A stretch of 63,942 nucleotides of DNA, filler included. It is 4 parts of 4 records of this genome, joined end to end, with 100 filler letters (N's around TTAATTAATTAA, not from the genome) between each part and the next. Parts side by side here need not be neighbours in the genome. Positions count along the whole stretch, not along the records: positions 1 to 14,543 come from DRR723986_5016; 3 more parts are not named here. One strand, written 5' to 3'. The first letter of the stretch is position 1, and each line of letters starts with the position of its first letter. The notes below the pieces were generated by a model. The model saw nothing but the letters and a program-made list of their open reading frames with translations. It did no database searches and was not told the origin of the DNA. Positions 1-63,942 of the stretch are shown one piece after another. Both the position numbers and the translations under genes were made by a program.

Positions 1-264
1 CACATAGGAATGGTAATAGGCCAGTTCCTTGGCCTGATCGGCGATGGCGTCGGCGATTTCAGGGCGACCATAGCCGACGTTCACACAGTACAACCCTGCA
101 AAGGCGTCCAGCAATCGGTTGCCGTCCCGGTCCTCAATATGACAGTCAGAGCCGCCCGTAATCACGCGATGGGGCAGGTTGCCCCGCGCAAATTCTGCCA
201 GATGGGTTGAAGGGTGAAAAAAGTTGTCGCGGTCCCACTGTTCAAGGTGATCGTTGTGTCGCAT
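1..264 (-). CDS. Class III PLP aminotransferase, DoeD-like (diaminobutyrate transaminase of ectoine catabolism); 5' part only, cut by the window edge
   Basis: Manual translation from ATG at 264: MRHNDHLEQWDRDNFFHPSTHLAEFARG...IEDRDGNRLLDAFAGLYCVNVGYGRPEIADAIADQAKELAYYHSYV. DAFAGLYCVNVGYG is the class III aminotransferase N-terminal motif. Not in the ORF track. Confidence 0.85.
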   Translation of the reverse strand, partial: MRHNDHLEQWDRDNFFHPSTHLAEFARGNLPHRVITGGSDCHIEDRDGNRLLDAFAGLYCVNVGYGRPEIADAIADQAKELAYYHSYV

Positions 265-550
265 GGCCCAGTTTCCTGTCTTGGCGGCGCGCCGCCTGAT
301 TACGTAAGTAAGGAGCCAGATGCACGCTCAAGGCCAATAGGGGCCCCGGTTTCGAGCAGAAAGGCTCCGCTCACCCAAGCAGCAGCGCGCAATGCCTTTA
401 TTGCCAGGGTCATCCCGCAGTAGGAGCATACAAGGACATTCAAACGCAACAAAAATGTAAGTGCTGGCTCTCAAATCACGTCGGCACGAACGGTGCGGGG
501 TGTTCTGGATCAGAGACTTGCATGCAGAGGGGGGCGACAGGCCCATGATC

Positions 551-572
551 GTTTGAGTTTTGGTATGCAAAT
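551..572 (+). promoter_or_regulatory. Putative operator upstream of the MFS gene (GTTTGAGTTTTGGTATGCAAAT)
   Basis: Resembles the reverse complement of 4515-4537 upstream of the molybdopterin oxidoreductase; shared core TTGGTATGC. Confidence 0.4.
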
Positions 573-704
573 TTTTTCACCTTTTGGACATTTATGACTG
601 TCCAAAATCGTGGCAATCCCGGCAGTGTCGAAAACGCCAAGGATTACAAACATGCCCATTTTTCCGGTTTCCTGCAGTGTGTATCTGTCAGATTGGATCG
701 CCCT

Positions 705-1892
705 ATGAACCGTTTGACCCTGTTCATCCTGTTTTATCTCGCCAGCTTTCTTCAGGCGGGGGCCTATGGTTTGACATTCATGTTGCCGCGCCTGTTCCAA
801 GGCTTTGGCGCAAACGAAAAAACCGTGGGCGTGATGTTGTTCTTAACCACGATTTCAACCCTGATCACGGTCTATTACGCGGGGCACCTGTCGGATCGGT
901 TTGGCCGGGTTCGGACGCTGGGCGTGGCGTGTCTGTCCATTGCCGTTGCGCTGGCGGCCTATGGCTTGGCGGGGGGTGTCGGCGGGCTTTTGGTACTGGC
1001 GAGTGTTGCATTGGGATTTGGCTGGGGGTTGACCTATGCGCTGTCGCCCATCGTGTTGACACGGTTGGTCACGCAAGACGAGCGCGTGCGTTATTTTGCG
1101 ATCCTGTCCGTGGCCCTGATGGCTGGGTTTGGCCTGTCGCCGGTGATGGCCTCGATGATGGAAAGCGTTGGGCTGACCGTGAACGACGCCTTTTTCGTGA
1201 CGGCCGTGTTGTGCGCCGTGGCGGGGGGGATCTTTTTTGTCATCGTTACCGCCGTCCGCATACATTCGGCCGCCAGCGGACCCGAACCGCGTTCCTCTTT
1301 ATCGCTCGCCGCTGTGCGGGCGATCATGGGGTCGCGCGCCCGGTTGCCGGTGATCATGGTCTGCTTGGGGGCATCGGTCTTTGCCGGGATGAACAACTTT
1401 CAAACCGTGTTTGCCGATGAACGCGGGTTGAACTATGCCGACTATTTCCTTGCCTACACCCTGACGGTGGTGTTGTTTCGCGTGGTCTTGGCGCGGTTCA
1501 AGGGGGGCGCTAATCCTTATCTGACCATCGCAGCCCTGCAATATGTGATGTTTGGATCGGTGGTTCTGTTCCTCGGGATCGGAGGTAACTTGCCGATGTA
1601 TCTGGTCGTCGCCTTCTTGTTCGGCATTGGCTATGGCGTCAGCTACCCGATCCTTGCCGCGATGGCAGCGAATGATGCAGATCCTGACTTACTGCCACAA
1701 ACCCTGCAGTTTTTCGCGCTTAGCTATTTCATTGGCATCTTTGGTTTTCCGTTGGTGGCAGGCTGGATGATTGTTGAGATGGGCAGCAGCGCCCTGTTGA
1801 TGTTGGTGGCGGCCTTGGCTGGGATAGAGGCAACGATGGCCGGCCTTCGGGGATTGCAGAACCGTGTAGCAGCTGCTCAAAAAGCGTCATGA
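705..1892 (+). CDS. MFS transporter
   Basis: About 12 hydrophobic segments; MFS motif A (GHLSDRFGRVR). Start placed at MNRLTLF (ATG 705) within ORF 594..1892. Confidence 0.9.
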   Translation: MNRLTLFILFYLASFLQAGAYGLTFMLPRLFQGFGANEKTVGVMLFLTTISTLITVYYAGHLSDRFGRVRTLGVACLSIAVALAAYGLAGGVGGLLVLASVALGFGWGLTYALSPIVLTRLVTQDERVRYFAILSVALMAGFGLSPVMASMMESVGLTVNDAFFVTAVLCAVAGGIFFVIVTAVRIHSAASGPEPRSSLSLAAVRAIMGSRARLPVIMVCLGASVFAGMNNFQTVFADERGLNYADYFLAYTLTVVLFRVVLARFKGGANPYLTIAALQYVMFGSVVLFLGIGGNLPMYLVVAFLFGIGYGVSYPILAAMAANDADPDLLPQTLQFFALSYFIGIFGFPLVAGWMIVEMGSSALLMLVAALAGIEATMAGLRGLQNRVAAAQKAS

Positions 1893-1978
1893 CGATGCTT
1901 AGATTCACCTAAGCGTTTTCGGTAAATTCAACTTGTCGCCGAATGGCATTGGGTCAGAGAAAGAATGGGAGTACTCGC

Positions 1979-2323
1979 TTGATCGCAGTCATATTTGAAG
2001 TCGAAATCGGGGAGGGGCGCAAACAGGATTATCTTGAGGTCGCCGCTGATCTGAAACCGCTGCTAGAGCAGGTCGATGGGTTCCTGTCAGTCGAGCGGTT
2101 TCAAAGCCTGACCAATCCTGACAAGCTTTTGTCGCTGTCGTTTTTCAGGGACGAGGCTGCTGTTGCGGAATGGCGCAGCTTGGCGCGGCACCGTGAAGGG
2201 CAGACCAAAGGCCGGGATGGCATTTTCGCGGGCTATCGGTTGCGCGTGGCCGGGGTGATCCGCGACTATGGCATGTTTGACAGGGCCGAAGCCCCGAGTG
2301 ACAGCGCGGCGCTGCATGGCTAA
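1979..2323 (+). CDS. Antibiotic biosynthesis monooxygenase (ABM) family protein
   Basis: IAVIFEV...DGFLSVERFQS...LSLSFFRDEAAVAEWR...H...GR...F..YRLRVA pattern; TTG start at 1979 after GGGAG RBS. Confidence 0.85.
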   Translation: MIAVIFEVEIGEGRKQDYLEVAADLKPLLEQVDGFLSVERFQSLTNPDKLLSLSFFRDEAAVAEWRSLARHREGQTKGRDGIFAGYRLRVAGVIRDYGMFDRAEAPSDSAALHG

Positions 2324-2389
2324 GTGGTAGGGTCCAGCCCACCATTCGCCAATGAGGGGGTAAGCCGGACCTGTGTCGTTGTCGCGTTG

Positions 2390-4438
2390 TCAGTAAGGGC
2401 GCACATCCACAAAGGTCTCGTTATAAACAGCGCCGCATTCGATGTCGGTGCGAATGTCTGATGGGATCAGCGCGTTCACGGTCAACCCAGTGTCAGAGGT
2501 CGCGCGCCATGTGCCTTTGGGCGAATACAGCACGCCGGGGCGGGTGGCATCGGTCACTTTTAGTCGCAACGTGACCTGTCCCCGGTTGTTGAAAACGGTG
2601 ACCTTAACCCCGTCGCTGAGCCCACGCGCCGCAGCATCCGTGGGGTGCATTTCGACCACTTCCACCCCTTGCGAGGCTGCGTGACCGCCAAAGGTGGCGT
2701 TGGTGCGTTTGTCCGAACTGGGCGTGATAATCACAAAGGGACGGTCCTGCTGCACCGGGTCATAGCGCGGTACGCCAAAGCCAAACCGATCTTCGTAATC
2801 TTGGCAGAACAGTTCAATCTTGCCCGAGGGAGTGCCCGGTTTCACGGTCTTGCACATGATCATCTGCTCCCCACCCGGGGCCGTGATCTCAATCGCTTGA
2901 TCCAGCGGTAAATCGCTGCCTTTGAGCCCGTTGAGCTGTGGATGATCCGAGTTGATCGCGTCATCCATCAGTTGTGCATCATCTGCGTGGAACTCTGGGT
3001 CGTCATAGCCAAAGCGGGCGGCGAGGCGGCGGAAAATCTCGGTGTTGGGCAGGCTTTCACCCACACAAGGGATCACCGGCGCGGCGCGTTGCAGATAGTT
3101 TTGCCCATAGGCGCCGAACACGTCGTTGTGCTCAAAATGCGAAGACGCGGGCAGGATTACATCACACAGTGCCATGCTGTCTGTCATCACCACATCGCTG
3201 CCTGCCAAAAACAAGTCCTCGCGCATCAGGCCCTCGATCAGGTTGGCCTGATCCGGGTGCGTGGCCACCGGGTTGTGGTTGTAAATCATCGCGGCGGTGA
3301 TTGGCGTTTCCAGCGTGTCATCTTGGAGCGCCGCACCCAGATCAACGATGTTGATCACGCGGGTGCCGGGCTTCATCAGTTGATTACCGTGCAGCCGGGG
3401 TTGGTTTTTCGGCGTAGCGACACCGGATTTCGCAAGAACCCCAGCGCCCAGACGACCATGGTGACCGGTGAGGGCGGGCAATACCATCCCGGCCCGCAAT
3501 CCTGATCCGCCAGAGCGGCCGCGTTCAATCCCGTTCCCAAAGGAACACGCCATGTTTTTCGCGGCCACAATCAAGTCTGCAAAGGCGTGGAACTCTTTGG
3601 CAGGGACGCCACAGATTTCTTCGACCTTTTTGATGCTGTAGGCCCGTGCCTGCGCCATATAGGTGTCAAAGCCGGTCACCCATTCGTCGATGAAGGCACG
3701 GTCCAAGGCGTCACGCCGTTCCAGCTCGGCCGCTAAACCCATGGCAAACACGACGTCTGTGTTTGGTCTGATCTGAATGTGCATGTCACATTGTTCTGCG
3801 ATCTTGATGCGCTTGGGGTCGATGATGATCAGCTTGCCGCCCTGTTTGCGCATCTCTTTGAGCAAGGGCGCGAGGTGCAGGTTGGATACCGTCACGTTGT
3901 TGCCCCAGACCAAAACCAGATCTGAATGCAGCACCTGAACTGGTGGCATGCCCGGCGCGTTGCCGAAAACGCTGGCATAGGCGCCGCCGCGCACTGCGCC
4001 GCACAATGGGCCACGGTTCAGCATCGTGGCACCCATGTTGTAAAAGAACCGACGGTCCATGGACCCTGCGGCCAATTCACCGTGCGGGCCGGCGTAGTTG
4101 AACGGTAGGATGGTTTCGGGACCGTGTTTGTCGATGGCTGCGGTAAAGGCTGCGTGGATCAGATCCAACGCTTCGTTCCAGCTGATCCGTTCAAAATTGC
4201 CCGATCCACGCGGGCCAACCCGTTTTAGCGGATGGGTCAAACGCGCCGAGCCATGTACGAAATCAGGGTAATATCGTACAACTTTGTTGCAAACCACACC
4301 ATCCGTGTAGGGGTTCGCCTTGGACCCTTTGACTGCAGTCAAGGTTCCGTCTCGGACGTGTGCAGTGAGACTGCAGGTGTCGGGGCAATCCAGTGGACAG
4401 ACACTGGGAAGGGTTACGGGGGTGGCGTGCTGGGTCAT
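2390..4438 (-). CDS. Molybdopterin-dependent oxidoreductase (DMSO reductase superfamily, N-terminal Fe-S motif, no Tat signal)
   Basis: CPLDCPDTC...VCNK Fe-S motif, RLTHPLKR, ISWNEALD, DVILPA, C-terminal MHPTDAAARGL molybdopterin-dinucleotide domain. Confidence 0.9.
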   Translation of the reverse strand: MTQHATPVTLPSVCPLDCPDTCSLTAHVRDGTLTAVKGSKANPYTDGVVCNKVVRYYPDFVHGSARLTHPLKRVGPRGSGNFERISWNEALDLIHAAFTAAIDKHGPETILPFNYAGPHGELAAGSMDRRFFYNMGATMLNRGPLCGAVRGGAYASVFGNAPGMPPVQVLHSDLVLVWGNNVTVSNLHLAPLLKEMRKQGGKLIIIDPKRIKIAEQCDMHIQIRPNTDVVFAMGLAAELERRDALDRAFIDEWVTGFDTYMAQARAYSIKKVEEICGVPAKEFHAFADLIVAAKNMACSFGNGIERGRSGGSGLRAGMVLPALTGHHGRLGAGVLAKSGVATPKNQPRLHGNQLMKPGTRVINIVDLGAALQDDTLETPITAAMIYNHNPVATHPDQANLIEGLMREDLFLAGSDVVMTDSMALCDVILPASSHFEHNDVFGAYGQNYLQRAAPVIPCVGESLPNTEIFRRLAARFGYDDPEFHADDAQLMDDAINSDHPQLNGLKGSDLPLDQAIEITAPGGEQMIMCKTVKPGTPSGKIELFCQDYEDRFGFGVPRYDPVQQDRPFVIITPSSDKRTNATFGGHAASQGVEVVEMHPTDAAARGLSDGVKVTVFNNRGQVTLRLKVTDATRPGVLYSPKGTWRATSDTGLTVNALIPSDIRTDIECGAVYNETFVDVRPY

Positions 4439-4514
4439 GGCGGGCCTCGTGTCATAGGGGTGTTTCCCTTTGCTAGGCCCGGAAGGGGTATGCATTAAGC
4501 TCCAAAATTTGGAT

Positions 4515-4537
4515 ATTTGAGCATACCAATTTCAAAC
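4515..4537 (-). promoter_or_regulatory. Putative operator upstream of the molybdopterin oxidoreductase
   Basis: Minus strand reads GTTTGAAATTGGTATGCTCAAAT (TTTGA-N11-TCAAA inverted repeat); similar to 551-572. Confidence 0.4.
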
Positions 4538-4695
4538 TATGCATAGGGTAAGAACCAAGAGTACGGGCAAGCAAGGACATGTAGATCTGACTACAGCAAC
4601 AGGATTTGGACAGGGCCTAGGTTTGTGGCGCCTCACGATCTCGCTCTTGTGTTGCCCAAGATGTCGTTCTCTTTGAAGGGCCGGTTTTGGCGGTC

Positions 4696-5886
4696 TTAGA
4701 AAACAATGCGCGTTCTTAGGCCAATCAACGTGATGCTGCTTTGATTGGGGTTTGTAAGTGGATTATCAATGAACTGGATCGACGGAGTGATTTGAAGCCC
4801 CGGCGAAATGGAGAATCGATAGAACAGCTCAACCGTTTTTTGGCTGCCTGGCACTCCGTTTGCCTCGGCCCAATTCAGCCCAATCCCTGCGCCGTCTGTG
4901 TTGCGCCCGTAGTAGCCGATGCCCGCAGAGACGGATCTGTTGTACAAGGCCGCAGTTCCCTTGGATGCGCCCGCGCGAAAGAAGGGGAGCCAGGTGTTGT
5001 CCACCAGCCAAGCCGCAGAAAAGGCCGCGCCGTAATCTTCTTGACGGCTGCCGTTGTCGGCGGCGTCGGCATGCCAGAGCGTTAGGTGAATGTTGTCGAG
5101 ATAGATACGATCAAACCCAGATGTGTACCCAATTTCTAAACTTTTGAAGAGTTCGCCATCCCGAAACACATCAAGGTCAGGGCTGCTTGGATCCGCGTTG
5201 GCATCCGCCAAACTTCCGACGACATAAAAGTTGTTCCCCAACCTTGCACCACCCGCAATCCCAAGACCCGGATTGGGAGTGTTGATGGTCGGGTTGGTGT
5301 TAAAGGCAAGGTTTTGAAACGCGGTATACGGGCTGACAGCGCCGTAGATATCAAGAAAATCGGTCACATCAATCTGACCGACTTGCAATGTCCACGAGTC
5401 GTTGGCTGCCCGTTGGGTCCAGAACAGGTTGGTTAATAGCACGCCGTTGTCGTTGAAAGCGGACCCCGTTATCGACAGCGCCCCGCCGTCCAGCCCAAGG
5501 AATTGCGGTGCAACAGGGGTGTAGGCATCCCGGCTTTCGAACTTGAAGGTCACCGAACCAAGTTTGGTCGCCTGCCAATTGCCGTAGAACCGCACAATGC
5601 CACTGGCTGCTTCGCCAGTGCCAATGTCCGCATTTGTTGATTGTCCAAGCGCAAGGTAGTCTAGGTTGAACCGAAACCCCTTTTCAGCCAATCCGTCTTT
5701 CCATGCGAACCACCCCGGCGCCACGTTGCGCGGGAAGTCAGACCGAAACTGAGGATCGGTTAGCCCATCCCCCGGTTCTAGCTCTGCCTCAACCGAGGAT
5801 GGACCACCTAACCCCTGCGCCAGAACCGGCGATGCCCCCCCGCAGAGGATCAGCGCGGCCGCTACAGTGTGTAGGTTCAGCTTCAT
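4696..5886 (-). CDS. Carbohydrate-selective porin, OprB family
   Basis: Signal peptide, amphipathic beta strands, ELFYRF...QITPSIQFI.NP motif, C-terminal Phe (GLRTRIVF). Confidence 0.85.
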   Translation of the reverse strand: MKLNLHTVAAALILCGGASPVLAQGLGGPSSVEAELEPGDGLTDPQFRSDFPRNVAPGWFAWKDGLAEKGFRFNLDYLALGQSTNADIGTGEAASGIVRFYGNWQATKLGSVTFKFESRDAYTPVAPQFLGLDGGALSITGSAFNDNGVLLTNLFWTQRAANDSWTLQVGQIDVTDFLDIYGAVSPYTAFQNLAFNTNPTINTPNPGLGIAGGARLGNNFYVVGSLADANADPSSPDLDVFRDGELFKSLEIGYTSGFDRIYLDNIHLTLWHADAADNGSRQEDYGAAFSAAWLVDNTWLPFFRAGASKGTAALYNRSVSAGIGYYGRNTDGAGIGLNWAEANGVPGSQKTVELFYRFSISPGLQITPSIQFIDNPLTNPNQSSITLIGLRTRIVF

Positions 5887-5911
5887 GTCAGCACCTCAAA
5901 TCCCTCTGACT

Positions 5912-7831
5912 TCAGTTGCTGCTGGCACGCGGCACAATCAGTGGGTCAAACATCGAAGCCTGTGAATTTCCAGCGAACACAGCCTGTGTCCAGTCCTGCT
6001 GTGCCGTCGCCTGATCCTCATAAACGCCATGAATGCGGCACAGGAACAGTTCGGAGTCGTCGAATGCATTGGGCTGCGCAAACCAATCTTGCGGCTTGTT
6101 TTGAGGCAAATCGACCTTGGCTGTGCGATAGTTTACCGGCTCACTAGATTGAGGACGCTCAAGCGAGGACTGATCATCAAGGATGTCGTCATAGAGCGTT
6201 GGGCGGGCACCGCCGGTGTCGGTCGTAAATGTGCGCAGCCATTGCTGTTTGTTCGATGGTTCGAAACGCCCCACCTTTTCGACAGGGTAACGGATAGCTT
6301 GCCCGGGGTTTACGTCTTTCAGAACTTTGCTGTCAGAGACAACGATTGTGCCATGAACCAACACATACGGAATTCCGGTAGAGGGGAGGCCGTTCTTGCC
6401 TTTGGAATATGTTGCATTTTCGGTGACATTCACGGGGTCGAAAATGGTGATATCGGCGATCATTCCCTCTTGGATGCGGCCACGTACATCCATCGCTTTG
6501 ATCCCGGCGTCGCCCAATTGTTTGGCGGCCCAATAGCTGAGTTGCGACAATGAGAACATCAAGGGGACTTCGTTTTCACGGGCCAATCGCAACAGGATTG
6601 CATGTGATCCGGCGGAACGGGGATGGCCTGCATAATCCTCAAACGGTGAGTCCCATTCGAGCCGCTCTCCCTTTTCGTTCAATCCGGGCATCCCATCGCC
6701 TGAAATCACAAAATTGGGAACTTTGATCCAATCTTTGATCCATTGTTCGCGCGGGGGGCTAAAGGCAATTGCAGTGCGTCCGGGCTCAGAGTCCTTAAAC
6801 GCGAGAAACTCTTCTTTGGTGACATATCTATCCAGCTGAGGATCAAAAATGGTTTCCTCATACTTGTATCCCATCGAGCCTTCCCAATTGTCTGGGCCGA
6901 GAATGGAAGCACCATAGTTTCCCGATCCAGCGGTCCAAGGATACCAGGTTGACCAGACATTATGCCCCTGAGCGCGCGCCAGTTGCATCTTTTCTTCAAT
7001 CTCCCACCAACCATAGTCATTGGTGTGATGGAGCTGAAGGGACGCGCCCAGAACCATTGCATTTGTGAGCAGCTCATTCGCACCCGTGGCGGTTTCAATT
7101 GGGGTCGAGGCGCTTGGGTGAAAGCGATGATGGGCGGCGGTTAAACGGCCATATTTGGCGGCGATTTTCTGGGCTTCAAACATTTCATAGGTTGTGATGC
7201 CTTCGCGCGCATAGCCAATAGTTGACCCAACGCCCAACGCGCCCTGACGCAGACCTTCGTCAAGTGTTGCAGTGATTTGATTCATCTGGTCCAGTGTGCT
7301 GCGCGTAACGGACCACCCATCAACGCCATCCTCGGCAGCGTCGATGCGGTAGTCAAAAAAGTACGGCATCGAGACATTTGGCCCTTCGAGGGCCAAACCA
7401 TCATGCACCCGCATACGTGCGAATTCCTGCCCGACCACGGTGCCAAAATTGGCTTGCCTGTTGCCTGTACGTTCGGCGTACCACTCGGAAATATTAAGAG
7501 CGCCAACTTCGAAATCCATCTGCGTTGTCACACCATCACGCAAATTCAGCTTGATCCCAAAGGGCCGCAACCCGTGTTGTTCCAGATCAATAAACCCCGG
7601 TGCAACAACATGGCCGGTTGCGTCAATGGTTTCAGCGCCTTCGATGGTAGTCTCAGTAATCTTGGTGATCCAGCCGTTGTTGATGCCAACGTTTGCGATT
7701 TGGTCGAACCCGGTCTCGGGATCCATCACCCTGCCATTTAGGATGACAACGTCATAGTTCTGGGCGAAAACTTGGGTAGATAGCGCTGATGTAACAAAAA
7801 GAACTGAAAGTAATGTGTTCCGCGGTCTCAT
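5912..7831 (-). CDS. Secreted amidohydrolase (N-acyl-D-amino-acid deacylase-like) with C-terminal extension
   Basis: Signal peptide; DVVILNGRVMDPETG, VVAPGFIDLEQH, GHPRSAGS, GRIQEGMIADITIFDP, GIPYVLVHG motifs. Confidence 0.85.
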   Translation of the reverse strand: MRPRNTLLSVLFVTSALSTQVFAQNYDVVILNGRVMDPETGFDQIANVGINNGWITKITETTIEGAETIDATGHVVAPGFIDLEQHGLRPFGIKLNLRDGVTTQMDFEVGALNISEWYAERTGNRQANFGTVVGQEFARMRVHDGLALEGPNVSMPYFFDYRIDAAEDGVDGWSVTRSTLDQMNQITATLDEGLRQGALGVGSTIGYAREGITTYEMFEAQKIAAKYGRLTAAHHRFHPSASTPIETATGANELLTNAMVLGASLQLHHTNDYGWWEIEEKMQLARAQGHNVWSTWYPWTAGSGNYGASILGPDNWEGSMGYKYEETIFDPQLDRYVTKEEFLAFKDSEPGRTAIAFSPPREQWIKDWIKVPNFVISGDGMPGLNEKGERLEWDSPFEDYAGHPRSAGSHAILLRLARENEVPLMFSLSQLSYWAAKQLGDAGIKAMDVRGRIQEGMIADITIFDPVNVTENATYSKGKNGLPSTGIPYVLVHGTIVVSDSKVLKDVNPGQAIRYPVEKVGRFEPSNKQQWLRTFTTDTGGARPTLYDDILDDQSSLERPQSSEPVNYRTAKVDLPQNKPQDWFAQPNAFDDSELFLCRIHGVYEDQATAQQDWTQAVFAGNSQASMFDPLIVPRASSN

Positions 7832-7966
7832 AAATGCCTCACAGGTTGCGTCTCTAAACCCATGTTAACCCAATGATTGAGAACGGTGTTATTCCTTAGA
7901 TGAGGTGACATTCAAAAGCATCACGCGAAATGAATGCTATTGGTGAGAACGCTGTTATGATAACGT

Positions 7967-8950
7967 ATGCGTACCGATCCAACACAAAGTATATTACTTC
8001 TGCATCCCTTTCTTGATGCACTGACAGCGCGTGGGTGCTCGCCCGAAAAACTGGCAGACAGGCTTGGCGTCGATCTCTTTGAGCTGGATGACCCATCAAC
8101 ATTGCTCCCTGCAAATACGGTTTACGGGTTTCTTCGCTGGGCCTCAGAACGGACCGAGGATAAGACACTGTGCGGATGTCTTGGGATGCGAATGGCCCAA
8201 GGTGAGTGGGCTCCTTTTCTTCCGCTTCTTGCCGGAAACTTGACGGTTTGGCAGTTTTTAATGCGCTTCAGTTCAAGCGCTGAAGATCAAGGAGGCTCAG
8301 CCGCATACCGGTTAGAAGTGGAAGGCCGGATTGCGCTGTGGAAGTTGTCGCGTCCAGTCAGTGCCTCCAACGATGCAGTCTATGCTGATGCGATTGCGGT
8401 CGGGTTTTTCGTCGAGGTTCTGAAAGGAGCCATGTCTGAGAACTTTGACTATAGAAAGCTTTTAGCCATCACATCAGATCAGGCTTTGATTGCTGAGGAG
8501 ATCTTACCCAGAGCTTCCGTACTTGACGGAGCAAGGGGTATGACGCTGCGCTTTCCGTCATCATGGCTGGAAGCGAAGTTGAAAACGGTGAAGCCGACAT
8601 CAAATCTTCCTGCCATTGGGCTTCCGGACGTGGGCATCGTGGATCTTGTTGAAAGGACACGGCGCGTTGTTCATCGCCGGATATCTGATGCTGAGTTTGA
8701 TCTTAAGGATACTGCCTATACCTTGGGTATATCTGTTTGGAAATTGCAGTCCGGGCTAAGAGACGCGGGCACCAGCCTGTCTGAAATTCGCAACGACGTC
8801 AGGAAGGAACTGGCTATCGAACGTATCGGTAGGGAAGATAGCGAGATCGCTGAAGTCGCCGTCTCGCTCGGTTACACGAGCAGTTCAAACTTTACTCGTG
8901 CATTTCGAAAATGGACGGGAGCCAGCCCAAGCCAATTTCGAGGTGACTAA
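7967..8950 (+). CDS. AraC family transcriptional regulator
   Basis: C-terminal IAEVAVSLGYTSSSNFTRAFRKWTGASPSQFR signature; divergent from the amidohydrolase-porin pair. Confidence 0.9.
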   Translation: MRTDPTQSILLLHPFLDALTARGCSPEKLADRLGVDLFELDDPSTLLPANTVYGFLRWASERTEDKTLCGCLGMRMAQGEWAPFLPLLAGNLTVWQFLMRFSSSAEDQGGSAAYRLEVEGRIALWKLSRPVSASNDAVYADAIAVGFFVEVLKGAMSENFDYRKLLAITSDQALIAEEILPRASVLDGARGMTLRFPSSWLEAKLKTVKPTSNLPAIGLPDVGIVDLVERTRRVVHRRISDAEFDLKDTAYTLGISVWKLQSGLRDAGTSLSEIRNDVRKELAIERIGREDSEIAEVAVSLGYTSSSNFTRAFRKWTGASPSQFRGD

Positions 8951-8970
8951 CACGTCCTCATTTTCCTTCT

Positions 8971-9220
8971 CTACCCAGCATTCATTCAAAAGCAGCCGTT
9001 CAAGAAAATCGCAGCGAATGACGGCTGTCCGCCCGGAGTGTCGAAGCGCCATGCCCGCTTAGGGCTAGCAGCAGCCATCCGCAGGTGATGGCCGCTTTGC
9101 GCAGGAAGCAGACTTTGCAAAGTCGCATGACGGCCGTCTGTCGACCTTCGTCGACGGCGCAGCTAGCGACAGCAAGGAGCCCATATTGTACAATTTCTGC
9201 GCTGCAACTAATGCCTGCTT
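8971..9220 (+). repeat. Cluster 1 of degenerate 30-bp palindromic units with 15-16-bp GCAGCG linkers
   Basis: Units at 8971-9000, 9017-9046, 9050-9079 (catgcccgctta-gggcta-gcagcagccatc), 9087-9116 (gatggccgcttt-gcgcag-gaagcagacttt) and 9165-9194; linkers at 9001-9016, 9149-9164 and 9195-9209. Confidence 0.75.
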
Positions 9221-9388
9221 TAATGTGGGTGACCGCCAGTCACATCCGAGATCAAAAGATGTGGGCGAGCCTGCTTTGTTGATGGCATGTAGTTTCTATA
9301 GTCACTTAGATTGCGCGATGTGCCGCATGCTCTTGCAAACATCGCGGGCCTAGGTATGTAAAATGTTTGAGAAGGCAGTTCGCTCCCG

Positions 9389-10030
9389 ATGCAGATAGTT
9401 GACAACATAACCGACCTTGACGGGACGGATTTTGATTCATGCGAATTTAACTCGCTGCGCTTTGATGGCATGGATCTTTCACAATACCGATTTGAGAACA
9501 GCATCTTCCTTGATTGCAGCTTTAACAGCGCACTCATGGAAGAGAGTACATTTCTAAAGTGTAAGGCGCTCAATGCTGATTTCAGCTACTCTCGCATATC
9601 TGACGCCCAATTTGAGGGGTGCAATCTGTCCCTCACGAACTGGTCAGGGGCGGACATAACGGGCTCCATATTTCGTGATTGTAAGTTAACCGGTGCGGAT
9701 TTCAAAGACGCACGCGCCTTAGGAATAGACTTCAACGGTTCCGTTCTCTCGGGTGCGTTTCTGCGTAAGATGAATTTTCGGAAGCACCACTTGGATGGCA
9801 TCGACTTTACCGAAGCTGATCTTGCTGGGTGTGATTTTCGTGATGTGACCTTTGACAAATGCCGTTTACAAGCAGCCCATCTTGCGACGGCACGTTTTGA
9901 TGGCGCGGATCTGCGTTCGGCTGACCTCGGGATTCTGACGTTCTCTAATGTGACTTGCTTTAAGGGCGCGATCATTTCCAAGAATCAGGCAACCGAGTTG
10001 CTGCATGGGTTGGGTTTGATGGTTCTTTGA
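9389..10030 (+). CDS. Pentapeptide repeat protein (Qnr/MfpA-like fold)
   Basis: Continuous A(D/N)(L/F)xx pentapeptide repeats with periodic Cys/Phe over about 200 aa; C-terminal ..QATELLHGLGLMVL helix typical of the family. Confidence 0.9.
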   Translation: MQIVDNITDLDGTDFDSCEFNSLRFDGMDLSQYRFENSIFLDCSFNSALMEESTFLKCKALNADFSYSRISDAQFEGCNLSLTNWSGADITGSIFRDCKLTGADFKDARALGIDFNGSVLSGAFLRKMNFRKHHLDGIDFTEADLAGCDFRDVTFDKCRLQAAHLATARFDGADLRSADLGILTFSNVTCFKGAIISKNQATELLHGLGLMVL

Positions 10031-10190
10031 TATTGATGTGATCGCCGGCTGGCTCATTCGCAACTTAGCTGACCAATTGTGGTGGCAAAATCGCCGATCG
10101 CGCTTGAATTCAGGCAATCAAAACCGCAGTGTGGCTAAGTTTATAGACAAACAAAGACGAAACCACTCTAGACTTCGCATGTAGACGCTT

Positions 10191-12866
10191 TTGAAAAGGG
10201 AGAACCCGGTGCGGTACCTGATAAAAGGTTTAATGGCGTTGGGTACAATTGCCCTAGTTTTAGTCTGTGCAGCCTGGCTCATCCTTTCGTCGTCTATGTT
10301 TTCGTCGTTGAGAACAGCTTTCGTTGAAAACATGATTGCTGAAAAACTTGGCCAAACTGTCTTGATCGAAGATGATGTACGAATTGGCATCGGAGCCAAG
10401 CTAGAAGTCTCAGCGACTGGTTTACAGCTTCCCAGTTCGTCAATTGAAGGTGTCGACCTCGCGGTTATCGACACCTTGCACTTTGATATTTCAACAAAAG
10501 ACTTATTGAAGGGCAAGTTGTCACTTAGCAAACTTACTGTGGCAGGGGTTCACCTGAATCTCTTCACCAACGCTGACGGTGCCACAACCTGGCAGGCGGT
10601 GTCCGAAAATGAAAACGGTCAAAAGAAACCCGCCAAATCCTCTGAGAGCGCGGTCACCGACATTTTTTCAGATCAGGGAATCAGTCTGAGCGACGTAATA
10701 GTCCTTTACCAGAATGCTCAAAACGGTCTGGACTTAGATATTCAACTTTCTGACATGGTTCTGAACAAAGGCACTGCCACCGAAGATGCTACTGCGATTG
10801 GGGCCGGTACATTGAACGGTGAACCCTATAAACTGAAAGGCCTCTTTCCATCCGAGGACCCGTTTCATGTCTCGATTGAGTTTGAACACATTTCTATAGC
10901 CGCAAACCAAATCGCTCAGACCACCGGATTGGAAGTAAAAACGACGGTCGAGATCGTCGAACTTGGGCAGTTACAAGATTTGCTCAAACTTGATCGCGTT
11001 TTGGAAGGAACAGGGAGCATTAGTGCAACCTATAAAACCCAAGAAGAAGTGGCGCGTATTGATGATCTCGATGTCGAGGTGCAATTGGCCGGCGGGCAAA
11101 GCCTTGGCGTGATGGGACACATCGGCGAACTTGGAAACCCCGCAGATGTTTCGCTAACAACCCGGATCAGGCTTTATCCAGAGGACGCTGAGCCCGCAGC
11201 TACCAATAGGCGCAAAGATCTCAAACTTATCGCTGTTGATATGATCATTGACAGCGTCCCTGGGCAAACGCCTCAGCGTCAGATGGTTATCAAAACCAAT
11301 GGCTTTACTTTGGACACCTCTGGCGAAGGGCCGCCGCCAATAAAATTCTCCGGAATTTCCAGAACGCCCAACGGCGCCCTGCGGGTCGGCAACGTGAATT
11401 TGCGAATTGGGGTGCCATCCGATCCTATCATTATTTTGAATGGGTCCATCGAGGACGCTTTGCAGTTACAGGGTATTTCTGCGGAGGGTGTGCTGGACAT
11501 TCCAGCCAGCAGTCTGATTTCACCAGAGCTGTTGGGAGCAGATGATCAACTGGGCAAGTTCACCGGTCTCTTTCACCTAGATGGCGATATCGACCAACTC
11601 TCACTCTCCGATTTGAATGGTGAGACTAGTGAAACAGATCTTTGGAGCCTCAACGTTCATGGAACAGTGAACAATGTCCTAAAATTTGAGAACATAGATT
11701 TGGGAATAAGCGTCAAGGTACCCTCCGGCGCAGAGCTCTTACAAGCATTGTCCCTTGAGCCGGTTGAGACAGGGCAGGCCAGCTTTAACGTTAACTTACG
11801 CAGTCAAGGTACCGATTGGAGCACAAGTGCCGACGTGGTCGTCGCTGACTCAGGGTTGAACATTTCAGCTGAGCTTGATGACGCAACAACCAATCCCGTT
11901 TTGCAGGCAACCATCCATAGCGACCTTATAAAGATTGACCAAATTCGCACGATTGTATTGGCTGCCCTACAATTAAGGAAATTAGGAAATTCGGATGACG
12001 CGAACACCCCGAGCGAAGACGCGGAAACGCCCGAAGGAGCTCCAAACCCTCTTCGCGATGTAACCCTCACGCCGATCGGTCGATCCATTCTTTTGTCCGG
12101 ATTGGACATGGATGTCGACGTCGATTTGCGCCAAATCGAAGGCGCCAAGGGCATCAGCAGTTTGCAGAGCGAGGTGACTTTGGACGAAAAGAACCTCAGC
12201 TTTGGACCTTTGGAATTTGAATATGGCGGCGGCCACTTCCACGTGGACGGCCATATGGACCTTACCGATGATGCGCATCTACTAACAATTTCTGGCAAAG
12301 CTGGGGGATGGCAATTAGATGACATCCTGCACAGCCTGAATTTCAAAAAGGGGGCGAGCGGCACTATTCATGCCGATTTCAACCTCACAGGTGGCACAGA
12401 GTCGATCAAAGGCTTTGCACGTTCTATCTCAGGCAACGCGACAGTTTCCATGTCCAACGGATCGATTGAAACTCAGCTTCTCGACTTGGCTGGTCTAGGG
12501 GTATTGCCTTGGGTGTTTTCCAAAGAGAAACAGAAGGTTGCGCCCATTGTCTGCTTACGCGCGCCTTTGAGCATTTCCAATGGAACGATCTCAACCAAGA
12601 AGACCACGTTGGAAACGGACCAGGTGCAAGTCGTTGTCTTTGGAGGGGTGGACCTGAGGAAGAAACAATTGGATCTCAATCTACAGCCTCGCAAGATTGG
12701 TGATCCCCTTTCACGCAGCCCATGGCCAGCTACGTTAAAGGGGCCAATAAACCAGCCAAAGATCAAAGTTAAGGATGGGCCAAGAAAGCTAAAGCGTTCG
12801 GATGGTGCAGATCAAATGCCTGCAAAAAGACAACTCTGTGTTCCCGACATTTTGCAGCTTCAGTGA
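10191..12866 (+). CDS. AsmA family protein
   Basis: N-terminal TM anchor, long beta-rich body, C-terminal AsmA-like region (GNATVSMSNG...TLETDQVQVVVFGGVDLRKKQLDLNLQPR...LKGPINQPKI); start codon uncertain. Confidence 0.8.
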   Translation: MKRENPVRYLIKGLMALGTIALVLVCAAWLILSSSMFSSLRTAFVENMIAEKLGQTVLIEDDVRIGIGAKLEVSATGLQLPSSSIEGVDLAVIDTLHFDISTKDLLKGKLSLSKLTVAGVHLNLFTNADGATTWQAVSENENGQKKPAKSSESAVTDIFSDQGISLSDVIVLYQNAQNGLDLDIQLSDMVLNKGTATEDATAIGAGTLNGEPYKLKGLFPSEDPFHVSIEFEHISIAANQIAQTTGLEVKTTVEIVELGQLQDLLKLDRVLEGTGSISATYKTQEEVARIDDLDVEVQLAGGQSLGVMGHIGELGNPADVSLTTRIRLYPEDAEPAATNRRKDLKLIAVDMIIDSVPGQTPQRQMVIKTNGFTLDTSGEGPPPIKFSGISRTPNGALRVGNVNLRIGVPSDPIIILNGSIEDALQLQGISAEGVLDIPASSLISPELLGADDQLGKFTGLFHLDGDIDQLSLSDLNGETSETDLWSLNVHGTVNNVLKFENIDLGISVKVPSGAELLQALSLEPVETGQASFNVNLRSQGTDWSTSADVVVADSGLNISAELDDATTNPVLQATIHSDLIKIDQIRTIVLAALQLRKLGNSDDANTPSEDAETPEGAPNPLRDVTLTPIGRSILLSGLDMDVDVDLRQIEGAKGISSLQSEVTLDEKNLSFGPLEFEYGGGHFHVDGHMDLTDDAHLLTISGKAGGWQLDDILHSLNFKKGASGTIHADFNLTGGTESIKGFARSISGNATVSMSNGSIETQLLDLAGLGVLPWVFSKEKQKVAPIVCLRAPLSISNGTISTKKTTLETDQVQVVVFGGVDLRKKQLDLNLQPRKIGDPLSRSPWPATLKGPINQPKIKVKDGPRKLKRSDGADQMPAKRQLCVPDILQLQ

Positions 12867-13007
12867 CATGCTAGGCAAGCATGCCAGAACTAACGAGCAA
12901 GTGAGGGGCATCGCAACAATGTCTTTTCTGCAAGGCTCTGACATTCGCTTCGTTTGACCACTCACCCCAGAAATCTCGAGTAAGTGGGCAGGTTCATTCT
13001 TTTGGAC

Positions 13008-13230
13008 AGAGCTCACTAGCTGCCTATAGCTGCCCTTCGTGTACAGCTCAGTGAATTAACATTTTCCACGCTCAATGTTTGAAGTCCATGTCCGCTTTGG
13101 GCTGCCTGCAGCCACCCATGGCTGCTTAGACCTCGCCCAAATGAAGGATAATGGCGCTGCACCGCAGCAAGGCGGCTTTGAGCCCATTTTTCTGTTTCGT
13201 CAAGGCGCAGCGAATGACTGCAAACTCAGA
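13008..13230 (+). repeat. Cluster 2 of the same palindromic repeat family
   Basis: Units 13087-13116 (catgtccgcttt-gggctg-cctgcagccacc) and 13168-13197 (caaggcggcttt-gagccc-atttttctgttt); linker 13198-13212 (cgtcaaggcgcagcg) followed by aatgac; linker-like 13038-13053. Confidence 0.75.
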
Positions 13231-13261
13231 TACCAACTAAGAAAATATGGTAGTGAGGTGT

Positions 13262-13882
13262 TCAGTAATAGCGGCAGGTCAAGCCATGTCGGTACATTGC
13301 GTGTGCAAGCTGAGACATGTCACCCGCGCGCGCAGGAAACTCCATAACAACGTTGATTCGAACAGAGAATAAAAGTTTCTCATCAGCGGTCAGGTATCGA
13401 GCGGTGTGGTTCCGCTGAGCAAATGAACCATGGTCACCAGATTGAATTTCGGAAAGCCATTTCATCAATACGTTTGATTTGGCTTGCAGTTCATTTGTAC
13501 CGAGCGTTCTATTATCACTCCAAGAAATGCGAAGTTCGCGAAGTTTGGCATTTAGCTCTTCAATTGTCATACCCGAAGCTTCGGCCCGGGCAGGCCAAGC
13601 AACATTGTATCGGGTCGAAAGCTGTTTCCCATACGGCCATTCAAGGCGTCCTGGGTCGGTTTCATAGCTCTGAACATCAAACAGGCTGATTGTGGCGAAG
13701 GACTCGGATAATTCGGTCAGTTTAACATTGCAGTCCTTGATAACTGCCTCAAAATTTCCACTTAGACGGTCGTCTTCGTGTATCGGACTCGAAGGGAAAA
13801 ACCGATCAAGCTCAGTTGTGGCAAAAGCTTGGCTGCAACTCATTAAAACTAGGGCGACAAATAGACTTCCAGATCCCGACAT
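13262..13882 (-). CDS. Hypothetical secreted protein
   Basis: 206-aa ORF with signal-peptide-like N-terminus (LFVALVLMSCSQAFA) and AGG-containing RBS; no family recognised. Confidence 0.65.
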   Translation of the reverse strand: MSGSGSLFVALVLMSCSQAFATTELDRFFPSSPIHEDDRLSGNFEAVIKDCNVKLTELSESFATISLFDVQSYETDPGRLEWPYGKQLSTRYNVAWPARAEASGMTIEELNAKLRELRISWSDNRTLGTNELQAKSNVLMKWLSEIQSGDHGSFAQRNHTARYLTADEKLLFSVRINVVMEFPARAGDMSQLAHAMYRHGLTCRYY

Positions 13883-13983
13883 TAATACCTAATCCTGTTT
13901 CCAAGTAATTCCTGCGTCTGGTGCATGGGATCGTCGAGCTTAGCATTTTATCGCAATAAATACTGCATAGTGTGCATTAGGTT

Positions 13984-14174
13984 TATGTCGGCTTCGTCCG
14001 CACAACTGCTGTTGGGCGGGCCTCCTTTGCTGGACTGCAACCTTCTTACTGCGGAGAACATGCAAGGTTCGTTGTTCCGCGTTGCAGACCTAATCTTGGT
14101 TTGACCCCAATGGTCGCTTGGAACGGCTGTAGCCCTTACCGGAAAACGTGCAGCTTTCCGCCATACGAGCCGTT
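13984..14174 (+). repeat. Cluster 3 of the same palindromic repeat family
   Basis: Units 13984-14013 (tatgtcggcttc-gtccgc-acaactgctgtt), about 14064-14092 (aaggttcgttgttccgcgttgcagaccta) and about 14146-14174 (acgtgcagctttccgccatacgagccgtt). Confidence 0.6.
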
Positions 14175-14543
14175 GCATTCGTTCAAAAATCAGTTCCGAG
14201 TTTGAAATCTGGAATACTGACCGATGCAATGCTTGCCGCGCTGTAATTATTGCGATTTTCCGTTTCTGGGAATTGATAGCAATACCGGGAACAGGATTTC
14301 CCAGTTAGCGTGTCAATCTTCGCGGTTTTTTTGAGGTTAGGGCAGGGGCGAACTTAGCCTAAAGTCCTGATTTAAAGGGAGGCACAAGCGCCTTGATGCG
14401 TTTGCAATTATCTCTGTTGCAAAATGCGCAAAACGTTCTGAGAACCCCGTTTGAAGCCTTGTTGAAAAACATCAGGCGTTCGGCTGAGATTGAGCCGTAT
14501 TGCGCTATAAATCCCTGTTTTTACTGATCCTGTCCGGGTTCTT

Positions 14544-14643
14544 NNNNNNNNNNNNNNNNNNNNNNNNNNNNNNNNNNNNNNNNNNNNTTAATTAATTAAN
14601 NNNNNNNNNNNNNNNNNNNNNNNNNNNNNNNNNNNNNNNNNNN
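14544..14643. other. Artificial contig linker
   Basis: N44-TTAATTAATTAA-N44, with stop codons in all six frames. Confidence 0.99.
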
Positions 14644-14987
14644 GCCTCAAGCAAAGTTCCTCTGACACTGCCCTCGAATGGGCGTGATGAGCATGGAGCG
14701 GACGTCCTCGGGTGTGATCACTCTCCCTGCCGTCTTTTGAAAAGAGTCAAATATACACACGCATATGCCACCTAGGGATACACATCTGAGAAGCTATCGT
14801 TGGAGCGAAGGTCAAAAAATTCGAGCCTGCCTTCAACTCTCCACCTGTAAACAATGGTACATGATTCAAAATTCTTTTCAGTTTTTTGCTCAAAGGCCTG
14901 TCGGTACAAATCATCTCTACAAACAAGGCGAATTTTGGCTTGGAGCGCTTCTCCGTCCCGGTTTCGCCGATGACAAGGAGGAAAGAA

Positions 14988-15959
14988 ATGTTCAAGATTT
15001 CAACGGGACTCGGGTGCTTATTTGCTGCGGCAATCACCGCCTCGGCGGCCCAGGCAGACGACTGCGGTGAAGTATCACTGATGCAGGCCGATTGGGGGTC
15101 AGCGCAAATTGTGACTGCGGTCTCGAAGTTCCTGATGGAGCAAGGCTATGGTTGCGAAGTGACCACGGTTCCGCTCTCGAGCAACCCTGCGCTGGCATCC
15201 GTATCCGAGACCGGGGAGCCTGATATTCTGACTGAAATCTGGACAAACGGCGCGCCGGCTTACCAAGGGCTGGTTGACTCAGGTGCGATCATTCCTGTGA
15301 CCGAAGTTCTGTCAGATGGCGGTGTCGAAGGGTTTTTTGTTCCGAACTACCTTGTGGAGGAACATCCGGAACTGGCAACACTTGAAGGCATCGCAGCCAA
15401 CCCCGAACTCGTCGGAAATCGCTTTCACAACTGCCCCGAAGGGTGGACCTGCCTGAATGTCAGCACCAACCTGATGAAGGCAGGCGGGCTGATCGATGCA
15501 GGCATTGAAAACTTTGTGCATGGATCTGGCGAAACCCTCGCGGCTTCGATCGCTGCCGCCTACGAAAACAAAGAGCCATGGTTCGGCTTTTATTGGGCGC
15601 CGACATCGGTACTGGGCAAATACCCGATGACTCTGGTCGATATGGGTCCCCATGACCCTGAAAAGCATGCCTGCAACATCACGGCGGAATGCGCGACGCC
15701 AGAAGTCAGCGCCTTTCCCCGCAGTGTCGTGGTCACAGTTCTCTCCAAGGAATTCATGGCTGAAAACGCAGCAGTGTCTGACCTGATGACAAATTTGTCC
15801 TTCACCAACACACAGATGGGCGAAACGCTGGCATGGGTCGAGGACAACAATGCCTCCTACGATGAAGGTGCTGTGCACTTTCTGACGACCTACAAGGATG
15901 TCTGGGGGGCGTGGCTTAACGATGCTGCGCGCGACAAACTTTCCGCATTGCTGCAGTAA
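14988..15959 (+). CDS. Glycine betaine/proline-type ABC transporter substrate-binding protein (ProX/OpuAC family)
   Basis: AGGAGG RBS, signal peptide; CGEV..MQADWGSA, GYGCEV, PDILTEIW, NCPEGWTC and FYWAPT motifs. Confidence 0.9.
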   Translation: MFKISTGLGCLFAAAITASAAQADDCGEVSLMQADWGSAQIVTAVSKFLMEQGYGCEVTTVPLSSNPALASVSETGEPDILTEIWTNGAPAYQGLVDSGAIIPVTEVLSDGGVEGFFVPNYLVEEHPELATLEGIAANPELVGNRFHNCPEGWTCLNVSTNLMKAGGLIDAGIENFVHGSGETLAASIAAAYENKEPWFGFYWAPTSVLGKYPMTLVDMGPHDPEKHACNITAECATPEVSAFPRSVVVTVLSKEFMAENAAVSDLMTNLSFTNTQMGETLAWVEDNNASYDEGAVHFLTTYKDVWGAWLNDAARDKLSALLQ

Positions 15960-15970
15960 ACTGCATGGAA

Positions 15971-15994
15971 AGGGGCATCCTCAGTGATGCCCCT
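15971..15994 (+). terminator. Stem-loop after the substrate-binding protein gene (mRNA stabiliser or attenuator)
   Basis: AGGGGCATC-ctcagt-GATGCCCCT 9-bp stem without a U tract. Confidence 0.55.
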
Positions 15995-16026
15995 AACGCA
16001 GTGAAGAAGATTGGAAAGTTGGATAA

Positions 16027-17055
16027 ATGGCCTTCTACGACAAGTTATTCAGCGCCTTGGTTTTGAGCGACTGGTGCGGCACATCAGATGCCGATGCGCC
16101 TCTTTCGTTGGCGGACCTTGCGGCGCGAGCAGGGGGACAGGAGGCCTCTGGGCCGTTCTTTCCGATTCCTTCATTCGATAATCTGCATGAAAGCTGCAAC
16201 CGCATATGGCAGTCGCGCGATGTAACCAACGGTATCGAAGAAGGGTTTCTGGCAGCCAAACCTGCTCTGAAAGCTGTTCTGGATCCGATCACACAACCAT
16301 TGAGCTGGATGTTGGATGGCGCACTTTGGCTGTTTGAGGCGACGCCATGGTTCATCATGGTCCCGCTTCTGGTGGCGATTTCCTGGTACGCGTCGCGTTC
16401 GCGCCCTGTGACGATCTTCGTCGCCGTCTCGATCATGCTGCTGGCCCTCGTAGATCACTACGATGTGGCGATGCAAACCCTGTCGATCATCTTTGTGTGC
16501 ACGACGTTATCGGTGCTTTTCGGTGTGCCAATAGGAATTGCCATGTCGAAATCCGACCGATTGCAAAAAAGCGTCGTTCCGTTACTCGACCTGCTGCAGA
16601 CCCTGCCGACCTTCGTGTACCTGATCCCTCTGATTTTCTTGTTCTCGGTCACGGAATCCAAACTGTACGGGATTGCGATCATCCTTTACGCGATTGTGCC
16701 GGTGATCCGCCTGACAGATTTGGGCATCCGGCTTGTCGACAGGGATGTGATTGAGGCGGCTAATGCCTTTGGCATGACGGATCGCCAGAAACTGTTGCGG
16801 GTCCAATTGCCGTTGGCGTTGCCCAATATCATGGCCGGGATCAATCAGACCATCATGATGAGCCTTGCCATGGTCGTGATCGCCTCTCTTGTTTCGGCTC
16901 CTGGCCTTGGCGTGAACGTGTTGCGCGGTATCCGAAACCTTGAACTGGGTGTGGGCATCGTTGCGGGTATCGGCATCGTGCTGCTGGCCGTGATCCTTGA
17001 TCGCGTGTCCAAAGCGGCTCTCACACGGGTCGATAAAACCCAAGTCAAGCACTAA
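16027..17055 (+). CDS. Betaine-type ABC transporter permease (ProW family)
   Basis: LDLLQTLPTFVYLIP, EAA loop (IEAANAFGMT), IMAGINQTIMMSLAMVVIASLV. Confidence 0.92.
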   Translation: MAFYDKLFSALVLSDWCGTSDADAPLSLADLAARAGGQEASGPFFPIPSFDNLHESCNRIWQSRDVTNGIEEGFLAAKPALKAVLDPITQPLSWMLDGALWLFEATPWFIMVPLLVAISWYASRSRPVTIFVAVSIMLLALVDHYDVAMQTLSIIFVCTTLSVLFGVPIGIAMSKSDRLQKSVVPLLDLLQTLPTFVYLIPLIFLFSVTESKLYGIAIILYAIVPVIRLTDLGIRLVDRDVIEAANAFGMTDRQKLLRVQLPLALPNIMAGINQTIMMSLAMVVIASLVSAPGLGVNVLRGIRNLELGVGIVAGIGIVLLAVILDRVSKAALTRVDKTQVKH

Positions 17056-17067
17056 GGAGCCGTTTCG

Positions 17068-18126
17068 ATGACACAACCAATGGTCAGCCTTCGCGGGCTC
17101 TACAAGATCTTCGGCGCCCACGACAAAGAGGTGCTCAGCCACGTCAAGAACGGCATGGCTAAGGAAGAGTTGCTGGCGCAGCACAAACACGTGCTGGGTC
17201 TCAACGACATCAACGTCGACATGCAGGCGGGCGAAATCACCGTTGTCATGGGCCTGTCAGGCTCGGGTAAATCCACGCTGATCCGCCACCTGAACCGGTT
17301 GATCGAACCCACTGCGGGCGAGATCATGGTGCAGGGTGAGGACGTGATGAGCTTGTCTGAAGACGGGCTGCGTCATGCCCGCCAGGAAAAGATGTCGATG
17401 GTGTTCCAGAAGTTTGCGCTTATGCCGCACAAGACCGTGCTAAAAAATGCGGGCATGCCTCTGTCCGTGCGTGGCGAGGACGAGGCAACCTGCGACCGCG
17501 AAGCCGCGAAATGGCTGGATCGCGTTGGTCTGAGCGGGTTCGAGAACCACTATCCCGCGCAGCTGTCGGGCGGCATGCAACAGCGGGTGGGCATTGCCCG
17601 GGCGCTGACCGCAAACACACCGATCATGCTGATGGACGAGGCGTTCTCGGCCCTTGACCCGCTCATCCGAACCGACATGCAGGACCTGCTGCTCGAGCTG
17701 CAAAAAGAGCTGCACAAGACCATCATCTTCATCACTCACGATCTCGATGAGGCGTTGAAACTGGCCGATCACCTTGTGATCCTCAAGGACGGCTTTGTCG
17801 TGCAACAGGGCGAGCCGCAGCATATCCTGCTGAACCCCAACGATCCCTACATCGAAGACTTCGTGAGCGACATCAACCGCGCACGGGTTCTGCGGGTGCG
17901 CTCGGTTATGACTCCAATTGGGGGTGACAAAGTTCCCGCGGATGCCCATGGCGAAGTGGACGTGAACGACACGCTCGAAAGCATGATCGCGCGGTCCGGC
18001 GGGGATACGTCACACGCCTATGTCGTCAAAGATGGGGAGCAGACGGTCGGCACACTGGATATGACCGAACTGGTTCGCGCTCTCGTCCCTCGCGTCGCAT
18101 CCAAGGCCGGTGCGCGTCAGTCCTGA
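17068..18126 (+). CDS. Betaine-type ABC transporter ATP-binding protein (ProV family)
   Basis: Walker A GLSGSGKS, LSGGMQQRVG, MDEAFSALDPLIR. Confidence 0.95.
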   Translation: MTQPMVSLRGLYKIFGAHDKEVLSHVKNGMAKEELLAQHKHVLGLNDINVDMQAGEITVVMGLSGSGKSTLIRHLNRLIEPTAGEIMVQGEDVMSLSEDGLRHARQEKMSMVFQKFALMPHKTVLKNAGMPLSVRGEDEATCDREAAKWLDRVGLSGFENHYPAQLSGGMQQRVGIARALTANTPIMLMDEAFSALDPLIRTDMQDLLLELQKELHKTIIFITHDLDEALKLADHLVILKDGFVVQQGEPQHILLNPNDPYIEDFVSDINRARVLRVRSVMTPIGGDKVPADAHGEVDVNDTLESMIARSGGDTSHAYVVKDGEQTVGTLDMTELVRALVPRVASKAGARQS

Positions 18127-18159
18127 CGCGCGCTGACAGCAGAGCTGAATTTTATAAGA

Positions 18160-19083
18160 TCAGGCTCGAAATAGCCGCATGGTTGGGTCGGCCTCGATCC
18201 GTTCGAACAGCCAGTTGATAAATGTATCGAGCTTCGGGTTGGGTGTACGTTCTTTTTGCGTCGCCAGATACCAGCGGCCTGGTTCTGGCACCGATATGTC
18301 GAACGGTCTGACCAGACGACCCCTTTCAAGATCGCGCGCGCAAAACGGTGCTCTTGCGACGCTGATACCGCGATTGTTCAGAACAGCCTCACGGACAAGC
18401 GGGTAATTGTCGAAAATCGGGCCGAATTTCATAGTGCCACGGTCCAAGCCCGCCGCATCCAACCAACAGTCCCAGTCATCCGGCTCATTCCATGTGCTTG
18501 GGACACTCAGCAATAGGAAATTTCTTAGCTCTTCCAGCGGCATTCCACCGCTTGGCACATTCAAGGCCTCCGGTGCACAAACCGGGTAGATATCCGTTTC
18601 GAACAAGGGGTTATAGTCAAATCTCTTATCAAAAGGTGGTGCATTGAACACGCCCACATCGAACCGGTGCATGTCATAATCACCGTCTTCAAAGGTAGAG
18701 ACTATGCGCACGCGTGTGTCAGGATTGTTCTGAAGAAAATCTGCCAATCTGGGCTGTAGCCACATTGTGTTGAAACTTGCGTAGGACTGAACGAGCAAAA
18801 CGTTCGGCTCCTCGGGGGTCTGGATGCGCCGCGTGGCTTTGATGATTCCCTGAATGTGTTCGCGGATCGAAGGGTAGTATTGCTCGCCAGCCGGTGTCAG
18901 TTCGACCGAACGGCTGGTGCGTTCCAGCAGTTTGACACCGATTGATGTTTCCAGTGCCTTGACCTGGTGGCTGACTGCCGCATGCGTCACACAAATCTCG
19001 TCAGCCGCCTTTCGAAAGCTCTTGTGACGCGCTACCGCCTCAAAAGCGCGCAGTGAAACCAGCGTGGGCATATGAGTGGTCAT
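18160..19083 (-). CDS. LysR family regulator (GcvA-like)
   Basis: LRAFEAVARHKSFRKAADEICVTHAAVSHQVKALE helix-turn-helix; divergent from the CoA ligase operon. Confidence 0.92.
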   Translation of the reverse strand: MTTHMPTLVSLRAFEAVARHKSFRKAADEICVTHAAVSHQVKALETSIGVKLLERTSRSVELTPAGEQYYPSIREHIQGIIKATRRIQTPEEPNVLLVQSYASFNTMWLQPRLADFLQNNPDTRVRIVSTFEDGDYDMHRFDVGVFNAPPFDKRFDYNPLFETDIYPVCAPEALNVPSGGMPLEELRNFLLLSVPSTWNEPDDWDCWLDAAGLDRGTMKFGPIFDNYPLVREAVLNNRGISVARAPFCARDLERGRLVRPFDISVPEPGRWYLATQKERTPNPKLDTFINWLFERIEADPTMRLFRA

Positions 19084-19320
19084 TACTGCATCTCCTTGAT
19101 GAAACAAACTCTGCTTACCATCAAGCAGAGTTATCCGACGACTGGCGCGAATGCAGCAGGGTCTTGATACTCTTTTTCATAGCCTATCAGGGGGTAAAAC
19201 ACAATTCGCGGTGCGACATGATCGGTTAGAATTTCTTGATGAAAGGAAATTTCTTTCAATTCTTCAACTGGACGAGAAATGCCAGATTAGAAGGTAAAGA
19301 AGCTCAAGGATTCCACCTTC

Positions 19321-20925
19321 ATGCCACCATTGTCACCTTCGTCTAATGCATATGGCTATCCGTTGCTGATCAAACACTTGTTAACCGGATCGAACATTGC
19401 GTCCGCCTGCCAAGAGATCGTCAGCGGCACCGAAATGCGGCTGAGCTACGCGGACTTGGGCAAACGCGTGCGCCAACTGGCCAATTCTTTAAAGGTCAGT
19501 GGGATACGTGAGGGAATGAGCGTCGGCGTCATGGATTGGGATACACACCGTTATCTTGAGTGTTTTTTCGCGATCCCGATGATGGGCGCGACCCTTTTCA
19601 CGATCAACGTCCGTCTGTCTCCTGCCCAGGTCCTTTATACGATCAACCACGGCAGGCCGGACCTGATCATTGTGCACCGCGACTTCAAGCCGCTCGTTGA
19701 GGATATCAAATCGGGCTTTGATCGGGACATCATCATCGTGCCGATTGGCGACGGTGAAGGGTATGAAGAGTGGATAGGCGCGGCCCCGGGCAGCTTTGAC
19801 TTCCCGGACTTCGATGAAAACCAAACCGCAACCCTGTTTTATACGACCGGGACAACCGGCAATCCCAAGGGGGTGAGCTATTCACACCGGCAGTTGGTCC
19901 TTCACACACTGGGCCTGATCGCTGGTTTCGGCGCGTGGCCGGGGAATTCCGGTTTTCATCGCGGCGACGTCTACATGCCGCTGACACCCTTGTTTCACGT
20001 TCACGGCTGGGGATTTCCATATGCCGCAACGATGCTGGGACTGCGTCAGGTCTATCCCGGTCGATATGACCCTGACACAATCTTGCGATTGGTTGCCGAC
20101 GAAAACGTCACCTTTTCCCACTGCGTGCCCACGGTTCTCTCCATGGTGCTAGACCATCCGGGCTGCCCGCAAACTGACCTGCACAGATGGAAAGTGATCA
20201 TTGGTGGGGCCGCCTTGCCGCGAGGCCTGCAGGACCGGGCGGCGGCGGCAGGCATATCCTTGCATGCGGCCTATGGGATGTCCGAAACCTGTCCGTTTTT
20301 GACAGTGGCCGATTTGTCCAGCGACGACCCAGGGGTGCAGGCGCAAACCGGCTTTCCCGGCCCGCTTGTTGACCTTCGTGTTGTGACACCGGATATGCAG
20401 GAGGTCCCACATGATGGCGAAACAACCGGCGAAGTTGTTGTTCGGGCCCCGTGGTTGACACAAGGCTATCTGGACAACGCGCAAGCCTCAGATGAGCTTT
20501 GGGATGGTGGGTATCTGCATACCGGGGATGTTGGGTATATCCGCGAGAATGGGTCGTTGCAGATCACTGACCGCGTCAAGGATGTGATCAAGACCGGCGG
20601 CGAGTGGATTTCCTCTCTGGCACTGGAAAACATAGCATCGTCTTGTGGTGGCATCGAGGACGTCGCCGCGATCGGACTGCCGCACGCGAAGTGGGGCGAA
20701 CGGCCAGTGTTGGTCGCTCAAGCCGCAAAGGATGCCGACCCGGATCTTGTGCGCCAGAGCGTCATGGAAGAAATCCATTCGCGCGTTGACGCAGGTGAAC
20801 TTTCGAAGTGGGCAGTTCCTGACGAAATATTCTTTGTCACCAGCCTTCCCAAAACCAGCGTCGGCAAGCTCGACAAGAAACGCGTGCGGCAAGACATTTC
20901 AACTCGCGCGGGCTTAAAATCATGA
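19321..20925 (+). CDS. Acyl-CoA ligase (medium-chain/AlkK/DmdB-like AMP-binding enzyme)
   Basis: YTTGTTGNPKG, YGMSET, YLHTGD, DRVKDVIKTGGEWISS and PKTSVGKLDK motifs. Confidence 0.92.
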   Translation: MPPLSPSSNAYGYPLLIKHLLTGSNIASACQEIVSGTEMRLSYADLGKRVRQLANSLKVSGIREGMSVGVMDWDTHRYLECFFAIPMMGATLFTINVRLSPAQVLYTINHGRPDLIIVHRDFKPLVEDIKSGFDRDIIIVPIGDGEGYEEWIGAAPGSFDFPDFDENQTATLFYTTGTTGNPKGVSYSHRQLVLHTLGLIAGFGAWPGNSGFHRGDVYMPLTPLFHVHGWGFPYAATMLGLRQVYPGRYDPDTILRLVADENVTFSHCVPTVLSMVLDHPGCPQTDLHRWKVIIGGAALPRGLQDRAAAAGISLHAAYGMSETCPFLTVADLSSDDPGVQAQTGFPGPLVDLRVVTPDMQEVPHDGETTGEVVVRAPWLTQGYLDNAQASDELWDGGYLHTGDVGYIRENGSLQITDRVKDVIKTGGEWISSLALENIASSCGGIEDVAAIGLPHAKWGERPVLVAQAAKDADPDLVRQSVMEEIHSRVDAGELSKWAVPDEIFFVTSLPKTSVGKLDKKRVRQDISTRAGLKS

Positions 20926-21608
20926 CAGACAAGCAACGCCGTATTCAGGCGCTTATTCATTCCATTGTCACCTATCTGCAGGCTCATAGAGCTGCCACGC
21001 GCGGCGTCGATCTGACGTTGGACAAGCTGGCAGCCATGGACCTGTCTGACGAGAGGCTCATTGATATATCCGCCCAAGGAACCCGACATGAAGAGGTTCT
21101 GAATAACGCCATCGAAGGGGTTGTCGCCCCCGAATTGCAGGATATCGCAGGTTGTCTGAAAGCGGCCAAGGATGATCTGGTCTGGCGCGAGGACAACGCC
21201 CAATTCTATCCCCCCGGTGCCGATTTGGGAGAGGGATACACAAAGTGCAACCTGCATACCCTGCTCATCGGTCCCGATGCATGTGGGTATCACCATCCCG
21301 ACTTCAACCTTGGCATTTTCATGCTGGGCCCAAGGACGCTGTATCGCGACCACAACCACGACGCGCCAGAACTGTACCTGAACCTGTCCGAGAAATCCGG
21401 TTGGCGGTTTGGCAGCCGTGACTGGCAGGATTATCCGGCTGGATCACTTATCTGGAACGCGGCGGGCGATCCCCACGCCACAAGGGTCTATGACCAGCCG
21501 TTCATCTCGGTCTTTGTCTGGCTCGAGAACGTGCATTCACCCTGTAACGTGATCCATTTCGACGACTGGGCAGAGGTCGAACAGGATCTTGCCAAACAGT
21601 CCAATTGA
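20922..21608 (+). CDS. Dimethylsulfoniopropionate lyase family cupin (DddQ/DddL-like)
   Basis: Cupin motif 1 G.FMLGP..LYRDHNHDAPELYL and motif 2 AGSLIWN...PHATRV...P...VFVW; ATGA overlap with the ligase stop. Confidence 0.8.
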   Translation: MTDKQRRIQALIHSIVTYLQAHRAATRGVDLTLDKLAAMDLSDERLIDISAQGTRHEEVLNNAIEGVVAPELQDIAGCLKAAKDDLVWREDNAQFYPPGADLGEGYTKCNLHTLLIGPDACGYHHPDFNLGIFMLGPRTLYRDHNHDAPELYLNLSEKSGWRFGSRDWQDYPAGSLIWNAAGDPHATRVYDQPFISVFVWLENVHSPCNVIHFDDWAEVEQDLAKQSN

Positions 21609-21619
21609 GGTTTCCGAAC

Positions 21620-23740
21620 ATGATATCCATTAAACACACCGAGGGTGTCGTTTTCATTGAGCTGAATGCCCCACCGGTGAACGCCCTTGGCCTTAAGATG
21701 CGACAGGCGCTTTTTTCAGCCATTCACGACCTTGAATCTGATGACCAGGTCAAAGCCATCGTTCTGTGTTCGGCTCTGCCGCTCTTTTGCGGCGGCGCTG
21801 ATATCGTTGAGTTCCGCACCGGAGCTGTTTGGGACAAGCCAGACCTGCCGGACCTGTGTGTCACGATTGAAAACAGCAGGAAGCCGGTTATCGCAGCGAT
21901 AGCTGGCCCTGCCATGGGGGGGGCGCTGGAGATTGCGCTTGCCTGTGATTACCGTGTCGCGACTCCGGATGCCGTGTTGGGCCTGCCTGAGATCAAACTG
22001 GGGCTGCTGCCCGGTGCCGGCGGCACCCAGCGACTACCCCGGATTGCCGGGCTGGAAGCGGCAACGCAGATGATCCTGTCGGGTGATCCTGTGAAGGGCG
22101 AATATGCCCTGTCTTGCGGACTGGTCGACGCACTATTTGAGAACAACCAGGATTTTCGCGCGCATGTTTTGGGATTTGCCACCCGTGTCAGCCATGAGGG
22201 CGATCCAAAACGCAGTTGCGCGGATATGACCGTCACACACCCTGATCCAAAGGGATTTCTCGCGGGTTTCCGAGATCAGATTGCACCAAAGTCCAAGAAC
22301 CTTGTTGCTCCTGAACGATGCTTGGTATCCATCGAGGCCGCTTGCGAACTGCCGCTGACCGAGGGGTTGGCACAAGAGAAGGCAGGTTTCGCCGAACTGC
22401 TCGACACACCTCAATCGCGCGCCGGGCGGCATCTGTTCTTTGCAGAACGTGAATGCAATAAGGTTCCGGGCGTTACCCGTGCTGACCGACCACGTGACAT
22501 TGCATCGGTCGCCGTGATCGGTGCCGGAACAATGGGGCGTGGCATTGCCATCGCCTTTCTGCAGGCGGGGTATTCGGTCACGCTTCTGGAAACCACACAA
22601 ACTGCGCTGGAACAGGGGCTGGAAATGGTCCGGGAGCATTTCCAGCGCGCGACCCAAAAAGGGCGGCTCAGTGCCGATCGGGCAGAGGCAATCGCCGCCA
22701 ACGCCACCGGGACGCTCAGCTACGGCGACCTTGCAGAGGCCGACCTGATCATTGAAGCGGCGTTTGAAAGCATGAATGTCAAACGCCAAATTTTTGAAGC
22801 GTTAGACCGGCACGCAAAACCTGGCGCGATACTGGCCTCAAACACATCGACGTTGGATCTTGATGAAATCGCCGCAGTGACGTCACGCCCGGAGGATGTG
22901 ATTGGTCTCCATTTCTTCAGCCCGGCGAACGTCATGCGCTTGCTAGAGGTGGTGCGGGGCGCCAAGACCGCTCCCGATGTCATTGCAACGGCAATCACGG
23001 TCGCAAAGAAGATCCGAAAGCTCCCTGTCACAGTTGGCGTGTGCTACGGCTTTGTTGGAAACCGGATGCTGGAACCATACTTCCGCGAAGGATCCCGTCT
23101 GCTTCTTGAGGGGGCGACGCCGAAACAGGTGGATGACGTCCTTGAAGGCTTCGGCATGGCCATGGGCATTCACGCGATGGCAGATCTGGCCGGAGTCGAT
23201 GTGGGCGCCCGCGTGCGTCAGGAACGGCGTAGTGAAATCGCGCATGACCCGACATACCAGGCTGTGCAGGACAGGTTGTTTGAACTAGGCCGACTGGGTC
23301 AGAAAACCGGGCGAGGAAGCTATGTCTACGAGGGACGGACACGGGTCGAAGACCCTGAGATAGTTCAAATCAGTGCCCATTTGGCGGACTTGCATGGCGT
23401 GAAGCGCAGGGAAATCGACGATCAGGAAATCCTTGAGCGTTGTCTGTTCCCCCTGATCAACGAGGGCTTCTTGATTCTTGAAGAGGGCATTGCAACGCGC
23501 TCGGGTGATTGCGACCTGATCTGGACCAACGGCTATGGCTTTCCGAACTGGCGCGGCGGCCCGATGCACTATGCCGACGAGATTGGATTGAGCCACGTGC
23601 TGGAACGCATGAACCACTATCGGGAATCGCTTGGCGCCTATGGTGAGATGTGGTTCACGCCTACGCCTTTGTTGGAAGAACTCGCAACCTCGGGCGTGAC
23701 ACTTGCCGCATATTTTGATGCCAAAAAGGAAAAATCATGA
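21620..23740 (+). CDS. Bifunctional enoyl-CoA hydratase / 3-hydroxyacyl-CoA dehydrogenase (FadB/FadN-type)
   Basis: [71 protein letters not shown]. Confidence 0.95.
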
Positions 23741-24921
23741 GAGAAGCCCTTATCGTCTCAACCGCTCGAACCCCTATTGGGGTTGCCTTCAAAGGTGCGC
23801 TGAACAACATCAAATCCCCTACCATGATGGGGCACGCCATGCAGCACGCGGTTGAACGTGCAGGCGTGGACCCCGGTTCGATCGAAGATGTCGTCATCGG
23901 ATCGGTCCTGACTGCGGGAACAGCAGGCATGAATGTTGCCCGGCTTTCTGCGCTGGCGGCGGGCCTTCCCAATACGGTGGCAGGACAGACGATCGACAGG
24001 CAATGCTCCTCCGGGTTGATGGCCATTGCGACGGCTGCAAAGCAGGTCATTGTGGATGGTCAGAACGTTGCCGTGGCTGGCGGGCAGGAGAATATTTCCG
24101 CCCTGCAGAATGCATATCTGAAATGGGCAGGCGATGAGAAAGACCCAAATGTTATCGCCCAATCAGAGCATGCCTATATGCCGATGCTGATGACGGCGGA
24201 AAATGTGGCGCGAGCTTATGGGATCAGCCGCGAGGCGCAGGATGAATACGCCGCCTTGTCGCAAGCCCGGACGGCCCGGGCCCAGGCTGCTGGCGCTTTT
24301 GATGACGAGATCGTCCCGATCACCGCGATCAAACGCGTCAAGAACCGCGAAACCGGGGAGGAAACCCTGGAAGAAGTGACCTTGTCACAAGACGAAGGCA
24401 ACCGGCCGGGCACGACGGCCGAAACTCTTGGCCAGTTGAACCCGGTTGTCGAAGGAGGCTTGATCACGGCCGGAAACGCAAGCCAACTTTCCGATGGTGC
24501 CTCGGCGTGTGTGCTCATGGAAGGCAAAATGGCTGAGCAGCAGGGCCTCACACCGCTCGGTATCTATCGCGGCATGGCTGTTGCAGGAAACGCACCGGAA
24601 GAGATGGGTGTCGGCCCGATCTATGCCATTCCAAAACTGTTGAAGACTGCAGGTCTTCGTATGAGCGACATTGGCCTTTGGGAGCTTAACGAAGCCTTTG
24701 CCTGCCAGGTTCTGTATTGCCGTGACCGTCTTGGGATCGATCCCGAAATCTACAACGTGAACGGCGGTGCAATATCGATTGGCCACCCCTACGGCATGAC
24801 AGGTGCGAGACAAGTCGGGCATGCTCTGATTGAGGGGAGGCGTCGTGGCGTGAAATACGTGGTGACCTCCATGTGTGTCGGCGGAGGCATGGGCGCCGCA
24901 GCACTGTTCGAAGTCGCCTGA
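23737..24921 (+). CDS. Acetyl-CoA C-acyltransferase (thiolase)
   Basis: [22 protein letters not shown] and SMCVGGGMG with catalytic residues intact; ATGA overlap with the upstream gene. Confidence 0.95.
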
Positions 24922-24967
24922 GCCATGTTTCCTGTCACCCGTAATCGGTGATAGCCCTTTCAGCGTC

Positions 24968-25987
24968 ATGACCAATGTCGCGCCAACGATCCTTTCCACG
25001 GTTTCCAGCCAGTTTGTCGATGACTGGCTGGCGGCGCTGCGTGCGCTGTGCACAGAGGAGCACATGGCGTCCCTGCTTGGCCGGTCCGGTCTGAACGCGG
25101 ATACGCGCGCGCCGAATGGTCGCGTCACGCTGGATCAGATCGTATGCCTCTATCAACTTGCCGCAGTTGAGACCGGTGACGAGATGATGGGGCTTTGGCG
25201 CAGACCCATCCGGCCGAGGGCCCTGCAACATCTTCTGACCACCGTCAGGGAAGCCACGTCTCTTGCTTCTGCACTCTACCGGTTTTCCACCTTCTGGAAT
25301 TTGCTGCTGGATGACTATCAGTTTGATCTGGATGATACTGACAGCGTTTTGGTGCTGACCCTGAAACCACAAGGCGACGTGCCGCTTCAGCGGTTTGGGC
25401 ATATGCTGATCCTTAAACTTGCCCACGGGCTCATGTCTTGGCTGGCAGGGCATGAGGTTCCGGTTAAGGCTGTCGATTTCGCGTTTGACCGCCCGGACTT
25501 TGATCAGGATTACGCGATTATCTTTCCTGCACCGCTGCGGTTTGGCCAGCCCGCCACCGCAATCTCGTTCGATCCGAATGCACTTGGTCCCGTGCAGACG
25601 CGCAGCACCGCTGATCTTGACCGGTTCCTGCAAAACGCGCCCCGGGACTGGATCTTCACCTCTTCACGCGAGCACACCCAATCGCTACGGGTGCGCACCT
25701 ATCTGGGTCAAACGGGATGGGAGGCGGCGACCCTGACCCGGACAGCATCCGCAATGCACATGGCCCCGCGCACCCTGATCCGTAGGTTGCAGGCGGATGG
25801 CACGTCGTTTCAGGCGATCAAGGATGCCCTGCGCCGCGACATCGCGATCCGCGACCTGCAGGCGGGGCGCAAAAGCGTCGAGGCCATCGCCCATGATGTC
25901 GGATTTTCCTCGGCAGCAAATTTCCACAGGGCCTTTCAACGCTGGACCGGCAGCACCCCCAGCTCGTATCGCAGGAATCAAACGTAA
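24968..25987 (+). CDS. AraC family transcriptional regulator
   Basis: RTLIRRLQADGTSF...IAHDVGFSSAANFHRAFQRWTGSTPSSYR. Confidence 0.9.
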   Translation: MTNVAPTILSTVSSQFVDDWLAALRALCTEEHMASLLGRSGLNADTRAPNGRVTLDQIVCLYQLAAVETGDEMMGLWRRPIRPRALQHLLTTVREATSLASALYRFSTFWNLLLDDYQFDLDDTDSVLVLTLKPQGDVPLQRFGHMLILKLAHGLMSWLAGHEVPVKAVDFAFDRPDFDQDYAIIFPAPLRFGQPATAISFDPNALGPVQTRSTADLDRFLQNAPRDWIFTSSREHTQSLRVRTYLGQTGWEAATLTRTASAMHMAPRTLIRRLQADGTSFQAIKDALRRDIAIRDLQAGRKSVEAIAHDVGFSSAANFHRAFQRWTGSTPSSYRRNQT

Positions 25988-26182
25988 AGCGCCCGTTTTG
26001 TCACTTTTGGACAATGATCTGTCAGCGCACGAGATGGAGCTTGGCGGGCTGACTCGTTAAATCTTGTTTCAGATAAAGCGTTCTCAGCTGAAGTTTCGCC
26101 TTCATCGTTCATCAATCCGGCCATCCATGGCTGCCGGGTTGTGGCGTCATATGAGAATAATCGCCCTTGAAAGGACCCGCCA

Positions 26183-27361
26183 ATGTCAGACAAACTCGCC
26201 ACCATACTCCAAGCCGCACGCGACCACGCCGAGCAGGTCATCCTGCCCAATGTGGACGCCTGGAACGCCGCGAAGACATGGCCCCGTGAGGCATCGGACA
26301 AAGCCGGGGCCGCTGGTTTGACGGGACTCTACGCCCCCGAAGAGTTTGGCGGCCAGGGCTTGCCCCTTTCAGAGGGCATACAGGTCTACGAACAACTGGG
26401 GCTGGGCGATGGCGCTTATGCCTTTGCCTTGTCGATGCATAACATCTGCACCTTCGCGGGCTGCGGCTATGGCACGGATGTCTTCAAGGAAAAATGGGCA
26501 CGGGATCTGACCTCGGGCCGCAAACTGGCGAACTTTGCGCTGACCGAACCGCAATCCGGATCAGACCCGATGAATATGTACAGCCGGGCCACGATCAATG
26601 GCGACGGCACCTGGACGATCAGTGGCGCGAAGGCATGGGTCAGCCTGGCGACCGAGGCTGATATCTATTTCACCGTGGTCAAGACCAGTGACGCACCCGG
26701 CCACAAGGATATGGCGATGATCGCCATTCCCGCGGATGCGCCGGGTCTCAGCTTTGGCCCGCGCTACGACACCCCGTCCTACAACTTCCTGCCTCTAGCC
26801 GAGATGTACATGGACAAAGTCGTGGTTAGTGAAGACAACATCATCCTGCCCACTGGCCAGGGTCTGCAAGGCTCACTCATGGCGATCGATATCGCACGCG
26901 TTTCGATTGCGTCGGGATGCTGCGGATTGATGCAGGCGGCTTTGGATACGGCGCTGTCCTATTCCAAGAACCGTACGATGTTTGGCGGCAAGAACCTCGG
27001 TCTGGACGGGATCCAATGGATGCTGGGCGAGGTGGCCACCGATCTGGAGGCGTCCAAGCTGCTTTATCGAAAGGCGGCAGAAGCCCTTGGCACGCCCGAG
27101 GGGCCGCTTATGGCCGCCCATGCCAAACGGTTCGTGCCAGATGCCGCAGTGAAGGCTGCGAACACCTGCACGCAAGTGTTGGGTGGTATGGGGCTGTTGC
27201 AGCCCTATGGTCTGGACCGTTTGTCCCGCCTCACACAAATGCTGCGGATCGTGGACGGTACAACCGAAATCAGCCGTGTAGTTATCGGGCGGGCCCTGCA
27301 AAAACGAGCGGCGACCTTGCCTGATCTGCCAGTACCGAAAGGATTTGGTGAAACCGGCTGA
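26183..27361 (+). CDS. Acyl-CoA dehydrogenase family protein
   Basis: [47 protein letters not shown]. Confidence 0.92.
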
Positions 27362-27441
27362 ACATCCCAGTTCCTGGAGAAACGGAACCCACCTGAAAAT
27401 CTCTTCAGAAATCGGTAAAATCGAATGTCCGGCCGTACACG

Positions 27442-27555
27442 TGTGGCCGGTTACTCGAGATTGCAGACCTTGGTGCAAACGCAGCGAATTGGTGCTTTGT
27501 CCGCATCTCGGTCGTTGCTGCAGACTGCAGCGAATGACAGGTCTCGGATCCGGTG
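27442..27555 (+). repeat. Cluster 4: tandem array of the 30-bp palindromic unit at the contig end
   Basis: Unit 27442-27471, linker ggtgcaaacgcagcg, unit 27487-27516, linker gctgcagactgcagcg, then a third unit from 27533 (aatgac...) cut by the contig end; period 45-46 bp. Confidence 0.8.
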
Positions 27556-27655
27556 NNNNNNNNNNNNNNNNNNNNNNNNNNNNNNNNNNNNNNNNNNNNT
27601 TAATTAATTAANNNNNNNNNNNNNNNNNNNNNNNNNNNNNNNNNNNNNNNNNNNN
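27556..27655. other. Artificial contig linker
   Basis: N44-TTAATTAATTAA-N44. Confidence 0.99.
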
Positions 27656-27656
27656 C

Positions 27657-27752
27657 GTCCACTGCAAGACCTGCGACATCAAGGACCCGAACGGCAACAT
27701 CAACTGGACCGTTCCGGAAGGCTCCGGTGGTCCGAACTATCCGAACATGTAA
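27657..27752 (+). CDS. Electron transfer flavoprotein-ubiquinone oxidoreductase, 3' end only
   Basis: Manual translation [31 protein letters not shown], the conserved ETF-QO Fe-S C-terminus. Confidence 0.9.
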
Positions 27753-27780
27753 GGTTCGCTGCCAAACTGGAAAACATTCA

Positions 27781-27809
27781 AAGCCACGGGGAAACCCGTG
27801 GTTTTTTTT
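27781..27809 (+). terminator. Rho-independent terminator of the ETF-QO gene
   Basis: GCCACGGG-gaaa-CCCGTGGT followed by a T run. Confidence 0.9.
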
Positions 27810-27817
27810 GTTCCTTG

Positions 27818-28080
27818 AAAAAACGAACAGCACCGGAAAGGAAGCCTTCCCGGTGCTGCAGTCTTGCGGCCGATGGGTCGTAATCAGGCTGGCGTATGTG
27901 GGGGTCCAGCCTGTTGCGGTTGTCAAACACACGGACAAGGCCGAGTGGACATGCCACTCCGCTTGCTGCCGCGTGGTTGCCCGCGCCACAAGTTCGTACC
28001 CGTATTAACAACGGGCAATTCTTATGAGGTCGTTGGTCCCGATGGAGCCAGCGTGCACATTTATCCCAGAGATGATCTGG
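27818..28080 (-). ncRNA. Putative small RNA, copy A (5' end uncertain)
   Basis: Minus-strand terminator GCACCGGGAAGGC-ttcc-TTTCCGGTGC...TTTTTT with no credible ORF to terminate; 3' region homologous to copy B. Confidence 0.5.
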
Positions 28081-28561
28081 ATTTTTTTCGGGTTTCGATT
28101 TGTTTAATTCTGTTAACCAAAACCGTGATGGCGCCGGAATAAACTCCCCCTACGGCAAGGTCAAATAAATAATGAGACGAATAAAAACTTGTTATGACTC
28201 CAAAAGACAAAATTATACCAACTGGTCAAAAAATGCCCGGAATACGCCTCAACTGAAAACACGGAGCCTGGAAAATAAGGGTTGTCCGAAAATACCGATC
28301 AATACATCGCGATATTTGACAGTATAACTATTGCCGGCTTTTTCCGTTTACAAACAAGGCGATAAGGAACTTATCGACCTTCAGAGGGTCTATAAATTTT
28401 TTCTATATAACAATAAATTAAGAAAATGAATTAGCCAATTCTTTGAAATCTAAGCGTTTATTTCAACCACTCAACCATCAACTCCATCTGAAGTTGTTCG
28501 TCAAATCCTTCGCCATTTCACCAAAAACAGACTAACTAGCTGAAATTACTGATAAATCTAT

Positions 28562-28570
28562 TTATCCACA
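28562..28570 (+). promoter_or_regulatory. Perfect DnaA box
   Basis: TTATCCACA within the AT-rich intergenic region; single copy. Confidence 0.35.
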
Positions 28571-28649
28571 TACCAAATAGCGACCAGTTGGTTGTGATTG
28601 CAGTCTCGCGTTGGTTAATTTACTTTTACTTTCACGGGGCAAATTTGTA

Positions 28650-28915
28650 GCAAATCACCAAGATCTTGGTGACTTTCTACAAGTTCTTCGCGGAGTTCCC
28701 GCGGTTTTCCCGAAAGCTTAACGAGATCGAGCCGCGCAAGCGGTTGGATACCTTGTGGACAGGAAGACAGCAGGGTCATAACCAGCCGGCGGCGGTTCTG
28801 GTTCGGATCAGGCGGTTCATCCACCAAATTCATTCAGCACTGTTTCAACAGTTCTGAAACCCATCGACCACAAGGTTCGGCACCGGGAAGGCCACTTCCC
28901 GGTGCAATTTTTTTC
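28650..28915 (+). ncRNA. Putative small RNA, copy B (5' end uncertain)
   Basis: Plus-strand terminator GCACCGGGAAG-gcca-CTTCCCGGTGC-aaTTTTTTT at 28880-28914; CCGC-GCAA-GCGG GNRA hairpin at 28732-28743; homologous to copy A. Confidence 0.5.
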
Positions 28916-28950
28916 ACATCACCATGAACTGCGACGTAACCCGTCAGTCG

Positions 28951-30255
28951 TCAGGCTGCATCTCTGCGTGTGTTCTGACGACGGCGACGCGGAGGACGAC
29001 GGTTTTCGGACGCGTTGTCGTTGGCGCCGGAGGACGACTGCTTGCGGAACGGCTTCTTGCCGCCCGGCTTGCTGTTGCCATTCCGGTTTCCGCCGCGCTT
29101 TGCGCGGCCGGCAGCCGCGGACATCGGCGGAATTTCACCACCGGCAACCGTGATATCGATACCGATCAGCTTCTCGATCTGGCGGAAGAGACCGATTTCC
29201 TCCGGAGCACACAGGGCAATCGCCTCACCTTCCGCACCGGCGCGGGCCGTACGGCCGATTCGGTGAACGTAGGCTTCTGCAACTTCCGGCAGCTCGAAGT
29301 TATAAACGTGGCTGACACCCGGGATATCAATGCCGCGAGCGGCAACATCGGTTGCCACGAGCACGTTGATGGTGCCTTCCCGCAGATCCTTGATCGCGCG
29401 GTCACGCTGGTTCTGGCTCTTGTTGCCATGGATCGAGCCAGCGGAAATTCCGGAATGCGCCAGCTTGCGCATCAGCCGTTCCGCACCGTGCTTGGTGCGG
29501 CAGAACACCAGCGACAGCCCGTCCGGCTTGTCACGAAGCTGATCAACCAGGAAGTCGCCCTTGTCGTTCTTGTCCATGAAATGAACTGACTGGGTAACCT
29601 TGTCAGCTGTCTTGCCGGCCGGAGCAACTTCAACCCTCTCCGGGTTGCGCAGATAGGACTGTGCCAGCTCGTTGATCTGCTTCGGCATGGTCGCGGAGAA
29701 CAGCAAGGTCTGGCGCTTGTCGGCTACCAAGCCAGCGATCCGGCGCAGGGCATGAATGAAGCCCAGATCGAGCATCTGGTCGGCTTCGTCGAGCACCAGG
29801 TAGGAAGCGGTGCGCAGGTCGATCGCTTCACGATCTACAAGGTCCAGCAGCCGGCCCGGTGTTGCCACCAGAATGTCGGTGCCCTTTGAAAGCCGCTTGA
29901 TCTGGCCGTTGATGGACACACCACCGACAACGGAAGAAACCCGCAGCGGCGTATGCTTCAGGAAGGAAATCAGGTTCTTTGCGATCTGGTTCACCAGTTC
30001 GCGGGTCGGGGCCAGAATCAGCGCCCGTGTTCCCTTGGGAACCGCTCTTTTCTTCTCCAGGAGAAGCCGGTCGATCAGCGGCAGGCCGAAAGCAGCCGTC
30101 TTGCCCGTACCCGTCTGTGCCAGACCCATGAGGTCCCGGCCTTCCAGGATCAACGGGATGGCTTTTTGCTGGATCGGTGTCGGAGCGTCATAGCCGTTTT
30201 CGGTAACGGCAGTCACAAGGCCATTGGAGAGTCCCAGGCTTTGAAAGTCGGTCAA
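28951..30255 (-). CDS. rhlE: DEAD-box RNA helicase (RhlE-like)
   Basis: Q motif, AQTGTGKT, PTREL, TPGR, LDEAD, SAT, ARGID and HRIGRTAR; basic C-terminal tail; TTG start. Confidence 0.9.
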   Translation of the reverse strand: MTDFQSLGLSNGLVTAVTENGYDAPTPIQQKAIPLILEGRDLMGLAQTGTGKTAAFGLPLIDRLLLEKKRAVPKGTRALILAPTRELVNQIAKNLISFLKHTPLRVSSVVGGVSINGQIKRLSKGTDILVATPGRLLDLVDREAIDLRTASYLVLDEADQMLDLGFIHALRRIAGLVADKRQTLLFSATMPKQINELAQSYLRNPERVEVAPAGKTADKVTQSVHFMDKNDKGDFLVDQLRDKPDGLSLVFCRTKHGAERLMRKLAHSGISAGSIHGNKSQNQRDRAIKDLREGTINVLVATDVAARGIDIPGVSHVYNFELPEVAEAYVHRIGRTARAGAEGEAIALCAPEEIGLFRQIEKLIGIDITVAGGEIPPMSAAAGRAKRGGNRNGNSKPGGKKPFRKQSSSGANDNASENRRPPRRRRQNTRRDAA

Positions 30256-30505
30256 TATAAAATCCTTGGTTCAAGCGAAACAAACGCTTGTTAAGCCGCA
30301 CGTCATTGACGGTGCGACTTGAAGTTGGAATGCGGCACAGCCGGCAGCCATCGCTACCCGGTCTCTCTGCCGCCAGACCCTCGCGTGAAATGGGAACTGG
30401 TTGAACCCCTCATTGGGTTCTTGAAGTGGCAACCCTCTTGCGACTGCCCGCCAAGAAACTTCTCTTGTCCGGGGCGCACTCTCTGCTCACGCGGCAGCGG
30501 TTGCA
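30256..30505 (-). promoter_or_regulatory. Putative long structured 5' leader of the DEAD-box helicase gene
   Basis: 30487-30497 is complementary to both 30382-30388 and 30367-30373; internal hairpins; no credible ORF. Confidence 0.45.
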
Positions 30506-30587
30506 GTGCGGTATATCGTCGGGAACGCCCCTAATGTCAAGCAAAGAAGCCGCAAAAGCGCTTACAGCTCAAAAAGTTCGGCCTGCT

Positions 30588-31712
30588 TCAGGGTTGCAGC
30601 CGCAGCAACCGGCCATCGTCGCTGTCTGTCAGGACATAGATATAGCCATCGGGCCCTTGCCGGACATCGCGTATCCGCTCGCCAAGATCCGTCAGCAGCT
30701 TTTCCTCACCGACAACCGTTCCGCCGTCGAGGTCAACACGGGCAAGGTGCTGTCCGGCCAGCGCACCGACCAGCATGTCGCCCTTCCAGTCGGGATATCG
30801 GTCGCTGGTTACAAAGGCCATGCCGGACGGCGCGATGGAGGGATCCCAATAGTGAACCGGCTGTTCCATGCCTTCCTTCGACGTGCCTTGACCGATGGTT
30901 GCCCCGGAGTAATGGCGTCCGTAGGAAATCACCGGCCAGCCATAGTTCTTTCCGGCTTCGGGAATATTGATTTCGTCGCCGCCACGTGCCCCGTGTTCAA
31001 CTGTCCACAATACGCCGGTTTCAGGATGGATCGCAGCCGACTGCGGATTGCGATGACCATAGGACCAGATTTCCGGCTTGTAGCCTTCCTGTCCGATAAA
31101 GGGATTGTCCGGAGCAGGTTGACCGTCCCTCGTCAGACGCAACACCGACCCGGCGTGGTCCGAGGTATCCTGTGCACGCTCGCCGTCTCCCCGCTCACCG
31201 ACGGTCATGAACAAGGTGCCATCAGGCGCAAATACGAGGCGTGATCCGAAGTGGCGGCCTCCGTAGGCCTTGTTGTTGCCGGAAAAGATCGTCTCACCAT
31301 CTTCCAGCGCGAAGCCTCCTTCATAGGCACCGGTAAGCTTTGCCCGGAACAGGGATGTGCCGGCGCCCTCCGCCGATCCCTGGGAATAGGACAGAAAGAC
31401 CGTTTGGTCGGTGGCAAAGTCCGGGCTGAGCGCTACGTCCAGCAGGCCACCCTGCCCTTGTGCAAAGACTTCCGGAACGCCGGTAACTTCGCTCTGCCTG
31501 CCGGATGCATCAATGTGCTTCACGGTCCCGTCGCGTTCCGTCACCAGGTAGCCCTCCTCCGGAAGGAAAGCGACACTCCATGGGTAAGACAATCCCGCGG
31601 CAACGGTTTCCAGCTGAACCGCGGACTGGGCCATTGCGGCAGGGACAATCGGCAGGACGAGCGCTGCGGCCATTGCGGCCACGCCTGGAAGAAGATGCGA
31701 ATTCAGGGTCAT
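30588..31712 (-). CDS. PQQ-dependent sugar dehydrogenase (YliI/Asd glucose-sorbosone family)
   Basis: GLSYPWSVAFLP, GQGGLLDVALSPDF, HFGSRLVF, YGHRNPQ, EHGARGGDEIN, NYGWP, RIRDVRQGPDG. Confidence 0.92.
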   Translation of the reverse strand: MTLNSHLLPGVAAMAAALVLPIVPAAMAQSAVQLETVAAGLSYPWSVAFLPEEGYLVTERDGTVKHIDASGRQSEVTGVPEVFAQGQGGLLDVALSPDFATDQTVFLSYSQGSAEGAGTSLFRAKLTGAYEGGFALEDGETIFSGNNKAYGGRHFGSRLVFAPDGTLFMTVGERGDGERAQDTSDHAGSVLRLTRDGQPAPDNPFIGQEGYKPEIWSYGHRNPQSAAIHPETGVLWTVEHGARGGDEINIPEAGKNYGWPVISYGRHYSGATIGQGTSKEGMEQPVHYWDPSIAPSGMAFVTSDRYPDWKGDMLVGALAGQHLARVDLDGGTVVGEEKLLTDLGERIRDVRQGPDGYIYVLTDSDDGRLLRLQP

Positions 31713-31783
31713 TGGGGCTCCACGGACGTTTCATACTCCCTGTTAGGTAGGAGCCTGAACGGTCTGGAAAACCCGGCACGGTG

Positions 31784-32131
31784 CTAAAAATCGGAGCCCG
31801 GTTTCGTTGGCCCGTCCTGCAGCGCCTCGAGCCGTGCGGCGATTGTTCGCTTCTCGAAGGCCACGTTCCAGTCGATCAGCGTCCGCCAGACCGCTTCCGC
31901 CTGCTCGCCTTCCAGCCCCAATTCTTCCGCCCGGTCTTTCAGAGCGGCCACCATTGTTTCAATCCTCTGGTGATCAAAGGCCTCATCAGGATGCTGTTTC
32001 AGGTCCGCCATCCGCCGGACATAGCCCTGGCGACGGGCAAAGAGCTGCAGGAGTTCTTCGTCAAGCGCATCAATTGCGGTGCGGATATCCGTTTTGCTGA
32101 CGCAGTCGGCTGGCTGTTTCACAAGGGTCAT
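31784..32131 (-). CDS. Chorismate mutase family protein (type II / PchB-like)
   Basis: PADC.S..DIRTAIDALDEELLQLFARR motif; about 115 aa. Confidence 0.8.
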   Translation of the reverse strand: MTLVKQPADCVSKTDIRTAIDALDEELLQLFARRQGYVRRMADLKQHPDEAFDHQRIETMVAALKDRAEELGLEGEQAEAVWRTLIDWNVAFEKRTIAARLEALQDGPTKPGSDF

Positions 32132-32212
32132 GGCAGGCCGTTTGAAAAATGGAAAAGCGGACCGGTTGTACCGGTCCGCCTTGTTCAACAGAAGGCGCGA
32201 TTTGAAGCAGGA

Positions 32213-34507
32213 CTAACCGGCGGACCGGGTCTGTGCCTCGACACTGGCAAGTGCCGACATGTTCACCACGCCGCGCGACGTGACAGACGGTGTCAGGATA
32301 TGCGCGGGCTTGGCCGTGCCCAGAAGGATCGGTCCGACATGAAGCGCCTGGGTCGATACCTTCAGAAGGTTATGGGCAATGTTGGCCGCATCCAGGTTCG
32401 GGAACAGAAGCAGGTTGGCCTCTCCCTTCAACTTGCTGCCCGGCATCACCCGCTCGCGCAGCTCCACGCTGAGCGCGCTGTCGCCGTGCATTTCGCCATC
32501 GACTTCCAGTTCCGGGTAGCGCTTCCAGATCATCTCCAGTGCTTCGCGCATCTTGCGCGAGGACGCCGTGTCGCGGGAACCGAAGTTGGAAAGCGACAGC
32601 AGGGCGATCTTCGGTTCGATACCGAAGCGCCGGATTTCCTCAGCCGCGAGGTTTGCCATTTCGGAGATCTCTTCGGCGGTCGGGTCTTCCGTCACGAAGG
32701 TATCCGACAGGAATATCGCCCCTTGCGAGTTGATCAGCAGCGACATGGCCGAAAGGTCCCTGGCCGTCTCGCAAACGCCGATCACCTGCTTGATGTCCCG
32801 CAGATGGCGGATAAACCGGCCTTCCAGACCGCAAATGACCGCATCGGCATCGCCGCGGCGCACCGCAAGGGCCGAAATCACCGTGGTGTTGGTGCGCACG
32901 ACCGTCCGCGCCGCGTTGGGCGGCATGCCCTTGCGGCCGACACACTCGAAATATTCGTCGACATATTCACGGTAGCGCGGATCGTCCTGCGGGTTGACGA
33001 ACTCGAAATCGACATCGGGACGAATGCGCAGGCCAAACCGTTCGCAGCGTTGCTGCAGGACGTCCGGACGGCCAACCAGGATCGGCTTGGCGATATTGTC
33101 TTCGATCAGCACCTGAGCGGCACGAAGAACACGTTCGTCCTCGCCCTCGGCATAAATGATCCGCTGCGGGTCCTTGCTGGCGTTCTGGATGATCGGCTTC
33201 ATGATAAGGCCGGACCGGAAGACAAAACGGTTCAGCCGGTCCAGATAGGCCGTGAAATCCTCGATCGGGCGCGTGGCGACACCTGTTGCCATGGCCGCCT
33301 TGGCAACAGCCGGTGCAATGCGCAGGATCAGGCGCTGATCGAACGGCGAAGGGATCAGGTAGTTCGGGCCGAATGTTTCGGTCTTGCCGCCGTAGGCACG
33401 GGCGGCAACGTCGGACGGTTCCTCGCGCGCAAGGCCGGCAATTGCCTCCACGGCGGCCCGCTTCATTTCCTCGTTGATGGTGGTCGCCCCGACGTCGAGC
33501 GCGCCCCGGAAGATGTAGGGGAAGCACAGGACGTTGTTGACCTGGTTCGGGTAGTCGGACCGTCCGGTACACATGACCACGTCGTCACGGACAGCCTTGG
33601 CGTCCTCCGGCATGATTTCCGGGTTGGGGTTGGCGAGCGCCAGGATCAGCGGGCCCTTGCCCATCTTTTCCACCATGCCCGGCTTCAGCACGCCGGCAGC
33701 AGATAGCCCCAGGAAGACATCGGCGCCGTCGATTACCTGATCGAGCGACCTCAAATCCGTCTTCTGGGCAAAGACCGCCTTCCATTCGTCCATCAGCGCC
33801 TCGCGGCCTTCATAGACGACGCCTTCAATGTCGGTAACCCAGATGTTCTCCCGCTTCGCCCCCAGCGAGACGAGCATGTTGAGGCAGGCAAGTGCAGCCG
33901 CGCCCGCGCCGGACGCCACAATCTTGGCTTCCTCGATCTTCTTGCAGGCAAGGTCCAGACCGTTGCGAACCGCGGCACCGACGATGATCGCCGTGCCATG
34001 CTGATCGTCGTGAAAGACCGGGATCTTCATTCGTTCCCGGAGCTTCGATTCAATCATGAAGCATTCGGGCGCCTTGATGTCTTCCAGGTTGATACCGCCA
34101 AAGGTCGGCTCCAGAACCGAAACCGCATCGACGAATTTTTCAACGTCGGTCTGGGCCACCTCGATATCGAAGACGTCGATGCCGGCGAACTTCTTGAAGA
34201 GAACCGCCTTGCCTTCCATCACCGGCTTGGATGCCAGCGGACCGATGTTGCCGAGGCCGAGCACTGCCGTGCCGTTTGAGATGACGGCGACCAGATTGCC
34301 GCGCGAGGTGTAATTGGCTGCCAGTGCCGGATTGTCGGCAATCGCAAGGCACGGCGCGGCCACGCCGGGTGAATAGGCCAGCGCCAGGTCGCGCTGGTTG
34401 CCCAGCGGCTTGATTGCCTGGATCTCCAGTTTTCCCGGGCGCGGATGCTCGTGATAGAACAGGGCCGCTTCGGTCAGATCACTTCCGGTCTTGCTGCTGT
34501 CGCTCAT
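32213..34507 (-). CDS. maeB: NAD(P)-dependent malic enzyme with C-terminal phosphotransacetylase-like domain
   Basis: [58 protein letters not shown]-terminal [11 protein letters not shown] and DGEMHGD. Confidence 0.95.
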
Positions 34508-34614
34508 GACGGTCCCTGTCTCCTGCCTCTTCCCTAAGGTCATATTGTTTTTCTGCAAAGCTCTGCGGCTTGTCCGCAAGGATGATCTGCAATTTCGTGA
34601 ATACTCTGTGTGAT

Positions 34615-35259
34615 TTAACCGGCGCGCTGCCTGATGAGAACCCGTAATAGCAAAAACAGCACGACCCCGTTCAGGATATGCCACAGGAAATGCGTGCCAA
34701 TGGCAAGTTGATCGCAAACCGGGCCGTCCAGCGTCCGAAATGTCAGTGAAACGGCAAAGACGACACCTGTCAGCAACACCTCACGCCCGAGCCGCGAATT
34801 CTTGCGAAGAAACAGTGCCCCCACCACGAAGATCGCCAGCAGCGCAGGCACATAGCCTGCGGATGAGCCGACCAGCGGCGCGACCGCGCGCCCGGCAAAG
34901 GGCGTGACTGCGAAAAACACGATAACGATGCCTAGCGCCGCCCACCAGGACAGACCCAGAAACCGGTTCAGCGCCGCAAAGAGATAGACATGGATAAACA
35001 GCGCGATCGGGATGACATCGGCAAGGCTCGCCCAACGTGTCGCGAAGGTGTGAAACAGGAACGACCCCAGGCCGGTCACGAAGACGATGCCGATCAGGAC
35101 CAGGGCAAAGAGATCGTCCGGTGTCTTGCGGCGCCAGAGCATGTATCCGGCAATGGCCGCAATCAGGAAAGCCGCATTGGTGAGCGCATTGAGCGGCTCG
35201 GACCAGAACTCCGGCCCGATCCGCTCACAATAATTGTCCAGCTTGTCGGTCAGCGCCAT
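34615..35259 (-). CDS. Ceramidase-domain (CREST superfamily) membrane protein
   Basis: YCER...WSEPLNALTN, GSFLFHT, ADVIPI, D...C...GTHFLWHILN. Confidence 0.85.
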   Translation of the reverse strand: MALTDKLDNYCERIGPEFWSEPLNALTNAAFLIAAIAGYMLWRRKTPDDLFALVLIGIVFVTGLGSFLFHTFATRWASLADVIPIALFIHVYLFAALNRFLGLSWWAALGIVIVFFAVTPFAGRAVAPLVGSSAGYVPALLAIFVVGALFLRKNSRLGREVLLTGVVFAVSLTFRTLDGPVCDQLAIGTHFLWHILNGVVLFLLLRVLIRQRAG

Positions 35260-35298
35260 CGGCTCCAACACCCGCCCCTGCTTCTTCCCTCGAAGGAC

Positions 35299-36525
35299 TT
35301 ACAACTTGGACGTGACAGTTTCGGTAATCAAGCGGCCAAGCCTTGAAATACCTTCTTCGATTTTCTGATAGTCGTTGCAGGAGAAGCTGAGTCGGAGAGT
35401 GTTCGCCCCGGTGCCATCCGGATGGAACGCACGGCCGGGAACGAAGGCGACACGCGCCGTTTCGATGGAGGTTTCCAGCAGAGTTGCCGCGTCCATCCCT
35501 TCGGGCAGGGTCATCCAAATGAACATGCCCCCTTCCGGGCGGGTCCAGCTGACGCCAGCCGGCATGTGCCGCTCAAGCGCGGCCAGCATTGCATCGCGCC
35601 GGGACTTGTAGACCGCATTCGTCTTTGCCGTATGCGCTTCAAAGACATTTTCGGCGACCCGGGCCATGGCTTCCTGATTGAGCACCGGCGAGTTCAGGTC
35701 ACTCGCCTGCTTGATCAGAACCAGCCTGGAGATGACTTCAGCCGACGCACAGATCCAGCCGAGGCGCAATCCCGGTGAGAGCGACTTGGAAAAGCTGCCG
35801 CAGTAAAGTGTGCGGGTGTTGTTGATCCCCCCCGAGGCTTCGCAATCAAGCGCCTGCATCGGTGGCAACGGTTCGCCATCATAGCGCAGTGCCTCGTAGG
35901 GCGAATCCTCGATGACTGCACAGGAGAGTTCCCCGGCCAGTGCCAGAAGGCGTTGTCGCTCGGCCAGATCCACCGTCAGGCCCGTAGGGTTGGCGAAATC
36001 GGGAGAAAGGTAAGCGAACTTGATCCGTCCGCCCTTTTCGCGCGCGGTTGCCGCATAATCTTCCGCAGGGCGGTTGGCTCCAGGGTCAAGCCGGTCGTAA
36101 CCGGGCTCATAGGCATTGAAAGCCTGCAACGCGCCCAGATAGGTCGGCCACTGCACCAGCGCGGTGTCGCCTTCCGTCAGGAACAGTTTGCCGATGTAAT
36201 CGAGCCCCTGCTGAGACCCGGAGGTGACGAGAATATTTTCCGGCCCGCACTCGACGCCAAGGCGGCGCATGTGGTTGACGATCCAGTTGCGCAGGCGGGC
36301 GCTGCCTTCGCTCATGCCGTATTGCAGTGCGCGGCCCGCGTCCGGGCCTGCCAGAATTTCCTGATAGGCTGCCTTGAACGCTTCGGCGGGGAACAGAGCC
36401 TGGTCGGGAATACCGCCGGCTAAGTTGATCACATCCGGCTGGTCCAGCAGTTTCAGGAGTTCACGGATTTCCGAGGCGCGCATGCGGCTGGCGCGTCGGG
36501 CGTATAGGCTTTCCCAGGTTGTCAT
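35299..36525 (-). CDS. PLP-dependent aminotransferase class I/II (LysN/ARO8-like)
   Basis: ASEIRELLK, AGGIPD, TSGSQQGLD, PDFANPTG, EDSPY, GSFSKSLSPGLRLGW, PEGGMFIW. Confidence 0.92.
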   Translation of the reverse strand: MTTWESLYARRASRMRASEIRELLKLLDQPDVINLAGGIPDQALFPAEAFKAAYQEILAGPDAGRALQYGMSEGSARLRNWIVNHMRRLGVECGPENILVTSGSQQGLDYIGKLFLTEGDTALVQWPTYLGALQAFNAYEPGYDRLDPGANRPAEDYAATAREKGGRIKFAYLSPDFANPTGLTVDLAERQRLLALAGELSCAVIEDSPYEALRYDGEPLPPMQALDCEASGGINNTRTLYCGSFSKSLSPGLRLGWICASAEVISRLVLIKQASDLNSPVLNQEAMARVAENVFEAHTAKTNAVYKSRRDAMLAALERHMPAGVSWTRPEGGMFIWMTLPEGMDAATLLETSIETARVAFVPGRAFHPDGTGANTLRLSFSCNDYQKIEEGISRLGRLITETVTSKL

Positions 36526-36556
36526 TGTTGGCTCGTTGCATTTTTGGATTGGTTAT

Positions 36557-36579
36557 TTAAGTCAATAATACTGACCTAA
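36557..36579. promoter_or_regulatory. Palindromic operator upstream of the aminotransferase
   Basis: TTAAGTCA-ataatac-TGACCTAA imperfect inverted repeat about 30 bp before the ATG. Confidence 0.55.
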
Positions 36580-36712
36580 CTTTTTTGCAAGTGTCTCAAT
36601 CTTGTTATTTTTTGTAATTTTATTTCAATATCAAAATGCCGCGACAGTTTGCTTGCTGCCTCTGGAAGCCATTGCGGCTATTGCCTATGTCTGGAGAGCA
36701 AAGGAGTTCGCC

Positions 36713-37270
36713 ATGTCACGTCTCGATGAAACCCGTCCGTTCATTCCGCTCAACATTGCTGTGCTGACGGTATCGGACACGCGCAAGCTGGAAGAAGACC
36801 GCTCCGGCAATACGCTGGTGGACCGGATCGAAAAGGCAGGACATACGCTTGCGGACAGGCAGATCGTCACTGATGACGTTCCGGCCATTCAGGCGGTCGT
36901 CAAAAGCTGGATCAATGACAAGGGCGTGGATGTGATCGTCTCGACCGGCGGCACCGGCTTTACCGGCCGTGACGTGACGCCGGAGGCTATGGAGCCTCTG
37001 TTCGAAAAACGCATGGACGGCTTTTCGGAGGTCTTTCACCGGATCTCCTACGACAAGATCGGCACCTCCACGATTCAGTCCCGTGCGACCGGCGGCGTCG
37101 CCGGGGCGACTTATATTTTCGTGCTGCCCGGTTCCCCGGGCGCCTGCAAGGACGCCTGGGACGGTATCCTGAAATGGCAGTTGGACTATCGTCACATGCC
37201 CTGCAATTTCGTGGAGATCATGCCCAGGCTGGACGAGCACCTGAAGCGCGGCAAGCTGCGGGAGGCGTGA
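36713..37270 (+). CDS. moaB: Molybdenum cofactor biosynthesis protein B
   Basis: IAVLTVSDTR, STGGTGFTGRDVTPEA, QSRA, LPGSPGACKDAWD, PCNFVE; AAGGAG RBS. Confidence 0.95.
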   Translation: MSRLDETRPFIPLNIAVLTVSDTRKLEEDRSGNTLVDRIEKAGHTLADRQIVTDDVPAIQAVVKSWINDKGVDVIVSTGGTGFTGRDVTPEAMEPLFEKRMDGFSEVFHRISYDKIGTSTIQSRATGGVAGATYIFVLPGSPGACKDAWDGILKWQLDYRHMPCNFVEIMPRLDEHLKRGKLREA

Positions 37271-37323
37271 GCCCCACCACACCGAAGAAGAGCGTATCCG
37301 CCCAGAACCGTGCAGTGCCTTGT

Positions 37324-38019
37324 TCAGCCGTGCAGCTTGACGGCAACACTCGCTGGAATGCGCAGGGTACCGACGCAGAAGCGCGCGAAGGCCTGGCGGA
37401 ACCTGGAAAAGAGCCCTTCCCGCTCGGGTTCACCCGAAGAGACCGCGGCAGCCCGCAGGAACACCATCCGCCCACGTCCGATTCGCTTGGCGATATCGAG
37501 ATCTTCCAGCTCCGGCAACGGCCGATGGCCGCCGAGCTTCTGATAAAACTGCCTGGAGATCAGCAGGCCCTGGTTACCGTAAGGCATGCCAAGCAGTTGG
37601 GACCGCAAGGCTGCAAAAGACTCGCTTACCCGCGCACTGAGCCCGAAAGCCTCATAGCGAAGGCGGAAGCTTGCGGCGGTCCGTGGACCGTTGGAGGCAC
37701 GGGCTGCCCGCTCGATGAAGGCCTGGGCCTCATGATGCCAGCCGCTTTCCAGAAGCGTTTCCGGCCGCAGGAACAATAGCCAGTCGCCCCGGCTCGCCAT
37801 GGAGGCGCCATAGGCAAGGCGTTCGCTGCGGGAAGCATTACCCCGGCTGATCCAGACACACCCGGCCGCGTCGGCAACCTTCTCGGTATTGTCCGACGAA
37901 CCACCATCGACCACGATAACTTCGCGGATAACGCCCTCTGCAGCTGCCGGCACCAGGGCCGAAAGCGCGTGAACGAGCTCGGTTTCGGAATTTCTTGTCG
38001 CAATGATGACGCTGATCAT
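37324..38019 (-). CDS. Glycosyltransferase family 2 protein
   Basis: MISVIIAT.N, EVIVVDGGSSDNT, WLLFL, PYGNQGLLI, GGH...ED. Confidence 0.85.
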   Translation of the reverse strand: MISVIIATRNSETELVHALSALVPAAAEGVIREVIVVDGGSSDNTEKVADAAGCVWISRGNASRSERLAYGASMASRGDWLLFLRPETLLESGWHHEAQAFIERAARASNGPRTAASFRLRYEAFGLSARVSESFAALRSQLLGMPYGNQGLLISRQFYQKLGGHRPLPELEDLDIAKRIGRGRMVFLRAAAVSSGEPEREGLFSRFRQAFARFCVGTLRIPASVAVKLHG

Positions 38020-38388
38020 GATCTCAAGTTTTACATGATTTTTTTCAAAGTGCGAGTGTCGCCGACGAAGCGGGAGCTGTTTTTTTGTTGGGGTTCTTAA
38101 CAAACTCCAATAATCAGCCACCAACCTTCGCGATATATATCGCCAGGTAATGTCTACTTTGGTTGCATGAAAAGAAAAGACCGGGCGAAAGCTGTAGCAG
38201 TACCTCTTTCACATTTGTCATAGGGTCGTGAAAAGTTGCTCCAGTGTGAAACCGATCGGTATCCATTTGACGGTTTTCAGGAAAATAGCCCCTCTCCGGC
38301 AAATGGAAGTGCCGGATTTCATGTTATCTTAAGAGTGCATACCAAAGCTGAAAGCTCTTACTTCGACCAGAACCCAAGCGATCGCGCC

Positions 38389-39231
38389 ATGACGACACCC
38401 GATCAAAAGCCCACTTCAGGCGCAGGATACCTGACGCAGACGCTCGGCCGGATGTTCATGGGGCTCGCCGGGTTTGTTCTGTCCCTGGCTTTGCTGGCCG
38501 GGACAGCATCGGCCCGAGACCTCGTGGTGCTGGCAACCCCGGAAGAGCCATACAAGTTTCTTGAAGACGGGGTGTACAAGGGTATCGACGTCGAAGTTCT
38601 CGATGAAGTCATGCGCCGTCTCGGCCTTTCCTATTCGCTGGAACTGGTCGAATCCGGAACCCGCATCCAACAGGAAGCGCGCGCCGGACGGGCGGACATG
38701 CTGCTATTGTTTTCCAAGAAGCCGGACCGGATGGAGTACCTGAACTATCCGGACGAAAGCTACATCGACATCAGCTGGAGCTTCTTCATCCGCGCCGAAG
38801 ATGCCGGCACAATCCGTTTCGAAGGCTACGACGATCTGAAGGGGCTGCAGATCGGTATCACGCAGGATTTCGCCTATACGCCGGAGTTCCTCAACGCCGG
38901 CCTCGACTTTCAGACGGTCGCCAGCAACAATCTCCAGATCGGCATGCTGCTGGCAAAGCGTGTGGATGCCGTTCCCATGAACACCATCAGCACGCTCTAC
39001 GAGGAAAAGAAGGCCGGGAGGCTGGACCAGCTGGCGACGTTACCGCTGCCGCTGATAACGAAGCCCTACTACAACGTCTTTGCCAAAGCTTCGACTTACC
39101 CGGACATCAAAAGCCTTCCCGGACGCTACGACGAAACCATTCGCGAGATGCAGTCTGACGGGACGCTGGATGCGATCCTGATCAAATACCTTGGTCGCCG
39201 GCCAGGTAACGATGACCGTGGCGGTTCCTGA
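38389..39231 (+). CDS. Extracellular solute-binding protein family 3 domain protein
   Basis: EPYKF...GIDVEVL, DLKGLQIG, ML..KRVD, DGTLDAILIKY; start uncertain. Confidence 0.8.
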   Translation: MTTPDQKPTSGAGYLTQTLGRMFMGLAGFVLSLALLAGTASARDLVVLATPEEPYKFLEDGVYKGIDVEVLDEVMRRLGLSYSLELVESGTRIQQEARAGRADMLLLFSKKPDRMEYLNYPDESYIDISWSFFIRAEDAGTIRFEGYDDLKGLQIGITQDFAYTPEFLNAGLDFQTVASNNLQIGMLLAKRVDAVPMNTISTLYEEKKAGRLDQLATLPLPLITKPYYNVFAKASTYPDIKSLPGRYDETIREMQSDGTLDAILIKYLGRRPGNDDRGGS

Positions 39232-39322
39232 ATTCCGGTCTGGTCTGCAGTCCACCATCTTTTGAAGGTCAAAACCCACAAGGTGTAAACAGCATCTTGC
39301 GTCGCGTTGGCGTCGTGATAAT

Positions 39323-39337
39323 GTTCTTGTTATGTTC
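39323..39337 (+). promoter_or_regulatory. LexA (SOS) box, alphaproteobacterial type
   Basis: GTTC-ttgttat-GTTC (GTTC-N7-GTTC), 25 bp upstream of the radical SAM gene. Confidence 0.8.
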
Positions 39338-39362
39338 CATTTCGTAACCTGGACGTTCTTGC

Positions 39363-40499
39363 GTGCCCTTCAGTCCCCCCGATGAGATTTCACTACCAGC
39401 CGACGCAGCCGGCCTTGTTCCCGATGTCCGCTCCGTTGCCGAGCACAGGCGGCGGGGACGCGCAGCTGCGCTCAATGCCTCCGGCCGCTTCGAGAAATTA
39501 ACTCGTGAATGTTTCGACGATGGCTGGGAAACGCTTGAAGACCTGCCGCCGCTGAAAACCCAGGTTCAGGAAGAGCGTGCGCGCACAATCATCACCCGAA
39601 ACGAGTCGCCGGATATTTCCTTCGACCGCTCCATCAATCCCTACCGGGGCTGCGAACATGGATGCATCTACTGTTTCGCCAGACCGAGCCACGCGTTCAT
39701 GGGGCTGTCTCCGGGCCTGGATTTCGAAACCAGGCTGTTTGCCAAACCCAATGCCGCCCAACTTCTGGAGCGTGAACTTTCCCGCCCCGGTTATCAGCCG
39801 CGCGTGATCGCCATCGGCACCAATACTGATCCCTACCAGCCGATGGAACGCGGCTACAAGCTGATGCGTGAGATCCTGGAAGTGCTGGACAATTGCTCCC
39901 ACCCGGTTGCGATCGTCACCAAGTCAGCCCTGGTCACGCGAGATATCGACATTCTGTCGAGGCTGGCAGAACGAAATCTGGTGAAGGTTGCCTTGTCGGT
40001 CACGACGCTCGACAAGAAACTCTGCCGGGCCATGGAGCCGCGTGCGTCTGCACCCCACAAAAGACTTGAGGCCGTCCGGGCTCTCTCCGACGCGGGCATT
40101 CCCACGTCCGTAATGATGGCGCCTGTGATCCCGGCCCTGACAGACAGCGAAATTGAAAACCTTCTGGAAGCGGCAGCCGAGCATGGCGCGACGGAGGTCG
40201 CCTACATCCTTTTACGGCTTCCCCTGGAAGTGTCGGAACTCTTTCGGGACTGGCTGCTGCGAGAGCGTCCGGACCGCTACCGCCATGTGATGAACCTGAT
40301 CCGCGCCATGCGCGGCGGCAAGGACTATGACGCGAAATGGGGAGAGCGCATGCGCGGCCGTGGTCCTTATGCCGACCAGATTGCCAAACGGTTCTCGCTG
40401 GGAGCGAAACGCCTTGGCCTCAATCTGCGCCGCCGAAAGCTCAACACCGAGGCATTCGTCCAGCCGCAAAAAGGCGGTGTGCAATTGGACCTGTTTTGA
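39363..40499 (+). CDS. PA0069/Rv2578c family radical SAM protein (SPL-like)
   Basis: SINPYRGCEHGCIYCFARPSH, GTNTDPYQPME, C-terminal QLDLF clamp-binding-like motif. Confidence 0.92.
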   Translation: MPFSPPDEISLPADAAGLVPDVRSVAEHRRRGRAAALNASGRFEKLTRECFDDGWETLEDLPPLKTQVQEERARTIITRNESPDISFDRSINPYRGCEHGCIYCFARPSHAFMGLSPGLDFETRLFAKPNAAQLLERELSRPGYQPRVIAIGTNTDPYQPMERGYKLMREILEVLDNCSHPVAIVTKSALVTRDIDILSRLAERNLVKVALSVTTLDKKLCRAMEPRASAPHKRLEAVRALSDAGIPTSVMMAPVIPALTDSEIENLLEAAAEHGATEVAYILLRLPLEVSELFRDWLLRERPDRYRHVMNLIRAMRGGKDYDAKWGERMRGRGPYADQIAKRFSLGAKRLGLNLRRRKLNTEAFVQPQKGGVQLDLF

Positions 40500-40544
40500 A
40501 GCCAGATCTTGAGAAACTTGCTGCCGGACGGCAGGGTGCTGTTC

Positions 40545-41195
40545 ATGAATTTCAGCCCTTCCCTCTTTGACCTTGCCTTTCCCGATAGCCCGGACCTTGT
40601 GATCGAGCGCAAGCACGCGAAATCCTTTGACGGTCGGCTCTGCGGCGTAGACGAAGCCGGTCGTGGCCCCTGGGCCGGGCCGGTGGTCACGGCCGCGGTT
40701 ATCCTGGATTACGACCGGGTGCCTGTTGGCCTCAATGATTCCAAGAAACTGACAGAAGCCCGGCGCGAAGAGCTTTTCGAGCAGATTGTTGCTACAGCCC
40801 ATGTCTCGCTCGCCAGCGCTTCACCGGCAACGATCGATGCTGTCAATATTCGCACCGCAACCCTGTCGGCCATGGTGCGGGCCGTCAATCACCTGCCTCT
40901 GGTTCCCGACTACGTTCTTGTCGACGGCCGCGATGTGCCGCATGGGTTGAAACAGGCCGGACAGGCTTTGATCAAAGGAGATGGCCGCTGCCTGTGCGTT
41001 GCGGCTGCCTCTATCGTTGCGAAGGTGACAAGGGACCGGATGATGGTTCACCTCGACGCCAGTTTTCCGGACTACGGGTTTGCCCAGCACAAGGGGTATG
41101 GCGTGCCGCAGCATCAGGCAGCCCTGGAACGCCATGGGCCGACAGTTCATCATCGCCTCAGCTTCAAGCCGGTCAGGCTGGCTGCAGGGACTTGA
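40545..41195 (+). CDS. rnhB: Ribonuclease HII
   Basis: GVDEAGRGPWAGPV, LNDSKKL, KGD, AASIVAKVTRD, HKGYG, HRLSF. Confidence 0.95.
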   Translation: MNFSPSLFDLAFPDSPDLVIERKHAKSFDGRLCGVDEAGRGPWAGPVVTAAVILDYDRVPVGLNDSKKLTEARREELFEQIVATAHVSLASASPATIDAVNIRTATLSAMVRAVNHLPLVPDYVLVDGRDVPHGLKQAGQALIKGDGRCLCVAAASIVAKVTRDRMMVHLDASFPDYGFAQHKGYGVPQHQAALERHGPTVHHRLSFKPVRLAAGT

Positions 41196-41343
41196 GGTTC
41201 CAGACATAACGGGGTCGGTTTAGACGGCAGGAAATACGCTGCAAGTCAGCGACACTCCCCTGCTTTCGGGCACGTCAACACCAACCGGCAATGGCGTTCG
41301 CTGCCGATTAGTGACAAGTAGCGTGCGAATTGCCTGCCGCAAC

Positions 41344-41372
41344 AAAAAAGCGGCCCCGAAAGGCCGCTTCTT
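41344..41372. terminator. Terminator after atpF (probably bidirectional)
   Basis: AAAAAA-GCGGCC-ccgaaa-GGCCGC-TTCTT. Confidence 0.8.
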
Positions 41373-41398
41373 CAATTCGTCAGCAGAGCGGACCGAAC

Positions 41399-41878
41399 TT
41401 AGTTCAGCCGCTCCTTCACCTGCTCAATGCTCTTGGCGAGGATGTCGTCGGCGACTTTATCCTTCACCTTCGCTGCAAGGATTTCCTCGGCAGCGGCAAC
41501 GGCAATGTCAGCGGCCTTGGCACGGACTTCAGCGACTGCCTGGCTTTCGGCCTGTGCAATCTTGTCTTCCGCAGCCTTGGTACGGCGAGCAATCATTTCT
41601 TCCAGAGCCTCGCTGGTTTCGAGCGTCAGGCGCTCGGCTTCCGAGTTGGCTTCTGCGATGATGGCTTCCGCTTCGCTTTCGGCTTCATGACGCTTGCGCT
41701 GATACTCAGACAAGAGAGCCTGGGCTTCTTCACGCATCTTGCGTGCGTCTTCCAGTTCCTTGCGGATGGTTTCTGCGCGTTCGTCCAGTGAACCGTTGAT
41801 CTTGGCCGGAACCTTGACGTAGAAAATCACGACGAAGAACAGGATAAGACCGATCAGGGCCCAAAATGTAGCATCCAT
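41399..41878 (-). CDS. atpF: F0 ATP synthase subunit b
   Basis: MDATFWALIGL TM segment plus coiled coil; position in the operon. Confidence 0.93.
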   Translation of the reverse strand: MDATFWALIGLILFFVVIFYVKVPAKINGSLDERAETIRKELEDARKMREEAQALLSEYQRKRHEAESEAEAIIAEANSEAERLTLETSEALEEMIARRTKAAEDKIAQAESQAVAEVRAKAADIAVAAAEEILAAKVKDKVADDILAKSIEQVKERLN

Positions 41879-41888
41879 GACGGTCTCC

Positions 41889-42449
41889 TCAGTTCATCGC
41901 CGACTTGAGCGCCTTGGTCAGGTCGGTCTTGGTCGGAGCTTTGCCCATCAGCTGCTCAACGAGCGCTGAAGCGGTTTCTCCGGCAATATCCCCGATCTGA
42001 GAAAGGGCATCGGTCTTGGTTGCAGCGATCTGTGCTTCAGCCGCTTTCAGCTTCCCGTTCAGCTCGGCTTCCGCCTTTTCGCGGCGAGCTTCATGATCTG
42101 CCTTGAGCTTGGTCCGCGTCTCGTGGGCAATGCCATGAGCCTTGTTGCGGGCCTCGGCCAGCGCCTGCTCGTAAGCTGCGATCGCAGCGTCGGTTTCTTC
42201 CTGCAGCCGGTTGGCTTCGGAAATGTCACCGGCGATACGGTCCCTGCGGTCTTCCAGAATGCCTGCGATCCGCGGAACGGCCACATTCTTCATGATCCAG
42301 TAGAACACGCCGAACGTGATCGCGAGCCACAAGAGCTGGGAGGCGAATGTGGTGCTGTCAAAAGGCGGGAAACCCGCGCCATGCTCTGCGGCCGGCACTT
42401 CTATGGCTTCGTGCATGCCTTCTGTGGTCGAGTGAGTTTGGCCTGCCAT
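41889..42449 (-). CDS. atpF2: F0 ATP synthase subunit b'
   Basis: FPPFDSTTFASQLLWLAITF motif. Confidence 0.92.
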   Translation of the reverse strand: MAGQTHSTTEGMHEAIEVPAAEHGAGFPPFDSTTFASQLLWLAITFGVFYWIMKNVAVPRIAGILEDRRDRIAGDISEANRLQEETDAAIAAYEQALAEARNKAHGIAHETRTKLKADHEARREKAEAELNGKLKAAEAQIAATKTDALSQIGDIAGETASALVEQLMGKAPTKTDLTKALKSAMN

Positions 42450-42530
42450 TTCCAGTCTCCTAAATCCGGCTGGGCGGCGCTAGAGAGCGCCGCCACCGGA
42501 GTCGCATCGATAGTCGCTAAGGTTTAGCGA

Positions 42531-42755
42531 TTAAGCGAACAGGAGGATCAGAGCCACCAGCAGGGAGAAGATGCCCAGAGCTTCCGTCACGGCGAAGCCG
42601 AAGATCAGACGGCCGAACTGGCCATCAGCAGCGGACGGGTTGCGCAGAGCGCCTGCGAGGTAGTTACCGAAAATGTTGCCAAGGCCGATGCCTGCGCCGC
42701 CCATGCCCAGGCATGCGATACCGGCACCGATGTATTTTGCTGCTTCTGCTTCCAT
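42531..42755 (-). CDS. atpE: F0 ATP synthase subunit c
   Basis: [10 protein letters not shown]...ALRNPSA...[10 protein letters not shown]. Confidence 0.97.
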
Positions 42756-42825
42756 GACACGTGCTCCTAAATGGTGTTTGCAGATTGCTCACTCGCGGCG
42801 CAATGGCCGTGTGATTGGGTTACCC

Positions 42826-43575
42826 TCAGTGTGAAGGATGAATGGCGTCGTTCAGGTACATGCAGGTCAGAACGGTGAAGACGTATGCCTGCAGGAACGC
42901 GACCAGGAATTCCAGAGCCGTCAGGGCAACCGTCATTCCGAGAGGGAGAATGGATCCGAAGATACCGACCGCACCCATCGCGCTAAGGCTGACGATGAAT
43001 CCGGAGAACACTTTCAGCGTGATGTGACCGGCGAGCATGTTCGCGAAAAGACGAACGGACAGGCTGATCGGGCGCGAAAGGAACGAGATCACCTCGATCA
43101 GCGTCACGAGCGGAATCAGTGCACCTGGCACGCCGCTGGGGACGAAGAGCTTGAGGAACTTCATGCCGTTTTTCATGAAGCCGTAAATGATCACGGTGAG
43201 GATCACCAGCATCGCCAGGGCGAAGGTCACGATGATGTGGCTGGTGATGGTAAAGAAGTACGGGAACATCCCGAACAGATTGGCAACCAGAACGAACATG
43301 AAGAGCGAGAACACGAGAGGGAAGAAGCGCATCCCTTCCGTTCCTGCTGAACTTCGCAATGTTCCGGCAACAAACTCATACGCCATTTCCGAAATCGACT
43401 GCAGGCGGGTCGGAACGAGTCCGCGGCCGCTGGTCGAGAAAATCAGGAATGCAGACGTCGCCGCCACGGTCAAAACCATGAACAACGAAGAGTTGGTAAA
43501 AGAGAAATCCATGCCCCCGACTTCAATCGGGAATAGCGTCTGGATATGGAACTGATGGATCGGATCGTTCGCCAC
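42826..43575 (-). CDS. atpB: F0 ATP synthase subunit a
   Basis: [40 protein letters not shown] start. Confidence 0.97.
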
Positions 43576-43628
43576 CGGCCAGCCTTCTTCGTTCGTTCAT
43601 ATCAATGCGCCAGAAGGCGCGACAAATT

Positions 43629-44015
43629 CTATTTCGATCTGTCGTTCTGAACGTCTTTTTCGCGCTGGACCTTGGCATCCGGCTGCTCGACGACACCGGC
43701 CGCGCGCAGAACGTTCAAGACCCCGGCCACGAAACCCAGCAACAGAAAGACAATCAGCCCGAAAGGCGACGTCCCAAGCCACTGGTCGGCAACCCAACCA
43801 ATCCCGGCCCCCACCAGCACGCCAGCGATAAACTCCGAAGAGAGTTTCATTGCCTGCGCGTATCCGGATGAGCTGCTTTGAGACTTCCGAGCGGTCTTTT
43901 CTTCAACCACCCTTATGTCATCAAGCTTCCGGTTCAATTGAGCCCGCCGTTCCGACAGACCTGCTTCCGGGGAACCAACCGCCCGATCCTTGTTATCGCC
44001 GTTTTGCGAAGACAT
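43629..44015 (-). CDS. atpI: ATP synthase protein AtpI/AtpZ
   Basis: SEFIAGVLVGAGIGW..D.WLGTSPFGLIVFLLLGF; first gene of the F0 operon. Confidence 0.88.
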   Translation of the reverse strand: MSSQNGDNKDRAVGSPEAGLSERRAQLNRKLDDIRVVEEKTARKSQSSSSGYAQAMKLSSEFIAGVLVGAGIGWVADQWLGTSPFGLIVFLLLGFVAGVLNVLRAAGVVEQPDAKVQREKDVQNDRSK

Positions 44016-44227
44016 GTTCTTAAGTCCTCAGCTTGCGCCGACATGCTTGATCCGACAACTGGGGAGCCCCCTAAGCCGCGCGCACCATAGTCGGCACCTC
44101 ATGCCGTGTCAAGAAGCCTGCACTAAACTCTATCCATTTGAAAAATAAAGATCTTTTCTGTTTTCACAGAATCAGCCAGACCTAAGTTGCATAAGGTTTT
44201 CGCGGCAGTGCCGCACCAGACGCAATC

Positions 44228-47200
44228 TTAGCCAGTTTCGCGGAATCGCTCTGCCGTCTCCAGATCGACCGAAACAAGCTGGGAAACCCCGCGCTCGGCC
44301 ATCGTCACGCCGAAGAGACGGTTCATGCGCGCCATGGTGATCGGATTGTGCGTGATCACCACAAATCTGGTTTCCGTGCTCTTGGCCATCTCGTCCAGGA
44401 GATCGCAGTAACGCTCAACGTTCGCGTCATCCAGCGGCGCATCGACCTCGTCGAGCACGCAGATCGGCGCAGGGTTGGTCAGGAAGACCGCGAAAATCAG
44501 GGACATGGCCGTAAGCGCCTGCTCTCCGCCCGACAGCAGCGTCATGGTCTGTGGCTTCTTGCCGGGGGGACGCGCAATGATTTCCAGCCCCGCATCCAGC
44601 GGATCATCGGAATCGACCAGCTGGAGTTCGGCCGTGCCGCCGCCGAAAAGATGAGTGAACAAGCGCTGGAAATGACCGTTTACGATCTCGAAGGAGGCGA
44701 GCAGACGTTCGCGCGCCTCGCGGTTGAGATTCGAAATCCCTGTTCGCAGACGGCGAATCGCCTCGATCAGGTCGTCGCGCTCCGAGGTCAGCGTGGTCTT
44801 CTGATCGTCGATTTCGCGCAGCTCTTCTTCCGCACGCAGGTTGACGCCACCAAGCCGTTCGCGCTCCGCCTTCAGCCGTTCCAGCTTGCGTTCCATGGAA
44901 TCGGGATCCGGCAGCGGTGCGCCTTCCTTAAGACCCGCGATTTCCGGCAATGCCGTCACCGGAACCTCCAGATCCTCATCGATCCGCCGTTCCAGGTTCT
45001 GCTTGCGGTCGCGGGCGGCTTCCAGTCGTTCCTCGGCGCGAATCTTCTCTTCTCGTGCGCCCGCCATCGCTTCCATCGCGGCCTTGGCTGCACGGTCGAC
45101 GTCGGCAAGATCCAGTTCCGCCTGCTGAAGCTGATCGTCGCGCGCCTTCTTTTCCTCTTCTGCCTTGGCAATGGCGGAAAACACGTCGCGGCGCTTGATC
45201 TCGATGTCTTCGGGCGCCTCGATCAGCTCGGCCCGCTCTTCTTCCGCTTCTTCACGCCGTTCCTGCAAAATGGAAATCTGCTGGGCGGCATTGGCAGCAC
45301 GGGTCTTCCAGCCGTCATATTCCCGGGCGATGGCTTCAAGCCGCCGGTCGCGCATCTGCTGTTCGCGGGCAAGCCCCTCTGCAACGGCCCTTGCCTCGGC
45401 CAGGGCGCCGCGCGCGGCCGCGACCTGCCCCTGCAATTCTTCGATACGATCGCGATAGCTGGTTCCGTCTGGCGCTTCTTCCAGGCGTTCTTCGGCCTCT
45501 GCCAGCTGTTCACGTGCCAGCTCGGCCTCTTCACCAAGACGCTGTGCCCGGTCCTGCGCAGCTTCCAGCTTGGCGGCCAACTGGGAAACGGCCCTTTCCG
45601 CCGCAGCCAGGGCTTCGCGCGCCGCGGCTGCCTGACGCTGGCCGTCACGAACCTTGCCTCTGGCCATCTGTTCAAGTTCGACGGCCTGACGAACCCTTGT
45701 AGCGGCACCTTCCAGTGCCTGCTGACGATCCTCAAGCTCGCGCCGTGCCTGCTCGATTTCGTCTCCAAGTTCAGCAAGGCGGTTCTTCTGCGCCAGGCGC
45801 TGTGCCGCCGGTGTCGGCGCATTGGCCGCGATTACGAAGCCATCCCAGCGCCACAGATCGCCTTCCACGGAAACCAGACATTGCCCCGGTTTCAGGGTCG
45901 TGCGCAGGCCTGGCCCGTCGGTCTGGTCGACAAGGCCGATCTGGCGCAGGCGGCGGCTCAGCTCGACAGGGGCTTCAACCACCTCGGCCAGACTGCGGGC
46001 TCCTGCCGGCAAGGCTGGATCGCCATCATGAGAGAGGACACCACCCCAGCGAACAGCAGCAGCTTCTTCAAGTGAGGCATCAAGGTCTTCACCAAGTGCC
46101 GCCCCCAGAGCCGTTTCGAAGCCCTGCTCCACCTGGATCTGCTCGACAACCGGCGTGTGATCCTGTTCGGAGTGAACATTCAGCACCTGCTCCAGCGTCC
46201 GTGCCTCAGTTTCGAGGCCCTGCAGCATCTGGCGGGCATCACCAACGGGTCCACGTGCGGACTGTTCCTGTTCGCGCGCTTCGCGGGTCGCGGTTTCGGC
46301 TTCTTCCGCGGCAGCTTCCGCCTCCAGAAGAGATTCCTCGGCCATCTCCAGCGCTTCCCGGTTCTCGGAAACGCCGTCCTGTTCGGCCATGCGTTCGTTG
46401 ATTTCCTGCAGAGCCTTTTGAGCGTCCTGCGCCTGGGCTAACAACCGGTCCGAGCGCTGGCGGCTTTCCGCGACTGCCCGCTCCAACTGGCGGCGTTCGG
46501 CGGTTGCACGCGCTTCGGCAGCGGTCAGGTCGGACAACTGGTTCTCCAGCTTTCCCACGGTCTCTTCGGCCTCGGCCACCTTTTCACGAGCGCTTTCGGT
46601 GCGCTCCTGCACCATCTCGTTTTCTTCCAGAAGCTCTGCGCGTTCTTCCGACAAGCGCTCCAGAACCTCATCGTTCTCGGACACCATGGATTGTTCGCGC
46701 CGGATATCTTCCGCCAGCTGCACCAGGCGGCGCTCCAGATCCTGAAGCTTTTCCTTTACCCGCCGTTCTTCCGCATCCAGTTCGTTGCGGGCGATCACCA
46801 GCCGCTGCAATGCAGCGCCCGCCCTGGCCGCATCCTCGCGCAGTTCGGGCAGCTTGTGGGCGGCGATAGCCTGGATGCGGGCGCTTTCCGCCTGCAGACC
46901 GGTGGCTTCGTTCACCTGCTTCTGGGCTTCGGCAAAATGGCTTTCGGCTGTTCCCAGTGCATCACGCGCCTCGGTCCAGCGGATGTAGAGGATCGAGGCT
47001 TCGGCCCCGCGGATTTCAGACGACAGGTTACGATAGCGCGAGGCCTGGCGCGATTGGCGGCGCAGATTGTCGAGCTGGCTGTCAATCTGAACGAGGACAT
47101 CCTCCAGCCGCTCCAGGTTCTGCTCTGCGGCGCGAAGGCGAATTTCCGCCTCATGCCGGCGCGAATGCAGACCGGAGATACCGGCGGCTTCTTCCAGGAT

Positions 47201-47686
47201 CTGCCTGCGGGAGGTCGGTTTGGCGGCAATCAGCTCGCCAATCTGCCCCTGGCGCACCATGGCAGGTGACCTGGCACCTGTGGATGCGTCGGCGAACAGA
47301 AGCTGCACGTCACGCGCGCGCACATCCTTGGCGTTGATCTTGTAGTTGGAGCCCTGCTCGCGCTCGATACGGCGGCTGACTTCAAGCGCATCGGCATCAT
47401 TGAAGGCGGCAGGCGCCGTACGGTCCTGGTTTTCCAGGTAGAGCGTCACTTCCGCGGTGTTGCGCGCCGGGCGGTTCAGGCTGCCGGAAAAGATGACGTC
47501 GTCCATGCCGGACGCACGCATGTTCTTGTAGGAGTTTTCGCCCATCACCCAGCGAAGGGCCTCGACAAGATTGGACTTGCCGCAGCCGTTCGGCCCGACC
47601 ACACCGGTCAGGCCGTTGCCGATGATGAACTCCATCGGTTCGACGAAGGATTTGAAACCGACAATGCGGAGCTTGGAAAATTTCAT
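44228..47686 (-). CDS. smc: Chromosome segregation protein SMC
   Basis: GFKSF, GPNGCGKSN, long coiled coils, hinge, LSGGEQ, LDEVDAPLD, ITH. Confidence 0.97.
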   Translation of the reverse strand: MKFSKLRIVGFKSFVEPMEFIIGNGLTGVVGPNGCGKSNLVEALRWVMGENSYKNMRASGMDDVIFSGSLNRPARNTAEVTLYLENQDRTAPAAFNDADALEVSRRIEREQGSNYKINAKDVRARDVQLLFADASTGARSPAMVRQGQIGELIAAKPTSRRQILEEAAGISGLHSRRHEAEIRLRAAEQNLERLEDVLVQIDSQLDNLRRQSRQASRYRNLSSEIRGAEASILYIRWTEARDALGTAESHFAEAQKQVNEATGLQAESARIQAIAAHKLPELREDAARAGAALQRLVIARNELDAEERRVKEKLQDLERRLVQLAEDIRREQSMVSENDEVLERLSEERAELLEENEMVQERTESAREKVAEAEETVGKLENQLSDLTAAEARATAERRQLERAVAESRQRSDRLLAQAQDAQKALQEINERMAEQDGVSENREALEMAEESLLEAEAAAEEAETATREAREQEQSARGPVGDARQMLQGLETEARTLEQVLNVHSEQDHTPVVEQIQVEQGFETALGAALGEDLDASLEEAAAVRWGGVLSHDGDPALPAGARSLAEVVEAPVELSRRLRQIGLVDQTDGPGLRTTLKPGQCLVSVEGDLWRWDGFVIAANAPTPAAQRLAQKNRLAELGDEIEQARRELEDRQQALEGAATRVRQAVELEQMARGKVRDGQRQAAAAREALAAAERAVSQLAAKLEAAQDRAQRLGEEAELAREQLAEAEERLEEAPDGTSYRDRIEELQGQVAAARGALAEARAVAEGLAREQQMRDRRLEAIAREYDGWKTRAANAAQQISILQERREEAEEERAELIEAPEDIEIKRRDVFSAIAKAEEEKKARDDQLQQAELDLADVDRAAKAAMEAMAGAREEKIRAEERLEAARDRKQNLERRIDEDLEVPVTALPEIAGLKEGAPLPDPDSMERKLERLKAERERLGGVNLRAEEELREIDDQKTTLTSERDDLIEAIRRLRTGISNLNREARERLLASFEIVNGHFQRLFTHLFGGGTAELQLVDSDDPLDAGLEIIARPPGKKPQTMTLLSGGEQALTAMSLIFAVFLTNPAPICVLDEVDAPLDDANVERYCDLLDEMAKSTETRFVVITHNPITMARMNRLFGVTMAERGVSQLVSVDLETAERFRETG

Positions 47687-47773
47687 TGGCGCCCGTGCCT
47701 CCTGGACACGGACACCTGAAGATCAGGGGCTTGATCGGCGCATACCGAACAGACCGGCGGACAGACCGCCAGT

Positions 47774-48409
47774 CTAGAGGTTTGCGTCAATAAGTTTGCC
47801 CATCTCTTCAATCGAAAGCGCCCCCGAGTGCTTTTCGCCATTGATGAAGAACGTCGGGGTGGAGTTCACGCCAAACTCGTTTGCACCGCGGTTTTTCACC
47901 GCATCGATGGCGTCGAGCAGACCCTGGTTCCCCAAACATTCCTCAAAGGACTCTTTTGTAAAACCTATCTGCTTGGAAAAGTCGAGCATGGATTGGTACG
48001 GATTGTCGGTAAACGCCCAGGTCCGCTGCTGTTCGAACATGATGTCCACAATCTCGAAATACTTGTCGGCAGGGGCGCAGCGGGCGAGCATGAATGCGCC
48101 GGCTGCAACCGGATCCAGCGGGAACTCGCGGAAAATGAAGCGAACCTTGCCGGTATCGATGTAGTCGGCCTTGAGGGCCGGATAGGTACGCTCATGGAAA
48201 TTGGCGCAATGTCCGCAGGTCATGGATGCGTATTCCACAATCGTGACCGGCGCGTTTTCGTCGCCAAGGATCTTGTCGCCCAGCGGGCCGGGTTTGACCA
48301 GCTCGTCCTGGTCGACTGCCTGCGCAAGAGCCAAGCTCGAACCGGCAAGGCAGAATGCGGCCGTCGCCAGGGCAGTGGATTTGAGAAACTGTCTACGGGT
48401 CTGGGTCAC
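47774..48409 (-). CDS. DsbA family thioredoxin-fold protein with Tat signal
   Basis: TRRQFLK Tat motif, EYASMTCGHC, REFPLD, STPTFFING. Confidence 0.9.
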   Translation of the reverse strand: MTQTRRQFLKSTALATAAFCLAGSSLALAQAVDQDELVKPGPLGDKILGDENAPVTIVEYASMTCGHCANFHERTYPALKADYIDTGKVRFIFREFPLDPVAAGAFMLARCAPADKYFEIVDIMFEQQRTWAFTDNPYQSMLDFSKQIGFTKESFEECLGNQGLLDAIDAVKNRGANEFGVNSTPTFFINGEKHSGALSIEEMGKLIDANL

Positions 48410-48773
48410 GAAGATCGTCCTGTCACATTAATCAAGCGCTGCACCGGCCGGTGCGTGGATCGAAGCACATCCTGTCGGATATCCTGGCCGATCGGGTTAA
48501 TTGGTACCGGGCCACCCTATTTGCGTTCAGCTGAATGCAGGATGAACCAGCTTGCCGCTTTCTGTGCCCTCTCGGGCAGGCGGCGTCAACAAAGCTTATC
48601 AAATGTGGCAGGAGCGAGGACGGTCAAAGGCTATCGAATACTGGCAGCCACCCTTGACCCGTCGACACCAACACAAGGGAAATCCTGAGTTCTTCGATAT
48701 CATGCCAAAGTCGGCGGCACGTTTGCCAATGCCGGTTTCACAGAGTTGTTATTGGACGAAGTAACGTGGGCCG

Positions 48774-49283
48774 TCAGGCCGCATCTTCTGCGCTGCGGGC
48801 AATAACCTGGGCGCCAAGCTTCCTGAGCGCCTGCCGCAGGCGGTCGTTCTCCACCCCCTCCAACCGCGCTTCGAGCTGCTGTTCTTCGGTTTGCGTCAAG
48901 TCGCGCAAGGGCTTTTTGCGAACGGGCTGCTTCACCAGAACCGGCTTCTGCAAGATCTTGATGCGACCGATGGCCCGCCAGCCATAGAAGGTATTGATAC
49001 GCTCGATCACCTGGGCACTGTCATGAGACAGCATCAAGGCTGTCGCCCCGTCGGTGTGCACCACCAGCGTCGCCGGTTCCGGCGGGTTTTCCGGATCGCC
49101 GCGTTCAGGCTGCCGCGGCCAGATCAGCCTGTCCGGCTGCACGCGCGTGCCGTAACGCTCGCCGACAATATCGGCCCAGGAGGCAATGATATCGACGGAC
49201 GCAAATCCACGCTTCCGGCAAACAGGCGTCATCGCCTTGCCGACAAGATCGGCCAGCGATTTCACCCCCTTCGAGGCGTGCAC
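48774..49283 (-). CDS. DUF721 / DciA family protein
   Basis: RGFA...W.DIVG...ERINTFYGW.AI..I.I.Q; conserved position between mutY and dsbA-smc. Confidence 0.8.
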   Translation of the reverse strand: MHASKGVKSLADLVGKAMTPVCRKRGFASVDIIASWADIVGERYGTRVQPDRLIWPRQPERGDPENPPEPATLVVHTDGATALMLSHDSAQVIERINTFYGWRAIGRIKILQKPVLVKQPVRKKPLRDLTQTEEQQLEARLEGVENDRLRQALRKLGAQVIARSAEDAA

Positions 49284-49507
49284 GGGATTTGCCTTTGTAG
49301 CGCTAATAGCCTACCTCCTCATCCAGATGTAAGGTGCGGCGATTTGCCGGCCATTTTCCGGATTGGGGTGTTGTGTCTCAATAGAATACGACAAAATGAC
49401 GACGAATACTTTCCCCAACCTCACCGCACTGCCTTTATCAGCCAAGTTGTCCCCAGGCTATCCAAGGCTTGCTGCTTCATATCAACACCACTTGTTCTGC
49501 TGATCTC

Positions 49508-50587
49508 ATGGCGTCTGCTTCCCCTTCCCGACTGCTTCTCGACTGGTACGACCGTCATGCCAGGCGCCTGCCCTGGCGGGTTTCCCCGGAAGACCGCCTA
49601 CTGGGCGAAGTCCCCGATCCCTACCGGATCTGGCTGTCCGAAGTCATGCTTCAGCAAACGACCGTTGCCGCCGTCAAAGACTATTTCACGAAGTTTACGC
49701 GAAGCTGGCCAACCGTAACCGATCTTGCCGCCGCGGCTGAAGAAGACGTCATGAAAGCCTGGGCGGGCCTTGGCTATTACTCGCGGGCGCGCAATTTGAA
49801 AAAATGCGCAGAAACCGTTGCCCGTGATCACGACGGCCGCTTTCCGGAAGACGAAGACGCATTGCTGAAGCTCCCGGGCATCGGCCCCTATACGGCTGCC
49901 GCCATCGCAACCATCGCGTTTGACCGGCACGCGGCAGTGGTCGACGGCAACGTGGAGCGGGTGCTGACACGACTTTTCCAGATCGAAACACCGCTTCCGG
50001 ACGCCAAACCAGAAATAAAGGCGAAAATGGCTGGCCTGACACCGGACCAACGGCCCGGTGACTTTGCACAGGCGGTCATGGACCTTGGCGCAACCATCTG
50101 TACGCCCAGACGTCCGGCCTGCGCGCTCTGCCCGTGGCGCTCTATCTGCAAGGTTCAGTCCTCGAGCCTTGCCGAAACACTGCCGCGCAAAGCACCCAAG
50201 AAGGAAAAACCCACTCGTTTTGGTGCTGCATTCGTGGCTGTCGATGCGGCGACGGGTGCCGTGCTGTTGCGCCGCCGCCCACCAAAAGGCCTGCTTGGCG
50301 GGATGAGCGAAGTGCCGGGGACCGAATGGGCAGAGGATTTCTCCCCCGAAGCGGCTCCAGACTTCGCACCGTTTCCAGCCGATTGGCAGCAGCGCCCGGT
50401 GGAAGTGAAACACACCTTCACCCATTTCCATTTGCAGCTCACGGTTTATCGGGCCGACCTTACGGCAGACACCGCTCCACTACTTGACGGTGGCTGGTGG
50501 TCGGCCCCGGAAGTCATTGAAACCGAAGCACTTCCCACGGTTATGAAGAAGGCTCTTGCCGCTGCGTTCGAAAGCCCCCGAAAATAG
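49508..50587 (+). CDS. mutY: A/G-specific adenine glycosylase
   Basis: PYRIWLSEVMLQQT, WAGLGYYSRARNL, LPGIGPYTA, VDGNVERV, C-x6-C-x2-C-x5-C, HTFTHF. Confidence 0.96.
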   Translation: MASASPSRLLLDWYDRHARRLPWRVSPEDRLLGEVPDPYRIWLSEVMLQQTTVAAVKDYFTKFTRSWPTVTDLAAAAEEDVMKAWAGLGYYSRARNLKKCAETVARDHDGRFPEDEDALLKLPGIGPYTAAAIATIAFDRHAAVVDGNVERVLTRLFQIETPLPDAKPEIKAKMAGLTPDQRPGDFAQAVMDLGATICTPRRPACALCPWRSICKVQSSSLAETLPRKAPKKEKPTRFGAAFVAVDAATGAVLLRRRPPKGLLGGMSEVPGTEWAEDFSPEAAPDFAPFPADWQQRPVEVKHTFTHFHLQLTVYRADLTADTAPLLDGGWWSAPEVIETEALPTVMKKALAAAFESPRK

Positions 50588-50670
50588 TTCTTTCCCGGCT
50601 CAAGAAAACAGTTGCAGTTTGTCCGGTTTGGATGTTGAACAGCGCACCCAATCCTTGGATCTGAGCCTCG

Positions 50671-51219
50671 ATGTTCACCTATTCCTATGACGCACTCTTC
50701 TCTCAAAAGGACTGCGATGAAATCATCCGCCTGAGCCGGGCCGAAGCTCAGGATACGGGCGGCCTCGTCGGTGGCAAGCAGCAGGGTGACATCCGCCGGG
50801 CCAGAATCAGCTGGCTTGATGACGAAGGCGATGCGGGATGGGTTTTGAACCGCGTTATGACCGCCGTTGCAAAGGCCAACCGCGAGGCTTTCGATTTCGA
50901 CATCACCGAGTTTCGGGAGAAACTCCAGGTCGCCATCTACGACGAAAGTGAAGAAGGCCATTACGACTGGCATTCCGATGTCGGCGAAGGCCCGATCGCG
51001 CAATTCCGCAAGGCAACCATCGTCACCCAGCTTTCCCCTTCACAGGACTATGAAGGTGGCGCGCTGGAAATCAGCCTTGGGCACAAGGTGATGGCCGCAT
51101 CGCGGGAACAGGGCTGTGCAACGCTGTTTGCCAGTTTCATGCTGCACAGGGTGGTACCCGTGACCAAGGGCACTCGCTACTCGCTGACCTGCTGGAGCCA
51201 CGGCCCCCGCTTTCGGTGA
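50671..51219 (+). CDS. 2OG-Fe(II) oxygenase (prolyl-hydroxylase-like)
   Basis: YDWHSD, YEGGALE, HRVVPVTKGTRYSL. Confidence 0.88.
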   Translation: MFTYSYDALFSQKDCDEIIRLSRAEAQDTGGLVGGKQQGDIRRARISWLDDEGDAGWVLNRVMTAVAKANREAFDFDITEFREKLQVAIYDESEEGHYDWHSDVGEGPIAQFRKATIVTQLSPSQDYEGGALEISLGHKVMAASREQGCATLFASFMLHRVVPVTKGTRYSLTCWSHGPRFR

Positions 51220-51379
51220 GATCTGAGCGGGGACAGGTGTCCACGGCTCCGAACCTTGCTCTCTACTCGCGGAAAAACGTCAAAGCGCATGTGATCGGTT
51301 TCAATTCGCTGTTTCGGGGTGTAACCAGTGGAAGTTACACTTCTGTGCGCAATGGACCCTTGCGCCTGCCGTGAATTAC

Positions 51380-51396
51380 TCTAGAATAATTCTAAA
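51380..51396. promoter_or_regulatory. Irr box (iron control element) upstream of bfr
   Basis: TCTAGAA-taa-TTCTAAA, one mismatch to TTTAGAA-N3-TTCTAAA. Confidence 0.75.
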
Positions 51397-51428
51397 CAAA
51401 GATCGGTTTGCAATAAGGAGGCTCTGCC

Positions 51429-51914
51429 GTGAAAGGGAATGAAAAAGTCATTGAGTGCCTGAACGAAGCTCTGTTTCTGGAGCTCGGCGCTATCAACCAG
51501 TACTGGCTTCACTACCGCCTCCTGAGCGACTGGGGCTTTGCGCGCCTTGCGAAGAAGGAACGTGAAGAATCCATCGAGGAAATGCAGCACGCCGACAAGC
51601 TGGTCGACCGCATCATCTTCCTGGAAGGCCATCCGAACATGCAGAAGGTCGCACCGCTGCGCATCGGCCAGAACATCAAGGAAGTGCTGGAATCAGACCT
51701 TGCCGGCGAATATGACGCCCGCACGGCCTATGCCAAGTCCCGCGATGTCTGCCGCGAAGAAGGCGACTATGTTTCCATGCAGCTTTTCGAAGAGCTGCTG
51801 TCCGACGAGGAAGGCCATATCGACTTCCTGGAAACCCAGATCGACCTTCTGGAAAAGATCGGCGTCGAGCGCTACGGCATGTTGAATGCCGCACCAGCCG
51901 ACGAAGCCGAATAG
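51429..51914 (+). CDS. bfr: Bacterioferritin
   Basis: [42 protein letters not shown]. Confidence 0.96.
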
Positions 51915-51944
51915 TCGCAAGCGGCCATTTCATTGGTTATGTTG

Positions 51945-51974
51945 AAGCCGGTGCAGGTCTGCACCGGCTTTTTC
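51945..51974 (+). terminator. Rho-independent terminator after bfr
   Basis: AAGCCGGTGCAG-gt-CTGCACCGGCTT followed by TTT. Confidence 0.8.
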
Positions 51975-51997
51975 ATTGCAATTGGAGGTGCGAAACC

Positions 51998-53104
51998 ATG
52001 ACGGAAATCCGGATCGGGCTGATCGGAACAGGCTATATGGGCAAGGCCCATGCTGTTGCCCTGAAATCAGTGGCGTCGGTATTCGACACAGGCCTGCGCC
52101 CGATTTGCGAGACGATTTGTGCAACGACGCTGGAAGGCGCCCGGGAAAAGGCCCGTGCTTTCGGGTTCAACCGGGCGACGGACGACTGGCGCACTGTCGT
52201 TGCCGATCCGGCGATCGATGCGGTTGTAATTGCCTCGCCCCAGTCGACCCACATGGATATCGCCATTGCCGCCTTTGAAAACGGCAAGGCTGTCTTTTGC
52301 GAAAAGCCGCTTGCCAGCCACGCCGAAGATTGCCGCAGGATGATGGCGGCGGCAGAAGCCTCCGGCCTGCCGAACATGACCGGCTTCAATTACATTCGCA
52401 CCCCTGCAAGCCAATTTGCCCATGACCTTGTCCAGTCAGGCCGGATTGGTCAGATCCACTATATTCGCGCTGAACACACCGAGGATTTTCTGTCAGATCC
52501 GCAAACGCCGTCGCACTGGCGTACCAAGGACATAAGCAATGGATGCATGGGCGATCTCGCCCCTCACATCATCAACGCCGCCCTGCGCCTTGCCGGGCCT
52601 ATCTCCAGCGTTAGTGCGGATATCCAGACCGTCCATTCCGAACGCCCCGGCGCAAACGGGCCGGAGGCGGTCACCAATGACGACCAGGCCCATCTCATGT
52701 GCCGCTTTCAAAACGGTGCGATGGGTCATCTCTTCATCAGCCGTGTCGCCACCGGCCGGAAGATGGGTTACGCCTACGAGATATACGGTGACAAAGGTTC
52801 GATCCGCTTCGACCAGGAAGACCAGAACGCGCTCTGGCTTTACCTTGCCGAAGGGCCGGAGGCGGAACGCGGCTTCCGCAAGATCCTGACCGGACCGGCA
52901 CATCCCGATTACCTGCCCTTCTGTCAGGGCCCCGGTCACGGAACCGGTTATCAGGACCAGATCATTATCGAGATGCGGGACTTCCTGAAAGCCATCGAAA
53001 CCGGAGCACCTGTCTGGCCGACCTTCCGCGACGGGCTGGAGGTGCAACTGGTAACGGAAGCTGCCTGGAAGTCGTCGAAGACCGGTACGTGGGCGACGGT
53101 GTGA
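51998..53104 (+). CDS. Gfo/Idh/MocA family oxidoreductase
   Basis: IGLIGTGYMGKAH, VFCEKPLA, GFNY, GDLAPH. Confidence 0.92.
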   Translation: MTEIRIGLIGTGYMGKAHAVALKSVASVFDTGLRPICETICATTLEGAREKARAFGFNRATDDWRTVVADPAIDAVVIASPQSTHMDIAIAAFENGKAVFCEKPLASHAEDCRRMMAAAEASGLPNMTGFNYIRTPASQFAHDLVQSGRIGQIHYIRAEHTEDFLSDPQTPSHWRTKDISNGCMGDLAPHIINAALRLAGPISSVSADIQTVHSERPGANGPEAVTNDDQAHLMCRFQNGAMGHLFISRVATGRKMGYAYEIYGDKGSIRFDQEDQNALWLYLAEGPEAERGFRKILTGPAHPDYLPFCQGPGHGTGYQDQIIIEMRDFLKAIETGAPVWPTFRDGLEVQLVTEAAWKSSKTGTWATV

Positions 53105-53329
53105 CGGACGGGACGGCTGGTGGCGAGCGTTGTTCACCAGGGTGTACCTCAGGACAAGCGCAGCGCAGATCCGGGGCCTATTCGCAAGTCAGCTTGCCAA
53201 AGCAGGAGGTTCTGCCAACCCCTTGCCGCGCCAGGTCATTTCTCCGGAAATGACTTGGCCCCGGGTCTCGCTTTGCTCGCCCGGGGCGACACTCATCAAT
53301 CGGGAAACTCCCTGCCCGCACAGGAAACT

Positions 53330-54838
53330 TTACTGGAACGCCGTCTCGGCAAAGCTGCGGAGCTTGCGGGAATGCAGGCGCTCTGCCGTCATGTCTCGCA
53401 TCTTCTCCATTGCCCTGATGCCGATCTGGAGATGCTGGGCGACCTGGCGCTTGTAGAAGTCGGTCGCCATGCCCGGCAGTTTCAATTCACCATGGAGCGG
53501 CTTGTCCGAGATGCACAGCAGCGTGCCGTAAGGCACCCGGAAGCGGAAGCCGTTGGCCGCGATGGTTGCCGATTCCATATCGAGCGCGATGGCACGGGAC
53601 TGGGAGAACCGCTTGACCAGTTCCGGCTGGTCCCAGAGTTCCCAGTTTCGGTTGTCGAGCGATACGACGGTCCCGGTGCGCATGACACGTTTCAACTCAT
53701 ACCCATCGATACCGGTGATTTCTGCAACCGCGTCTTCCAGGGCCACCTGCACTTCGGCGAGCGGCGGGATCGGCACCCAGATCGGCAGGTCCTGGTCGAG
53801 CACATTGTCCTCTCGCACATACCCATGGGCCAGCACATAATCACCAAGCGTCTGGCTGTTCCTGAGGCCGGCGCAGTGTCCGAGCATCAGCCAGACATGC
53901 GGGCGCAGCACCGCGATATGATCAGTGATGGTTTTGGCGTTGGACGGCCCGACACCGATGTTGACCATGGTGATGCCGCTGCCGTCAGCCCTCTTCAGGT
54001 GATACGCCGGCATCTGGGGCAATTTTGTCAGTTCTTCGCCGTCCGGCTGTGTCTGTCCTGCCTCCAGCACCACGTTGCCGGGGGAAACAAACGCCTCGTA
54101 ACCACTGTCCGGCTGCAGCAGCAGCGCCTTGGACATGCGGCAGAACTCGTCGATGTAGAACTGGTAGTTCGTGAAAAGCACGTAGTTCTGGAAATGCTCG
54201 GCCTTTGTCGCGGTGTAGTGCTGCAGGCGGTGCAGGGAATAGTCGACGCGCGGCGCCGTGAAAGATGCCAGCGGCATCACCCCGTCGGCCGGATCGTAGG
54301 TGCCGTTGGCGATGGAATCGTCCATCACCGTCAGGTCGGGAAGATCGAACATGTCAGCGAGGGGACGGTCGAGATTTGCTGCTGCAGCGCCGCCTTCCAC
54401 ATGCGTTCCGTCATAGAAAGCGAAGTGCAGCGGGATCGGCATGTCGCTGTCGCCGACCTGGATCGGCACGTCGTGGTTCTTCATCAGCAGCGAAAGCTGC
54501 GACACCAGATAGTTACGGAACAGATCCGGGCGGGTAATCGTGGAGGCGTGGGTGCCAGGGCGGGAGACGAACCCATAAGACAGGCGGCTGTCGAGGCGGA
54601 CGTGGCTGTCGGTCACGATACGGACCTGCGGATAGAACGCGCGCACGCGGCCGTCGATTTCCTTGCCATCCAGAAGGTCCTGAAAATGCTGGCGCAGAAA
54701 GGCGGTGTTGGATTCAAAAATTTCGATCAAACGGTCGACCGCCTTGTTGGCGTCGGTAAAGACCTCAAGCGGATGCGATGGCGCATGCCGAACCCTGCGG
54801 GCGGCTTGATGAAAAACGTTCTTGGTTGAGTTGGACAT
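53330..54838 (-). CDS. amn: AMP nucleosidase
   Basis: RVDYSLHRL.HYT, LFTNYQFY, PQMPAYHL, NIGVGPSNAKTITDH, DMESATIA, HSRKLRSF. Confidence 0.96.
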   Translation of the reverse strand: MSNSTKNVFHQAARRVRHAPSHPLEVFTDANKAVDRLIEIFESNTAFLRQHFQDLLDGKEIDGRVRAFYPQVRIVTDSHVRLDSRLSYGFVSRPGTHASTITRPDLFRNYLVSQLSLLMKNHDVPIQVGDSDMPIPLHFAFYDGTHVEGGAAAANLDRPLADMFDLPDLTVMDDSIANGTYDPADGVMPLASFTAPRVDYSLHRLQHYTATKAEHFQNYVLFTNYQFYIDEFCRMSKALLLQPDSGYEAFVSPGNVVLEAGQTQPDGEELTKLPQMPAYHLKRADGSGITMVNIGVGPSNAKTITDHIAVLRPHVWLMLGHCAGLRNSQTLGDYVLAHGYVREDNVLDQDLPIWVPIPPLAEVQVALEDAVAEITGIDGYELKRVMRTGTVVSLDNRNWELWDQPELVKRFSQSRAIALDMESATIAANGFRFRVPYGTLLCISDKPLHGELKLPGMATDFYKRQVAQHLQIGIRAMEKMRDMTAERLHSRKLRSFAETAFQ

Positions 54839-55036
54839 AAACCGTCTCCTTATTGTTGTTATGGGCTCACAGTCCCGCTAACGCTTGCCTTGGTCAATAG
54901 ATCTAGCATCGGATTTTGAATTTTTTTTCGCAGAGAGAAAATTTCTGCACAAGCCCCTCAACGATGCATTTGAGCAGGCTTTCCCAAACCGTGGCAAGCG
55001 GCTAAAGTCCGGCTAACTTTTGACCAGGAGTTTCCC

Positions 55037-55837
55037 ATGAAAAAAACCGTTCTGACCCTCGCGGTCGCCGTATCCTCCCTGATTGGCGCAGGCGTCTCCG
55101 CCCTTGCCGACAATCTGCCGGATCTCGGCGGCCGGGACATTGTCATCGCTTCGGAAAACACCTACCCGCCGCTGCAGTTCGTCGACCCCAAGTCAGGCGA
55201 GGCAATCGGCTGGGAGTATGACGCGGTTGCAGAAATCGCCAAGCGGCTGAACCTGAACGTCACCTTTCAGAACACCAGCTGGGATGCGATGATCCCTGCC
55301 ATCTCCGCCGGCGAATACGACATGGCGATGAACGGCATCACCATTCGCGCCGACAGGGCCGAGCAGGTCGACTTTTCGGAGCCCTACATGCGGTCCGAAA
55401 TGTTCATGCTGGTGCGCGCCGATGAAGATCGGTTTACCGATGCCAAGGGCTTTGCTTCCAACACGGACTTCCTGGCCGGTGCTCAACCGGGCACCACTCC
55501 CTTCTACGTCACTGTTTATGAAGTGCTGGATGGCGATGAAGCCAACCCGCGCATTAAGCTGTTCGAAACCTTTGGTGCTGCTGTCCAGGCGCTCAAGGCG
55601 GGCGACGTCGATCTGGTCCTGACAGACAGCACCGGCGGCCAGGGGTACGTCGCGACCAATCCGGACACCTTCAAGCTGATCGGCGATCCGATGGGCTCGG
55701 AAGACTTCGGCTTCATTTTCCCGAAAGGCTCCGACCTGATCGAACCGATCAATGCGGCTGTCGCCAGCATGCGCACAGACGGCACGCTGGATGCACTGAA
55801 CAAGAAGTGGTTCTTCGACTATAAAGTCGCCCAGTAA
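55037..55837 (+). CDS. Polar amino acid ABC transporter substrate-binding protein
   Basis: Signal peptide, [20 protein letters not shown]...R...[19 protein letters not shown]. Confidence 0.92.
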
Positions 55838-55960
55838 GGCCATCCTCCGCCCCTGCGCGGCTGGACTTTCCACTCCATGGCCGGTATCCGGGCTTTTGGC
55901 CCCGATGCCGGCCATTTTCGTTTGAACTGCCGTTAACAAAGCTGGAGCCGAGACCAACCC

Positions 55961-56767
55961 ATGTTCCGCAACAAGACACCGTCCGGCACCCCCAAGGAAG
56001 ACTTTCCCTATTGGCTTGTTGCTGCCGTCGGCATTGCGGTTTTCCTGTTGTTCCAGATTGCGACCGACGACATCTATTCGCAGGTCATGTCGACGGTCTC
56101 GCGTGGTATCGGACTGACGGTCTTCGTCACGCTTGTCGCCTTCTTCTGCGCGTCCCTGATCGGGCTCCTGCTGGCGCTTGCCTCCCTGTCCGGATCAATC
56201 GTCTTGCGGCAGATGGCCCGGTTCTACGTCGAAATCGTGCGCGGCATGCCGATCATCGTGCTTCTGCTCTATATCGCCTTCGTCGCAACACCGCTGTTCA
56301 TTGCCGGGGTCAACGCCATTGTGGAACCTCTGGGTCTGGATCCGTTGCGCACGCGGGATTTCCCTCTGCTCTGGCGCGCCGTTCTCGCGCTGACCATCGG
56401 CTATTCAGCCTTCATTGCCGAGGTGTTTCGGGCAGGCATCCAGGCGGTCGACAAGGGTCAGATCGAGGCCGCCGAAGCACTCGGCATGAACGGTTGGCTT
56501 CGCTTCCGCCTGATCATCTTCCCGCAGGCGCTGAAGACCATCCTGCCGCCCCTCGGCAATGATTTCGTCGCCCTGATCAAGGACAGCTCGCTGGTCTCGG
56601 TTCTGGGTGTCGCGGATATCACCCAGCTGGGCAAGGTCTACGCTGCCGGCTCCTTCCGGTACTTCGAGACCTACAATGTCGTCGCGCTGATCTACCTGAT
56701 GATGACGATCACGCTTTCGCTGGCCCTGCGCAAATTTGAACGGGCAAAGCAGATCCAGGAGCGCTAA
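55961..56767 (+). CDS. Polar amino acid ABC transporter permease
   Basis: YVEIVRGMP, AEVFRAGIQAVDKGQIEAAEALGM, PPLGNDFVALIKDSSL. Confidence 0.93.
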   Translation: MFRNKTPSGTPKEDFPYWLVAAVGIAVFLLFQIATDDIYSQVMSTVSRGIGLTVFVTLVAFFCASLIGLLLALASLSGSIVLRQMARFYVEIVRGMPIIVLLLYIAFVATPLFIAGVNAIVEPLGLDPLRTRDFPLLWRAVLALTIGYSAFIAEVFRAGIQAVDKGQIEAAEALGMNGWLRFRLIIFPQALKTILPPLGNDFVALIKDSSLVSVLGVADITQLGKVYAAGSFRYFETYNVVALIYLMMTITLSLALRKFERAKQIQER

Positions 56768-56855
56768 GGTTTTCGCCTGACCACGCCTTTCCTCCTCCCT
56801 CATCCTGAGGAGGGGGTGCAGGGGGAACGGCGTCTGCAGCGAGACGGAGACCCGC

Positions 56856-57542
56856 ATGCGTTCCTTTGAAGAAATAGAAGCACTGGCCGCGGAGAAGAAA
56901 GGCGGACCGGCAGCACTCAACGCTCTTTTGGCAGAGCATAATGCGCCCAGGACTGCGGAAGAGCTGGAGAGGGTCGGAGACGATCGCTGGCTGGCCATGT
57001 TCACCAAGTGCGTGTTCCAGGCTGGTTTCAGCTGGAAGGTGATCGACCAGAAGTGGCCGGGTTTCGAGGAAGCCTTCGAGGGGTTCGACGTTCCCCGCCT
57101 CGCCTTTCTCCCTGACGAGGCCTTTGAAGAGCTGCTCGGCGACAAACGCATCGTCCGCAACGGTGCCAAGATCCGATCTGTTCAGGAAAACGCGATTTTC
57201 CTCAAGGACCTAGCGACCGAACACGGCAGCGCAGCCGGTTTTTTGGCGCATTATCCCGTCGACGACCAGATCGGCCTGATGGAGCTGCTCAAGAAGCGCG
57301 GCAGCCGGCTTGGTGGCAACACAGGGCAAATCGCCTTGCGCTTCATGGGCAAGGAAAGTTTCGTCCTCTCCGGCGATGTGGTTAACGCCCTGATCCGCGA
57401 AAATGTCATCGAGAAGGACGCGATGTCGAAAAAAAATCTTACCGCGATTCAGGCCGCCTTTAACGAATGGAAAGCAACTTCCGGTCGTCCCCTGAACGAA
57501 ATCAGCAGAATTCTGGCCTTTTCGGTCGGGACAAGTCATTAA
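56856..57542 (+). CDS. DNA-3-methyladenine glycosylase I family protein
   Basis: DDRWL...VFQAGFSWKVIDQKWPGFEEAF, IVRNGAKIRSV..NA. Confidence 0.82.
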   Translation: MRSFEEIEALAAEKKGGPAALNALLAEHNAPRTAEELERVGDDRWLAMFTKCVFQAGFSWKVIDQKWPGFEEAFEGFDVPRLAFLPDEAFEELLGDKRIVRNGAKIRSVQENAIFLKDLATEHGSAAGFLAHYPVDDQIGLMELLKKRGSRLGGNTGQIALRFMGKESFVLSGDVVNALIRENVIEKDAMSKKNLTAIQAAFNEWKATSGRPLNEISRILAFSVGTSH

Positions 57543-57574
57543 CTTCTCATTCAGCTTTTACGATTGTAAACAAA

Positions 57575-58030
<456 letters not shown>

Positions 58031-58130
58031 NNNNNNNNNNNNNNNNNNNNNNNNNNNNNNNNNNNNNNNNNNNNTTAATTAATTAANNNNNNNNNNNNNN
58101 NNNNNNNNNNNNNNNNNNNNNNNNNNNNNN
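58031..58130. other. Artificial contig linker
   Basis: N44-TTAATTAATTAA-N44. Confidence 0.99.
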
Positions 58131-58304
58131 TGGCCCGCAATCCGGTAACAAATCGCCACATAGTTCTGCCCTCGCATTTACGCCGCGTCTCCTGTTGCGT
58201 CAAGCCCGCTGACGACCGTCACGCAGGTGTAATCCCTCCTTCACAGCATCGTCATAGCCTCGTGCAAATGAGGACGCGCAAGGACCTTGGACAGGGTAGC
58301 AAGA

Positions 58305-59240
58305 ATGGCACTCATCAGGATCAACGCCCGGGGCGAAACACCTGTCTTGCATGGCAGCCCCCACCCTGTTGCCAGCGTCTTGAAGCAAACAAAATCAACC
58401 GGCGGCCCCGTCATTGTCATGACTCACGGATACAAGTTTGCCCCCGACAGCGGCACGAATTGCCCCCACCGCGATATCCTCTCCCTTCCGCCGAAGGGCA
58501 GGATCGGGCTCGCCTCTCAATGGCCCTCTCAATTGGGATTTGGCAAAGGAAATCAAACCGAAGGGCTGGCCATCGCTTTTGGGTGGGACGGGCGATGCGC
58601 ACTTTGGCAGGCGCTCCACCGTGCCAAACAAGCCGGCAAAGCATTGGCCAAGGTTCTGACCATGGTTCATCGGCAAAACCCACAGCGCCCGATCCATATC
58701 CTAAGCCACTCTCTGGGGGTTGAGGTGGCTTTAGAGACGCTGTTCCATGTGACCCCGGGCACGGTGGATCGCATCATCTCCATGACCGGCGCGACCTATC
58801 AAAGCAGATTAAGTGCCGCGCTCACGTCTCCATCTGGACAACAGGCAGAATTTATCAACATCACCAGCCGTGAGAACGACATTTTTGATTTTTTGTATGA
58901 ACGGATGATGGCCCCGCTGGTTCCGGGCGATCAAGTCATCGGACATGGTGTTGGTCTCAGAAACGCTCTGACGCTGCAGTTGGATTGCCCAAAAACTTTG
59001 CAGCATGTCGCCCGATTGGGACCATCCATTGCACCGCCACAACGCCGGATCTGCCACTGGTCGGCCTATATGCGTCCGGGCACCATGGACTTTTACCAAG
59101 ATCTCCTGCGCAATCGCGAACAACTCACGCTGGGTCGTTTGCGCTGTGGTCTTCCACAAGCTCCGGCGCCGCGGTGGTCACGATTGTTTGCACGCCCCAC
59201 CGTGGCGCGCCCCTTGTTCCTGTCACAAAAACCTTCATGA
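58305..59240 (+). CDS. Alpha/beta hydrolase fold protein of unknown function
   Basis: VIVMTHGY oxyanion region, nucleophile elbow SHSLG, END, CHWSAY. Confidence 0.75.
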   Translation: MALIRINARGETPVLHGSPHPVASVLKQTKSTGGPVIVMTHGYKFAPDSGTNCPHRDILSLPPKGRIGLASQWPSQLGFGKGNQTEGLAIAFGWDGRCALWQALHRAKQAGKALAKVLTMVHRQNPQRPIHILSHSLGVEVALETLFHVTPGTVDRIISMTGATYQSRLSAALTSPSGQQAEFINITSRENDIFDFLYERMMAPLVPGDQVIGHGVGLRNALTLQLDCPKTLQHVARLGPSIAPPQRRICHWSAYMRPGTMDFYQDLLRNREQLTLGRLRCGLPQAPAPRWSRLFARPTVARPLFLSQKPS

Positions 59241-59269
59241 TCCGGCGCACACACGTGCGAGGTATCCCC

Positions 59270-59971
59270 ATGACTGATCCAATCGAACTCTACTATTGGC
59301 CGACGCCGAACGGCTGGAAAGTATCGATTGCCCTCGAAGAAATGGGGCTGCCCTACACCGTGAACCTGATCAACATCGGTCAAGGCGATCAATTCGCGCC
59401 TGACTTTCTCAAAATTGCCCCAAACAACCGCATGCCGGCGATTCTAGACCCAAACGGGCCGGGCAATGCGCCGATTTCCCTCTTTGAGAGCGGTGCAATC
59501 CTGCTGTATCTGGCGCGCAAAACAGGGCAGTTCTACGGCACCTCCGAACGGGACCGCATCAACGTTGAACAATGGCTGATGTGGCAAATGGGCGGCGTGG
59601 GGCCCATGGCCGGACAGGCGCACCATTTCCTGAAATATGCCCCACACATGGATCCGCCTCAGGATCTTCCCTATGCCAAAGACCGGTATCGTGCCGAAGT
59701 GGCGCGGCTTTATGGCGTCCTAGATCGCAAGTTAGCCGAAACCGAATTTGTGGCCGGTGACTTTTATTCCATTGCGGATATGGCGATCTGGCCTTGGGCG
59801 CATCTCTGGGAAGGTCAGCAGCAACGCCTGGATGACAAACCGCATTTTGCGCGCTGGTTAGACACCGTCGGTGCGCGCCCCGCAGTACAAGCCGGACAGT
59901 CGCTGCACATTGACTTGCGTGGGGATCATCGCAGCAAACAAGCGCAGGACGCTCTTTTCAAACGAAAGTAA
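59270..59971 (+). CDS. Glutathione S-transferase (YfcG/Nu class)
   Basis: YYWPTPNGWK, PNNRMPAI.D, FESGAILLYLA, WQMGGVGPM.GQ, YSIADMAIWPW; GAGG RBS before ATG 59270. Confidence 0.93.
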   Translation: MTDPIELYYWPTPNGWKVSIALEEMGLPYTVNLINIGQGDQFAPDFLKIAPNNRMPAILDPNGPGNAPISLFESGAILLYLARKTGQFYGTSERDRINVEQWLMWQMGGVGPMAGQAHHFLKYAPHMDPPQDLPYAKDRYRAEVARLYGVLDRKLAETEFVAGDFYSIADMAIWPWAHLWEGQQQRLDDKPHFARWLDTVGARPAVQAGQSLHIDLRGDHRSKQAQDALFKRK

Positions 59972-59993
59972 CGAACCACCAGTTAGAGAGTGC

Positions 59994-60533
59994 TTAGTCC
60001 AAATCAACCGCAACAAGCCCCAACTTGCGCGCAGCAGCCAAAGATAGAATACCAGAATCCAATCCTTCGGGTTTCTGATATTTGCGCACAGCAGCCCGTG
60101 TGCGGGCATCCATTTCCCCATTGATGGTCCCCCGGTACAGGTATCGCGCCGCCAAGGCACGTTGGACCGACGACACGAATTCAAGTGTCATTTGTTCCTG
60201 ACACGGGGTTTGAAACCAGATCTCTTTGCGCTCGCGTACAATCTGCTGCTGGGTTTCTGTTTTGAAAATCGCCGGTTGCCGCACGGTGCCGTCGGCCAGA
60301 ACCTCGGCCGGTTGCATCATCACCTGATGCGTCACAGTTTCGATAACGGCAGGTGTGACGTGTTTTCCCCAACAAGTGCCCGGTTCGGCCCCCGGCGGAG
60401 CAACCTGACTGAGGCGGGACACTTCGGGTTCGTTCAACGCATCCAGATCCGGCAGGTTCTCAACGCACGCACTCAGGCTCAGCCCGAAACAGGCGGCCGC
60501 CATCAGGCGCAACGGGTATCGAAACTGGGTCAT
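59994..60533 (-). CDS. Lipoprotein with C-terminal peptidoglycan-binding domain
   Basis: Lipobox LSAC; VQRALAAR.LY.G.I.G.MD..TRAAVRKYQ. Confidence 0.82.
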   Translation of the reverse strand: MTQFRYPLRLMAAACFGLSLSACVENLPDLDALNEPEVSRLSQVAPPGAEPGTCWGKHVTPAVIETVTHQVMMQPAEVLADGTVRQPAIFKTETQQQIVRERKEIWFQTPCQEQMTLEFVSSVQRALAARYLYRGTINGEMDARTRAAVRKYQKPEGLDSGILSLAAARKLGLVAVDLD

Positions 60534-60907
60534 GCTCTGAGCCTCTGGGGCGGTTTTTCTGGACCATACCGTATTCCTTGGTTTGAGGCAAAGCCTGCAA
60601 GATACCTGACAGCAGGAAATCGAGACTTGGATCACAAAGCCACAGGGCGCGCGCCCCTTACTGATCACGCCACGTTCATGTCCCTGGCCCGCCCCCTATT
60701 CCTGCGATCTTGGCAATGCGCGATCAAGATCAGCCAAAGCGCAAGTTTATGTCTTGAAAAGCCCCCTCTCCGACGCCCCAAATAGGAACAAAAGTGGAAT
60801 ATACGTTACGAAAGTCCAGACGCGCCATGTCTTCGTCGCAAATGAGGCTGGCATCCGCTTTTACGCTTGTCTAAGGAAATGGCGGAACATCGCAGAGGAA
60901 GACCTGA

Positions 60908-61233
<326 letters not shown>

Positions 61234-61234
<1 letters not shown>

Positions 61235-62061
61235 TGCAGATCTCTGGGTCCAAAGCGCGGCGTCATCTGGCCCGCCTTTGGTCCCGTCCCGTCCGCCGCG
61301 CCTTGCAAGTGGTTCGCCTGTGGCCGGTGGTTGCTCTTAGTGTCGGGTCTGGATCTATCGAGGCTCAAGCCGATTCAAATGGTATATTTGGTCGAATTCC
61401 CGATGGCCAAACCATCAAAGACGCGTCCTTTCAGCGCCCGACAACACGGTATCCTCATGGAGTGCTTGGCGATGCCATCGAATGGGGTGGACTATCTATC
61501 TCTTTTGACGGACCAGATGGTGAGACCACTGATGTCACGATAGAGCTCCCGCTTGATCACGTATTCGAAGATCTCAAACCCCGGCTTGTGGATCTGAACC
61601 TTGATGGGCACGCAGATGCCGTCATGGTGGTCGAAACGGATATGGCGCTTGGGGCAGCGCTTGCCCTGTATGGACCCAGCGGGAAACTTGTCGAAACACC
61701 CCATATTGGCCGTTCAAACCGCTGGCTTGCACCAGTCGGAGCAGCTGATTTGGATGGCGATGGGCGGATAGAAATAGCTTACGTTGACCGTCCGCATCTG
61801 GCAAAAACTCTGCGCATCTGGCGGCTTGATAACCGGCAACTGAGAGAAGTTACCCAGATACCCGGACTGACCAACCACCGCATCGGCGAGGACTTTATTT
61901 CCGGGGGTATCGCAAACTGCGGTCCTGCCCCCCAACTGATTCTTGCCTCGGGCGATTGGCGACGCATACAAGCCGTCACTTTTGATCACGGCTGGCACGT
62001 CAAAGATTTAGGACCATTCCGCAAAACAGACGATTTGACCACCGCCCTATCGTGTGACTGA
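61234..62061 (+). CDS. FG-GAP/VCBS repeat-containing protein
   Basis: PTTRYPHGVLGDAIEW, DLNLDG, ADLDGDGRIEIAYVDRPHL, NHRIG; TGATG overlap with the ferredoxin gene. Confidence 0.8.
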
Positions 62062-62074
62062 CACAATCCCAAAA

Positions 62075-62965
62075 TTAACGCAGCACGTGTGCAACGGGCT
62101 GCATCCGATCAGGCACTGTTTCACCCAGATGAGGCGCGAGGGAAATCTCAACCACCCGACACAAAGCATCTAGTGGCAGACCGTTCACCGTAGATCCAAA
62201 TGGACGCTCCAGTTCCTCGGTGACCGCAGCAAGCCCGAAAAAGACATAGGCGATCACGGCCACGAAAACAGGCGTCATCCAGCCCGCAACGTTCATCAGC
62301 CCGAGGGGCACCAACAGGCAATACAGCAAGCTGGTTCGATGCACTAACAGCGAATAGACAAACGGCAATGGCGTAGTCGCGATCCGTTCGCATCCAGCCT
62401 GCGCCAATGCCATTGAAGCAAGTCGCTCGGACAAAGCTTTGGCTCCAAACCCGTTAAGCACACCGTTTCTCTGCGCCTCCCCCAGAGAATGCGCGATCGC
62501 ATTCAGCGCCGCACAGGGCGGATGAGGTGTATCAATCAGATCGCCCCCCCAAACGCGCACCACTGCGTCCGGTGGAATGCCACGCAGGTTTACCCGATGC
62601 AGATGAATGAAACCGCCAGCCAATCGCGATAGGGAATGGCGCTGCGCCCCATCAGAAACAAACATGTCCAACTCTCGCGCAAAGGCCCGACAGTCGGCAA
62701 TCAACTGGCCCCACAACTTGCGCGCTTCCCACCACCGGTCATATGCCGCATTGTTTCGAAACCCTAAAAACAACGACAAGGCCACCCCAAAGACCGCAAA
62801 CGGAGCTGCCCCGGCCAAATGAATAGGCCAGATCGAATGATCGAACCAAACCAATGCGATAGAGATCCCCGTAACCACTGCAATACGGGGCAGAATCTTA
62901 GGCAGAACGGACCCGCGCATGGCAAAAGTCAGCGCCCACAGTCCCGGTTCATCACGTATGATCAA
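62075..62965 (-). CDS. Bestrophin family ion channel (YneE-like)
   Basis: FLGFRNNAAYDRWWEARKLWG, CERIATTPLPFVY, EELERPFG...N.LPL; TTG start inferred. Confidence 0.9.
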   Translation of the reverse strand: MIIRDEPGLWALTFAMRGSVLPKILPRIAVVTGISIALVWFDHSIWPIHLAGAAPFAVFGVALSLFLGFRNNAAYDRWWEARKLWGQLIADCRAFARELDMFVSDGAQRHSLSRLAGGFIHLHRVNLRGIPPDAVVRVWGGDLIDTPHPPCAALNAIAHSLGEAQRNGVLNGFGAKALSERLASMALAQAGCERIATTPLPFVYSLLVHRTSLLYCLLVPLGLMNVAGWMTPVFVAVIAYVFFGLAAVTEELERPFGSTVNGLPLDALCRVVEISLAPHLGETVPDRMQPVAHVLR

Positions 62966-63222
62966 TAGCTCAATCCACTTTTGCTCCGCCGCGCTTGCTG
63001 GTGTTAGATCACAAAACACCTAGGTCTCGGGCAAGTCATAGCCTCGTGGATTTGCAGGTGAATCTCTCACTGCAATACGTCACAGATACAAGTAAACACG
63101 CCATTTAAAAGCCGAGACGGATCGGTCAGGCGCAACCCCAGCCCGCGTCAGCGGGCTGCCCGGCCCAAGACCGTTGGCAGAGCATCTTTGATGCACTGCC
63201 AAAACGCGGGAGCACCCCGTTC

Positions 63223-63942
63223 TCAGAGGGCGCGCCAACCGATGTCGTTGCGATAAAACCCACCGGGCCAGTCGATGGCTTCCACCATCGCATAGGCCCG
63301 ATCCCGGGCCTCTTGCAACGTATCACCCCGCGCCGTCACGTTCAAAACACGCCCGCCCGAGGCAAGTATCGCACCACCTTCGGCTTTGGTGCCCGCATGA
63401 AACACCATGTTTTTGCTATCTTCCGGAAGCGCATCAAGCCCTTTGATTTCAGATCCCTTTTCATAAGACCCCGGATACCCGTTTGCCGCCATGACCACAG
63501 TAATCGCGTGGTCATCGCCCCAATTCACCTGCGTATCGTTCAAACGCCCTTCTGCCGCAGCATGCATCAGATCCATCGCCTGTGCCCCCAGACGCATCAT
63601 CAGAACCTGACATTCTGGATCGCCAAAGCGCACATTGTATTCCACAAGGCGGGGTTGCCCGTCCTTGATCATAAGCCCTACATACAACACACCCTGATAC
63701 GGCATGCCCCGTTTGGCCATTTCGGCCATCGTCGGACGCACAATCTGTTCCATGGCCCGCGCTTCGATTTCAGCGCTCAGCACTGGCGCCGGAGAATAGG
63801 CTCCCATACCGCCGGTATTGGGCCCGGTGTCGCCATCACCAACGCGTTTGTGGTCTTGTGCCGATCCCATCGACAGGATGTTTTCGCCATCGCAGAGCAC
63901 AAACAAAGACGCCTCTTCGCCTTCCATGAACTCTTCGATCAC
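63223..63942 (-). CDS. purD: Phosphoribosylamine--glycine ligase, 3' part (5' end outside the window)
   Basis: QDHKRV.DGDTGPNTGGMGAYSP, EYNVRFGDPE, FHAGT, GGRVL, YRNDIG. Confidence 0.97.
   Translation of the reverse strand: MIEEFMEGEEASLFVLCDGENILSMGSAQDHKRVGDGDTGPNTGGMGAYSPAPVLSAEIEARAMEQIVRPTMAEMAKRGMPYQGVLYVGLMIKDGQPRLVEYNVRFGDPECQVLMMRLGAQAMDLMHAAAEGRLNDTQVNWGDDHAITVVMAANGYPGSYEKGSEIKGLDALPEDSKNMVFHAGTKAEGGAILASGGRVLNVTARGDTLQEARDRAYAMVEAIDWPGGFYRNDIGWRAL

Follow-up and report, generated by a model that had tools for sequence, protein, structure and literature searches.

The window analyzed here (63,942 nucleotides in all) comprises four pieces separated by N linkers, in keeping with the sequence-only reading, which had spoken of contigs. 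Contig 3 is 98% identical over 19.3 kb to genome G001, which belongs to the same species as the window; G001 has no counterpart of contigs 1 and 2. Comparison of the DNA at 7900–14543 and 24800–27555 with 72 genomes of the genus gave no synteny partner, only short matches to a repeated unit composed of a left arm (AATGNCCGCTT), a core of 6–10 nt, a right arm (AAGCGGNCATT), and a linker, roughly 16 nt in length, with GCAGCG at its end. Contig 1 carries, in strain-specific DNA, at least three gene modules side by side: a pentapeptide-repeat module, an AsmA-family module, and an orphan gene. That units are located where single-gene modules begin and end follows from the occurrence of the same modules alone in other bacteria.

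The pentapeptide-repeat module (9177–10070, + strand) includes a gene at 9389–10030 (Pfam Pentapeptide_4, E 1.7e-31). It is 84.6% identical over 909 nt to Phaeobacter porticola plasmid pP97_a, where the neighboring genes are unrelated; the match begins at the GAGCCC core at 9177 and stops near 10067–10070. The AsmA-family module (10067–13101, + strand; ORF 10191–12866, Pfam AsmA, E 3.1e-19) is found within a 47-kb contig of isolate X4, with 99 differences and a single 10-nt gap, and its portion from 10079 to 12876 lies inside a 6.7-kb contig of isolate X6, with both contigs diverging from the window on either side of the match. In these two data sets, window parts that lack cover do not indicate absence from the genomes concerned. 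AsmA protein homologs in the genus are only 23–27% identical, and the genus therefore supplies no comparator. The sequence-only reading had treated these genes as one pentapeptide and AsmA block; in fact there are two modules, as independent comparisons with the Phaeobacter plasmid and with X4 converge near 10067. The matches to X4 and X6 begin at 10067 and 10079, respectively, and the junction (10061–10078, + strand) carries the right-arm-like sequence TTAGCTGACCAATTG, called by eye at a place where the arm scan gave no match.

The third module is an orphan gene (13262–13882, − strand) encoding 206 amino acids without a Pfam family. A hypothetical gene on a Yoonia sp. plasmid is its homolog, with 70% identity at the DNA level. 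The left arm GCCGCGAATGGCCGC stands at the corresponding place beside this homolog. A single metagenomic contig (X1) joins 9104 to 13092, skipping both the pentapeptide and AsmA modules; its short side, 23 letters at 85% likeness, gives too little evidence to treat the joint as an empty site. Neither circles nor empty sites nor excision junctions were observed.

Repeat arrays in the window

A profile HMM was trained on 61 units from other genomes of the genus, none of them from the window, and returned six matches in the window, all on the + strand. The strongest (8977–9054, E 3.4e-8) marks the start of an array 3' of an AraC-type gene. It contains a linker end and left arm, GCAGCGAATGACGGCTGTCCGCCC, at 9011–9034, and its combination of left arm and GTCCGCCC also terminates an EamA–TetR module in genomes G005 and G087. 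The array continues at 9050–9125 (+ strand) with two near-complete units whose arms match with one to three mismatches: the former combines left arm ATGCCCGCTT and right arm CAGCAGCCATC around core GGGCTAG, the latter left arm ATGGCCGCTTT and right arm AAGCAGACTTT around core GCGCAGG. A weaker profile match covers 9111–9219 (E 0.063). Six separate X4 contigs and three X6 contigs match 9028–9125 alone; similar units are therefore dispersed repeats in these two genomes.

Between the AsmA and orphan genes lie a weak unit 3' of the AsmA gene (13004–13056, + strand, E 0.027) with right-arm variant TAGCTGCCCTTCG, which is also found 3' of the recombinase hairpin in metagenomic loci; a left arm, ATGTCCGCTTT, with core GGGCTG (13087–13104, + strand), inside which the X4 match ends (GGG|CTG, 13101); and a unit with GCAGCGAATGACTGC (13170–13221, + strand, E 0.005), which lies some 45 nt away from the orphan gene's stop codon. 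On another contig, an array of two to three units at a 45–46-nt period (27442–27542, + strand; E 0.013 for 27442–27491 and 6.6e-7 for 27494–27542) lies 3' of an acyl-CoA dehydrogenase gene (Pfam Acyl-CoA_dh), with the contig ending inside the array. Here, matches of 41–46 nt at 83–91% occur in four other species of the genus.

All four flagged regions had been ascribed to one degenerate unit, which the profile supports for 8977–9219, 13004–13221, and 27442–27542 and does not support for 13984–14174 (+ strand), where E is 5.7 and two arm matches compare with 1.6 expected. The segment 13984–14120 instead holds other, unusually stable hairpins (fold z −3.06 versus shuffles). Allowing up to three mismatches, the arms match 8, 6, and 5 times in the three supported regions, versus 2.1, 1.9, and 1.1 expected. 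The units were also said to be absent from the core-gene contigs 3 and 4, and no profile match at E<1 was found there. The repeats are thus real but degenerate in three of the four flagged regions.

Individual motifs were placed accurately by the sequence-only reading. GCAGCGAATGAC is exact at 9011, 13207, and 27527, all on the + strand, with a fourth exact copy, GCAGCGAATG, at 1665 within coding DNA. The cores GGGCT[AG] (9062 and 13099), GAGCCC (9177 and 13180), and GTCCGC (13996 and 27499) recur as described, the last also at 9027 and 13090. The period of 45–46 nt holds only at 27440/27485/27531; spacing at 9011–9126 is 37–39 nt. As for the proposed 30-bp palindromes, arms are detectable in the three regions, but the window copies have decayed and fold no better than shuffles (single-strand z +0.16, −0.70, and −0.66 for the three arrays). 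A terminator scan predicted no terminator-like site within the arrays; together, the fold and terminator scans gave nothing above shuffles except at 13984–14120. The window had no Rfam match at gathering thresholds, and a generic repeat finder did not pick up the unit family. Short motifs in the window barely exceed chance (11 matches versus a shuffle mean of 8.5; 11 versus 6.1 in a second motif scan). The window units are too decayed to serve as good sites at present.

The unit family in the genus and beyond

Searching for GCAGCGAATGNCCGCTNCCCGCC with up to three mismatches gave 274 matches spread over 66 of the 72 genus genomes, compared with 16 control matches. The family has about four strict matches per genome (274 in 72), with degenerate copies falling outside this count. 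A strict pattern of two arms around a 6-nt core, as originally proposed, is nearly absent from the genus, with 2 matches in the 72 genomes versus 3 control matches. The perfect form is AATGNCCGCTT-N6-10-AAGCGGNCATT, chained at a 46-nt period, and occurs patchily outside the genus. Perfect copies have 11-bp inverted arms around 6–10 nt: among 125 of them, the spacer from AATGNCCGCTT to AAGCGGNCATT is 8 nt in 68, 9 nt in 31, 7 nt in 12, 10 nt in 9, and 6 nt in 5. In other taxa, the perfect copies form strong hairpins. In a class-level sample, 3 of 401 genomes carry the perfect palindrome, one of them together with the recombinase described below, which is too few positives for an analysis of co-occurrence.

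In relatives and in other taxa, left arm, core, right arm, and linker form chains with alternating arm orientation at the 46-nt period. Contrary to the idea that the units are private to accessory genes, those in relatives sit mostly at the 3' ends of ordinary genes, in the manner of REP/BIME repeats. Convergent genes flank 27 of the 52 intergenic copies in relatives, divergent genes only 6, and orientation relative to co-directional genes is even (9 versus 10). The number of units differs between species at one locus (L069 versus L097), and transposase genes of IS5/IS1182 type and IS427 type abut units. IS elements, too, have ends at units, so DNA is broken there by other processes as well.

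Searches of the literature with the arm sequences returned primers and unrelated papers only, and searches of running text on alphaproteobacterial REPs and on tyrosine recombinases, palindromes, and cassettes yielded no description of the unit. Within the text portions covered, Br-REP1 and Br-REP2 of Bradyrhizobium have sequences other than that of the window unit (PMC5082802), and the paper on RepRanger (PMC12306157) makes no mention of it.

Module borders and a candidate recombinase

A module in relatives is an EamA–TetR gene pair of 1.77 kb, whose G005 and G087 copies share 96% identity, with 89% identity to that of G059. The surroundings of 20–30 kb have nothing else in common at the DNA or protein level; the pair thus stands in three unrelated contexts, with unit matches on both sides in each. 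Its right break falls directly 3' of ...GTCCGCCC(A). A break after CCGCCC recurs in independent events, namely in G005/G087/G059 and in L027/L029. The association of module borders with units accordingly stood up, with two borders at 6-bp cores that had been named beforehand (GAGCCC at 9177 and GGG|CTG at 13101). The pentapeptide, AsmA, and EamA–TetR modules all recur elsewhere with borders at such sites. Modules are found in both orientations, some are gene pairs with their own regulator, and several units may stand in a row between genes.

The window encodes no recombinase, as first noted; a candidate (P0001) is encoded elsewhere, including in the same-species genome G001. P0001 matches Pfam Phage_integrase (E 6.8e-15, residues 56–207), consists of an Xer-type catalytic domain only, and aligns with XerD, XerC, and XerA over residues 54–211. 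The motifs LRGCDL, HSMRR, and GHKK...VRY are present, and from them the conserved residues (R, K, H-x-x-R, H/W, and Y) were assigned by eye. Candidates of this kind are about 200–220 amino acids long and lack an N-terminal domain. An exact look-up of P0001 in protein clusters gave no entry. No kinship was found between the orphan or AsmA gene and P0001 or a similar-sized gene of G011.

The recombinase gene is itself carried on a cassette of 842 nt (0.84 kb) that is 87–94% identical at four places with different flanks and at all four sits between a left arm and a right arm. Among 58 distinct metagenomic loci, a right arm (up to two mismatches) lies downstream of the recombinase gene in 30, versus 13 of 58 for the opposite orientation; by our estimate, the chance expectation for a downstream right arm is about 10%. 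In 25 of these 30 loci the arm is at +23 to +45, directly after a stop-proximal hairpin. Locus L181 has complete palindromes with inverse cores on both sides of the recombinase gene, and 3 of 120 loci chosen solely for a perfect palindrome carry the gene. At 19 class-level recombinase loci, no canonical palindrome was adjacent, and loose matches occurred only in the gene or 285–464 nt downstream; an 8-mer arm motif is enriched only about threefold near the gene.

A recombinase homolog was found in just 17 of the 72 genus genomes and 21 of the 401 sampled from the class; the other 55 genus genomes lack one, whereas units occur in 66. No homolog was found in the EamA–TetR carriers G087 and G059 or in the unit-rich genomes G021, G018, and G080. 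Within the genus, recombinase-bearing genomes have only modestly more units, 4.9 versus 3.5 in those without (one-sided p 0.015, with related genomes not being independent).

Two other enzyme classes were considered and set aside. An integron integrase link was rejected with model TIGR02249, for which none of five genomes exceeded the cut-off (best 81.6 bits versus 265; P0001 itself 18.7 bits). RAYT genes (PF01797) occur in 8 of 72 genomes and are not flanked by units (10 loci, one weak unit match, E 0.029).

Interpretation and relation to known systems

Taken together, the arrays are best explained as decayed copies of a unit that marks junctions between independently mobile gene modules. The most likely route would be that a tyrosine recombinase encoded elsewhere carries out conservative site-specific recombination within the unit core or beside it; the catalytic-domain-only Xer-like protein is the best candidate, with host XerC/XerD as a possible fallback in genomes that lack the minimal recombinase. 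We regard this reading, including exchange at the cores and the choice of enzyme, as evenly poised. A cognate recombinase acting on the arms and core is suggested by association, through the cassette beside arms and the breaks at cores. Core sites such as loxP, FRT, and dif consist of inverted arms around a core, the same layout as that of perfect units. The geometry of such sites (11–13-bp inverted arms, 6–8-bp crossover) is found in perfect copies, the window copies being decayed.

Chance likeness among GC-rich intergenic stretches that form no repeat family would account for the near-chance level of short motifs in the window, but it does not account for the independent profile matches (E 3e-8 and 7e-7), for the excess over control matches in the genus, or for units matched by separate contigs of other isolates; this explanation is refuted for three regions and possible for 13984–14174, and overall we judge it scarcely credible. 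It is improbable, though less remotely so, that the units are RNA or DNA signals of flanking genes (terminators, mRNA-stabilizing hairpins, or regulator operators) kept for that function. Such a role would suit the position of window units directly 3' of stop codons on the same strand as the upstream gene, the preference for convergent gene ends in relatives, and the strong hairpins of perfect copies in other taxa. Against it, the window arrays fold no better than shuffles and have neither predicted terminator-like sites nor an Rfam match, orientation to co-directional genes is even, the carrier genes are unrelated to one another, and the core breaks are left unexplained.

More serious, and holding a sizeable minority of the probability, is the possibility that these are ordinary REP/BIME-type repeats, selfish or structural palindromes accumulating in 3' ends and dispensable DNA. 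Module borders would then coincide with them only because they act as hot spots for IS insertion, replication slippage, and homology-assisted integration of foreign DNA, and the recombinase cassette would be a further element with a preference for landing there. The alternating, linker-joined arms at a 46-nt period, the bias toward convergent genes, the abutting transposase genes, and the variable unit number at one locus are all consistent with such repeats, as is the presence of units in at least 49 genomes without the recombinase. The recurrent break position in the unit (after CCGCCC, inside GGG|CTG, and at GAGCCC) argues otherwise, as do the shared arms, which are degenerate and, at only 11–14 nt, short for exchange by RecA. 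No RAYT gene occurs in 64 of the 72 genomes, those in the remaining genomes have no flanking units, and the copy number is low. On the other hand, alphaproteobacterial CGTC-type REPs, according to the text of PMC3733652, also have no dedicated transposase.

Likeness to known repeats is partial throughout. Enterobacterial REP/BIME elements and Pseudomonas REPINs are likewise short imperfect palindromes in alternating, linker-joined arrays, located downstream of genes or between convergent genes, variable in number, and targeted by IS elements (see also PMC3733652). Unlike them, the units here have no RAYT link, are few compared with hundreds per genome, coincide with borders at a fixed place in the unit, and are associated with a gene for an integrase-fold tyrosine recombinase rather than a Y1 HUH transposase. 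The CGTC/TGTC-tagged REP superfamily shares the occurrence in Alphaproteobacteria, the head-to-head dimers, the location downstream of genes, and the absence of a dedicated transposase. As described by Di Nocera, De Gregorio & Rocco (2013, PMC3733652), its members combine an unpaired tag with a stem of 8–9 bp starting A-T, a loop of 4–5 nt, and a tail of 3 nt. Judged by the text of that paper, the present units appear to be set apart by 11-bp arms, cores of 6–10 nt, and a TGTC within the paired arm, and neither GTCCGC nor GCGGAC appears in that text.

Integrons and CALINs also separate unrelated single genes by one family of imperfect palindromes, their modules recur elsewhere with the site, and the recombinase may be absent from the array. 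The units differ in that no IntI exceeded the cut-off in the five genomes, and in this sense the earlier statement that they are not integron sites is borne out. Further differences are the candidate enzyme, which lacks an N-terminal domain and resembles IntI only weakly, the modules in either orientation, some of them gene pairs with their own regulators, and the several successive units that may separate genes. CRISPR structure, also discounted at the outset, is excluded by the degenerate units, the linkers that are themselves conserved, and the absence of cas among the named ORFs of the window. Other parallels are the Xer-dependent pdif modules of Acinetobacter plasmids and dif-integrating elements, which share arms of about 11 bp in an arm–core–arm layout, discrete gene modules bounded by sites, and an Xer-type enzyme encoded elsewhere. 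Here, by contrast, units are arrayed at a 46-nt period, are both chromosomal and plasmid-borne, and at some places accompany a dedicated minimal Xer-like gene; the unit sequence is presumably unrelated to that of dif. Recombinases of FimB/FimE size are also about 200 amino acids long; the present enzyme, an Xer-like catalytic domain, is carried in a stand-alone cassette of about 0.8 kb.

The suggestion that the units belong to a gene-cassette system is thus partly supported, because modules are bordered by units and the recombinase cassette lies beside arms; the unrelated contexts of the modules agree with it, and the lack of recombinase in most unit-bearing genomes speaks against it. More tentatively, and with somewhat less than even confidence, we propose an integron-independent cassette system in marine Alphaproteobacteria in which the 30-bp units may be the sites of a minimal Xer-like recombinase, itself a cassette in a unit core. 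Genes or gene pairs cut at the cores would move between chromosomes and plasmids, even across families, and genomes without the enzyme would keep scars or use XerC/XerD. The findings point to an integron-like mode of gene shuffling that is apparently undescribed.

Integrons are the textbook route for collecting single-gene cassettes, and this would be a second, unrelated system, in which a stripped-down recombinase acts on REP-like repeats. A very small enzyme with a defined target of 30 bp would also become available for testing. REP-type repeats that lack a transposase have long been puzzling, a question raised for instance in the text of PMC3733652; the system, if real, would assign a role to one class of 'junk' palindromes between genes and explain the placement of strain-specific genes in the large genomes and plasmids of marine Alphaproteobacteria.

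The repeat family and its setting in the window

The window consists of four contigs with N linkers between them. Contig 3 (27656–58030) is 98% identical to the genome of a relative, G001, over 19.3 kb, which makes the window strain and G001 members of one species. Contigs 1 (1–14543) and 2 (14644–27555) gave only weak, paralogue-level matches to it, and their 27 kb (window 1–27555) is missing from this same-species genome. Because the DNA of 7900–14543 also found no match when searched in 72 species of the genus, all flagged arrays lie in strain-specific DNA. Genes annotated here encode an AraC-type regulator (7967–8950), a pentapeptide-repeat protein (9389–10030), an AsmA-family protein (10191–12866) and an acyl-CoA dehydrogenase (26183–27361), all on the + strand, and an orphan gene lies on the − strand (13262–13882). 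Contig 2 terminates within a repeat array, a likely reason for the assembly break after it.

The sequence-only reading had described arrays of a 30-bp palindromic unit in four regions. The element GCAGCGAATGAC is indeed exact at 9011, 13207 and 27527, and the quoted 6-bp cores are present at their places; short motifs alone occur near chance level in the window. An HMM built from 61 distinct units of other genus genomes, independent of the window, placed its six best matches, all on the + strand, in three of these regions: 8977–9054 (E 3.4e-8) and 9111–9219 (E 0.063); 13004–13056 (E 0.027) and 13170–13221 (E 0.005); and 27442–27491 (E 0.013) and 27494–27542 (E 6.6e-7). The fourth region, 13984–14174, reached only E 5.7 and is not supported. 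Within it, 13984–14120 folds as single-stranded DNA far more stably than shuffles (z −3.06; 0 of 200 shuffles as stable) and is not a repeat-family member by HMM. Contigs 3 and 4 (58131–63942), in which no units had been noticed, gave nothing at E<1. The window copies are decayed: the single-strand folding of the three arrays is at shuffle level (z +0.16, −0.70, −0.66), and the 45–46-nt period reported for them is clear only at 27440/27485/27531.

Across the genus, GCAGCGAATGNCCGCTNCCCGCC with up to 3 mismatches yields 274 matches in 66 of 72 genomes, versus 16 for the reversed control, and these are regionally clustered. Aligned genus units form chains in which GCAGCG-AATGNCCGCTT (left arm) and AAGCGGNCATTCG (right arm) are separated by a spacer and followed by a ~16-nt linker ending GCAGCG, matching the proposed arm–core–arm geometry and its linkers. 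The strict arm-6-arm pattern is almost absent there (2 matches, 3 in the control), since copies in the genus are degenerate. The perfect form, AATGNCCGCTT-N6-10-AAGCGGNCATT, was found at no fewer than 120 loci when one genome was scanned for each species; among the loci listed, alphaproteobacterial titles prevail (Pseudolabrys, Xanthobacteraceae, sphingomonads, Hyphomonadaceae, Rhizobium, Agrobacterium vitis, Rhizomicrobium), with a few from other groups. Perfect palindromes at L122, L156, L164, L170, L190 and other loci lie in records titled Pseudomonas, Lysobacter, Pantoea, Xanthomonas and Noviluteimonas. Perfect-form chains (L144, L180, L191, L227, L229) have a period of exactly 46 nt, with linkers such as TGCAGCGCAAAACGCT. 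In an even class sample the perfect form occurs in 3 of 401 genomes, all of one family, a patchy distribution.

Two further features of the arrays were observed. One locus in two species (L069 and L097) differs by ~85 nt inside the array, and thus whole units have been gained or lost. At L095 in genome G005, a second repeat of ~130 nt (15352–15483) adjoins a unit; copies at 82–85% occur in G087 (three), G058, G011 and G012, and the composite of this repeat and the unit, ~250 nt, is also found in G011 and G058.

Position of module borders within the unit

In several independent comparisons, modules begin or end at one constant part of the unit. Among relatives, loci L027 (G021) and L029 (G022) share 99% identity as far as ...CCGCTTCCCGCC but are wholly different thereafter, and a duplication within G016 starts inside a left arm. 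G005 and G087 share, at 96% identity, a 1.77-kb gene pair that encodes an EamA transporter with a TetR regulator; the pair is 89% identical in G059, with nothing else common, at the DNA or protein level, in the surrounding 20–30 kb. In each of the three genomes, profile matches of like orientation flank the pair on either side; its right-hand break comes immediately after ...GCTGTCCGCCC(A), and its left-hand break in the long spacer preceding a right arm.

In the window's own DNA, the pentapeptide and AsmA genes had been read as a single block. A Phaeobacter porticola plasmid matches 9177–10070 at 84.6% over 909 nt and carries the pentapeptide gene by itself, its neighbours there being unrelated; isolates X4 and X6 carry the AsmA gene alone (window 10067–13101 within a 47-kb assembled contig and 10079–12876 within a 6.7-kb one, respectively), with both flanks unlike the window. 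The block is therefore two modules. The plasmid match begins at the GAGCCC core, with weak units just upstream in the plasmid; the X4 match starts where the plasmid match ends, near 10067, beside a right-arm-like TTAGCTGACCAATTG read by eye; and it ends at 13101, after ATGTCCGCTTTGGG, inside the core GGGCTG. Three of the junctions thus lie at or in unit cores. Several separate X4 and X6 contigs match 9028–9125 only, so both isolates carry dispersed copies of similar units. A Yoonia plasmid encodes a homologue of the orphan gene (70% identity); GCCGCGAATGGCCGC there and GCAGCGAATGACTGC in the window are equally far from the stop of the respective gene.

A minimal tyrosine-recombinase cassette between unit arms

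In G005, two arrays flank the gene for P0001, a candidate minimal tyrosine recombinase of 221 aa. Its match to Phage_integrase (E 6.8e-15) covers the Xer-type catalytic domain only (residues 54–211), and the protein scores under every curated family cut-off. Homologues occur in 17 of 72 genus genomes, G001 included, and in 21 of 401 class genomes, spread over 21 genera. The 842-nt cassette recurs at four places with 87–94% identity and unrelated flanks; all four have a left arm immediately beyond one end and, past the stop codon, a GGGCCGG...CCGGCCC hairpin with a right arm after it. These right arms diverge more than the cassettes and so belong to the targets. Profile matches lie within 170 nt of the recombinase gene at 8 of 15 full-length genus loci.

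The same succession of stop codon, hairpin and, at once, right arm is seen in 80 metagenomic loci (proteins 66–86% identical). Over 58 distinct metagenomic flanks, AGCGGNCATT with up to 2 mismatches occurs downstream in 30 (~10% estimated by chance; 13/58 in the opposite orientation), 25 of these at +23 to +45. Upstream, most loci comprise a linker ending GCAGC, a left-arm variant, GGGCTCG, a right arm and the promoter region. Between the unit and the recombinase start codon, a conserved inverted repeat, GCTTGAGCGTTCAATTGTCTTGAACGTTGAGGC, is present at, for example, L239 and L240, and may be an operator or expression-control hairpin of the gene. Among the 120 matches listed for loci picked solely for a perfect palindrome, 3 carry the recombinase gene; at L181, it is flanked on both sides by complete palindromes whose cores, TGCGCCC and GGGCGCA, are inverse. 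A perfect palindrome also lies 3.3 kb from a minimal-recombinase homologue in a betaproteobacterial MAG (L147).

The recombinase gene is absent from most unit-bearing genomes; these include the unit-rich G021, G018 and G080, and also G087 and G059, both of which carry the EamA–TetR module. Seven places in G080 (e.g., L408, L412, L413) share one score to P0001, each in a 322-aa open frame, and are probably copies of a mobile element whose tyrosine recombinase is unrelated to the minimal family.

Recombination sites or hot spots

We consider the chances about even that the units are recombination sites of a tyrosine recombinase acting at module junctions, a reading favoured by the L027/L029 and G016 breaks, the EamA–TetR pair and the position of the P0001 gene. 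It is weakened by the absence of the recombinase from most genomes with units, by class-level unit/recombinase association tests that were weak or empty, by a unit excess in recombinase-bearing genus genomes that is modest (these genomes not being independent), by the lack of any integron integrase in the genomes searched, and because no clean empty site or circle was seen, one metagenome joint skipping the modules being too weak to count. A serious competitor, to which we give distinctly less weight, holds that the units are REP/BIME-type repeats that are merely hot spots. Of 77 non-redundant profile matches in the studied loci, a crude ORF call put 52 between genes, 27 of them between convergent genes and 6 between divergent ones; this placement, and the IS transposase genes abutting units, are BIME-like. 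However, the defining RAYT partner is missing: Y1_Tnp occurs in 8 of 72 genomes, without flanking units. Alphaproteobacterial CGTC/TGTC REPs have shorter stems than the units and loops of 4–5 nt (Di Nocera et al., PMC3733652), and the unit arm sequence is absent from the text of that article, figures and supplements aside.

IS elements end directly at units at L029 (G022), L066 (G004) and L047 (G056). At two different units, ...CCCGCC is followed by an IS5/IS1182-type element (DUF772 + DDE_Tnp_1) whose end is TATTCYGTTGAAAAACTC; an IS427-type element (DUF4096 + DDE) comes after a 27461-type unit.

That the units are instead RNA or DNA signals of neighbouring genes appears improbable: the folding of the window's three arrays does not exceed that of shuffles, and units between co-directional genes show no orientation bias (9 vs 10). 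The small remainder falls to chance or to some reading outside those weighed here. In the literature searched, supplements and figures aside, neither the unit nor its link to a recombinase was found described.

As recombination sites, present or past, the units would be acted upon by the minimal recombinase and, where this is missing, possibly by XerC/XerD. The way of working would resemble that of integrons and of the Xer/pdif module system, although the integrase that defines an integron is missing.

Follow-up and report, generated by a model that had tools for sequence, protein, structure and literature searches.

A copy, almost certainly, of the mobile dddU cassette: a known DMSP/DMSOP lyase system with accessory CoA enzymes and an altered uptake protein

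The locus described here raises the question of why a cupin that would cleave free DMSP should be encoded together with an importer and enzymes of CoA-thioester chemistry, and which substrate such a set of genes serves. It lies in a window of 63,942 nucleotides, the whole stretch of DNA analysed, which consists of contigs strung together through linkers of 100 nt (N runs around TTAATTAATTAA). Because linkers sit at 14544-14643 and 27556-27655, the cluster makes up an entire separate contig of 12,912 bp, and the AsmA-like and RhlE-like genes beyond these linkers need not be its neighbours. All ten genes listed in a preliminary description were found in the order and on the strands given there (Table 1), and both of its ATGA overlaps, ligase/cupin at 20922-20925 and hydratase-dehydrogenase/thiolase at 23737-23740, can be read in the sequence. 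The ATG of the binding-protein gene is preceded by AGGAGG and gives 972 nt, the length of the annotated orthologue on plasmid pP72_b. The true LysR start may be 19083, since the annotation of the orthologue gives it 924 nt, and for the hydratase/dehydrogenase ATG 21620 is a likelier start than TTG 21605.

Table 1 Features of the cassette contig and linkers of the window
Feature	Position	Strand	Remarks
Artificial linker, N runs around TTAATTAATTAA	14544-14643	.	left end of cassette contig
OpuAC-type periplasmic substrate-binding protein, DmpX paralogue	14988-15959	+	PF04069, E 6e-47
ABC permease, ProW/ChoW type	16027-17055	+	
ABC ATPase, ProV type	17068-18126	+	TIGR01186 331 bits, cut-off 326.6
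LysR-family regulator, GcvA-like	18160-19107	-	divergent from ligase operon
AMP-forming acyl-CoA ligase, fatty-acid type	19321-20925	+	NF004837 544 bits, cut-off 476
dddU, cupin DMSP/DMSOP lyase	20922-21608	+	PF16867 77.6 bits, gathering cut-off 27
Enoyl-CoA hydratase/3-hydroxyacyl-CoA dehydrogenase, monomeric multifunctional, FadB'/MFE1 type	21620-23740	+	PF00378, PF02737, PF00725
Degradative 3-ketoacyl-CoA thiolase	23737-24921	+	start overlaps preceding stop (ATGA)
AraC-family regulator, add-on gene 1	24968-25987	+	ATG 24968 = likely start
Acyl-CoA dehydrogenase-family protein, add-on gene 2	26183-27361	+	
Artificial linker	27556-27655	.	right end of cassette contig
Artificial linker	58031-58130	.	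third contig junction in the whole stretch

The cluster is almost certainly a copy of the mobile, LysR-controlled dddU cassette already published in 2023. In Neptunicoccus (Amylibacter) cionae H-12 the dddU cluster (Wang et al. 2023, PMC11497337) has the same genes in the same order, and the cluster described here is syntenic throughout with the locus of N. cionae CGMCC 1.15880 (L018), which the primers from PMC11497337 match exactly: three ABC transporter genes, LysR, ligase, DddU, hydratase/dehydrogenase and thiolase, then AraC and acyl-CoA dehydrogenase. The window proteins are 90-96% identical to those of the N. cionae cluster, with the cupin 90% identical to the L018 protein and within the range (>70% identity to H-12 DddU) by which the published study defines the enzyme (PMC11497337). 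All four catalytic residues (His146, Glu150, Tyr152 and His185) are unchanged. Unlike the N. cionae cluster, the window copy sits on its own contig, the other contigs of the assembly coming from a species of another order, and the cassette is absent from the nearest genome (G001). The cupin is neither DddQ nor DddL, the lyases named in the preliminary description, but a member of the separately named DddU family. DddQ (PDB 4LA2, 5JSO, 5CU1) shares the cupin fold and the H-x-H-x3-E-x-Y and H metal/base motifs, and overlays with a predicted DddU model at 1.8 Å rmsd over 104 C-alpha atoms (PMC11497337), but its sequence similarity to the window cupin is weak (E 2e-6 to 0.14), it belongs to a separate clade (PMC11497337) and its gene context differs.

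The cassette is mobile; at about 91% DNA identity it recurs across many Rhodobacterales genera, and in Phaeobacter and Leisingera it is plasmid-borne. Thirty-three loci were informative, with a cupin of 65% identity or more and enough flanking sequence on either side; in 28 of them the ligase, hydratase/dehydrogenase and thiolase all lie beside dddU, and the most distant cupin to keep all three CoA genes, at 71% identity, is that of a gammaproteobacterial MAG (L036). This co-occurrence bears out the earlier view that the genes for transporter, cupin and beta-oxidation belong together as a conserved unit, and the refuting condition named there, a lack of co-occurrence in other genomes, did not come true; what that interpretation missed was the prior publication as a dddU cluster, the CoA-free cleavage of DMSP and the effect of a dddU deletion. 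The unit is modular, with forms that lack the transporter and forms that lack AraC and the acyl-CoA dehydrogenase, and a second crotonase is added in 13 variants. At four of the 33 loci, DddU homologues 69-82% identical occur without any CoA genes, two of them near DmpX-like proteins that keep the pocket Tyr; since such stand-alone genes exist, the enzyme family can act on free substrate. When the basic residues of DddU conserved in the cassette were compared, no systematic loss was seen in the stand-alone DddUs, and hence no sign of a CoA site.

Experiments on orthologues agree with activity on the free substrate. In assays of seven purified DddU homologues, DMSP gave rise to acrylate with each (PMC11497337), and those assayed include the proteins of R. 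faecimaris DSM 28009 (L013), P. atlantica (L010), S. sediminis ZQ172 (L021) and L. aquimarina DSM 24565 (L030). Orthologues 90-93% identical to one another cleave free DMSP without CoA (PMC11497337), albeit weakly, DMSOP being handled more efficiently. The orthologous enzyme is a metal-dependent cupin with Tyr152 as base, which releases DMS from DMSP and DMSO from DMSOP and leaves acrylate; the window DddU would, putatively, likewise form DMS and acrylate from DMSP. In H-12, deletion of dddU lowered DMS production from DMSP about two-fold, and eight genes, from the binding protein through the thiolase, were upregulated together in DMSP medium (PMC11497337).

The explanation that we favour, at roughly even chances, is that the substrate is free DMSP or DMSOP and that the CoA enzymes act on the C3 product. 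The importer would take in a DMSP-type onium acid, from which DddU would strip the sulfur moiety; ligase, hydratase/dehydrogenase and degradative thiolase, all co-translated, would then process the three-carbon product as CoA thioesters, acrylate passing to acryloyl-CoA, 3-hydroxypropionyl-CoA and possibly further, and AraC with the acyl-CoA dehydrogenase would be a separately regulated add-on. In favour of this mechanism we counted the orthologue assays, the dddU deletion, the eight-gene induction, the likeness of the binding protein to RnDmpX and the stand-alone DddU genes. Against it we counted the intact coupled dehydrogenase and thiolase, the fact that DMSP is not used by H-12 when it is the sole source of carbon (PMC11497337), and the Phe pocket, as well as a rate shortfall, a carbon-source confound and the AasS-like ligase. 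In the published induction, DMSP was the one carbon source on one side of the comparison and a rich mixture of carbon sources stood on the other; the control is thereby confounded, and the rise may reflect relief from catabolite control. By arithmetic from the figures of PMC11497337, the 0.15 per min of H-12 DddU corresponds to ~5.8 nmol/min/mg pure protein, and about half of the 485 nmol/min/mg cell protein seen in vivo is DddU-dependent. The in-vivo flux exceeds what the published in-vitro rates can carry, which fits a substrate other than free DMSP, as does the confounded induction control.

In the published study the CoA genes are assigned to acrylate (PrpE, AcuK), and nothing is said of the dehydrogenase domain, the chemistry of the thiolase, the binding-protein Phe or the acyl-CoA dehydrogenase (PMC11497337). 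The ligase is only 25% identical to PrpE (PMC11497337), and among solved structures the acyl-ACP synthetase AasS of Vibrio harveyi (PDB 8HSY, 540 bits) comes closest to it; the MMPA-CoA ligase DmdB is more distant (6IHK, 292 bits), and we rejected that identity at 373 bits on NF005426 against an equivalog cut-off of 822. By sequence, the ligase resembles a medium/long-chain enzyme (AasS) rather than a C3 enzyme. The multifunctional enzyme combines a crotonase domain with 3-hydroxyacyl-CoA dehydrogenase domains in the FadB'/MFE1 manner, and its LEIAL and LPEI motifs, which align with 6IUM and 2X58, hold both glutamates that we take to be catalytic in the hydratase domain. Among solved chains, peroxisomal 3-ketoacyl-CoA thiolases stand closest to the thiolase, which belongs to the degradative type (thiolase I) and retains Cys90 (CSSG), NEAF318, GHP and Cys380 (CVGGG), presumably the Cys-His-Cys catalytic set together with the NEAF of degradative thiolases. 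The dddU to hydratase/dehydrogenase junction is 12 nt, and the ligase/dddU and dehydrogenase/thiolase junctions overlap. We agree with the earlier remark that dehydrogenase and thiolase are superfluous for the known free-DMSP or acrylate routes, and we know of no established acrylate route that uses either.

Both enzymes would find employment if the true substrate were a longer onium acid such as gonyol (3-hydroxy-5-dimethylsulfoniopentanoate), the model of the preliminary description, which we regard as possible but doubtful. The ligase would form the CoA ester, the dehydrogenase domain would oxidise the 3-hydroxyl and the thiolase would yield acetyl-CoA and DMSP-CoA; DddU would then eliminate DMS from the latter and the hydratase domain would hydrate the acryloyl-CoA. 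Such a route gives a role to every operon gene, and it is in keeping with the ATGA overlaps of ligase/dddU and dehydrogenase/thiolase, with the three CoA genes beside dddU in 28 of the 33 loci and down to 71% cupin identity (L036), with the degradative type of the thiolase, with the likeness of the ligase to AasS, a relative with a wide acyl tunnel, with the second crotonase of the 13 variants, and with an in-vitro activity on free DMSP below the in-vivo flux. Gonyol occurs widely among haptophytes and dinoflagellates, and bacteria consume it; no genes for its catabolism were found among the literature matches listed for gonyol. Against the gonyol model, DddU needs no CoA for DMSP or DMSOP cleavage, stand-alone DddU genes exist, the comparison of basic residues between cassette and stand-alone DddUs gave no sign of a CoA site, and four bacteria tested with gonyol, which may or may not carry the cassette, produced no DMS.

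The binding protein bears on both sides of this argument. Of the solved structures, the DMSP-specific RnDmpX (PDB 7YLE, E 5.5e-115) is the one closest to it, and the window transporter shares family and architecture with the DMSP-specific importer DmpXWV (Li et al. 2023, PMC10030565). Five of the eight pocket residues (W-S-W-E-W-T-F-W) are identical to DmpX, the four cage tryptophans and Glu113 being kept, and three are changed: Thr64 to Ser, Ala153 to Thr and Tyr200 to Phe235 (long-ORF numbering). The protein was not classed as DmpX proper; it has the PF04069 fold and close similarity but lacks key residues, above all Tyr200. In RnDmpX, Tyr200 contacts the sulfonium sulfur and Y200F abolished DMSP binding (PMC10030565). 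Phe occupies this position in 57/57 close binding proteins (132 loci) and in 62 of 120 database homologues, 61 of them at 77-98% identity to the window protein and one at 63%. Ligase and dddU follow the Phe-type protein at 36/36 loci with room and the Tyr-type at 0/9; at loci fetched by the binding protein alone, the figures are 15/15 and 0/8. The Phe form is confined to the cassette-linked clade. Judged from the aligned residues, the altered pocket would argue for a ligand other than DMSP, and its three differences from DmpX among eight positions are a point for gonyol. However, gonyol has the sulfonium of DMSP, so that loss of the residue reported to contact the sulfonium sulfur in DmpX would not be expected of a gonyol binder, and in TmoX, a TMAO binder, the aligned residue is likewise Phe.

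DMSP itself could also be activated, the ligase making DMSP-CoA and DddU acting as a DMSP-CoA lyase that gives DMS and acryloyl-CoA, which the hydratase/dehydrogenase and thiolase would process. Under this hypothesis of a DddU acting on a CoA ester, an unlikely one in our judgement, the two proteins would be a counterpart of DddX/DddD, the precedents for CoA-dependent DMSP lysis. DddX/DddD too join an acyl-CoA-forming enzyme and a DMS-releasing step on one carbon skeleton and give acryloyl-CoA or 3-hydroxypropionyl-CoA, but both steps reside in one protein, whereas the AMP-forming fatty-acid-type ligase and the cupin of the window are separate. The overlap of the ligase stop with the dddU start, the low in-vitro rates on free DMSP and the rise of the operon in DMSP medium (PMC11497337) are consistent with such activation. 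It would nevertheless leave thiolase and dehydrogenase unexplained and the binding protein without the Tyr that DmpX needs for DMSP binding, and acceptance of DMSP by the ligase is purely putative.

We consider it highly unlikely that the cassette serves a phytoplankton onium acid based on nitrogen (gamma-butyrobetaine, carnitine, trimethylammonium propionate) and degrades it by a beta-oxidation-like route, the DMSP/DMSOP activity of DddU being a side activity. Sinorhizobium meliloti converts gamma-butyrobetaine to carnitine by a beta-oxidation-like route, a precedent which, compared by description, resembles the cassette in handling an onium acid as CoA ester with fatty-acid-type enzymes and differs in having no cupin lyase, the chain being cleaved by another enzyme family. 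The Phe shared with TMAO-binding TmoX and the retained four-Trp cage would suit such a ligand, as would the full set of ligase, acyl-CoA dehydrogenase, hydratase, dehydrogenase and thiolase at 11 of the 22 loci with room for the add-on. Yet half of the cassettes lack the acyl-CoA dehydrogenase, which is also missing from the DMSP-responsive genes as published, there is no clear task for a lyase once carnitinyl-type esters have undergone thiolysis, and the little affinity of DmpX, a close relative, for betaine, choline, carnitine and TMAO would speak against it. AraC and the acyl-CoA dehydrogenase are a separable two-gene add-on, and the pair occurs alone elsewhere; it lies outside the published DMSP-responsive genes. 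In the acyl-CoA dehydrogenase-family protein, Asp358 (IVDGT), kept in 13/13 orthologues, aligns with the Glu of 3NF4 and 4L1F, in place of the catalytic Glu of the (Y/F)EGT motif, and the protein was not classed as a classical acyl-CoA dehydrogenase.

That two unrelated modules, one a DMSP lyase plus importer and the other a set for fatty-acid beta-oxidation, merely adjoin each other is scarcely credible: the modular forms and the ordinary fatty-acid look of ligase, multifunctional enzyme and thiolase would allow it, but dddU lies inside the operon with an overlapping junction to the ligase and a 12-nt one to the hydratase/dehydrogenase, 28 of the 33 loci keep the linkage, eight genes were induced jointly in H-12 (PMC11497337), and ligase and dddU follow the Phe-type binding protein (36/36 and 15/15) and not the Tyr-type (0/9 and 0/8). 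Overall, the cluster is a known system, in which the CoA enzymes and the altered uptake protein have putative roles.

The system in the window is the dddU cluster that has already been described in Neptunicoccus cionae, and the observation behind the preliminary description is itself confirmed: all ten genes it listed are found in the order given there, and both ATGA overlaps, between ligase and cupin and between dehydrogenase and thiolase, are present. Relatives of the cupin at 74–95% identity are mostly from Rhodobacterales, and that of N. cionae CGMCC 1.15880 (locus L018) is 90% identical to the window's. Under the earlier name Amylibacter cionae H-12, a later paper confirming the renaming, this organism was reported by Wang et al. 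2023 (PMC11497337) to carry an eight-gene cluster consisting of a thiolase, an ‘enoyl-CoA hydratase’, DddU, a fatty acid-CoA ligase, LysR and a three-gene ABC transporter, which is upregulated in DMSP medium. The primers given in that report match L018 exactly, and the proteins of the window cluster are 88–97% identical to those of L018 and other loci. As reported there, deletion of dddU lowers DMS about two-fold, and acrylate is released from DMSP by purified DddU and six homologues. Activity requires His146, Glu150, Tyr152 and His185, all four of which are present in the window protein, and a DddQ-like fold of DddU has already been reported in the same work. DMSOP is also cleaved by DddU, more efficiently than DMSP, according to Carrion et al. 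2023 (PMC10686828). Our literature search found no paper that joins DddL with a thiolase and a CoA ligase. Promoter and terminator scans gave no more hits than chance would (5 where 5.5 were expected, and 10 where 12 were) and were not used.

Contigs, linkers and cassette genes along the window
Feature	Position	Details
First contig	1–14543	
ORF of 206 aa	13262–13882	Minus strand; no match in Pfam or NCBIfam
Linker	14544–14643	100 nt
Cassette contig	14644–27555	12,912 bp, complete; G+C fraction 0.566
Cassette	14988–27361	
OpuAC-type binding protein	Start 14988	An AGGAGG site and the annotated orthologue's length support this start
Permease		
ProV-type ATPase		
LysR		Divergent
Acyl-CoA ligase		AMP-forming
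Cupin (dddU)		PF16867
Fused enoyl-CoA hydratase/3-hydroxyacyl-CoA dehydrogenase	Start 21620	ATG, the more likely start; 12 nt past the cupin stop
Thiolase	Stop 24921–24924	
AraC	Start 24968	ATG, the more likely start
Acyl-CoA dehydrogenase	26183–27361	
Linker	27556–27655	100 nt
Third contig	27656–58030	
Linker	58031–58130	100 nt
Fourth contig	58131–63942	

The window consists of at least four contigs joined by linkers (N runs around TTAATTAATTAA), so that the cassette occupies a complete contig, its linkage to apparent neighbours is unsupported and gene neighbourhood across the linkers is meaningless. We used the nearest genome, G001, as the reference for comparison. The contig that follows the cassette contig in the window (27656–34000 tested) is 98% identical to G001. 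Neither the cassette contig nor the 8000–14543 part of the first contig has a counterpart in G001 or in its congener G297, where this comparison returned weak ABC-transporter similarity only, and a search with the cassette ligase found no ligase above 51% identity in 301 genomes sampled from the order of G001. The cassette is therefore either a strain-specific gain or carried on a contig that does not belong to the G001-like organism, and the tested part of the first contig is likewise accessory or foreign. No tRNA genes were found within the window, and the cassette ends carry no genuine direct or inverted repeats, the only long ones being the artificial linkers.

Elsewhere the cassette behaves as a mobile and modular unit. 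In 12 genome loci, DNA identity of about 87–92% runs from 14674 to about 27500 and then ends abruptly in unrelated flanks. Of the shorter forms, one group ends at the thiolase stop, and another, seen in Roseovarius and Leisingera, starts at LysR (about 18160) without the transporter. Where enough flanking sequence was available, the binding protein is present in 22 of 30 cassette loci and the acyl-CoA dehydrogenase in 11 of 22; AraC and the dehydrogenase form a two-gene unit, which a Ruegeria plasmid (L054) carries without the rest. Phaeobacter inhibens P72 has the cassette on a conjugative plasmid and Leisingera on plasmids, and copies are found in three gammaproteobacterial MAGs (L016, L036 and L045). 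Of 44 loci with a cupin of at least 65% identity, 33 were informative on both sides; ligase, fused enzyme and thiolase are all present in 28 of these, none in four, and the ligase alone is missing in one; the counted loci are descendants of one cassette and not independent events. This co-occurrence bears out the earlier claim that the cupin and the beta-oxidation genes form one unit, and we regard a chance adjacency of the modules as very improbable.

Near-identical copies of the cassette occur in many metagenome runs. For the stretch 18160–24921 they were found in 13 DNA runs, with half or more of the sampled words in seven of them, against only 11–13% in six RNA libraries. Relatives of every cassette part at 88–99% identity were found in four RNA libraries, but as assembled contigs (up to 50 kb in one), which are therefore uninformative on transcription or its level. 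In one run (X16), recorded as transcriptomic RNA-Seq of a single organism, a relative of the whole cassette, about 92% identical to 14644–27555, is spanned by contigs of 11.7–50 kb; DNA carried over from an associated bacterium seems a likelier source for these than transcripts.

Two gene additions were seen among the compared loci. A PF04116 ‘fatty acid hydroxylase’ gene adjoins LysR in 22 loci (L109:9994–10995; L003, L029–L031, L041–L043, L048, L119 and L120 among them), including cassette variants and a separate group in which LysR adjoins a cupin of just about 60% identity; hydroxylase identity is 84–100% across 20 of the 22, with 51% in L046 and 54% in L038, and the window copy of the cassette lacks this gene. 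An extra stand-alone crotonase (NF006013, 344–352 bits) lies between dddU and the fused enzyme in 13 cassette variants (L091:7305–8105, L127:12275–13069 and 11 others), including a form whose binding protein is labelled Candidatus Pseudothioglobus singularis in the sources.

The nearest solved relative of the window binding protein is RnDmpX (7YLE; E 5.5e-115), reported as a DMSP-specific binding protein with a pocket of Trp35, Thr64, Trp84, Glu113, Trp152, Ala153, Tyr200 and Trp202, whose DMSP binding is lost in the Y200A and Y200F variants (Li et al. 2023, PMC10030565). By alignment the window pocket reads W-S-W-E-W-T-F-W, which places Phe at the position of Tyr200; Phe also occupies the aligned position in the TMAO binder TmoX (4XZ6). 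Among 120 database homologues Phe occurs in 62, of which 61 are 77–98% identical to the window's protein and one 63%, while the remaining 58, at 59–72% identity, have Tyr. The 132 compared loci hold 57 Phe-type and 45 Tyr-type genes and, where at least 6.5 kb of downstream sequence was available, ligase and dddU follow the Phe-type gene in 36 of 36 cases and the Tyr-type gene in none of nine (15 of 15 against none of eight in the set fetched by the binding protein alone). The Phe form therefore marks the cassette lineage, and the Tyr-to-Phe change, as predicted from the alignment, is a new observation.

The CoA enzymes form a complete, intact degradative set around dddU. The ligase scores above the cut-off of the ‘long-chain-fatty-acid-CoA ligase’ subfamily NF004837, and among solved structures it is closest to the promiscuous acyl-ACP synthetase AasS (540 bits), with the MMPA ligase DmdB behind (292 bits). 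Equivalents of AasS His226, Val227 and Trp230 are conserved in its pocket; as the same residues are found in DmdB they do not discriminate chain length, and we rejected them as a marker. The fused enzyme is similar to Cupriavidus FadB′ and rat MFE1, with both hydratase glutamates retained, and the thiolase resembles degradative peroxisomal thiolases, with the Cys-His-Cys set present. In the acyl-CoA dehydrogenase, Asp358 (IVDGT) replaces the usual catalytic Glu, as it does in 13 of 13 orthologues. The dehydrogenase step and the thiolysis have no place in the acrylate routes that PMC11497337 names.

What the cassette acts on can be read in several ways. We rank first, at about an even chance, the lysis of free DMSP or DMSOP, with the product handled by CoA-linked steps. 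This published reading is supported by the activity of DddU without CoA in vitro, by the stand-alone occurrence of the family (four of 33 informative loci) and by DmpX being the closest relative of the importer; DMSOP, on which DddU works better, might be accommodated by a pocket that lacks the Tyr hydroxyl. However, the H-12 transcriptome in PMC11497337, whose data are not deposited, sets DMSP as sole carbon source, which does not support growth of the strain, against six good carbon sources supplied together, so up-regulation of a catabolic operon could reflect carbon limitation. The kinetics from the same report also weaken this reading. The best homologue, PiDddU (Km 8 mM, kcat 0.7 per s), would by our arithmetic reach about 1630 nmol/min/mg, and pure H-12 DddU, turning over at 0.15 per min, 5.8 nmol/min/mg, against 485 nmol DMS/min/mg protein in cells, about half of it DddU-dependent. 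Either the recombinant H-12 enzyme is mostly inactive, or the cell supplies a better substrate.

Ranked second, and possible but unlikely, is a beta-oxidation route for phytoplankton onium acids of C5 or longer, foremost gonyol, the substrate proposed in the preliminary description. The Phe-type DmpX paralogue would bind these acids, ligase, dehydrogenase and thiolase would shorten the chain to DMSP-CoA, and in the cell DddU would be a cupin lyase of DMSP-CoA, with its weak cleavage of free DMSP as a side reaction. The scheme is chemically sound and gives every operon gene a role, but loss of the Tyr is unexpected for gonyol, whose sulfonium head group equals that of DMSP. Gebser et al. 2020 (PMC7221440) describe gonyol as widespread and consumed by four model bacteria without DMS release, through pathways given there as unknown, and no gonyol catabolic genes were found named in the literature among the matches listed. 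Direct lysis of DMSP-CoA ranks third and is improbable, and a nitrogen onium acid as substrate, Phe being shared with TmoX, is less probable still. In a search for a CoA-binding signature, no basic residues were found that are kept in cassette DddUs yet lost in the stand-alone ones.

A DddU tree of 48 rows, excluding L038, L040, L045, L051 and L052 as short hits or for stops, places the stand-alone genes, which have long stems, within the cassette clade or next to it, with fork support of just 80–84, and thus does not fix the order of events. The stand-alone homologues in L028 and L037 lie near Tyr-type binding proteins. Their contexts are of other onium type: in L037 (5447–9589) a dimethylglycine-dehydrogenase-like gene (DAO plus GCV_T) directly adjoins the start of the cupin gene, near a PhyH dioxygenase, an M24 peptidase/creatinase-like gene, GntR and a Tyr-type DmpX-like transporter, and in L028 (5165–17132) the neighbours are an aminotransferase, a Cys/Met PLP enzyme, M24, PhyH and a Tyr-type transporter.

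The window thus holds one more copy of a described, horizontally mobile cassette, together with three concrete reasons to re-examine its published assignment, among them the Tyr-to-Phe change predicted in the binding protein and the carbon-source confound of the induction experiment. These are specific, testable grounds for suspecting that free DMSP does not fully account for the cassette. DMSP breakdown feeds the ocean–atmosphere flux of DMS, and surveys count dddU as a DMSP lyase gene. If the cassette really acts on another onium acid, or on a CoA ester, dddU counts in metagenomes would reflect a process different from DMSP cleavage. If the gonyol reading is true, the cassette would supply the first genes for breaking down gonyol, and a gonyol-type route would become testable.
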